A stretch of DNA of 63,821 nucleotides, the filler included, from Kipferlia bialata (taxonomy: Eukaryota), in assembly GCA_003568945.1 (NCBI GenBank). It is 8 parts of 7 records of this genome, joined end to end, with 100 filler letters (N's around TTAATTAATTAA, not from the genome) between each part and the next. Parts side by side here need not be neighbours in the genome. Positions count along the whole stretch, not along the records: positions 23,385 to 33,425 come from BDIP01001507.1; 7 more parts are not named here. One strand, 5' to 3'. Positions 1-63,821 of the stretch are shown piece after piece; position 1 is the stretch's first letter; the number at the start of each line of letters is the position of its first letter. Below the pieces are notes generated by a model. The model did no database searches. It was not told where the DNA came from and worked only from the letters and a program-made list of their open reading frames with translations. Made by a program: the position numbers and the translations under genes.

Positions 1-1203
1 CAGTGTTCTCTCCTCCTGTACCACTAGCATGGTGGTGGGGTTGAGCATGCATGCAGATATGACCTGGTAAGGGAAGGGCAGGGGCTCATAGAGAGTGGTA
101 TCCCCTGACACTCTGTCATACATGTATACACAGTGGGTCCCCTCGTCCTCTCCTTCTAGAGTGTGACCTATGACAGAGCCGAACAGACATGTGAATGGAC
201 CCACATTGACTGCAAAGTCCCAGTTCAGGCGACGTGGGATGGTTGGGTCGTCAATCATCACGCCAGGGGTCAGAGCAACGGTGCCACTGAGTGACACAGA
301 GATGGAATGTGGCCCATAGAACCTCGAGATTGAGTCTCCCATGTTGCTTGAAGCTCTCAACTTTGGAGAACATAATTCCTGTGCCAGTCTAGACTTCAGT
401 GCCACCACCCTCCAGGGGTCAGTGCTGTCTAGGTGCTGTAGGTCTAAACACCACATGTCTTGATAGACACGCCGATCTCCAGGGACATCAGCAGCGGACC
501 CCCTGTTGAACCCTCCTAATACCACAAGTGTCTCGTTTACTACCGCCGTGCTGTAGAGGAACCTTGGCTGAGGCCACTTGGCCCCCTCACTGTATACTAA
601 ATGCCTCTTTACTCCGCTGTCTGGGTAGAAGACACGAACTTCAAGGGGTGATGGTGTGTAGTCCCTAACCCCGTTTGGCAGTCTCTGTACCAATACTATG
701 GTGGTGACTAGGACTGTCGTGTTGGTGTCACTGACTAGTACAGGGTGTACAACTCTGTTCACTCCCCCCACTAGTGGCGCCATCAGTTGTACCACATCAG
801 TGACGGCTAGAGTGGCCGGGTCTACAGTGAACCTGGATGAGGTGTCAGAGGGGAGGGAATCCTCATCACACATCGCAACATTCACAAGAAAATCCACCAC
901 TAACCAACTGGTCCTTTACCAATAAACCACTAGTATTGTGCCCTGCATACTACAGAATTCCAATTTCAAGTCACTGTCCACACCAAGAGTCTTGATACAA
1001 GACTCCAAATTGCAAAGAGTAAACCTAGGAACCAATATATGACACACCATCCATGTATCGTAATAGTCATACCTGTCCACCTGTCCCAACGAGGAAGCTG
1101 CCAGGATGGTGTTATGGTAGTATGTCGCCACTGTCGGGTACTCCACTCTACCTCTGCCTAGGTTGATCTCTCTGCAGCTGAGGTACCACTTCTTAGGTGC
1201 CAT
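1..1203 (-). CDS. Divergent kelch/beta-propeller-like protein of an expanded family; 3' end off-window; one in-frame TAA at 916-918 (possible pseudogene)
   Basis: Manual translation of 915->1 is open: WPQPRFLYSTAVVNETLVVLGGFN...QDMWCLDL (kelch-like) and MLNPTTMLVV, a motif shared with the genes near 58000 and 58790. ORF 916-1203 is in the same frame, separated by a single stop. Confidence 0.55.
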
Positions 1204-1511
1204 GGGTACAATGGAATGTCAAGAGGGGTCACTCGTTAGGTATAGGACGTCAATCCCTAAGTCTGTGTTGTCGGTAGGTATGCAGTTACAATGTGGGTGG
1301 TGGGGAGAGACTGCTATGCATATGAAGACACACACAACCTATGTCTCCACAGTTACGGTATCATTCCATGTGAGGGTCTCAAGTGAGCTAATGTATACAG
1401 TGTATATGGTACACACCGTACACTAATACCAATGACAATACACATCATACACATGAAGGGGTCAGGAGCACACACATCCTTCAACTCTGCACCCAACCAC
1501 ACTTCACACCC

Positions 1512-4430
1512 TCAGTTGAACATTTCGGACAAACTGACCTTCTCGTCAGACTGTATGGCATACCCTCCAATGCTCTGTATCCATGCGTTGAGGCCAGGTC
1601 TCCCCTCCTCCTTCCACCATCTTGGGAACTCTGCCCTGAACGATGGCAGGTTGGCCTGGACGAGAGTGGCCGGGTTGAAGTAGGTGGGGGTGAACATGCT
1701 TGGGGTGAGGGTGGAGGAAGAGGAGAATAGGGTTCTTGAAGCCTCATGAACAATACTATGTGAGTCTGGGAGTGTGTAGGGTGTACATACCTCTCGTAAT
1801 CTCATATACAATTATATATGAGAATATCCATTAATGTATGTCTCATGTGTGTATATATAGTTGATATCACTGTACATACCTCTCGTATATGTTGCCGTGT
1901 CCCATCATGGCCTGGGTGTAGTTGATGGCCATGGCACCAGCCTCCCCATACAGGGTCATGTTGCGCTGGCCAAGAGCAATCTGGGGTGGGAGACACACTA
2001 TATACCATATGTTGCATTAGGACCAAGAGTCATATTGCGCTGGCCAAGGGCAATCTGGTATGAGACTACACAAAACAACAACAGCTTTTCTGCACCCCCA
2101 TGGTAGAGTGCGTTCATGGCAATGTGTGGAGAGTACATGTGTAGTATCCATACCGCCAGGACTGCAAAGTACCGCTGCAGCACTCCGTCGATGTCGTCTA
2201 TGTACAGCCTACGGCCAATGGACACAAGCTGGTGTTAGGCAAATGAGAGATGCAAGGGTCCTATTCATCATATATCTCTCCCCCTTTGCCAGCCACATAT
2301 TCTCTCTTTATACTGAGTCGACTCACCTCCTTGGCCCAATACTCTACCTCAGCACCGTATCTCTCACTCTTGAGGGCCTCGGACAGCTTGGTAAGGGTAT
2401 CCTGGGGGTTAGAGGGAACTGTGGGGTATTCATAGCAAAAAGCGAATACTAAGGAGACTCTTCCAGCTATTCCTGATACCTCATGAACCTGTATCAGGGC
2501 ATCAACAGACTCTGACTCCTATGGGTGAAAGTATACCTGTATGTGAAAGTATACCTGTGGAAGCCAGCTATTCCACACTCTGCTATCCTAGTTGAAGTGA
2601 GTATTCATGTCTCTAGTATACAATATGTACTCCTCACACCTCATCTGCGAGGCCGCACAATTGGCACATATATGTACCAGTGTCAGTCGTACCCAATATA
2701 TGTGACATACAATAGTATACCAATCACCTCATTCGACAGACTGCACAGGGACACATATTTGTAACGTATCAGTTGTCCCAATGTATAATGTGTGTATATG
2801 ATATATATATATAGTTGTATATCAATCACCCACCTCATCCGACAGAGTGCACAGCGGACACTGGCACTCAAAGGAGTACCCAGCCAGCTTCTCCTGATAT
2901 GAGTGGTAAAGAGGGTGTTATCCACTGTCGCCTACGTATTCTGGTATCCAGAACAATACCAGTACCAGTAGAAAAGTTATGAGGTGGCATCCGCTCTCAC
3001 ATTATTGTAGTAGAACCACACCTTTCTCTCGGCCCTACTGAGCCTGCGTGATATGTAGCTGGGGTTAGACTCCAACTAAGACAGCCAAATGCTACTCCTT
3101 GGAATAGTGTCAGCATACTGGCTCAATAACTAATAGTGTGCTCTTACAAATGTCTATATACCTGATTGTGAGTTCCTCCCCGGCATCGATGTCCCTGGTG
3201 GAGTGGAAGACCTGAAGGTAAGAACCAAGGGTAGTTTAACTACTGCATTTGGAGTGGAAAGAAGAAGGCGGGGGCGGAAAGGCAAAATGTAAAACAAGAT
3301 ACTTGCATACATTATTGGGGTGCGTACCATTTCCCCTGAGGACTCATCCCAGTACCTGCTGACATTGGGCACACAGCTGAGGTAAGGGCAGTATATATAG
3401 TTTTGCGCTCAACATGTCATAATATTGACCCCCAGACAGGATATATATAGGATAATAGAACAAAAATATCTGGCACACAGCTGATGTGAGTGGTGTATAT
3501 GGAGTATATATAGGAGTACAGTGAGTGTTGCACGGTGTATCTATATTATTATTACATTCCCGATGTCATTACATACACATGCATACATACACCAGTCCTG
3601 TGATTCAGCATGGATGCCTCCAGACAGGCATAGCAGAAACACTCCATGATTGTAATATAGTACTCAATGACATGAAAAATACAGTATAGAATATGATATT
3701 CAATATCATATACCTGTGGTTGAGCATGGATGCCTCTAGGCAGCAGCAGGACCCCAGGTTGTGCTCTCTCAGAGGGGCCTCACACCCAAACATCTGGGGG
3801 GTGAGAGACTGCACATTACTGACACACCACACTATTACAATAATACTGTGACTCTCAGTCTGAGAGTGTATGAAATAGTACATAAATAGTACATTATTAC
3901 ATACATTTGTTCGGCAGATCCCCCCGAATATCTTGGGCCCACCGCCTCTCTCTATCTGGGTGTGGTCGGACAGACTGAAGAAGGCATCCCTGGGTGTGAG
4001 GGGACACCAACTAATTCTATATTCTATATTGTATAGTATGACTGTACTTGAGGTGAGTTCCTGTGTTGAGGCCTGAATACCCTTGCATCATGACTGATTG
4101 TATAGTACTGATAAGTGCACCCGTACCACTTTCCCTTTGCCTTTACCTACACACATCACTCCTGTATGAGATCAGTCATAGTGTATACACTACCTGTACC
4201 ACTTTCCCTTTGCCCTGAGCTGCTGGTCGTATGAGTGCTGGATGGCCACAGAGGAGTAGCTACCACCCTCTGACATGTTGACAGGGGTGGGGTCGACAAG
4301 GAGGGGGAGCTCCCTGTATGTGAGACACTAGATATATAGATGCAATATATATACACTAAGCCTATGTATTTACACTGCCACCCTCTGACAGGGGTGTGGT
4401 TAACAGGGATAGGAGGGGGAGCTCCCTAGG
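1512..4430 (-). CDS. SET-domain (SMYD-like) lysine methyltransferase, multi-exon, 5' end uncertain or truncated
   Basis: Spliced exons read EASMLNHS|CVPNVSRYWDESSGEM|VFHSTRDIDAGEELTIS|YISRRLSRAERK|EKLAGYSFECQCPLCTLSDE, giving the NHSC, GEELTISY and post-SET CxCxxC motifs. GT-AG junctions; last exon ends in TGA at 1512-1514. Confidence 0.85.
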
Positions 4431-4623
4431 TGTGAGACATAATGGGAGGTTGAGTAGTTATTGACATAGAGAATAGAAGGTCGACAGGTGTCAGGGGAGT
4501 GAGGACAAATTGGCAATTATGAGTGACATGCGGAAATATTCGCTCTGGTCACCAGAGTGGTGACGAGTCCCCCGGGGAGGGGGGGGGGTCATACACATAT
4601 ATACGACACTCATGTATGAAACC

Positions 4624-4723
4624 NNNNNNNNNNNNNNNNNNNNNNNNNNNNNNNNNNNNNNNNNNNNTTAATTAATTAANNNNNNNNNNNNNNNNNNNNN
4701 NNNNNNNNNNNNNNNNNNNNNNN
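4624..4723. other. Artificial scaffold spacer (N-TTAATTAATTAA-N)
   Basis: 100-nt N block with an all-frame stop linker; the same spacer recurs 7 times. Confidence 0.97.
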
Positions 4724-4984
4724 ACCCTTGCTGCCACTACACAGTCATGGCTATCCCTCTTTTCTCTCCCCCCCCCCCCCTCTCCCGGTCCTTATCCACT
4801 ACTGAGGTATGTATGAACCCTGTCGTCTCTCTCATACACTGCGTTTTACTCTCTCTTCCAATATACCCCCTCTTCCCACCATCTGTCTCACCCAGGTTGT
4901 CTGGTGATACTAATATGCGATAAACCCCCACCCCCCCACCCGCACATATCTTCTTAACAGTCTACCACCCCCCTCTCACCCAGG

Positions 4985-7900
4985 TTGGATCCGTGCCCAG
5001 GACATTGACTTTGCCGAGGGAGAGATGGATGTCATCACCATCAATGGAGAGGGCACAAACCCCAACTGGTTGCTGGTATGTCTACTCTTACTCATCCCAT
5101 AGTCTAGTCCTAACCCCCCCCCCCCTCTTCCCCCCCTTCCTTACCCTCTGACATATATTCCTGTCTGACCGTCAGGGTGAGAATGACACGGAGTCTGTGA
5201 CGGACTTCACCATCCCCCCCTCCTCTCTCTACAACCAGAGCACGGCAGACATGAGGCTGGAGGCCACGGTGGGTACATGGTCCACCAATGTGAAGGTATA
5301 CATATACGTGTTTACACGAGTTGTACATACAAACCAAAACTTATAGTACATGTATGATACCACGGGATCACCTCTCAAATACCCTCCCTACATCATCACA
5401 CAATTACAGTGTGTATTGTGTACCTTGGTGTTCCCCATATTCCAACAGCCAGGAAGTCCATGTTGAGGTTATCGTTCTGAACCTGAGCTATGTGCCGTAT
5501 GACAATGCCATCTCGCTTGTCAGGTCCCCAGCAGAAGGGTATTGGAGGCCGGGTAGCGATGTGACCCTCACCAGTGTCGGACTCCTCCCCCCCTACATAC
5601 CTACTGCTGACATGCCTTGGCAGGAGGGTGGGGTGATGCTGTATGAGGTGTGTGTAAGTGTCTCTATATGGACTGACCCCTCTTTCCCAACGGTGATTCT
5701 CACCCCTAGGTCCCTGTATGGGTGGTGGAGAGAGAGTACGAGGGGCAGAAGGCGTGGGTCACCCCAGAGTTTGCAGGGAAACCTATCGGGTATGTCCTAC
5801 ACTGATATTGGATATTTACACTGATGCCCTGATCAAGCCTCATCATTATTGATACTGTTCTTTCCATGACACCAGGTGTAATTCCTCCCCACCGGCCCGC
5901 TCTCTCGTCCTATCCTCCGAGTGCTTTGCGGCTGGTGACATATTCAAGGGCACGGTGGCCTTGCGTAACCCTGCTGATGGGTACGTCTGTTCTATTGATG
6001 TTCTGTTGATGTTCTATTGATGTTCTATTGATATTCTGTTGATGTTCTATTGATAATCTGTTGATGTTCTATTGATGTTCTATTGATGTTCTATTAATGT
6101 TCTGTTGTTACATTGTGTTATGTTGCAGTGGGTGTTTGAGTGCGACAGAGTGGCTTGTATAACTAACACTCTCTCTCTGCTTCCTTACCTGCTAGGGTGA
6201 CTCTGGCATCAGCCGTCGACTACATATTCGAGACTGCTGAGGGAGGGGGGTCTTTGAACGGCCTCTCTACTGGTGCCTCCTGTGGCGTTCTTTACTCGCT
6301 GCACTTTCTGCAGCTGGACGGCACGGACTCACTCGTTGACGGCCCCACTACGTACGACTACTACCACTACACTGCGGCCATCGACTCCCCCGGGGACTGT
6401 GCCATACAGGGTGTGTTTACATGGGGCCTCACTGCTGGGGACGGGGATGTGGCGTTTGATGCCACGTTCTCTCTGCCTGACGGACTTGTCTTTAGTGACA
6501 TCTGTTCTGTCACAGACACTGCCGGTACCTCCTTCACAGTGACCTGTGACACGTCGGGTCTTTCTGTTGACACACGCTTCTTCAGGGTGGAGAGCAAGGT
6601 TAGGTACACTCAGGGTGCCCCGGAGTTCTCTGGAACCGATGTGCGTCACTCTGTTGTATTCTCTGCCCACGCTGCCTACGACCAGCCGAGTGTGTGGGAT
6701 AGTGTGTTGTTTGAGACTGCCACGCCAGTTGGACCTGCCTCGATGCTGGCATTGCCCCACTCCAAGGCCTGTGAGACAGCGAATGCTGTGTTCACCATTG
6801 GAGATGGGGAGGGCGGAGCTGTAGAGACTGACCTGTCACGATTCGTGTCCTCAGGGTGGGAGGGAGAGACTACTGCCTTGTCAGTGACGTTTGATAGCGG
6901 GACGTCTCAGTACAGTGTGAGCACGACTGCTGTCGGATGGTCTGGCACCCCAACCTACATGGTATGGACACTTCATTCCCATGTATTCGTCTCTTATATT
7001 CTTCACACTGTATCTCTGGTAGTTGGTTTCTTACCCCAGGTCTCTTTGCTCGATGAGAGTGTCTATTCAGAGGCTGTGGGTCTATCCTACTATGACCCTA
7101 GCTCTGTCTACACGGTCCCTGCCCATGTCTCCCCTGGTAGTGACATCACTGTAGGGGTTGCCCCATATGACCACTGTGGAGTGTTCATGGACGGCATGGC
7201 CCTTCCCATTGCATTGCGTACCAGTGCAGGTGCAGTGGTAGTAGGGTCTGCCACTGATATGACAGAGGGTGTTCTGACATATGCGGCCACGCTTGCCACT
7301 TCAGAAGAGGGTTTATTCACAGTGAGGGTAGAGGTAGACGCCGTGACTCTCGACCAGGAAGTGTATGTGAGTGATGTGGTCTCCCTGTCAGGGGCGGTAC
7401 CTTACTACCCCTCCAGCCCCCTGACCGCGTCGCACCTGTCTGTGTCGTCCCCTGTGTCGATAGGCACCTCCCGCACCCTCTCCNNNNNNNNNNNNNNNNN
7501 NNNNNNNNNNNNNNNNNNNNNNNNNNNNNNNNNNNNNNNNNNNNNNNNNNNNNNNNNNNNNNNNNNNNNNNNNNNNNNNNNNNCTCAGCCACAGTGACAC
7601 CCGCAGCGGAGGGGGTGTACGCAGCCCAGGTGGTGTATTCAGCCCACACATTGGAGATACCTGACATCTACGTTAGTGGTACTGTGACTGAAGTGGGAGG
7701 CACCACATTCTACCCATCGAGTTCATACTCTGCTTCTCACATTGCTGTGGATGGCATTGTGGACATCGGTAGTAGCAGTCCCCTCTCCTTCTCCCTCTGT
7801 GACGTGTCAGATGTCCCTATAGAGACAGAACTGGACGTGTCAATCGTGTGGCTTGGTGAGACCTACACGACCGCTGTCCATTGGGACTCAGGAACGTATT

Positions 7901-10900
7901 CCTACTCTCTCCCAGCACCTGTGGATATCAGTGGGGCCGGTCCCAACACCCTGGAGATCATCATCGATGGGGGGTCTCCTGCGTTTGTGACCATGGAGGT
8001 CGACGCCGCTGTGAGTGTTGACCCGGGATCTGGGGTGGTGTGGGTGTATGGAGGGTCGGACATCGTACCACTCTCCACAGACAATGCCATGGCGTGCAAC
8101 CCTGTCAGCTACGCTCTATCACTTCTCGACAGAGAGGGGACTGTCATTACTGACGATCTATCTCCCAGTGGTGACCTTACAGCTGTCTGGGATGACGGAG
8201 ACACACTGCTACCACGTGTCGATGTGTCATATGAGGGGCTGGGTATATACCAGTTACATAGCAGTGGACCAGGCCCAGCAGGGAGTCACGTGCTGACCAT
8301 GTATGTTGATGATGTCGAGGTCAAGTCCCTTGAGATCACTGTGGAGCAACAGTTCTCAGCTGCTGCTTCGTCCGTCACTGTTGGATCAGCCATTGGCTCT
8401 GGGTCTCTGTGGCACGAGATGCTTGTCGGGGACGATGTTATCATCACACTCACGGCACTTGACCTCTGTGGCACTTTATACCCTGGTCCGTACTCAGTGG
8501 ATATTGTCCAAGACGGTATTGTCGCAGACACTGTTGCAGTGCCCGCTGCTGGTTATGTGTCCTATACTGTGAGAGAGCAGGGCAAGTTCACTATCCGGGG
8601 AATCCTCGATGATGGTCACCAGGCCTTTACTGGCGATGCCTTTGTATATGCCACCCCCTTTAGCTACACGGACGAGTCTGCCACCCACTTCATCTCAGTC
8701 AGCGAGTCTGGTCTTGTGGGTAAACCCCCCATTGTGGCATTGGGAACCACCGCTCTGTTCTCAGTGATTCTCTACTCGGCGTCAGGGGCAATACTCTCCA
8801 GTCAGCTGCCGCTGCCTGTTAGCCTTGAGTGGGACACCGCAGAGGTCGATGCATCCAGTGTTAAGGGACGAGGGCCTCTAGAGCCTCTAGACAGTGGCAT
8901 CGGAGGGCTATTCTCCACCACCTGGGAGGCGACATCTGGGGTCTACTCCCTCAGTGTCCCCATCAGCAGTGATATTCGCTATGCGGGCACCCATAGCATG
9001 TCCCTGTACATTGGGGATCAGTTACTGGTGACTGACACACTGACATTCGGTCTCGAGGTAGAGACGAAGACCGGCGATACGGTGTGGCTCAAGGGGGTTC
9101 ACAGTGGCTCTGCTTCCTTCCTCTCCGAGACCTGCGGGACTACAGCCTCGACCTTCTCCCTACTGGACATGGATAGGGCTGTTGTGACCTCTGATCTGTC
9201 CGACGCTGTGTCTGTACTCTGGGATGGAGACCGGACCTCTCCTATCACGGCAGGCGACCTGTCATTTGGACCCGATGGTGTCTACACCGTCCAGACAGTC
9301 ACACCTTCGGCACCTGGGGACCACACCCTCAGTGTCCTTCTGTCCAGCCATCAGAGTGACATTTCAGTGGCGAGGCACAGGTACTCTGTGGCCCAACTGC
9401 TATCGGAGGTGAATACCTACATGGAGCTTCCAGCAGGCAGACACCGGACAGCAAGAACCCAGAAGACCATGCATTTAGTGGCAGGGGTCTTGGATAGGTG
9501 TGGTTTGCCCATTCCAGACCTCTCTGTGACGTACCGAGTGGACCATGGGGATAGCACAGACGTAGCTAGGGGTGGGGCTCTGACGAGTGACGGCATGTGC
9601 TATGGGTGTGATGTGGCCGTCCCTCGGGGCAAGTCCCTGGTGTCAGCTGTGGTCACCCAGTCATACCGTGGCACAGAGGTCTCCATCTCACACGAGGAGT
9701 CGGTCCAGATCCTATGCGTCCCAGTTCGTGGACTGGTCTTGCTTCTGATGGTTTGTGGTGTTTTGCTTCCGGCCTTCTTCTACCAGCGTTGGCGCAAGAC
9801 TGGCCTCGTTCCTTGGGCCTCGGCGGTGGTTGTGAAGCTGCAGACTGTAAAGGTCACCTCTGTGCTGCTCAATCGGCCCAATGCTCCCATTGGGCAAGCT
9901 GTACCCGGAGTGTGGGCCCGTCACACAGTGCCTGTCACAGTGAGGGGTGTCCCTCACTTCCTGATCCCCATCATTGTGTCTGACAAGGACCAGATGAACA
10001 AGTTCAAGGGGGAGGTGGAACGGTTGGGCACCCTCTCCAACATACCGGGTCTGGTACAGTGTACAGGGTACCTCGACGCTGGATTCCTCACTGAGTGCAG
10101 GGAGGCCAGTGAGTCTACCCCTGCCTCTAAGAGTCCAAGGGGCACCGATGGTCTCCCCACTATCAGTGAGAGAGACATCCCTCCTCTCTCTATTCTCAGT
10201 GGTAGAGACAAGGCTTCGAGTCCAAGAGACAGTACGTCGCTCTCACCTTTGGGTTCTAGCGATATCCCTCCCCTCTCTAGTCTAAGTGGTCCTGGGAAGA
10301 GGACCCGCACTGGTCTCAGTGCTAGAGATAACACGTCTAGTCTGAGCCCAAGAGCTGACCCTTCGCTATCCCCTCTCAGTGCAGGAGGCAGCCCATCCTT
10401 CTCTAGCCTCAGTGCAAGAGACCCCCGGACCCCTTCCAGTCTCAATAGCAGAGACACTCTAGACCCTTTCAGCCTCAGTGCAAGAGATAAGCTGGCCCCC
10501 TTTAGCCTCAGTGCTAGAGACCCCCCATCCCCTTCGAGTCTCAGTGCAAGGGACAGAGAGACTCCAACGGGCATGGGGGTCAAGACAAGTCGCAAGAGAG
10601 AGACCCTGGCTGATGCTGTCTTTAAGGCATGTGACTCTGTGTCACCCCCCTCGGAGAGTGAAGTGGCAGCATATCTCTTCCGTGTTCCCAGAAAGAGTTC
10701 TACTCTATCTGAGTACCTATCGACACCTCATTCTGCCGACGACCGTCTGTTTGTATGCTACCAACTGATTCGGACCATCCTCGAGTGCATGCGTCGCCGT
10801 ATAACCCTCTCCTCCTTCGATGACGGCGTCATCCACGTTGACTCTGTCACCTCAGTTGTCTATGTTGCCTCCCACACTCTGCACCTAGCAACTGGGGGTG

Positions 10901-11976
10901 ATTCCTCAGTGCTGAACCTCTCTGTCTCCTCATTCACCCTCGACAAGGCCAAGGAGGCAGCATCTGTGGCCCAGGGCACTCCGCGTAAGACCAAGGGGGT
11001 ATATGCACCGCGTGATTCCCTTGCTAGCCCAGACGCTACCCTGGGAACTTCCGACATTGATCCAACCTCTTCAGACATTGCATCCCTCCTGTCCCAGTTT
11101 GGTGCAGAGGGAGAGGCTCTCTCAGAGAGACTGCTGACAAGTGACAACCTTGCCTCCAGACGGGACCTCATCACTGGACTGGAGCGGTGTATGTCTGGTC
11201 TTCAGAGGCAGTGTGCGTGCTATCCCACAACGGCACACAGACTAGCGAGGGTACCGAAGCACACCCACACCGTGATGAGGGTGACCAAGGACTGGTCGGC
11301 GGTGAGGGGCCTGGGATTTGTCGGCCTCAAGCCGTCTCATGCGGACACACTGCGTGGGGCCTTTGCCAGGGTGTCTATTCTGGCCATCAACCCAGATACG
11401 CTGAAGGCCTACCTCTACCAGTCCCAGAGTACAGCCACTGTATATGGGCGCACTCTGCCGTCCCAGACATCAGACCTCCTCAAGCACATGAACCGTCGTC
11501 TGCAGTACACACAGACGCAAGAGGCAGAGGCGACCGGAGATGCTGAGCCTCCTTCCCCACACCATCGTATAGTTGCATACCTGGGATGCACCGGTGACGT
11601 CCACCCAGACCGTCTCCCTAAGACACATGGCCCCATGGGCAAGGGAATCTACCTCACAACCAGTGTCCCTGCCGCCATAACCGCCGCCAAGGCCGCTTCC
11701 GCTCTAGTACCCGGCAGCATCCCTGTTGTGCTATGTTGCGAGGTTGCTATCGGTAGATGCCACACCCTAGACCCAGAGTACCAGGGCCACACGGGGTACA
11801 GGCTACTCTCACACGGCAAGTCTCCGAACTACGAGACCCGCTGCACCATCCTCAAGACTGTCCAGGATCAGTCCTCCTTCCCAGACTCCACGGAGGACAT
11901 CCTCTATGCCAAGCAGAGCTTCATTCTGCCATACATGCGCCTGGAAGTTGACACCAGGCCCAATGATGTGGTGTGA
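4985..11976 (+). CDS. Large type-I membrane receptor-like protein: repeated beta-rich ectodomain, TM helix, degenerate kinase-like region with Ser/Pro/Arg insert, C-terminal PARP/ART-like domain; 5' truncated, spans a 100-N gap
   Basis: ORFs 6197-7483 and 7594-11976 share repeat motifs (D.CG, YPSS...ASH). In-frame 78-nt intron at 6962-7039. Hydrophobic GLVLLLMVCGVLLPAFFY followed by QRWRK. Kinase-like FKGEVERLGTLSNIPGLVQCTG and STLSEYL..DRLFVCYQLI. PARP-like GPMGKGIYLT, VLCCEVAIG, EDILYAKQSFILPY. Confidence 0.7.
5990..6108 (+). repeat. Intronic 11-bp minisatellite (GATGTTCTRTT)n, about 10 units
   Basis: Directly visible tandem array. Confidence 0.9.
10150..10560 (+). repeat. Coding tandem repeat encoding SLSARD/SPRD-like units
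   Basis: Repeated CTCAGTGCWAGAGA and the translation SLSARD. Confidence 0.8.
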
Positions 11977-12204
11977 GGTCCCTGCTTTTGGGACCCACAC
12001 ATTGGTATTTGGCAGTATTACTGAGTTGGATCACTTCCAATTTACCATTCATTCACTATATATAGTACCATACATGACAATTCTCGTCATTGCATCAGTC
12101 CCGTTTATCTGATCACATACGCAATTCCAAGAATATAAAGACCTATTTCCGCTGAGGGAACATTAACGTTAGTTGTAGAATATATATGCACAAAGTCGCA
12201 AGTA

Positions 12205-14600
12205 CTAGTAGTAGGCAGAGACATGTGCTGCAGTGAATACCGTCTCCTGGAGACTGCTCTGCTCCAGTGGTAGTGTCTTCTGTTGCATCAATGAGTCTCC
12301 TATCCTTAAGGCCATTGACATCTCTCCAGTATCACTCATCCATCCATGGCTACTACCAGGGATGGATACAACGAAATATATGAACATGTACATAGAGAGA
12401 GAACCCCATCGCCCATATACAGTCTATTGACGACCATCACTTCTTCGGCTTCTCCAAGGGAGATAGTACACTGAAGTCGGCTATCTGTGATGCAGTGATC
12501 TGTCTAGGGGTGCAGTTGGTGGGCTGCATATTGCCCACAGCAGAGAGCCTGTCCTTCTGCCAGGCCTGACAGTGAGAGGGAGGGAAGGAGAGAGAGAGCG
12601 ATAGTGAGAAGGAGTCTCATGGATGGAAGATACTGTAAATAGCTCTAGAGAGTCACACACTACAATAGCCATGTCCCACCTGTGCCTTTCGCATGACTGC
12701 AGCAGGGAGTAGGTTGCTTGGGGTGGCCGCCCCTCCCCCTCTGTTCCTCTCTCTCTCCCTTATCGGCTGGGAGAAGGAGAGAGAGAGGTCGTCGAGGTCA
12801 TCGAGCATGTCAGCCGGGTCCTTAGCGCCTCTCTCTCTCTTGACTGGAAGGTCTGAGAGCATCGAGTCGAGGGGGTCGGGGACTCTAACCGGCTTTCCTT
12901 GCCTCTTGCCCTGTTTCTTCCTGCCCCCTTGCCTCTGTCTCCCTCCTCTCTCTCTCTCTCTCTTGACAGGCCCTGGCCCAGAGTCACCAGGGGTAGACAT
13001 CCACTCTCCGGCACCTGAGAGTGAGGGGGCGGCAGGGTAGACACACAGAGAGACACACACAGAGAGAGAGAGAATTGGGACACTGCACTACCATACCTTC
13101 GTCGTTGGCTTCTAGCAAGGGTGTGAGACCCAGGTCGCTGAGGCCAGTCTCTCTCTCCCTCCCTCTCTCCCTCGGTCTGCTACTACCATGCACACTCAGC
13201 ACCATGTCGTTGTCCCTCTCTCTCTCTCTCTCCAAGTACCCTCCCATACCCCTATCTGGGTCGTGTCTCCTGAGGGGTGTGTCTAATAGCAGGCCAGATG
13301 GAAGGCCCGGCCGGAAGTCCCTCTCCCTCTTCACATCTCTCTCCTTGGCCCTGTTCCTGGGGTGAGAGGTAGCGCAATACATATATATACGCATCCATAA
13401 TCTTGGTGGAGGGATGGTATGTATATCATCCCGGAGGGGGGTCATAGACTGGACCACATATCTCTTGTGGTATGAATAGTGCAGCTGGATACACAATACA
13501 TATATCTCTATTAATATATATATATATACATATAAATACCCCACCTCCTCTGTGCCATCTGGGCCAGCCTCTGATCGGCACTGGGCTTCACCACCACCTT
13601 GGCCCCCCTGGTACTGTCATCCCGGTGCTTCCTGACCTGGGGGTGGGGGGCATCAGAGGAAGGGTATATATGTATCATCATAGGTCATCAAGAGCCACTG
13701 TGGTTACTGACTGTATATGTAACTACTACACATATGTGAATGCACCTTGAGCTTTGTGTGCACGGTGGCTATCTGCGAGGAGGCAGACAGGGCTCGGGAC
13801 TAGGGTGAGATGAAAGGGAGGGGGGGGGGGGGGGCGTGTAAATGTATTACTCAGCCAATATACACACCTTCCTAGCCTTCCTGGACGTGGCCGGGGTGGA
13901 TGATGCCCCTGTCTGGGTGTTGAGGGCACCAGCTGGGGGGTGAGAAGAGCTTGTGGGTGGTATATGTAAGGGATATGCACATGGATATCAATGTATCCCA
14001 TACCTATGCGTGACATGGAGTGTGAGTGGTGCTGCATGGGCCGCTGTGCCCTGCGCAGCTGTCGCTTGGCCTCTCTCCTCTGCCTCTCCTTCTCTCTCTC
14101 TCTCTCCTTCTCCTCCTCCTTCTCCCTCTCCCTGATCTTCTGCGATATCACAGTCGGGGTGCGTCTACTCCTGTCCCTCTCACTCTCACTGAAGTCACCC
14201 AGGCTATACTGCGACATGAACTGAGGGTGAGCGGTGGCTACCAGAGAACACGTGGAAGGACATACCGAGCATTCGAATACAATACATATAGTCATATACA
14301 TACCTTTGGAATGGGTGATATCTCGTCTGCGCTGCTCTCCCCCATGCCCCTGGAGAAGTCCCCCTGGCTCCCCCTCCCCCTGTAGTCCCCCTGGCTGCCC
14401 ATACCCTGTACAGGCAGGGCCATCGGCTGGAACACAGCAAATGCCGTGTCCATGATGCCCCCCTTGACGAACCCCATCTCGTCAACCTCGGGCTCAGGGG
14501 CAGATGTATCTGGGGTCAGGGATAGACACATATATACTGTCTATGCTAGTGGATGCCTATTTATGGTATATGGTGCATCACACTCACTCCCGTACCTGTT
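12205..14600 (-). CDS. Multi-exon low-complexity Arg/Glu/Pro-rich hypothetical protein, 5' truncated, 3' end uncertain (12437 or 12205)
   Basis: Coding-like blocks (PEPEVDEMGFVKGG, REREKE, MLDDLDDL) bounded by GT donors and CTCACCCCAG-type acceptors; no family recognised. Confidence 0.5.
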
Positions 14601-14768
14601 GTCCTCTTGATGGCCGGTGGGATGGGGGAGATGGGGGCAGAGAAGGGACCTGACCCGATGGAGGTGCGGCGGCCTGAGAGTGAGAACAGAGAATGAAGCG
14701 AGAATAAATAGGGGAGATATTGGGGAAGGGGGGGGGGGGGGGGGGCCGGGGGGGGGGGGAGGATGGGG

Positions 14769-14868
14769 NNNNNNNNNNNNNNNNNNNNNNNNNNNNNNNN
14801 NNNNNNNNNNNNTTAATTAATTAANNNNNNNNNNNNNNNNNNNNNNNNNNNNNNNNNNNNNNNNNNNN
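14769..14868. other. Artificial scaffold spacer
   Basis: N-TTAATTAATTAA-N. Confidence 0.97.
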
Positions 14869-14921
<53 letters not shown>

Positions 14922-14923
<2 letters not shown>

Positions 14924-16688
14924 TGCTGTTCCTGATCAGCTCAAGGGCAGTCCAGCCAGCGTCAATCCTATAGATAAGTAAATATGCAATACTACAAAGC
15001 CCAAATGTTTATGGATACATAAGGGTACATGGTACGTAGCCTACATATATATATATATATACATACGGACATTAAGGGTGCAGTATACCTGGCCTCATCA
15101 AAGAGTAACTCTCTATCCATCATGTATTAGAAGAAATCTATAACTCCTCCGATCATATATATATTATATATATTATATATATTATATATATTATATATAA
15201 TATATAAGGGTGCAGAGTATATATGGGTTCAGCAATGTATAAAGGGTGCATAAGTACCTGGCCTCATAATACTACATATGAATATACACATATGGACATT
15301 AAGGGTGGAGTGATACCTGGCCTCATCAAAGAGGAACTCAGGGAGCTCTCTATCCATATATGAGAAGAAATCTATTACCCCTCCGATCATATATATAAGG
15401 GTGCAGAGTATATAAGGGTTCAGCAGTGTATAAAAGGGTGCAGAAGTACCTGGCCTCATCGAAGAGGAACTCAGGGAGCTCCTCATCGCTCTCCTCCTCT
15501 CCCTCCTGGACATGAGTATATAGGTATATATATATATGTACAAATATAAATGTAATCTTTAAGTCTCATACATCTGCCTCTTCGTCGCTCTCCTCCTCTC
15601 CCTGGACATGAGTGTATAGGTATTATTGTATAAATATTTATATATGTATTCATATACATATGTATATTCTTTAGTCTCATACCTCTCCCTCCTCCTCCTC
15701 CTCCTCCTCTCCCTCTCCCTCTGCCTCTGCCTCTGCCTCTGCCTCAGGCTGCTCCTCCTCCTGGGCATGAGTATAGGGGTATACACACACATATACATTG
15801 CACATACAATAAACATATCATTCATACCTCTGCCTCTGTTTCTGTCTCAGACGCAGACTGCTTCTCACCTTTGAAATATGAATATACATAATAAGTATTG
15901 AATTGACTGTTGATAATATCCAATACAAACTAGGTGTATACCTCAGACTCGGTCTCAGACATATATATATATATATATATATCAATAGCATAACAACATG
16001 ATTCTAAATACAACACATGTACTACGTAAATATATACATGCATACCTCTGACTGTGTCTCAGACCCCTTCTCACCAGAGTCCTCAGAAGAAGTCTCAGAG
16101 GAAGACTCTGAGGGTAAGAAATAGATAGAGGGGAGTCAGAGAGAGAGAGAGAGAGAAAGATGACAGTAATCGGAAGTCTCAGACGAAGACCCTGGATGTG
16201 AGAAATGGAGAGAGAGGGAGAGAGAGGGAGATAGGGAGAGAGAAAAGGACGTCTCAGAAGAGGAATACTCTAAGGGTGAGTGAGAGAATCAGAAAAGGAG
16301 AGAGAAGAGGAAGTCTGAGAAAAAGATGACTCTAAGGGCGAGGAAGGGAGAGAGAGAGAGTCGTACCCTCCTCCCCCTCCTCTGGTATGGGGCACCCAGC
16401 CATGCCAGCACCCATGGTGGCAAATATACTCTCTCTCGCTCTATATATATATATATATATATATGTATATTCATATATACATACCTTCCTCCTCCTCCTG
16501 AGGGACTGGGCACCCAGCCATGCCAGCACCCATGGTGGCGAACTGAGCCAGTACCTCACGGGCAGTGGCCTGGGCCTCTGAAGATAAGTATTATTATACT
16601 AATATATATATGTATAGAGAGAGAGAGAGAGAGAATATATTACTGGGCCAGTACCTCACGGGCAGTGGCCTGGGCCTCTGAAGATAAG

Positions 16689-16740
<52 letters not shown>

Positions 16741-18186
16741 AGTACTGAGCAAGGACCTCACGGGCAGTGGCCTGGGCCTCTGAGGGGTGAGACAATATAT
16801 ATACATTAAGACTTATATATATGTTTAGAGAGATGGAGAGAGAAGATAATAATGGGCAAGGATCTCACGGGCAGTGGCCTGGGCCTCTAGGGATAAGATA
16901 CAGCAGTGATAATAATTGTATATAGATGGATATATATATATATATGTGTATACACTAAACATACCCTCATCATCGATGTCCCTGACAAGGGTGTCCATGT
17001 TGCCATAGGTGGTGCAGATGGACTCAAACACTAGGGACCTGGGGTAAAGGCTAGAGAGAGAGAACGAGACAGAGAGAGAGAGCGAGAGAGAGAGAGAGAG
17101 AACGGCACCCATGTGTCCTCGGATGAGGGGGGGGTGGGGTTATATAGAGGGTGTACATTCATACCATAATATGCAGCAGGGCTACAAGGGTGGCTTGGAA
17201 TACATAACTATATAAATTTATATAGAGAGAGAGACCATTGCTACCTAGCATAGTGGAGCAGAGCAACAAGGGTGGATGGCTGGAGGGGGTCATCGCTGGA
17301 GTTAGAGAGAGAGAGATCAAGTAAGACAACGCCTATTACTCACCCTAGCTCTCCGTTGAAGAGCTCTGTGTTGAGCACGCCCTGCTTGAAGATGGCAACC
17401 TAGAGAGTTAGACATATAGATACTACATAGACATATATATATATATACACTGATATATATATACCCATAATAGAGCTCTGTGTTGAGCACGCCCTGCTTG
17501 AAGATGGCAACCTAGGGATGAGGTTGAATGGCTAATGTATATATATATATATATACATATATAACCATTACACAATCATAATAGCGCTCTGTGTTGAGCA
17601 CGCCCTGCTTGAAGATGGCAACCTGGACAGTGAGAGCTATATACTAGATACTATATATATATATACTATATATATATATACTATATACTGGATACAACCT
17701 GCTTGAAGATGGCAACCTAAGGATGAGATAGATTCTAATACTGAATTGATAGCCACACACTCTCATATTATATACATATCACCAAGTGGACGCTACACAA
17801 GTAGACAAACTAGCTCTTGTCAAATCAGTACGAGAAACATCATACAGAGTGTGGAAAAGCGGATATAGGCTTGACTTAGCATCATCCCACAACTATACAC
17901 ATTAACGCGCAATGCTATGGGCCATGACATATGTATATGGTATACTGCCACAATCTACACCTACTCTGAGACGTACTATTCGTATAAACACACACACACA
18001 CACACACACACACCCATCCCCCGCCACTCCCCCCACTTATTGTGAAGGTATCAAATAGCATTGTGTTGTTATAGATAGGGGGTTATCAATGGTCCCCACC
18101 TGCTCTGGGGCCCACTCGTCGTGGCTAACACCATGAGGGGCATTGAGGAGCAGAATGTTGATGTAGTCCTGGAAGGTGAACCTCAT
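14922..18186 (-). CDS. Multi-exon hypothetical protein with long acidic region, 3' truncated
   Basis: Exons MRFTFQDYINILLLNAPHGVSHDEWAPEQ|VAIFKQGVLNTELFNGELG ... EAQATAREVLAQFATMG ... Glu/Ser-rich exons ... EELPEFLFDEAR|IDAGWTALELIRN. Confidence 0.6.
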
Positions 18187-18378
18187 TGTATGTATCAACA
18201 CAACAGGGGTTGGAGAGAAGGCATTTCCATGTCAGTATTTTTGCTACGCTACACCCTTCTTTAGCACTCGTCTCAACAAAGGGTGTAGAGAAGCGTGAAA
18301 CAAAAAGGTTGGCAACGAGGTTGCATACTCTCTTGCTCGTCTCTATCTCTCTGTTGTCTTCGTCCTCTATTCTAGGCC

Positions 18379-19004
18379 ATGGCGCGTGCCCCCAAGCGTG
18401 GCAAGAAGGCCAAGGTGAAGGTAACACCTTGACACGAGGAGATCGGACTGCATTGTATTCTAAATCTCTCTCTCTATATATATGTATACATGTATAAATA
18501 TTCTGAGTCATACCCTGACCCCTAGGTGCCGGCTGGGCACGAGGAGAGTGGGTTGCAGGCCTCTCTGTGGGGCAGGAGGTTCGATGCAGTGGATGATATG
18601 CTGTATGAGATGGAGGTGATGTCGGGGAGGCAGTGGACTGCTACAGGTAGGGGGCAATCATGCCATATGTGTATGTTATACTATATGTGCATATGTATGT
18701 GGTGGTAGTGGACTGCTACAGGTAATATAGTTTCTTGTACTACTCGTTTTCTAGCTACTGGCATGGTACTCCCCCCCCCTCCCCTTTTCTCTCTCTTGCA
18801 TTGTCTCCAACCACTGGCAAGNNNNNNNNNNNNNNNNNNNNNNNNNNNNNNNNNNNNNNNNNNNNTTAATTAATTAANNNNNNNNNNNNNNNNNNNNNNN
18901 NNNNNNNNNNNNNNNNNNNNNGAGAGAAGCAGGAGGTGGTGGGCAGGGCAGCCAGGATGATGAGGATTAGGGGGGCAGAGCACAGGTATAGAGTGTGTAT
19001 AAGG

Positions 19005-19049
<45 letters not shown>

Positions 19050-20811
19050 GCTGGACAGGGCAGCCAGGATGATGAGAACAAGAGGGGCAGAGCACAGGTA
19101 TAGAGTGTATATGTATATATAGATATACACTAATGTCTTAATTCTATTTATAGTATTTGCCTTACTATCTCTCACCCCCCAGACAGCTGCAGAGTGCCCA
19201 GGTGTATTCACACACACACACATATATGTATGTATATACTATAAATGCTATACATGTGTATGTGGTATCTCACCCCCAGACAGCTGCAGAGCGCCCAGAT
19301 GCTGGCAGACGCACAGGCAGGCAGGGCAAAGCAGGTACTGAGGGTGTATATATATACATAGAGAGAGAGAGATATATATACATATCTATATATGTTGTGG
19401 CAGACGCACAGCCAGGTAGGGCAAAGCAGGTACACTCACATATAGTCCCTGTTCAATATATATACACAGAGGAATTACATTCCACGTCATTGTCCATACT
19501 CACCCCCAGATCCCCGAGAGGAAGGCCAAGGAGGAGGAGGAGAGACGGGCAGAGAGACAGGTGCGGTAGACATGGACTCATCACATGTATACTTTTTTAT
19601 ATATATAGACATACATATATATAGACGAGCAGAGAGACAGTTACGGCATGTGTAACATGCATATGTATATGCATACCTGATCTAACTGTATATACGCACT
19701 GCTTTGTAATAGACGGGCAGAGAGGCAGGTACGGGAGATGTGTTACTAATACTATCTCCTCACTGAACACATTTGATGTCTTACCTACAGATAGGGTCCT
19801 CCGCTGCCAAGGCCCCTATATATGTGTATTCTATGTGTATGTGTGATATAGTCTAATACCTAGGTCCTGACCGCTGCCAAGGCCGAGGCCCTTGCTGTGC
19901 AGAGGGAGGAGAGAGAGAGGAGGGAGAGGCAGAAGGCACAGCAGGCACAGACTAGGTATGGATGGGTGTGTGTATATATATAGAGAGAGGGGGGGAGAGA
20001 GAGAAGAGAGAGAGGCAGAAGGTACAGGTTAGGTGAGGAGGGTGGATATAGACGTGTGTGTGTGTGTGGAGAAAGAGAGATTGAGGCAGAGAAAGAGAAT
20101 GAGAGAGACCTGTGTCTTCTATACATTTGCATTTTTCCGACATACCATTATTCTATACTCTGTCCTACTCTACATACCCCTCACCCCAGACTTGACCTTG
20201 CCGAACAGATAGCAGTCAAGCAGGAGAGGATCAAGGTTAGTTCATATGTATGTATATATGCACTTGTTGTATCTTATCAGTCAAGCAGGAAATCAAGGTA
20301 CGGAAGTGATATTCACATGCACATATGCAGTATGATATAGTATGTGTCCTCTATTTTGTATGCAAACATTATATATGCCCCTCTACCCCCACCCAGGTTG
20401 CCAAGCTACAATAGATGATTTGTGTATCTATATATGTGTCTATCTATCCCCATATATATATATCCCACCCCAGGTTGCCAAGCTGCAGCAGACCGAGGCA
20501 CTGGCACTGGCCAAGAGGCAGGTATGGGCATATAGATATGTTGTATAGTCCGTACATATACACTGAATGTGTATGTGTATGAATATATATATGGTTAGAT
20601 ACCCACCCCAGGCCCTTGAGGCCGAGGCCGCCGAGGCCAAGAAGCAGGCCATCAGGAGACAGAAGGTATGGGTAGCATTGTCAGTATGTATGTATGAATA
20701 TTTGTATGAGTGTATATAATATTCATCTGACACCTCAGGAGGCCGACCTGGCTGCTGTGCAGAGAGACGTCATAGCAGAGACAGAGGCAGTGCACCGGTA
20801 TGGATGTATAT

Positions 20812-20848
<37 letters not shown>

Positions 20849-22465
20849 CCTATATACATGAAGAGAGTGAGGGAGAAAGAGAGAGAGAGAGAGAGAGACG
20901 TCATTGCAGAGACAGAGGCAGTGCACCGGTATGGATATATACATACATTTCTCTAAACACACACCCGCATAGGTCTTGAGACTCCCACCCCTCACCCCCA
21001 GCACCGTCAGGCTGCGTGAGAGGCATGAGATGGCTGTGTCATCATCAGTGGCAGACAGCAGAGAGAGGCTCAAGGGGGACATCACAAGGGTCAAGAAGGA
21101 GGTATGGTTGTTTATATATGCATATATAACTACGTATCTAACTCTATAGGAACTGGCCACCCGTGCTGCCAAGCAGGAGAGGGTCAAGGGACTGGTGGAG
21201 AAGTCAATGTCAGCTCAGTCAACTAGGTGAGGAGTGTCTATACATAACCTAACAAAGGGCAAGGGGCACTGTATATATGTGTGTATATGTATATATTCAT
21301 CTATCAGTCATGTATGTATACCTTACTAACCATAGGACCGACCCCTCCCTTGGTGTCAACCGCATACCATCAGTCTCTCTCTCACACACACTCTTACATG
21401 TGTCTAACTGTTAGGACCGACCCCTCCCTGGGTGTCAACAGGATGCCGTGGCTGGATGGTGTGCAGGGACAGGAGCCCAGGGCAGAGAGAGAGGCCAGGC
21501 AGCAGAGGGCACTGGACGCTGAGGTATAGTGTATGCATATGTATATATATATATGCAGAGAGAGGTGGGGGTATGGGGAAGAGAGAGAGAGAGGGAGAGG
21601 CCAGGCAGCAGAGGGCACTGGACGCTGAGGTAGTTATATATCTATATATAGAGAGAGAGAGGGGGAGAGAGAGAGAGATAGAGAGAGGCCAGGCAGCAGA
21701 GGGCTCTGGACGCTGAGGTATAGTGTACAATGCCTATGTCCCTATCTGCCTATGTCTTACCCCCCAGGTCCGCGAGGCCAGACTGGGCCAGATGAGTGGG
21801 GTGGGTGCAGGGGCCAAGGCAGAGAGGCTGGCAGACGTCGAGTATGCAAAGGCAATTGCTAAGAGGTATGGCTACTTCTCCCTATCAATTTCTCTTTGTA
21901 TATAAGTATATGCATCATCTACCTCCCCCCCAGGCCTCTGAGGTATATAGCAGTGCACTCATACATATATACCTTTGTACCCCCTCACCCCCAGAGCCGC
22001 TGCGTCTGAGGTAGCTGAGGCCGAGAAGCAGAGGAAGAGGAGAGAGGCAGCAGTGGCTGTGAGGAAGGAGCAGGTATAAACACATACTCTTAGACCCCCA
22101 TATATATATATCAGTATACTTATGATCCCATATATATGTTTATACTTGTCATCCCGCTGACCCCGTAGGAGAGGCAGCAGCGTGAGAAGAGACGTGCCCT
22201 GGAGGCAGAGAGAAGGGACTTCAGGTAGTGTCTGATATATACACCACACATATGTTGTATTATATTCATTTTGAAATATATATATAATGTAGTATACTAT
22301 GCTTGGAGGCGGAGAGGAGAGACTTCAGGTAATAGTACATAGTGTTGATAATATATAGGATATTCCATCGACTTTATTATTGAACATGTGTGTGTATGAT
22401 ACTCATCCATTTGCATATACCTCACCACTAGAGAGGCCGAGCGCTCCAGCGTGCATGTATATGAG

Positions 22466-22505
<40 letters not shown>

Positions 22506-23150
22506 TAACTCACCGTTAGAGAGGCCGAGCGCTCCAGCGTGCATGCCATCAGACAGACCAGAGAAGAGAACATCAAGTATGCCCTGGCAGAGGTATGGAG
22601 CATGGAGTGTTGAGTGTTTTATTATACAACTTGTATACATCTATATAGGTATAAAGTGTATATATTGGGTATTGGCCCAGGGAGGAGAACATCAAGTATG
22701 CCCTGGCAGAGGTGTGTAGGATGAGTGTATACATGCATATAGTACCCCTTACATCAAGAGATCATTCGGTGGTGGGTGTCGAATCGACACTGTCGATAGG
22801 ATAGCCATCTCCTGCTCTCTCCCTATATTACATATATATATGTGTGTGATACATATGTATGCTTACCCCAGGCTGCCGAGAGGACAGGCAAGGGTGCAGA
22901 CCCCGGTCCCTTCCAGGTGTTTGCCAGACAGCTCGGCAAGGTATGGATGTATATAGTGTATGTGTATATAGAGATATTGTATATATGTGTGTGCATGTGG
23001 ATTACATATGTATGTAGTATACGTCTGTTCGCCAGGAAGCTCGGCAAGGCATCAGTGACACTCTTTGGGAGAAGTGTATCATATGTATATGGTGTATATA
23101 CATGTATTTGCACTTCCCCTGACCCCCAGGAGGACAAGAAGGTCACCTAA
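18379..23150 (+). CDS. Long coiled-coil protein, trichohyalin-plectin-homology-like (possible axonemal/cytoskeletal protein), about 20 small exons, spans the spacer at 18822-18921
   Basis: ATG GCG CGT GCC... at 18379; E/R/K/Q/A-rich exons (VQREERERRERQKAQQ, RLDLAEQIAVKQERIK, EKQRKRREAA); TAA at 23148-23150. Family assignment rests on composition only. Confidence 0.6.
18822..18921. other. Artificial spacer, probably replacing an intra-scaffold gap
   Basis: Both flanks are short (about 4 kb) and a + strand gene appears to continue across it. Confidence 0.85.
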
Positions 23151-23284
23151 TGCACTAGGAGATACCGTCCTCTGGCTCCCTGAGTACACCTTGACTTGTC
23201 ACACAATATGAAGACTTGTCACAGTGTATAGACTGACTTGTCACAATGACCAGGATGTAGGACATACTTGTAATAGATATTGAG

Positions 23285-23384
23285 NNNNNNNNNNNNNNNN
23301 NNNNNNNNNNNNNNNNNNNNNNNNNNNNTTAATTAATTAANNNNNNNNNNNNNNNNNNNNNNNNNNNNNNNNNNNNNNNNNNNN
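23285..23384. other. Artificial scaffold spacer
   Basis: N-TTAATTAATTAA-N. Confidence 0.97.
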
Positions 23385-23487
23385 ATTTTTTTTTTTTATT
23401 TTACCCCCCCCCCCCCCCCCCCATCATCCGCTCACCCCCATGCTGTAGTGGATATATATCTGTGTCATTACCCCTATTCACCCCCAG

Positions 23488-26400
23488 GCTCTGACTCCAC
23501 TGGGTATGTATATAGATACATATAGATATAGATATAGATATATAGAGAGAGTGTTCTGTATAGTATTCATCCCCTCACCTCCAGGCTCTGACTCCACTGG
23601 GGAGGGAGAGATCCAGTCACACATCAGGTATGGAGAGATGCATTTGGATATATACCATGTATGTATGTACCTCTACAGTATTTATGGTGGTCAAAATAGT
23701 TTCATCTAGCTCTGTGCAGGCTGTCGGGAGCCCTTGTCTCTAAGGCATTCTCTCTCTCTCTCTCTCTATACTAATGCTATATATATATCTTACTCTAGCT
23801 CGGTGCAGGCTGCCTGGGCCCTAGTGTCCAAGGCACTCAGGGAGGGATACAACTACACAATGGGTACGGAAACCAACATAATATATATGTATACTTATTG
23901 GAGTTATGGTACAGTTTCGGTTACACTCGCTTCGTAACACATGATAATGCTTACCCCCCAGCCGATAACTCGTCCACTGCCATCGCCAATGTCCTCGAGG
24001 CATGCACCAACCAGTCAGTGTGCCCAGAGGTATATAGAGACATATATATATAGTATATGTATATAAATATATGATATATATTGTGACAGTGTATAGATAG
24101 ATATACATGTATGTGCTCGAGGCATGCACCAACCAGTCAGTCTGCCCAGAGGTATGGGATATGTATATGTTTATATATGTGTGTGTATATATTTATGTGT
24201 CTACAGGCTTTGATAATTCCCCCCTCACCCCCAGGTCTCTCTGTCCTCGCTCTATCTCTCTTGTCACCCATGTATATCCTAGTACAGTGATCCTACTATA
24301 CTCCCTGCAACTATACTGTGTATCTCACCCCCAGGTCTCTCTGTCCTCCCTCTATGTCTTCTGCGATGTCATCCAGAAGGTGCACGGACTGTTCCTAGGC
24401 TCAGGTACAGTTATGCATACAGTGTGTATATATAGTATGGATAGTAGTGTACTAGCTGTATATGATTGTGTGATGTCATCCAGAAGGTGCACGGCCTGTT
24501 CCTGGGGTCAGGTAGGAAATAGTCACATAGCTACAGTATATATATAGTGCATAGAGTATGTATTGGCATATATCATACGGAAGACTGTTCCTGGGATCGT
24601 GTTTGTGTTATGGAGTGTTCTGTCTTATAGATATGCATCTAACCCACCAGCCCCCAACAACTACTCCTATGACGTTGCCTCTGTCAGACCCCACTTTGAG
24701 CAGTACCTCCTGCCCCTGCAGAGTGCACTGGCATCTATGCTCTGTGACCCAAGGTACTTAGTACACCTATAGTATAGTATATATATGTAGTATAGACTAT
24801 ATGATAGTATACTAGTACCTGCTGCCCCTGCAGAGTGCTCTGGCCTCAATGCTCTGTGACCCAAGGTATACAGTGTATATAGGATAGTATATACACTATA
24901 CTATACTATTATAGTATACTAGTACCTCCTGCCCTTACAGAGTGCTCTGGCATCTATGCTGTGCGACCCTAGGTAGATATATGTATAGTTCTCATAGTAT
25001 AGTAGATACTAATATGGTATAGGATATTAGTTGTATATTTGTAGTATACTAGAACGTCATATCCCTGCAGAGTGCTCTGGCCTCGATGCTGTGCGATCCT
25101 AGGTGTACTATAGAGTGTGTGTATATTGATATCGACATTGTATGGATGGATATAGAATATACAGCCTGAATGCCATGCATCCTAGGTAAACACATACATT
25201 ATGTATGTGTATATATAGTATAGTGTATAATATATTGGTATTGTTTATGTACATGCCTCACCCCAGGACCCAGATCTCCGTGGCCACCACTGATGTGTTC
25301 AACGGTGTATATATATACTATAGTATATATACATAGTATATATATGAATGGACTTGACTCACTTCAGGACGCAGATCTCTGTGGCCACCACCGATGTGTT
25401 CAACGGTGTATATATATACTATAGTATGTATACATAGTATATATATGAATGGACTTGACTCACCCCAGGACCCAGATCTCCGTGGCCACCACTGATGTGT
25501 TCAACGGAGTGCTAGAGTATGTCCTCCTACCCGTCCAGAGAGAGAGAGAGAGAGAGAGGAAGGGCAAGGGACACACCCAGCCAGAGGCACAGGACATGAG
25601 TGGGCTGGCATGGCTGTACAAGGTATATCAGTAGGATGGATATCTAGTGTATTGATCGGTATATATATTTATGTATAAATATATATATATATGTGTGTGT
25701 GTGTGTATGTATATATATAGCCAGAGGCACAGGACATGAGTGGGCTCGCATGGCTCTACAAGGTGGGTGTGTCAATATAGAGATTTATATGTATACTAGT
25801 GTATACACCATAAGATACGTCACATGAGTGGGCTGGCATGGCTCTACAAGGTGGGTAGAGTAGTTACTACTCTTTGAAGCCCTAGAGTAGTATCTTCATT
25901 TACAATTGTATATGTAATTATACATACCCCCTTACCCCCAGGCCGTCCTCAAGCATATAAGTATTATTAGTATTATACATATTAGTAAACATATGTCACA
26001 CTAATTATTCTTATATGCTACATGTTATAACTCTAACACTTAGGCTGTTCTGAAGCACGTCATCTGCCCCCTGTTCACCTTCCCTCTGTTCAGTGCATCC
26101 ATATTTACATATGTCTCTATGTATATATGCATTTATGTATAATCCTACCCTACTAACATCAGGCCGTGCTGAAGCACGTCATCTGCCCCCTCTTCACCTT
26201 CCCCCTGTTCAGTGCATCCATCCACACCACATCCAAGACACTGCTGTCTCTGGGTAGCGTTATCAACAAGGTACAGATATGGAGTACATAACACGTATAT
26301 CTGTATAGAAACACTAGGGCTCCCCCCACTTTCACCCGTGCATGTGGCAGCGTATAGTGTATAGAGTATATACGTGTGTATACTATGTATATGTATATTA

Positions 26401-26497
26401 TTGTGTTATACTAACTCCAGGGCGCCCCCCACTTTGACTCGTGCATGTGGCAGTGCGTGTCTGACATGCTGTGTGACATGTTCAACGACAACGGAGG

Positions 26498-26534
<37 letters not shown>

Positions 26535-26573
26535 ACCCTTATTATCAGCCATGGCCAACATCCTGTGGACTGT

Positions 26574-26608
<35 letters not shown>

Positions 26609-29600
26609 ACCCTTATTTTCAGCCATGGCCAACATCCTGCTGACTGTGGACAAGCCCTTTGACAGTGAGAGGGACAGGGAGAGATCACTCCACGAGGGAG
26701 AGGTATGAATTGATACACTATTTCATCCTTGTCAGTCTTTCCGATGTATATATATAGATAGATGGATATAGATTGATATAAATAGATTGATAGGTCTCTA
26801 CACGAGGGAGACGTATATGTATTCATGCATCCATAGTGAATATTTAGTCTTTATATGGTGAATTAATGGTGCATATAAATTTTGAATTCCACTGACCCCC
26901 AGACCGAGAGGGAGAGGCTCGAGAGGGAGAGAGAGAGAGAGACCAGTGCCGTTGTGAGTGAGTGGCCCAAGATTAGGAGCCAGTGCTACCTGCAGCTGCT
27001 ACTGATTAAGGTATGTATATATACATATGATGATGTATATGTATATATAGATGTATAGATGTATATGCATACACACAGTATGTCAAGATCTGGCTAACCG
27101 CAATTGCTCCTCACATAGGTACATTCCTATATATTTTATTTTCACCCTTACATGAGTGTACACTTCCCATACAAGTGTATACTTATGAGTATACTCACCC
27201 CCTAGGTCACTGGCTCCATTGTGACCAGGTCCCACAGACACTCATATATATCTGTGTATATGTTTATATATATATATATATATATATATGACTCTCTATG
27301 TATACTAATCATAGGTCACTGGCTCCATTGTGACCAGATCCCACAGACACCTCCCCAGGGTGGTGCTGGACCAGTGCCTAGGTATGCATTGGACATATAC
27401 ATACATACATATATGTATGTGTGTGTATTTGAAAATTTATATATGTGTGTGTATGTGTCCCTGACCCCAGAGTCCATTGTCTCAGCCGCCAGATACGCCG
27501 CTGAGTTCAACGTGTCACTGGGATACAGACAGGTATGGATATACATCAATTACATATAGATAATATATAGATATATGAATATCGAGATATATATAGATAT
27601 GGGTCTGCAAAAATAGTGCTCTCCACATAAATATAGACATACCTCTCACTGTCCACTCCATGCTGGCCTCTGCATCACGTTCTCTCTCTCTCTCTCTCTC
27701 TCTGTATACAGAGTGATACTCCATATGCATACCTCTCACTGTTAGGAGGTCCACTCCATGCTGGCCTATGGTGGTGTTGCTGACCTCTCCCCCGAGCTGC
27801 CATCCCTCACCAAGCAGGAGACAGGGGGATACAGGTATGACATACTGTATACTATGTACATACATGTATATACATGTGTATATATATGTATATGTACATA
27901 TGGGTATATATCCCCCGAGCTGCCATCTCTTACTAAGCAGGAGACAGGGGGGTACAGGTATGGTACTACTATGTGTATGTGTGTCTGCTATATATACACT
28001 GCTCACACTTAGAGTGCTCCTCAAGTGCTGCGAGACCCTCCTCCTAGATGCAGATGAGGCCACCCGCTCCCACATAGTGCACGACTACCTGTTCCCAGTC
28101 TGTCAGGAAGTACTGGCAGTCTATCTCAAGCATGTGGCTGTGTACAGGTTAGTTATAATATATATATATATATGGATATATACATATGTGTATATGTATA
28201 TACCTGTTCCCAGTCTGCCAGGAGGTGCTGGCAGTCTATCTGAAGCATGTCGCTGTCTATAGGTACATACACTGCATATATTTGTATATAAATATATATA
28301 TATGTATGTATGTATATACCTGTTCCCAGTCTGTCAGGAGGTGCTGGCAGTCTATCTGAAGCACGTGGCTGTGTACAGGTTAGTTGTTCTATACACACAT
28401 CTTTATATATGTGGATATGTATATACTATACAAATGTATATATAAATATTTGTATATATATGTATATAAGAGAGAGAGAGAGATGTCGCAGTGTACAAGT
28501 GAGTGATGAAGATATGTCTCTCTGCTTATGTATATATATATATACATCCTGTCTATAATACTCACCTTCTAGAGAGCTCCGTGTGCGTGACTCCACTACC
28601 TATGAGACCGAGTCCTCCCCAGCTGTACAGTCCACAACCATGAACGCTAGCCCATTCAAGGTATGTGTACACACACATATATNNNNNNACAACCATGAAC
28701 GCTAGCCCATTCAAGGTATGTGTACACACACATATATATATATATATGTATCCATGATAGTAATACTACAGTATTGCTGTCCAGCCCACAACAACCATGA
28801 ACGCTAGCCCATTCAAGGTATAGTGTGTGTGTATATATATATGTATATATATATATATATATTCATATCTATATGATAGTAATACTACAGTATCGCTGTG
28901 CAGTCCACAACAACCATGAACGCTAGCCCATTCAAGGTACCTTGGTATCATATACTGTAGCCGTAGCGATTCTAGCTTTGTTACATTTGCTGTCAAGGAG
29001 ATTATACATATTTGTGTTCATATTCTCATCCCAGGTTCCCTTCGCCGTCAAGGATCTCTCTCTCTCTATATATATATATATGTATATATGTACATATTAA
29101 TACTCATCCCAGGTCCCCTTTGCCGTCAAGGAGAAGAACCTCAAGACACTCAAGATAGAGCTCGACGCCACAGGTATATATCTATACACGTATGTGTATA
29201 TGTATCATACCATACTCATAGTGTCAGTATTCTGCATCACAATCATCTATGTATTCCTCACCCCAGGCGACATTGTGTCAGATGCCCTGCGTCTCCTTGT
29301 CCTGCCCTGCCTCTCCCCCTACCTCTCTGCCCTAGACACAGAGACACAGGGCCAGGATGTCCTATCCGCTCTGTACATGTCTGTCCTGTCCCTGGTGTCT
29401 GTGGATGATATGCAGCTGAGGGTGCTGGGAGGAGAGGCTATGAAGAGGTATATGCATGTACATAGTAGTGTATATTATGGTGTCAATATGTACCCCATCT
29501 ACTGTTTGTTCTAGCCCCCTTAGGTCCTGGTCCATCCGGTCTGCCTCCATGCCCTCTATATATGTATATATATGTGTATACATTGCTACTACATATGTGT

Positions 29601-30623
29601 ATATATGCTTAGTATCTCTCTATTATCCTCTAACTCCCCAGGTTCTGGTCCATCCGGTCTGCCTCCATGCCCGTGTCCATATCCACACCTGTACCTACAG
29701 AGACAGAGACAGAGACAGAGACAGAGACAGAGACAGAGACAGAGACAGTAGAGGCTGTTGTAGAGCCAGAGGCCGAGGAGGTAGTAGAGGCTGAGGCTGA
29801 GGAGGAGGTAGTAGAGCCTGTTGTAGATGAGGAGGTTGAGGTACAGCCAGAGGCCGAGGTTGTCGAGGAGGTGGTTGCCGAGACTGTAGAGACTGTTGAG
29901 ACTGTAGCAGAGGAGGAGGAGGAGCCTGAGGTGGAGGCAGAGACCCCCGCCCCTATCGAGATAGAGGGAGAGGCAGAGGCAGATGCTGTTGATGCCGACA
30001 CCTGGCAGCCCAGTACCCCTGTGGAGGCCGAGCCCGAGGACGGTGTCGCCCAGGAGGCACTGCCACCCCCTCACCCATACATCCCTGAGGAGGAGGAGGA
30101 GGCTGAGGTAGAGGAGGTAGAGACTGTGGAGACAGTTCCAGAGCCCGAGACTCCTGTAGAGACTGTTGTTGAGGAGGCTGAGGCTGAGGTCCCCGCTATC
30201 TCTGAGCCAGAGGCTCTTCCAGAGACTGAGGTTGCTGTAGAGGCAGAGGTTGCTGTAGAGGCTGTTATGGAGCAGGAGGAGGTTGTAGTTGCTGAGGTTG
30301 CTGAGACTGAGGTGGTTGCTGAGGTGACCCCCCTCCCCGAGACAGAGACTGTGGTGGAGACAGAGACCACTGCTGATGTTGTTGCCGAGGCTGAGGCTGA
30401 GGTCCCCCAGGTAGAGGAGGAGGAGGAGGTTGCTGAGGTCGCTGAGGTTGCAGCTGAGCCCGAGGCTACTCCTGCTGAGGTCGAGGAGACAGCAGAGGCA
30501 GAGGCAGAGGCTGTCCCTGAGGTCGAGGAGACCAAGCCAGCCACCCAGAACAAGCCCAAGAACAAGGGAAAGAACAAGGGTAAGGGAAAGGGGAAGGGGA
30601 AGGGCGGAAAGAGGAGACGGTAA
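23488..30623 (+). CDS. BIG/Sec7-family large ARF-GEF, C-terminal (HDS) half, 5' truncated, with an acidic C-terminal extension
   Basis: Spliced peptides match recalled BIG/Sec7 HDS motifs in order: AAWALVSKAL; NVLEACTNQSVCPEVSLSSL; YLLPLQSALASMLCDPRTQI (cf. WFPLL..L..DPR.EIR); VLKHVICPLF; SQCYLQLLLIK; AAEFNVSLGYR; LPSLTKQETGGY. TAA at 30621-30623. Confidence 0.7.
29690..30620 (+). repeat. Low-complexity coding region: (TE)n, Glu/Val/Ala repeats and a basic KNKG/KGKG tail
   Basis: ORF 29667-30623 translation. Confidence 0.85.
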
Positions 30624-31207
30624 AGGTGTGACTGACTCAGTATCTGAGTGCCAAGTGAGGTTTCCGTTTTGTGTCATATATCCCCTTTGGACGACTGTTA
30701 TGTTGTCGCCAGTGTTGAGAATATTAGTAATTGTGAATAGATAGTTCATTCATTCCAGTGGTATGTGTTTTGAAGAGTTTACACTGAAGACCATTTCTAT
30801 TGAATCCCACTCTAAGAGACTTTGCTTGCAGTCAACCAGAATAGACTCATTCTGGTTGACTGCAAGATGGTCATAGACTCTATGACCATCCCCCCTGATT
30901 CAGAGTGCTCGCGTCTATGTGGAATAATAGTGCAGTGAAAGAGTAGGTGGTGCTCTCTAAAGAATGGCGCTATGAGAGAGGGCATCCGACCCCTGGTGTA
31001 TATAGAGGATACCACCGAGAGAGGATAGTGGATGGTGTCTTTGAAAGATGTATAACCAAATATATATATATATATATATATAACCAAAAATTCTTTCGGT
31101 GTACTGTAGAGGCAAGATGTGAGAGCTCACTGTATACTTTGTGAGAATATTGTGACAAGATCTCGAGATGACCGCTAAAGGTACTCAGTGAACAGAGAGG
31201 CTTTCTT

Positions 31208-32245
31208 ATGGAGGCTCCACTGTCAGTATCAGACTATCGGTCCATACCCCACTCCTCAGTAAGCGTTCCTCGGCTCTACACACTGTCTGTCCATATGTCA
31301 GGCCATTCGTCACTATTTGTAGAGCACTCTACACACCGTAATCGCATCCCTGTCGAGACAGATGTAATGAGTGTTCCACAAACACATAACTCTGTAGCAG
31401 TGTGTAACGTTATGTCTAGAGACATGCGTATATATACACTGACTGAGACGGGGACTCTCCGCCGATCTTCCTCAATCGATCTCAGTCCAACCTACTGGCT
31501 CGGTACTCCTACGGTATGTACGTGCGGTGCTCTACATGCCATATGTGCAACATGGGTTAGTCGGTTGAAACTAGACTCTGGACAGACCGAGTTTCAGTTT
31601 CTTGAACGCTCAAGACTCGTGACACTAATAGTGGAGCAAGGCGAACACAGTCGTAGTGTGTTTGTTATGGAAGGCTCACTGTACCTTGTTATTGGCACAG
31701 CGGGGACAGCAAATACATCACTCTCAGGTGTAACCCTACGTATTGAGGCTGAGACAGGGCAAGCTGGGTTTAGTATGAGAGAGTTCCCATGGGACTCTAT
31801 AGGGTCAGGTGCCCCACCACTGCAGTTCACACGGACACCGCTTCCAGTTGTCAATGGTAGAGCATACGCAGTGACTAGGGAGAGACAGCTGGTGTCCTAC
31901 GACTACAGAGACGGATGGGCAGACGAAGGAGCCCAACTCCCTCCCTGGCGAGAAGGACACTACCCCGTGGCCTACAACTACATTGGTCGATACATACTAG
32001 TGACCAACTACTCCACAGACCGAGAAGACAAGAGATTCTACTGGACAGCATATGACACTATCTCTGGAGAGTTATGGAGACTGCAAGTCCAGGACTTTGG
32101 AGTAGAAGGTGGTATGTTATACCCGGCACTGGCAGTGCTATCACCCCCTGACCACCTGCACTACATAGACCCTGCACTGGTATTCCCACACCCTGACATG
32201 AGGTGGGGTATCATACCGCCTGGGGCTGTGTACGTTCCTAAGTGA
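31208..32245 (+). CDS. Intronless 345-aa hypothetical beta-propeller-like protein (expanded family)
   Basis: Long ORF; shares LPVVNGRAYA and FVEH..HN with its neighbour, and YDTISGE / IDP motifs with the other family members. Confidence 0.7.
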   Translation: MEAPLSVSDYRSIPHSSVSVPRLYTLSVHMSGHSSLFVEHSTHRNRIPVETDVMSVPQTHNSVAVCNVMSRDMRIYTLTETGTLRRSSSIDLSPTYWLGTPTVCTCGALHAICATWVSRLKLDSGQTEFQFLERSRLVTLIVEQGEHSRSVFVMEGSLYLVIGTAGTANTSLSGVTLRIEAETGQAGFSMREFPWDSIGSGAPPLQFTRTPLPVVNGRAYAVTRERQLVSYDYRDGWADEGAQLPPWREGHYPVAYNYIGRYILVTNYSTDREDKRFYWTAYDTISGELWRLQVQDFGVEGGMLYPALAVLSPPDHLHYIDPALVFPHPDMRWGIIPPGAVYVPK

Positions 32246-32822
32246 ACAGTTCTGCTGTATTGGAACCACTGCAATGAATACATTGGACTGCAGTGAATAT
32301 ATTGAACAGGAAGTGAGTCGATGGGAGTGCTGTTTCACAGAGACTCCCAGTCTCTGAGTATTCGCCGGCAATATTTGAGAAGGGTCCAATTTGTAGATAT
32401 ATATATGGAATACTGTACTCGTCGTCGTCTCTAGGGTCTGAGTCAGTACGTTACAGTGACGGTCACTAGCACTTGGTAACATATCATTGATTTCCTTCTT
32501 TCGCTCTCTCTCACTTACCCTACAGTGTCACCAGGTTGGGAACTCTACTAACTCACAATAGACACCAATAGATGGTGTCCCCTACAATTTGCAGCACTCG
32601 ACTAAAAGCTGTATCATAATTGGGTAAAGATGGCCTCCATACTTGGACACTGTCCAATGCATGTATCAAGATGCCATCTCCTACTACCATACCAACAAAT
32701 TGTAGGCTAGATTGAGAACAACACCTGACTGTCTACTGTCTCACTGCCCACCAGTCAGAGATACTGGTACTACCTATCCATCCTCGACACCAATTTACCA
32801 TTTGCAGTCCAGACACCTTCCG

Positions 32823-33425
32823 ATGTCTGACCCCAATCCACCCTTCGTAGAGCACTGTAGAGCGAGCATGCGTTTTCCCCACCGTGCAGCAGTGGGTGCG
32901 GGTCACAATACCCTAGCCTTCCATGACTGGGGTACTACTCCCAGTGGGAGTCTCCCACATTGATGGGCTTGTGTGATGATACATGTGTTGAGAGATGGGA
33001 CTCTGTCAAGCTTCCACAGACAATCAGCTGTCGGAATCTCTGTTATGCAGTGTCTAGGGGTACCATGTATATATTCAACGATATAGGTGGGGGGCTTGTG
33101 CTTTCCGTCCCACTGGATACAACGACAACGACCATTCCGTTCATTGATCTGTCAAGAACTCACAGAGGGGCAACTATGGTTCTCGGCTACTTTGCTCCAG
33201 GCGGAGTGGTGTATTCGGTGCTCAAGTGTAGGAAACCAATGAAGAATTCTCTTGTGGAGAACCATTGTATAACTCTCATGTACGACCCATCAGATAACGA
33301 ACCGAGATGGGTCTTGTTAGACGTGGAGACACCTGACCTCATGAGATATGATGCGGAAATACCTGTCATAGGGGGAAGAGCGTATGCGTTGGCACGTGGA
33401 GGGATGGTGTCTTTCCACCCGTCTG
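32823..33425 (+). pseudogene. Tandem paralog of 31208-32245 with an apparent frameshift near 32955; 3' truncated
   Basis: MSDPNPPFVEH..GHNTLAF in one frame ends at 32963; IPVIGGRAYAL..MVSF continues in the frame of ORF 32960. Confidence 0.5.
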
Positions 33426-33525
33426 NNNNNNNNNNNNNNNNNNNNNNNNNNNNNNNNNNNNNNNNNNNNTTAATTAATTAANNNNNNNNNNNNNNNNNNN
33501 NNNNNNNNNNNNNNNNNNNNNNNNN
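33426..33525. other. Artificial scaffold spacer
   Basis: N-TTAATTAATTAA-N. Confidence 0.97.
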
Positions 33526-33565
<40 letters not shown>

Positions 33566-33599
33566 GAGAGATAGAGAGAGGGCCCCACTCCTAACTCAC

Positions 33600-34022
33600 C
33601 TTGAACTTGACCAGGAAGCGCCCAGTTCCGTCATGGGCCCTGATGGGGAGGTCTGTGATGCTGTCCTGGGGTAAGAAGTGAACAGATGGCATAGTGAAGA
33701 CCTACGAAGCGAGGCCTCCTCTAGCTCTCCCACTCATACAGAACAGGTCCCACCCACAACCAAAAATGCATATGAAGGATAAAAGAAGGAGAGCAGTTGG
33801 ATTCATACCTCTCCGACACTTGTGATGCTCACAATGTGTCCATACTTCTCACTGTATGCATTCCCGAAGTCATTCTCCAGCCTCTCGAGAATCTTCTCAT
33901 TCAGCTTGGGTGTGAACTCGCTGGGGGGCACTGTGACCAACTGGTTCAAGGAGAACTGCGGGGTTAGAAGGGTATTTGACGCTTCTAGCAGTCAATACGC
34001 ATCTTCACACCTCAAAGAACAT
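33600..34022 (-). CDS. RPB7: RNA polymerase II subunit RPB7 (Rpb7/Rpc25 family), first three exons, 3' truncated
   Basis: Spliced MFFE|FSLNQLVTVPPSEFTPKLNEKILERLENDFGNAYSEKYGHIVSITSVGE|DSITDLPIRAHDGTGRFLVKFK fits the Rpb7 N-terminus (MFF...P..F.P.L...KYG.I). Confidence 0.7.
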
Positions 34023-34465
34023 CTCTCAGCACTCAGTCGACTCTCAGGCCTCTGAGACTGCTACAATGATACCAATGGAGGAAGCTGTGGGTGGGGTCTG
34101 GCAAACTAGACTCGGAGAGGCCAACATCAGACTCTCTGTTTTTGTGTCAGTTCAAGGGTCTAGTACATTGAGCCGGGTAACTGAGCACTCTCTCTCTGAG
34201 TTCACAGATATGCCATGCATTCTTTCTCTTGTGGATGCCTCCGGAGGGTGGTGCGGACAAGACTGTGCTGTACCTGTTCCTGTCTAGCTGTTTCTTCCAA
34301 TAGGGGTGCAGAGAACTATAGACCACCTAACCTACACGATATAACCACACACTGGCCTCAGCTGAAGCAGTATCTGCCATCACTGGATATATTCTTTATT
34401 AGATGGCCTGTGGGTCTCCATTGACTGCCAAAGATACTCCATATGACAAAGAGCCCTCTCCCCAC

Positions 34466-36034
34466 TTATCCCTTGCTGATCACCATAATGACAATGATGA
34501 GACCAGTGAGGCCGGCCAGGATATAGGTCCAGTTCTGGAGGCACTTGGCGCGCTTCTGGTACTCTTCGGACTGGTGTTGACAAATGTAGGGATGTGACGC
34601 TGTAAAGAGAGTATACATAGTTGTGTATACCTTTGTGAGGTCTGTGACTCCAGCCTCGACATCGTCCAGGGCCACAGTCATGTTGTAGTCAATGCGGTCC
34701 AGAAGGGTGCCCTGGGGTCAGAGGGGGGGATCGACTGAAGAAGAACAGTCTCAAATACTATACCGTCTATCAATTCTACTATATTAGGCTATCCTGTTAT
34801 TCTGTACTATACCTGGTCCACCACGAGCATTGACATGTCCTTGGCCATCTGACCCAGGTCACTGATGCTGCGCACCACATTCATCACGTCCTGCTGCACG
34901 TCCTGTCTGTGAGACACAAATACATACACACATAAGTACAGTACATATGTACATAATAGAAGAAACAGGTGTTATATCAGAATGGAGACCCAAAGAGATA
35001 CAGAATGTACTGACCTCGACTCTGGTGTGCTCTGCACTCAGGACCTGGGCCAGACGGGACTCCCTGGGGTGAACAAACACTCATATACACAACAAAATAT
35101 GCAGACAGCTTAATTATCAATAGAGGTATAAATGTACAGGTATAAAAGAATCCACATCTGCCCACCTGTACTGTGTCTCCTCATCCTGTAGGGACGAGTC
35201 TGCACGCACCACTCCTGAGGTGAGGTATAGTGATGTGAAGAGTATTCCCATGGAGTATGACACGAGAAGTTAGAGAGCGATTAGCATAGATCATATACAG
35301 CTCTACCATATACATATGCATATATAGATAGATAGATTCTGTCCTCACCTGACCGCTGCCTGAGGTCCCTGAGGAACACTGCCTGGTCCTGTCTGAAGGC
35401 AGTGCTGAGGTTGCTGATCTGGCTGCTCAGGGTCTTGACCACACTCCTGGGGTAAGGAGAGAGAGAGCGAGAGAGGGAGAGAGGGAGAGATAGATGGAGA
35501 GAGAGAGACTATACAACCATCAGACGTACCCCTTGACCACAGCTGCCTCTCCCCTGGCTGGTATCCGAGACATGCGGCTCACCTTGCCAGTGGCCTCCCT
35601 GGATGGTTAGGGAGCAGAGAGAGAGAGAGAAGAACAACATACCGTGAATAGAAAGAGACGCACCTAAACAGCCGGGTGATCTTCTGGGTCAGGACATCCA
35701 GACGGACATCTAGCTGGTCATCCAGGATGTTTCTCTGTCTGGGGTGAGTGCGGTGACATACCGTATATGTGTATGGATATCGGTATGGTACTCCACTGCT
35801 ATACCTATCAGCCCTTCCCTGCTGCACAGCAGTCATGTTACGCTCCACCTCTGTCAGATCCGCCTTGACGCTGTTGGCCAGCTGGAGCCACTCGGGCTGC
35901 TCACTGATGGAGTTCTCATCGGCCAGGAGCAGAGACTCGGTGTCGTCCATTCCGTCATCCCTGGCCCCAAGCTCGGCCTTGTGATCCGCCCGGAGGCGGC
36001 GGAACTCACTGGAGAGGTCAAAGGAGACAGACAT
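34466..36034 (-). CDS. STX16: Syntaxin-16/Tlg2 (Qa-SNARE)
   Basis: N-peptide MSVSFDLSSEFRRLR, PEW motif, SNARE motif VVRSISDLGQMAKDMSMLVVDQ|GTLLDRIDYNM, C-terminal TM ILAGLTGLIIVIMVI. Confidence 0.88.
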
Positions 36035-47189: not shown

Positions 47190-49016
47190 ATGGAGGCCGC
47201 ATCCCTCAACACAAACTGCCTCAAGGCCGAATATGCTGTGAGGGGACCGGTGCCTATTCGTGCCGAGTTGGTTAAGCAGGAGCTTGCGAAGGGGGACCAT
47301 TCCTACAGCTTCGACAAGGTGCTAGAGATGTTTACTCTCCTCGCCAGGTGGCCCAATTCCTCACTTCAGGTTATCCCCTGCAACATCGGGAATCCCCATG
47401 CTCTGAACCAGAAGCCCCTCACCTTCGTACGTTTACTAAGCTTATATATCGTCCACTACATATTTCATGGTAGATATATCTGATTGCAAGGTTCGTGAGG
47501 TTGTGTCCCTTCTTCAGGCCCCGCACCTCCTCGACATCAGCCCATCTCCATTTTCCGCGGCCGCAGTTCAGGTATGCACCGGCGTTGTCTATTGTTAGTG
47601 TGGTATACTGCATTAATTAATATCAGTGCGACATTCTCTTCAAACGTTATGGGTAATACCATTCTTATACTAGAGAGCTCGTGCTTTCATGGACAAGGTT
47701 CCTGCTGGGGTTGGGGCCTACACCCACTCGCAGGGGTATGCCCATGTGAGACAAGAGGTTGCAGACTTTCTCGAGAGGAGAGATGGCCACTCTGCCTGCA
47801 TATCTGACATTTACCTAACAGACGGAGCTAGTGCCGGTGTCAAGATGGTGCTTCAGCTACTGTCTTCAGCAGAGGACCCAGCGAGCACTGGATTCCTTAT
47901 CCCTATTCCCCAGTACCCCCTATACTCTGCGGTCATTGCCTTGCTTGGTGCCACGGCTGTTCCTTACTACCTGGACGAGAGCCGTGACTGGGCAGTTGAC
48001 TTCGAGGCTCTGGACCAGTCTGTGGCTGATGCAGAGGCCAACGGAATATCCATCAAGGCGATCTGTGTTATCAACCCTGGTAACCCCACTGGAAACCTGC
48101 TGGCCAAGACAGACATGCAGCGCATTGTTGACCTTGCGCATGCCAAGGGCATGGTCATCATGGCTGACGAGGTGTACCAGGAGAATGTCTATGGGGAGGG
48201 AGAGGAGTTTGTTTCCTTCAAGAAGGTGGTGCGTGACATGTCAAGTGAGGCTGCCTTGGTATCCTTCCACTCTGTCTCCAAGGGATATTTGGGAGAATGT
48301 GGGTACCGTGGGGGCTACTTTGAGTTGGTCAACATCCCTCTTGCAGTCAGAGACGTGTTCTACAAGCTTGCCAGTATTGGTCTCTGCCCCAAGTAAGTGA
48401 AGATATCGACACCATTGCTGAATTCTCTTTGTATTAGTTTGCACGTAAGAATTTCAGGTATCGTTAGCACAACTGACTCCCAGCACCGCTGGTCAGCTGG
48501 TCGTTTCGGCTATGGTCAATCCCCCGGACTTTGGGGACGAGGGAGAGCTCTTCCAGCAGCAGAAGACCTCCATCCTCGCCTCTCTCAAGCGCCGCGCTGG
48601 ATCTGTCGCCACGGCATTCAATTCTGTTGAGGGCATGTCCTGTGCTAGGGTAGCAGGTGCCCTGTACGCATTCCCATCTGTGGTTCTTCCTCCTGCAGTG
48701 GAGGCCGCCGCCAGCGCTGCTGGACTTGCTGACGCAGACACCCTGTTCTGCATGCGGCTTCTGGAGAGCACTGGTGTATGTGTGGTCCCTGGATCTGGAT
48801 TCGGGCAGGTGCTACTTATTGAAATATCTCCTAATCAAACAAGTGTATTGTTGCTCCTCTGTTGCGTTCTTCAGTTGTATTGGTCTATGTTCTGACTTGC
48901 AGAGAGCTGGAACCCACCACTTCCGCATGACCATTCTCCCTGAGGAGCACCTGATCGAGGAGACCCTCCGTCGTATTGGAGAGTTCTACCTGTCATTCGT
49001 CAAGCAGTACAAGTAA
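47190..49016 (+). CDS. GPT: Alanine aminotransferase (PLP-dependent)
   Basis: YAVRGP, NIGNP, GAYTHSQG, PIPQYPLYSA, INPGNPTG, ADEVYQEN, SFHSVSKGYLGECGYRGGY, VPGSGFGQ, HFRMTILP. Confidence 0.95.
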
Positions 49017-52000
49017 TCCCACGTCTATTACGATATGGGAACGTGTGGTGTCTATTCAGGTGTTCTACTCTCGCTATTGACTTCTGTATGCATGGAAATA
49101 GACAATTATTGAGATAGCGTAGCAGTATTTTGTTCTTTTGACTCCTCTATGGTATTTTAATAATGCAGAATGAGAAGAATCACGACAATGCGTGGGAAGA
49201 GACGGCCGGAAATAGCGCCCTATTTTAGTACTATATTCGTTTGGTGAATAGAGTTGACCACTTAGAACAACTTAGACTAACTATCGTGAAACATATACTT
49301 AGGAAGAACTAGATCTATAAACTATCATACTAGAATGTATCGATACCGCATTTTTATTGTATAAACAGATCGTTCAGAGCTGGCTACAGACTGCAGCCAG
49401 TAGATCTACTGCACTTACTCGATAGCCAACGGACTACGCATTTGAATACTTCGATTATCGGAGACAGATAGTTTCTCTTGAGTTGTTGCAAGAGTTATAT
49501 ATACCATTGGTCTATTCGCAAAAAATCGTGTACTACTAGTCTGCAACCTGCAGATTCACTTTCTTAGATTCTACTATAATGACCACAACAAGTAGTTTCT
49601 GCTGCAGTAACACCATACTTAGGGCACCGTCAAATTTGGACTTAGCACCTTCTCCTGTTTGGACACCACCTATACATAGGACAGACCAAGTTTCGTACAA
49701 AACGCCGTGCTTGGACAAACCTTACTACTATGCTGGATCTCCAATTTAGTTGAGACTTGCCAAAGAAATTCGGGACACCGTCATTATGATTAGTGTATGC
49801 TCTATCCTTCCTCACATATATGTAGGATGTACTCCAAGTGGAGTTGGAGTACAGTAAGACCACGAGCGGTATCACGTATGTATATATGTATACTATCACA
49901 TGGCCTTGTCACAAGGCTTGTGTAGCGAGTATATAGAGCGTCGAATTGTCAAGTACCATCTCTTACTATAAACTATATTTATCAATAATACCAATTCTTC
50001 CATATTCTCTCATCCACCCTCGATATCCAAATAAATGTGATATAGAACTATGAAATACACATAGGTTAGTGTGTCAGTGCATGGAGTGGCGTAGTGAGAC
50101 AATCAATCCGTCGGCAAACGCATGGAATAGTGGCCCACTCACTTGTTAGAAGGTAGAAGACGGTACCAGAAGGGAATGGGGGCGACATTCCACTCGTCCA
50201 CCAGGTGGACTTCACCTCATCATGTGTCTTCTTGACGAACATCTTAGCATCCCTATTCCTGTCGTAGTTGGTCTTGTCATATTTGAGGTATACATATGCA
50301 TAGGTCTCTGCGTTGAACTATCTACGCGAAGGCGTTTTACGATCGACCTCCCGTATTATGCTGCTATGTTCCTGATTCTGACAAGGGTAGAGTCTTGTTC
50401 AACACCCGCAACTAGTAATAATGTACCCTCATCTGCCTCATCTTGTTAGGCGAAATGAATGAAGATGTAATCCAACGGATTGGAAGCGAATGAATAGAGA
50501 GAACGAGAACTTCCAAGAACTTCCAAGACTTCTCATTCGTCCCTTTGACATATATGGTCCAATACTTAGCATCCCCATCTGCATCTACTCCCACTTAACA
50601 GAAATGTAAAAGCAGATATTGACACACGTGGAATGAATGTATCTTGTATCCATGTCACATGGATATGAGAATACCCATCTTACCGTCTGTTATGCCTACT
50701 TCATTTCTTCCTCAGTAGTAGGGAGGGACTGGACTTCATACCAACTTAGGCAGCGCATTATAGACCATACTGTAGCCATTGTGGGATCTAGTATGAAGAG
50801 TTGTGATGTTTTACGCGGTTGTACTGGGAATTCTTCTCAGTCCCGAGATCTGGAAGTAGTTGTCGTGTGGAGTGGTAACTTGTAGGCCTATTAGTATGGC
50901 GGAATTACTATCATAAGCAGTCCTGGGAGTCCCAATCTGGGTCGTCGCCAATTCAATATGTGTTTTCAAAGTGGTTTATTCCTCATCCGAACCCCTAGAC
51001 CGTGAATCAGGGAGAACTACTGTACCATGAGGATACTATCCCCACTATCTCAGCCTCTTGGAAGCAGTCTACTGATATTCTCCCCCTCCACTAAGGTCTA
51101 GGTTATTCTAACCAGGAATCCAAAGCAACCTAAGTTGACAGCGTCAAATTGACACCATTCAACTACACGAGAGAGCAAACATGGCTATATTACATGGTTA
51201 GGCTATGCATCTTCGTTGAAGACTGTTGCTTGAAAACAGTTTTGAAAGGAGACGGAAGTTGGTTACTGCTACACATAATTTGTATATACAGATAGTATTC
51301 CTATATGATTTTACGCATACATAGGTAATTATTAAATATATGTATATATACGCAGTGGAAAGGTACCTAAGACCCAGAGAGGCAGTGCCTCTAAGCGGTA
51401 GGCTTAGCTGTTGTAGCGCAGGGAGCTAGGTCTTTTATTGCTCATAGGCTAGAAACCACAATATCACTAACCCCAGTTGATGGGACCGGAGTGCATGGCA
51501 TGACGGCACAAGATGCTCAACAAGAATCAAACGGGGATGATACACACACCTACACATAAAATGAACAGAATGGGTACAATGCACAAAGGGACTTACAACC
51601 CCAGTAGAATCACTATCTAGGTTGTAACGACGTTCAATTGCATTGTCACTTGCTTAAAATCAAACACAAAATGGCATGTAACAAGCTAAGAATCTCAACT
51701 TGAGATTTTTTAGAATCGCGTAGCTAAATGGATTATCACTTGGGATAGCGGTATCATGAAGCATCCCAAGAGATCAGTCTGATCTGATCATCAGATGTGG
51801 ACATACACCAGGGAACGACGTGACAGGATCATTGATAGAGAAATCACGATGAAAGGTCGTTCGCCCGAAACACACACAGTTTCTATCATGTGAAACGCAT
51901 CATTGAATGATAATAACAATTAGGAAAATTAAACAAATACATTAGTATATTTTACCAAGAGCTAGAACACGACTTCATGTCCTAAAAAGAATCTATTGCT

Positions 52001-52017
52001 CCGCTCTGGATCATGTC

Positions 52018-53099
52018 CTAAAAAGAGTCTGCCAAGGCAGTCAGAATTGATATAATACTGGATATTCCATCGAGAGCGTCCTGGTCAGGCCCTTCCATCC
52101 CCGGAATTGTGATAGCTTTCAACTTCGAGCAACACCAACCATTGACTTCACTATCCCCCACACTCTCATGTAAATCAGAGGAGAAATGTTTGCCCTTCAA
52201 CAATTGCTTGGTATACGTGTGGCCAAAATCAATTAGTTTCACCACTGGGGGAGCGTCTGAGTTCGAGTCCAGGGCTATCAACAGCGAGCATGACCACAGT
52301 CTCAATCCCGGAACGGACTTAATGGCCTCAAACATCCCCTTGAATACCATAACAGCAGATAAACACGCATCTCTCGGATTCAGATGCGCCCCGAAGAAGA
52401 TTTTCAGCAAACCAATAAAACAGTCTCGAGTTGCATATCTCACAGAATACTTGTCAATGGAATGCATTTCACCTGACCTCTCGGTAATAACATATCCACA
52501 ACTTCTGAGACCAATATCACTTGACAAAGAGGCATCTCGCTTTGCGGTATGACTGGCAATCTTAGAGGGAGCAGCATCTAGCCCCCAGGTCCTGCGCCCA
52601 AGCTGTAAAGGTAAGGAGGCAATTTGAGCAAATATCCCAGGGCAAAACCCTTATACATACTCACCTTAATATCCGTCACACAAGGACAGTTCATCCCATG
52701 GGTGAGGTCCTGCAGTGCCACCCGATCTGATATAAGCAGTTGGTATAGGGAGGACGGTACTGACCAAACATACATGACGGATGCCTAACACATCGAACTG
52801 TGTCAGAGTGCACAGGGGCACATACTGGATTTCCAAAGGAATCAGTCACTCCCTCAAATCTGACGTAAGCCTCAAGGTAGGGAAGGGGTGTGTGAGAGAT
52901 ATTCACAGTGAATGTCATGATGAGGACTCATGGTCGCACAATATAAGGGGTACCTTGGGATGAATGGCAACAATTGGGGAGGAGCATGGGTATAGAACAA
53001 GTGCTCCAGACTGATGAGCGGCTTAAGAACAACACCAGCACGCAACGGGCTGTGGTGAAGATCGAGGTGACCAGACACTTGCACTAAACTACCATCCAT
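52018..53099 (-). CDS. Inositol polyphosphate kinase (IPK/IPMK family)
   Basis: QVSGH; LQDLTHGMNCPCVTDIK|LGRRTW (PxxxDxKxG); GLRSCG; SCSLLI; KLIDFGH. Confidence 0.88.
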
Positions 53100-53692
53100 G
53101 TGGTGTCAATAAGAAGTATTAATATGGTGGGAAAAGAGGAATCTCTGTTTTTGGTTCGGCTATCAAGCCTAGCCCCTTATGTGTCATATTTGAGTTTAGT
53201 AAGTAGTGACAGTATCACTGATACTAACACTAGTATATGCATAGAGTTCGTATAATATGCATTGAATTGAGTACATTTTATCTTACCATGTCTAGATATT
53301 TTCAAATGGTTATGTCAATGACATTGTTGGAGCGTTAGGATGACCGCTGGAATAATTGTATGATCAAAGAGCCATAATTCAAGGTCTCAAAACTTGCTCT
53401 TCATTCATATTGAGGTCAATATTTCTCGAAAATTGACCTCAATCTATTCCTGTCGTTCATGAAAGACACAGTATTACTAGTAAGTATAAATATCTATTTT
53501 TGTTTGAATTACTAGTAGTATCAGTACAACTTCATTCAATAAATTAAATATTAATATTTAATAGCCTAGTCCCCCAAAACACGACTCCTACCCTGTATGT
53601 TTCAGGGTTCCTGTTTTTGTGTGATTTTGTGAGGAGCAAGGCCTTGGTGATCTTCACACTAATCACATGATCACCAGGCCACCCAGTATTTG

Positions 53693-53792
53693 NNNNNNNN
53701 NNNNNNNNNNNNNNNNNNNNNNNNNNNNNNNNNNNNTTAATTAATTAANNNNNNNNNNNNNNNNNNNNNNNNNNNNNNNNNNNNNNNNNNNN
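53693..53792. other. Artificial scaffold spacer
   Basis: N-TTAATTAATTAA-N. Confidence 0.97.
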
Positions 53793-55875
53793 CATTGTCA
53801 CGGCCTAGGTTGTAGTAGCTGTCCTTGACGGCGTCGTGTCTCCCTGTATATATCTGTTTAGAACCAATAAATCAGGACTACGTCCTTTTGTTGTTGATAG
53901 TTTTTGCATTGTCATCATCATCAAGCATGCTGTACTTCTGACCCCCTTAGGTATTCCTGTGACATACATTGGGTGAGTTAGGTGATATATATCTTGGGGA
54001 GAGCTCTGCTACAGATATAGAAGAGCAGGGCTATCCCCATTATATCTTAAAAGCTGTATTGATTATATATCTGACAGAGCTGCTCACATACACATACATA
54101 CAAATAATATTATATACTTACATACACTCCGCTCCTCCACCTACTCATTGTCCATATTACACCATATGTGTATATGGCCTGATATATCCTCTAGTACCCT
54201 ATCGTACCTCAACTATATGCATACCCCCCCCCCCCAAACATTTCACGCCTTCAATGCTGTCACTATCTATCTCTCTCTCTATCTATCTATTCATATACCT
54301 ACCTCAGCACTCCAGTCTCAAACGGTACCCCTGCTTCGGTCAGGGCTCGTCAAGGTGTGTGTTGGCTACTCTCTCTCTGTACGCCCTATATGGGCACCCC
54401 ATCCACACACACCCTCCTCTCTCTCTCTCTTTCTCTCTCTCTCTCGCTGTGCCTGCTATATATTCAGACTCACACACTTCTGTACATATGATGTGTACAC
54501 AACATAAACTATCCACTGTCTCTCTATCCTCTACCCTGTGCCTGCATGTATACACACAATCCACTCACTTTCTCCTACCATTTACACTTGACACTCTTAC
54601 CCCCAGTGATACACCCTCTCTCAGCCTCTTTCTCTCTCTCAATATCTAAATATAATATATACCCCCCTCTCCCATCTTGCTCCCACAATATTGTCACTCA
54701 CTCCAAGCTCTAGCCACCAGTATCCTCGGCCACAGTCACGGTTGAGCAAGGTGATACACTACATGTATATATCAATACATATACTCTACATAGAACATCC
54801 TCTTACCCTGACTGCAGATGCTTCGGTCTCTATCTCCCCCTTTTGACTCTCACTCTCTCTCTCTGCCATGACGTGTACACCACACTTCACTTTGCCTCTC
54901 TCTCAACCAGCCCCAGTACGACATGGAGTAGTATACCTGGCATTGCAAATATATATAGTAGATAGTATAGTATAATATAGAGTGAAATGTATAGTGTATA
55001 ATATAGTATTGCCTCTCTCTCCACCAGCCCTAGTACGACCCCCCCCCCCCCTCTTCCGATTTCCTCCCCTCTTCTACCGAATGAAAATAGACTGCCCCCC
55101 ACAATGTCAATTAGTAGTATTATAGTGATTAATAATAAATAATATGCATTGATATTACACTTCTTCAATAGTTGATCTTCGAGACAGACCCAGGTACCGA
55201 AAATACCCCCCCCCCCACCCCCCACACACACCCTATTCCATCACACACCCGACTCTCTCTCTCTCTCTCTCTCTCCCCCCCTTCAACCCCCTTCCACATA
55301 CCCCCTATTCCATCACACACCCTGACACACCAGTGTGACACACATGAGAGAGAGGCCGAGAGACAGAGAGGTGGACGGTGTTCCTTGGTACACTATGCAT
55401 GCTAAGCTCCCAGGTATTCGAGTATAGATATATGTATACATTGTGTATGTGTGAAGACAGAGACTATGTATGCTAAACCTCCAGGTATATGACTCATATA
55501 CCTTATATGAGTATGTATGCATGTAGATGTACTGAAGGGTCCTATGTCTATTCCTGCCTCTAGTTCACTCAAAAGTCATCATTCAAAACTCATGACAGGC
55601 ACGTTTAGTATCTGTGTTACCTACTGAAACATACAACTATACCACGTTGATTACTGACACCAGTGATCTATCTTTATATATTCATTTATCTCCACTCGTT
55701 AGCCAGAGTAGGGAGCATATATAGCCATATAATCCACCCTCACTTTCTATGTGGCAGTGAACACTATTCCATAACGGTAGAGTACTTATCTCTAGGTATA
55801 GGTTCTACTTCTGATACTGTCATCAGTATCAGTATTGAATATATATAGATGTTGTATTATATATATTACCCCCAG

Positions 55876-58112
55876 GAATAGGGTCAGGTCATGAGCAGAG
55901 TGCTGATTCGATTTCTGTGGTCAACATAGGTAAGAATTATATACTTCATTCTTAATCGCACTGTCTGGTGTGTATAAGTATATGGATTCATATATATATA
56001 TGTCTATGTGTATAAGTATATGTATTCATATATATGTATTGACATATATATATATATATATATATATATCGAATGCGGTGCTGCTAGATATCTTTGTATT
56101 GGTCAACATTGGTAGGTTCTATACATACAACAGTGTTGATATCTATATTGTCAGAGTGAGCCTGATATCAGGTCATTACACTACCATGCTGACATTTGTA
56201 TTATTCATTATCATATACGTATATGGATTGTCTTACTGTACATACATACATTGAAAACATGATTCAATACCATCTTGTAGGCGTAGTAGTATTGCTGTAT
56301 GTTTTGTTGTGTTTGTAATAGTAATAGTAATAGTAGTATGTGTGTGTGACTTGCACACTGATATCAGGTCATAACACTGCCATGCTGACATACCATCAAT
56401 CAGGGGATGATAATGTGTATGTATGTGAATATACACTATTAGTTATGTATATATATCCTACACACTCTGTACTGGTTCTGTAAATCTCATTGTAGGCCAT
56501 AACACTGCCATGCTGACATACCATCTGTCAGGGGGTGATGATGTTATACAGAAGTGGTGCATGCTCACTCTCAATGATGACTATACCATTGGGACAGAGG
56601 AGATCACAGGTATCTAAGGACAGACTTATAAGGGATTTTTATTATATTATTATGTTATATACTTATTCTCTGCTATGTTAGTCCATAGGGAATTGAATAT
56701 GCAATAGAGAAGAGAGTTTCCATAGTATATTTCACTTCTGATACCATTAAGACAGACGATAGCACAGGTATCCATGTGCGAGTACCACCATGTCTATTGA
56801 AATACTAAAATACTATATAGAGACTAATCTCTGATGCCCCCCACCCCATAACTCCTCTCTCTCTGATTATATATACCTCTCGGTGTCTCTCTCTGTCTCT
56901 CTCTCTCTCCCTCCGTTGCACTTATGCTAGGCCCTCCCAACCCCCAAGGTGTCGTTAAGATTACCTTTACTAGGGTAGGGGAGGTTGTAGTGGCCTATGG
57001 GGGTAGGGTACTAAAGATGACCACGAGTGACTCCATGATAGAGAACCAGTCTCATCGTGGTACTGATACTGACGGAGAGTTGTACGAGGACGTTTGGTTC
57101 ATGTCTGTGTACTCTATTGACACAGCACAATGGGAGGCTGTTCCTTGTGTGCAAGGGTGTCCCACCCCAGATGAGCGTCCAAGAGTTTTTGGTGTCGGTG
57201 ACACATTGGTGGTCAATATACGGGGGCCACGTTCGGAGATATGCACGAAGTATGATAACATACTGTCTAGGCAACCAACTGTACGTGTATGTGTATATAT
57301 CATATATATATATCATATATATATCATATATATTTCCACCTTTGCCCCCTAGGAATCATGGGAGTGGTCTCTGGAGACTAGACCCCACTGTCTCTCTCTA
57401 TGTGTGTATATATACTGTGTAACGATATTCACTCTATGTATCTTCTAACCTCTCAGGAGACGTGGGAGTGGTCACTGGAGACTAGGTCTCTCTCTCTCTC
57501 TCTCTGTGTGTCTATTACTTATCACTAGCTGACGTGGGAGTGGTCTCTGGAGACTAGGCTTTGGACCCAGTGCGGTGACGGTCCGCCGTACCATAGTACT
57601 CGAGGTCAGACTGTCTTATTCATATATAGTATAGTACTTCCATTTCCTTGTTTACTGAACAATTTCATCAATTCATTACATTTGGCCTAAGTATACTAAT
57701 GTAAATAGGATTTACTGCTGGGGCCTGCCACCATATATATGATGGCTCGGATCATACAGTGTACAGCAACAGGAAGTGGTTGGAAGAGTACTATGATGAT
57801 GGCTACTTCGGGAGTCTCTTTAGTGTTCATATGTACGGAGAGTATAATCTTAGATCTCGTCGCGTGCCAATGGGGAGGAAGAGAGGCCGAAGGAAGTACG
57901 TACACGGACTGGTACTAGGAGATATTGTGTCCCTGGAACAGGTTCCACTTGCCCTGCTTCCAGACATTGAGCCAACGTACAGGAAACTACTAGATTACTT
58001 TAGGACTGTGATGCTGAACCCCTATACTCTGTTGCTAGTGGCGTCAGAGGTAGTCCTGATGGTGGATATCGACCCCAGGTTCCTAGGACCAGAGATAGCT
58101 CTTGTGTTGTAG
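55876..58112 (+). CDS. Divergent kelch-like family protein, multi-exon, 5' end uncertain
   Basis: SVVNI|GHNTAMLT; FTRVGEVVVAYGG; WFMSVYSIDTAQWEAVP; FGVGDTLVV; WEWSLET; VMLNPYTLLLV..VDIDP. Confidence 0.65.
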
Positions 58113-58712
58113 GGTACAGGCTGTACCGTACAGCACATTTCAAGTGGGACTGTAGTTGCCGTGATATTCATCGCTCTGATGATGGTTGTATATACATAGA
58201 AATTATATGACAGAATGCATGACTAGGGGTGCTTATTGAGTCCGTAGACTAGTATAGAGAATGTTCTCAGAATACATATATGGGAATACTCTGTACACTA
58301 TATATTTATACAATCACCAACGCCAAGGACGATACGCCATTGTGTTTGTAGACATATAGCCTCGTGTTTTGGGCTCCAGCCCCAGCGAATATGTTTGTCA
58401 CGTAAAACAATATATTATAGTAGGAACTCCTTCCGTCTCTTTCTCTGACTCGCTCTCTCTCTATTAGCTAGAGTAGTTCTACCGGTCCAAGCAGCGTAGG
58501 ATCGATCCCCACCAGTATGATCTCTTTCTCTCTCTCTCTCTCTGAGTACCAGTATTTTGTATTTTTTGTCACAATGACACTGTCATTATCTCATACTCAC
58601 ATCGAGTAGTACTCCGTTCCAAGCAAGGAAGAGACTATATCCACCAAAACAGTCTCTCTTTCTCTCTCTATCTCTCTCTCTCAGAATCAGTATCAAATAC
58701 TGATACTCACAT

Positions 58713-61700
58713 TCAGTGGTACTCCGGTCCAAGCAGGGCAGGGTCTATCTCCACCAGTACTGATGTATCTGTAGCAACTGACAGCATAGTAGTTGGGCTC
58801 AGCATGACTGTCTTGGACTGAACCAGGTACCTTAGAGTGAGTATAGTTATATACTGAATGCTACACTCGGAGTATATTCATATATATAGTCAGAATATGT
58901 AAATACATAGTGTACTAGGCTGACAATGACTGTCTTGGTCTGCACTAGGTACCTAAACATTAGAGAGGGGAGGGGGGAACCAAGACTCCACACTATACAC
59001 TGATATCCAATGTCGAATAGTGAGTAAACTAGTTCTAGATGTGAATATGAACCCAGTGTACGAAAATCAGCTGCCTAGCACTAAGTGATAGGGGGCAAGG
59101 ACCATTGACACATAAGACCAATGAAAACCAACACAGCATATGTCTGTATACATATGATATTGTATATTTACCTCAGCTGTCTGGCACTGAGTGGCAGAGG
59201 GGGCAGGGGTCTTGGCTCATTGGACACAGGGTCACAGAGGTAGAACCTAGTATTGGATTGTATAACTATATAACAGAAAACACCATTTAACAAATAGTAA
59301 CACTACAATATATATGTATATGACACAGGGTCACACAGGTAGAACCTATGGAGTAAGAGTGTGTATATGTAGCAATACTATAACATATACGTAGTATTTA
59401 GACATATACTACACTATATAGACACCACGGGACACAGCGTCACACAGGTAAAGCCTATCAAGTGAATGTACAACTATACTACTGGTCACATTTCAAGTCA
59501 CACATATGTAATGCATCCTCACACCTCTGCACCCCCTTGCTAGTCTTCAGGCACCACTTGGTCACTGAAAACAAGCGGTATCGTCTACACACTGCAATAC
59601 ATTTCCGTACATACTTCAACACACACACATATATGTATATATACATATACAAGTATATATGTATATACCTCTGTACCCCCTTGCTAGTCTTCCGGCACCA
59701 CTTGGTCACTGCCATCAGCTGGTTATGTCCATACAGTGGGACAGCCAGTAGGGTTCGGACAGTGGGGTCACCCATATCTATGGGGGTCTAGTGATGAGAA
59801 TTGTGCGAACGATATATATATATACATTGTCAGGCTGGCTAAGCCAGCATTACCTTTGTCCACTTTCTGTCCTTGTATGCCAGGTGTGCATCACTCTATA
59901 TATACAAGTATAGAGTGAAATATCTAGGTCTAGTGACTTCACAGGTCCTTGGCTTTGTCCACTCTAAACAGTGAATCTATATGCCTAACATACACAATAA
60001 TAACAGTTGATATATATACAGACATATATAGCCCCTACTTTTGTCCACTTCCTATCCTTGTATGCCAGGTGGGCATCACTGTAGATGTGGTGGGTGCCGT
60101 GGAAGGTTGCTCCACTTGGGGTTAGAGTCTCTACCAAATATCCGTCCGAATATATGATATGCAGCAAGCCTTTCGCCCGTGTAGAAGTGTATTAGTATGT
60201 GTGTGTGAAGACCACATGTCTTGTTTGGCTCGACATTGCCCATGCACCGTGTCCACTATATACGTGTATAAGAGTGACTATATATAGAAAGACACTAGGA
60301 TTTCAAGGCTTCCTTGTCATATCATGCACATATGTATATGTTCCCATTTACCTTGTCTTGCCAGACATGGCCATACACTGTATACACTGTTCATATACAA
60401 TAGACATATACATATATATATACATATGTACCTTGTCTTGCTAGACATTGCCCTAGGACAGTCCATGCACACATTGTCCAGTATAGACGCTATATATACT
60501 ACTTTCATAACATATATATCACTGTATGTATGTATATACATATACACCTTGTCTTGCCGGACATTGCTATCGGACAGTCCATGCACCTAGTCCAGTATAG
60601 ACGCTAAATATCAACTATTATATCATCTATAACACTATAATACAATATATATACATATGCACCTTGTCTTGCTAGACATGGCCCTCGGACAGTCCATGCA
60701 CCGTGTCCCCAGCCATCATGTCAAACGATGTATATACTACTAACATAACATCTATACAACCATAATATACATATATATATGTGTGTGTTAAATATGCCTT
60801 GTCTTGCTGGACATTGCCCTCGGACAGTCCATGCACCGTGTCCACTGTCTGGTGTCTAGAGAGTATTCCCATGTCAGCATCGGGGACACAACGTCAGGGG
60901 GGTGCTGGTTACCACCTGCTATTAGCATACATACGCACCTACTATTATGTATATATATGATAGTATAGTATACTATATGGAGGTCAAGAAGAGTATGGGA
61001 GAGACAACGTCAGGGTGCTGGTTGCCACCTGTCAGAGTGAGGTTTACCAATAATGTAAATACACGCAATCATACACATATTCGCCCTCAGTAGTATCCTA
61101 CCTACCACCACCAGTATGTTTCCTATGCCAAACAGACACGTCAGACAGATTGTTAAATTAATAATATAATAATTGAATACAAAGAAAGATTGATGATATT
61201 ACCTACCACCACCAGCATGTTTCCTATCCCAAACAGACATGACCAACAGATTGTTAAACTAATTATCAATATAATACTATATATTATTTAATTTTACTAA
61301 TTATCAATATAATAACTAAATACAAAGAATTATTGATGATATTACCTACAACTACTAATGTGTTTCCTATCCCAAACAGACATGACCAACAGAGTGGCTC
61401 AGGGGACAGGTCACCCTCGGTGTATGGTACACTCTCCCACTCTCCTGTGGTTAGGGTTTCAGAATTATAGATACAAGGCCTTGTATAGTATGGTAAAATA
61501 CTATACATCTGTAGAAATAGCAAAGTTCACTTTCATATACATATATTATATATTACTATATTTTGTAAACACAATGTACAAAATTATTGAAACCCTACCT
61601 GTTGCTATGGTGTACACAGCCATGAACCACCTGGGTATGCTATCATCATACTCCTCTCTCTCTGCCTCTATGGGGTTCAGGGTGTGCCCTCCATAGGCCA

Positions 61701-63370
61701 CTACTGCATCACCAACACGCACCAGCTGCATGCTGTATACACCCTGGTGTCAGGACTCATACACACACTCATATACATAACACATATATATATTAACATA
61801 TCAGAAAGGGTATCACCCACACGAACCAGCTGCATGCTGTAAACACCCTGGTGTTAGGATACACATACTAGGATGTCAGAAATTATGCATACATATGTGT
61901 GTGTTTTCATTTGTCTCTTGGGATACATCACAGAGCTCCAAACACATCATAATGTGCCTATACCTGTATTTGTATATATAACAATAAACAATAGCATGTT
62001 TCTCTCTGCCAATACAAGGTACCTTGGGGATTATGTCAATACAAATTAGTAGTCCCTTGCTAGGTGTGAACATATGTAGTATTATATTACCTGTGGGTTT
62101 GGGGGTCCAGGTATCCGTTGTATATCTATAGTCCGGTCAGGGGTGAGGCTGAGTATGAACCACTTCTCCTTGGGCACATACCCCTCGGTGCCTAGGTCTA
62201 CCTGTATTGAGTATATATGAGTATAGTACAGCATAGTATAGTATAGTATATCATAGTATTCAACCTTTCTTCAATAATTAGCTTGAGCTTAGTATATACA
62301 TATATCTATGAACCACTTCTCCTTGGGCACATACCCCTCGGTGCCTAGGTCAACCTGCATTTAGTATAGTATAGTATAGTAATAGTATAGACCTATTATT
62401 ATTCAACCTCTCATTAATAATTAGCTTGCGTGTACCTACGTCGACCTGGGTATGAGTATATATGAGTATATACACTCTAAGCATTAATCATAAGTGGCAC
62501 GGTCTCTCACTCTCAATGAATGTGAGTATATATGTACTAATGCATACACTACTTGCATAATAGTAGTGTACATATTCATATATGTGAATGTATTAACACA
62601 TATGAATACACATATGTATGCTATATATGTATACTATATCTTTTGGAATACATACCTGATAGCACATCATGTCTATCTAAGCACAGATGTTGTTATATAT
62701 ACACTATAGTATATACCTGATAATACATCATGGCTGTGTTGTGACCTAGACTGGCCATGCCAATGTCATATATATAAATGTATTTTTACATACATATATA
62801 TACTATATATATGTATGTGTTGGTATTTACTATAATATGCACCTGATAACACATCATTGCCGTGTTGTGGCCTAGACTGGCCATGCCAATGTCATACACA
62901 GCCTCCTCTTCATCATCACCCACGCCTTGTGTGAGTGTGTAATTTTCTCATATACCATGCTTTGACATATACTATTGCACATTACTCAGTGTCATAGACT
63001 GCCTCCTCCTCATCACCTGCACCTGGGGTTAGTATGCAGATATGTATATAGAAAAGTATACATATACAATACTATTATAGTATTATAACAATGTCATAGA
63101 CAGTCTCTTCTTCCTAATCACCTCCTACATCTGACAGTGAGGATCGATATATATATATATATCATATATATATATATGAATATATATGAGTATACACCTG
63201 GCAGCAGTGTGCAGTCAGTGCACCATGGTCCAGCCATGAATGTATTATATAGATATTCATACGTCTCTCTCTCTATCTCTATCTATCTATATACAAAAGT
63301 ATATATCCATCTATAAATATTTATGTATATACCTGGCAGTACCGTGCAGTCAGTGTACCATGGTTCAGCC

Positions 63371-63372
<2 letters not shown>
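58713..63372 (-). CDS. Divergent kelch-like family protein, tail-to-tail paralog of 55876-58112
   Basis: MAEPWYTDC; ASLGHNTAMM; LVRVGDAVVAYGG; WFMAVYTIAT|GEWESVP; LFGIGNTLVVV; KTVMLSPTTML..VEIDPALLGPEYH*. Confidence 0.7.
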
Positions 63373-63422
<50 letters not shown>

Positions 63423-63821
63423 CTTGATGCGCTCCCCCTAAGAGATCAATGATCCTCTCTTCTAGGAGTTAGGATCCACATTCACCAACAACACAATTCC
63501 ACTTTCTACAACTATAGATACCAGCGTATAACTCTTGATTGATGACTCTCCCATGGTGGGAATGGAATAGAGAGAGTGTATTTGTGTGAGCAAAGAGAGA
63601 GAGAAAGGGGGGGGGGGGATTGCAGAAACCACCTTGAGACAGATAATGACACACCTCACATAGACTTAGAGGGTACATAGAGAGAGGTACGTTACCAAAG
63701 AGAGAAGAGAGAGGGACAATGGGGAGAAAGAGAGTGGGTATAGTTAGAGAGAGAGTGTATGTGTGAAGTAAAGAGAGAGAGAATGGGGGGGGGGGGGGGG
63801 GGGGGGGGGGGGTGACTTTTG

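What the first reader, a model, noticed from the sequence alone, without database searches (positions are those of the whole stretch)
24700..26220. 'Exon echoes': intronic partial exon copies that differ almost only at synonymous sites
Seen: the exon end YLLPLQSALASMLCDPR|gt recurs in the following intron at about 24816, 24923 and 25063. Against the intact exon I count 4, 6 and 7 differences, all synonymous (e.g. GCA/GCT/GCC, TCT/TCA/TCG, CTG/TTA, TGT/TGC, GAC/GAT). The same holds for RTQISVATTDVFNG x3, PEAQDMSGLAWLYK x3 and AVLKHVICPLFTFPLFSASI x3 (GCC GTC CTC AAG CAT / GCT GTT CTG AAG CAC / GCC GTG CTG AAG CAC). The copies are truncated and would not splice in frame. Established: dead copies should mutate at all codon positions. 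Inference: the copies come from functional alleles or cycle in and out of the functional exon through unequal crossover or gene conversion, leaving an intronic archive of synonymous alleles.
Basis: partly seen in the sequence, partly recalled or inferred. Interest (0 to 1): 0.86.

Follow-up and report, generated by a model that had tools for sequence, protein, structure and literature searches.

The report
Introns archive retired half-exon alleles
In this single-celled eukaryote, many introns hold stacked half-copies of the neighbouring exon that differ from it mostly at silent positions, likely because they are retired pieces of other working alleles brought in by recombination, which would let one genome record hidden population diversity and genetic exchange.

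Summary
Real and window-wide. 69 half-exon copies ('echoes'; unit median 106 nt) sit beside 49 of 109 splice sites examined in five genes; nearly all carry one splice site. A separately assembled DNA-run contig spans the 24702 array unchanged; a spliced contig skips those echoes. Differences from the used exon fall 45/26/156 on codon positions 1/2/3; strictly synonymous 141 of 227, against 92.5 expected if only the used exon were protected. Echo-versus-echo differences show the same bias (20/8/52). Echo splice signals stay valid while adjacent intron is nearly unrelated; the farthest echoes decay most; 3 of 5 larger arrays are mosaic. In toy simulations only exchange between alleles with about 15-18% silent diversity matched. 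Against: no second allele was seen in the DNA run, no other strain was found, and the copies are not purely synonymous. The architecture is known (amphioxus 'mirages', human F7 intron-7 repeat), and the scan noted similar arrays in two other genomes; the strong two-sided silent bias is what I did not find in print. New variant of a known kind.

The parts
23585..30624 (+). Host gene, 18 exons called by hand, 5' part missing at the contig edge; protein family not identified (helical-repeat-like; likeness to the C-terminal part of BIG/Sec7 ARF-GEFs is recalled, not shown)
   Evidence: open frame to a stop; four exon pieces and three GT..AG joints match spliced contig of run X2; family searches blank, weak HEAT/ARM look-alikes
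24651..24753 (+). Used exon ending YLLPLQSALASMLCDPR, GT donor
   Evidence: X2 record 9 piece 24648-24751, 0 other letters
24814..24865 (+). 3' echo 1 with GT donor; 4 synonymous differences
24921..24972 (+). 3' echo 2 with GT donor; 6 synonymous differences; same junction as echo 1
25051..25102 (+). 3' echo 3 with GT donor; junction-side codons decayed, donor-side differences synonymous
25150..25185 (+). Decayed fourth echo remnant ending at a GT; below the scoring threshold
   Evidence: alignment A1
25267..25308 (+). 5' echo (far) of exon RTQISVATTDVFNG with intact acceptor; 1 synonymous difference
25368..25409 (+). 5' echo (near) of the same exon with intact acceptor; 4 synonymous differences
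25469..25622 (+). Exon inferred to be used (RTQISV...GLAWLYK)
25719..25762 (+). 3' echo PEAQDMSGLAWLYK with GT donor; 2 synonymous differences
25822..25850 (+). Shorter 3' echo with GT donor; 1 synonymous difference; different cut point
25942..25958 (+). Short 5' echo AVLKH with its own acceptor; not scored (too short)
   Evidence: sequence, acceptor list
26044..26102 (+). 5' echo AVLKH...FSAS with a different valid acceptor; 4 synonymous differences
26163..26270 (+). Exon inferred to be used (AVLKH...VINK)
   Evidence: open frame
24235..24259 (+). 5' echo whose acceptor is skipped in the spliced contig in favour of the acceptor ending at 24334
   Evidence: X2 joint 24027-24333
28201..28378 (+). 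Two 62-nt 3' echoes of exon 28013-28147 with 7 and 4 differences, all synonymous
18922..23150 (+). Second echo-rich gene (coiled-coil-like protein), 13 echoes scored, pN/pS 0.21
15046..17720 (-). Third echo-rich gene, 11 echoes scored in two exon sets, pN/pS 0.14 and 0.07
60200..63372 (-). Fourth echo-rich gene (part modelled), 14 echoes scored, pN/pS 0.21
1880..4430 (-). Fifth gene (SET-domain-like by recall), 5 echoes scored, pN/pS 0.23

Best explanation
The echoes are tandem half-exon copies with one splice site each, and their silent differences likely come from other working alleles, copied in by unequal recombination in a population predicted to have about 15-20% silent diversity. Steps: (1, inferred) a duplication of about 100 nt across one splice site founds an array; only units with one splice site persist, because units holding a whole exon or whole intron would change the protein. 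(2, shown for one acceptor and four donors in one contig; general rule inferred) splicing takes the acceptor and donor closest to the intact exon, as in exon definition, so the copies stay out of the mRNA. (3, inferred) exon sequence is the only good homology between divergent alleles, so an echo on one chromosome pairs with the working exon of another; crossover or conversion places a half-exon plus splice site plus intron piece that was functional until then into the array. (4, pattern shown, cause inferred) after capture it decays at all positions, most in the copies farthest from the exon. No function of the echoes and no return to the exon is required.
For: Strictly synonymous 141 of 227 vs 92.5 under one-sided selection, p 7e-11; unique differences 117 of 199, p 2e-7; 38 of 47 untied arrays have third-position excess. 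Echo-vs-neighbour-echo differences 20/8/52 by position; differences private to one echo 15/4/31. Echo acceptors anchored at exon base 1: 25 of 25 YAG, 22 of 25 with branch-like motif, though they differ from the used acceptor by 4.9 of 14 nt ungapped (null max 16); donors 31 of 35 GT, 30 of 35 changed at +3..+6. Flank identity 0.63-0.66 vs 0.58 for unrelated introns, while second positions differ 26 of 849. GC3 0.690 in echoes vs 0.695 in exons, introns 0.38. Positions 1+2 differ 5 of 343 in nearest vs 17 of 329 in farthest echoes (p 0.008), position 3 flat. Four-gamete conflicts in 3 of 5 arrays with three or more echoes; 11 of 13 multi-echo arrays share a cut point. Toy simulation: inter-allelic exchange, theta 0.2, C 5 gives pS 0.22-0.24, pN 0.03-0.04, as observed. 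Literature: crossovers prefer exons in hypervariable Schizophyllum (PMC4209137); metamonads lack NHEJ and fornicates have Dmc1 paralogs instead of Rad51A (PMC8516963).
Against: No divergent allele was seen: run X1 shows no other letters and flat depth over exons 24335-24404 and 24651-24753 at 90% likeness, so this strain looks homozygous or haploid here (contigs drop variants, so this is weak). No second strain was found. The required diversity is extreme and unmeasured. The simulation is a two-slot toy with whole-unit copying, N 150, 5-6 runs per setting. Four-gamete conflicts rest on 3-4 informative sites per array and could be homoplasy; 2 of 5 arrays had no informative site. Part of the junction-side excess may be alignment over-extension (after trimming 8 nt: 33/17/123). 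Gene models outside 23961-25295 have no RNA support. Formerly functional paralogs would give the same signals.
Confidence: 0.6

Rival explanations
1. The echoes come from once-functional paralogs or homeologs (old gene or genome duplicates) that were merged into one gene by repeated unequal exchange and then lost.
For: Explains silent bias, valid but changed splice signals and nearly unrelated intron flanks equally well and needs no present-day hyperdiversity; fits the absence of a second allele.
Against: Needs three to five long-diverged copies per gene and dozens of merges per gene across at least five genes; no paralogous exon was laid at 90% likeness in X1; no whole genome was held to look.
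Confidence: 0.13
2. Echoes and the used exon exchange within one chromosome often enough that amino-acid changes in echoes are purged by their cost when they return.
For: Mosaic arrays and shared junctions show exchange; nearest echoes are cleanest.
Against: In 7 of 7 within-chromosome settings pN/pS stayed 0.47-0.66, and fast exchange erased the silent differences (pS 0.006-0.03).
Confidence: 0.08
3. Echoes are translated in minor isoforms or by an unknown mid-exon splice or trans-splice, so they are under direct selection.
For: Splice signals are kept; trans-splicing exists in Giardia (PMC6679479 passages); contigs drop rare forms.
Against: The spliced contig matches only the used copies, 0 other letters; cut points fall in all three phases (23/32/14); 27 of 29 upstream and 38 of 40 downstream echoes reach one exon end only, the single whole copy being a first exon; no protein change to gain.
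Confidence: 0.08
5. Assembly artefact: divergent alleles strung together.
For: Short-read-style draft of joined contigs; one N gap separates two identical copies at 28683-28688; X1 may be the source sample; unit length near 100 nt.
Against: X1 contig 5 spans 24204-25286 with 0 differences and 0 gaps; the longest exact repeat there is 25 nt, below the 31-letter words, so the path is not ambiguous; its depth 443 is like its neighbour's 378, and a 49-nt record shared by two copies has 971; junctions join intron to mid-exon, which no allele would hold.
Confidence: 0.03

Closest known systems
Amphioxus 'mirages': minisatellite-like tandem duplications of exon-intron boundaries (globins BflGb6/BflGb9, Adh3, TnC, PGBD5; PMC3087553, PMC3902484, passages read)
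   Same: Tandem units spanning a 5' or 3' boundary, 10-160 nt, splice signals mostly kept, normal mRNA, outer copies most diverged; host highly heterozygous.
   Different: Here about half of splice sites in affected genes, 1-5 copies, in a protist; units are not homogenised but differ about 19% at third positions with nearly unrelated intron parts. Neither paper's main text holds 'synonymous' (0 hits each); their supplements were not read and could show the same bias.
Human junction-spanning minisatellites: F7 IVS7 37-bp VNTR, LMNB2 100-bp, PDGF 81-bp, CBS IVS13 (PMC1557585, passages read)
   Same: Donor site reiterated in the intron; most upstream donor used.
   Different: Rare loci, many near-identical monomers, donor side only in the passages read; here acceptor-side arrays too, with the last acceptor used, and codon-patterned divergence.
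Exon-biased crossing-over in hypervariable Schizophyllum commune (PMC4209137, passages read)
   Same: Shows that at 14% divergence exchange concentrates in exons, the step my mechanism needs.
   Different: Equal crossovers; 'unequal' has 0 hits; no echoes described.
Silent donor cassettes for gene conversion (chicken pseudo-V genes, Borrelia vls, trypanosome VSG archive; recalled, no call)
   Same: Unexpressed partial copies that keep coding character through exchange with an expressed gene.
   Different: Those diversify one protein; these sit in many unrelated genes and mostly leave the protein unchanged.
Internal gene duplication and intron gain by tandem duplication (Gao and Lynch 2009; seen only as a reference)
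   Same: Short intragenic duplications that are spliced out.
   Different: No new intron position is shown here; the existing intron grows.

Membership tests
Mirage / junction-spanning minisatellite | Tandem units that span one exon-intron boundary | tested here: met
   27 of 29 upstream echoes start at the exon start, 38 of 40 downstream end at the exon end; units 55-228 nt, median 106
Mirage / junction-spanning minisatellite | Splice signal reiterated in most units | tested here: met
   25 of 25 YAG, 31 of 35 GT among anchored echoes
Mirage / junction-spanning minisatellite | mRNA uses the authentic site | tested here: met
   spliced contig skips echoes in 23961-25295; one contig, RNA status a guess; minor forms not visible
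Mirage / junction-spanning minisatellite | Copy number differs between haplotypes | not testable with these tools
   one sample only; no relative found
Mirage / junction-spanning minisatellite | Concerted evolution of inner units, divergent edges | tested here: inconclusive
   far copies more decayed, but units are not homogenised: flank identity near background
Duplicated, mutually exclusive exons | Each copy has both splice sites and the exon's phase | tested here: not met
   1 of 69 is a whole copy, a first exon; cut points in all phases
Gene-conversion donor archive for protein variation | Donors supply amino-acid variants to one expression site | tested here: not met
   differences mostly silent, in five unrelated genes
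Haplotype-duplication assembly artefact | Copies are not on one path in the reads | tested here: not met
Fornicate metamonad (lineage) | Branch point close to the 3' splice site; nearest named homologs fornicate | tested here: inconclusive
   49 of 50 acceptors have a loose branch-like motif within 14 nt (feature per PMC6679479); best named hit of the L24e-family protein is Dysnectes brevis, rank 4, by a small margin; no tree built

The most novel reading that the evidence does not exclude
A free-living metamonad without NHEJ or Rad51 exchanges DNA between alleles about 20% apart at silent sites so often that half of the splice sites in its TA-rich genes carry stacks of retired alleles; a single assembly then holds an ordered sample of the species' allele pool, giving population diversity and proof of cryptic sex from one genome, and the same may hold for mirages in amphioxus and sea urchins.
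Probability: 0.45. Interest if true: 0.82.

Novelty: new variant of a known kind. Interest (0 to 1): 0.64.

Why it matters
Sex has not been directly observed in Metamonada (PMC8516963). If the echoes are captured alleles, their silent divergence measures population diversity and their mosaic pattern shows exchange between homologs, from one genome. It gives a testable origin for mirages, whose mechanism is called unclear (PMC3087553). It also shows a short-intron protist skipping a good upstream acceptor, which points to exon-defined splicing where intron definition is the usual expectation (own knowledge). In practice such echoes will mislead gene callers and dN/dS-based tests of what is 'coding'.

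Tried and rejected
No whole genome held, so no genome-wide count or paralog search. No RNA holder on record was listed; X2 is a guess, judged spliced from its GT..AG joints. Reads were laid on 23900-25295 only, so the RTQ, PEAQ and AVLK arrays lack direct read or RNA support; the last X2 piece (25265-25295) cannot tell the first from the third RTQ copy, and only the record length (end predicted at 29726, inside a 6-nt repeat) favours the third. Host-protein identity: blank (5 of 5 exon pieces; 3 low-complexity hits); one search gave weak HEAT/ARM look-alikes. Relatives: none for exon 29269-29445; three distant loci (39-50%) for the L24e gene, none with near repeats. Non-canonical splicing between exon and echo at the shared AGTAC was considered: it would lose one base. 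Recursive splicing was considered: not tested. Mutation bias alone rejected: synonymous changes are 81 transitions and 74 transversions, GC3 is kept. Left out of the counts: E-rich exons at 15700-16350, the cut first exon at 18922, the last exons of two genes, echoes under score 30, and unmodelled genes at 53793-60200. Literature searches that did not turn up the silent bias: (listings only, open-licence library); the genome paper of the intron-rich fornicate Kipferlia bialata has 0 hits for 'duplicat' and 'tandem' (PMC5874029). The original Adh3 mirage paper was not read.

Full report
Setting. The window is a chain of contigs joined by N linkers; no whole genome is held. The finding lies in contig 23385-33425, in an 18-exon gene that reads open to a stop at 30624. 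Its family was not identified. A loose branch-like motif lies within 14 nt of the acceptor in 49 of 50 introns, and the best named relative of an L24e-family protein on another contig is from Dysnectes brevis, by a small margin. A fornicate metamonad is likely, not shown.

Observation. I called exons by hand for five genes and aligned each exon to its flanking introns at nucleotide level, blind to codons. This gave 69 echoes at 49 of 109 splice sites. Upstream echoes are acceptor plus 5' part (27 of 29 start within 3 nt of the exon start); downstream echoes are 3' part plus donor (38 of 40). Units are 55-228 nt, median 106. Of 2700 non-adjacent exon-intron pairs 17 reach the score, all AG-rich.

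Is it real DNA? Two runs of one sample hold the stretch. Laid on 23900-25295, one contig of DNA run X1 covers 24204-25286 with no difference or gap. The longest exact repeat in that span is 25 nt, so a 31-letter assembly path is not ambiguous. Its depth (443) is like the neighbour's (378); a 49-nt record shared by two RTQ copies has 971. Depth is a rough guide, and X1 may be the source sample.

Is it spliced out? One 4043-nt contig of X2 lies in four pieces with GT..AG joints and no other letter: it uses the first copy of the donor-side arrays at 24029, 24404 and 24753 and skips the echo acceptor ending at 24234 for the one at 24334. Its remaining length fits single use of each later exon. Taking the sites nearest the intact exon on both sides is what exon definition predicts (definition as in PMC3488318, passage); the F7 case shows the donor half (PMC1557585, passages). 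Rare isoforms cannot be seen in contigs.

The silent bias. Differences fall 45/26/156 on codon positions over 837/849/838 sites; all six exon sets show it. A frame-free spacing test agrees (80 of 125). I tested that: it predicts 92.5 synonymous of 227; 141 are seen under a strict rule (p 7e-11), pN/pS 0.21, bootstrap 0.14-0.30 against 0.5. Differences between neighbouring echoes, neither protected, are 20/8/52. Both lineages were therefore mostly under protein-level selection while they diverged. The bias is not absolute: 86 differences are not strictly synonymous, 3 echoes have stops and 9 have gaps.

Further marks of past function. Echo acceptors keep YAG in 25 of 25 and a branch-like motif in 22 of 25, though they differ from the used acceptor at 4.9 of 14 positions ungapped; a null with at most three random changes gave at most 16. 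Donors keep GT in 31 of 35. The 30 nt of intron beside them are 63-66% alike to the used copy's, against 58% for unrelated introns. GC3 is 0.69 in both echo and exon while introns are 0.38; third-position changes run GC-to-AT in 52 of 94, less than the 79% I expect from decay if intron GC is the equilibrium, while positions 1+2 fit decay (34 of 53). Positions 1+2 differ in 5 of 343 sites in nearest echoes and 17 of 329 in farthest, position 3 not significantly. Three of five arrays with three or more echoes fail the four-gamete test, on few sites; two have no informative site. Eleven of 13 multi-echo arrays share a cut point, so arrays grow mostly by re-use of one junction.

Mechanism. Only one copy per chromosome is translated at a time, so two copies can both be selected while diverging only if they sat on different chromosomes or in different gene copies. 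A two-slot Wright-Fisher toy model agrees: no exchange 0.55; exchange within a chromosome 0.47-0.66 in seven settings; exchange between alleles 0.08-0.23 in eight settings with C 3 or more, 0.43 at C 1; theta 0.2 with C 5 gives pS 0.22-0.24 and pN 0.03-0.04 at allelic silent diversity 0.15-0.18, and one-way exon-to-echo transfer suffices. I commit to captured alleles (0.6). In Schizophyllum at 14% divergence crossovers prefer exons (PMC4209137, passages). Metamonads lack NHEJ, fornicates have two Dmc1 paralogs and no Rad51A, and sex has not been observed (PMC8516963, passages); Dmc1 recombines mismatched DNA (PMC11514202, start of abstract only). These make the step plausible; none was tested here.

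Against. No second allele shows in X1 at 90% likeness; alleles 17% apart at silent sites should have been laid if present, so this strain is likely homozygous or haploid here, or the contigs dropped them. No other strain was found. Former paralogs would leave the same marks. Gene models outside one stretch lack RNA support.

Distribution. Five contigs with 18-89 (TA)n bases per kb hold 6-25 near repeats each; three 10-kb contigs with 5-8 per kb and many acceptor-like motifs hold 0, 2 (coding repeats) and 0. The cause is unexplained.

Comparison and novelty. The architecture is that of amphioxus mirages (PMC3087553, PMC3902484; passages) and human junction-spanning minisatellites; three defining features were met, one inconclusive, one untestable. 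'Synonymous' does not occur in either amphioxus main text; supplements were not read and may bear on this. Searches listed nothing on codon-patterned divergence among such copies; the library is partial. The scan noted similar arrays in two other genomes, none in this one. Verdict: real; new variant of a known kind; interest 0.64, about 0.8 if strain data confirm the allele pool.

Noticed in passing
window 33526-43559, 43660-53692, 4724-14768: Three intron-bearing 10-kb contigs (Nup98-like gene by recall, L24e-family gene, aminotransferase) have almost no echoes and 5-8 (TA)n bases per kb, against 18-89 in echo-rich contigs: two genome compartments.
   Followed up: partly
window 60798-60915 (-): The intact exon ends in a GC donor while four of its five echoes have GT donors; a GC-AG intron or a decaying gene.
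   Followed up: no
window 21934-21942 (+): A 9-nt piece with both an acceptor and a GT, resembling the start of exon 21995-22073 with a deletion; it would be an in-frame micro-exon if used.
   Followed up: no
window 23488-23503 and 19183-19201 (+): 5' echoes followed by a GT, forming would-be 16- and 19-nt out-of-frame exons.
   Followed up: no
window 28683-28688: A 6-N gap between two identical copies in one array; that copy may be an assembly duplicate.
   Followed up: no
window 63198-63237 (-): The only whole-exon copy is of a first exon starting at ATG; 3 of its 5 differences change amino acids.
   Followed up: partly
window 15700-16350 (-): Arrays of Glu/Ser-rich exon copies, not scored because of low complexity.
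   Followed up: no
window 53793-60200: More near repeats of the same kind in genes I did not model.
   Followed up: no
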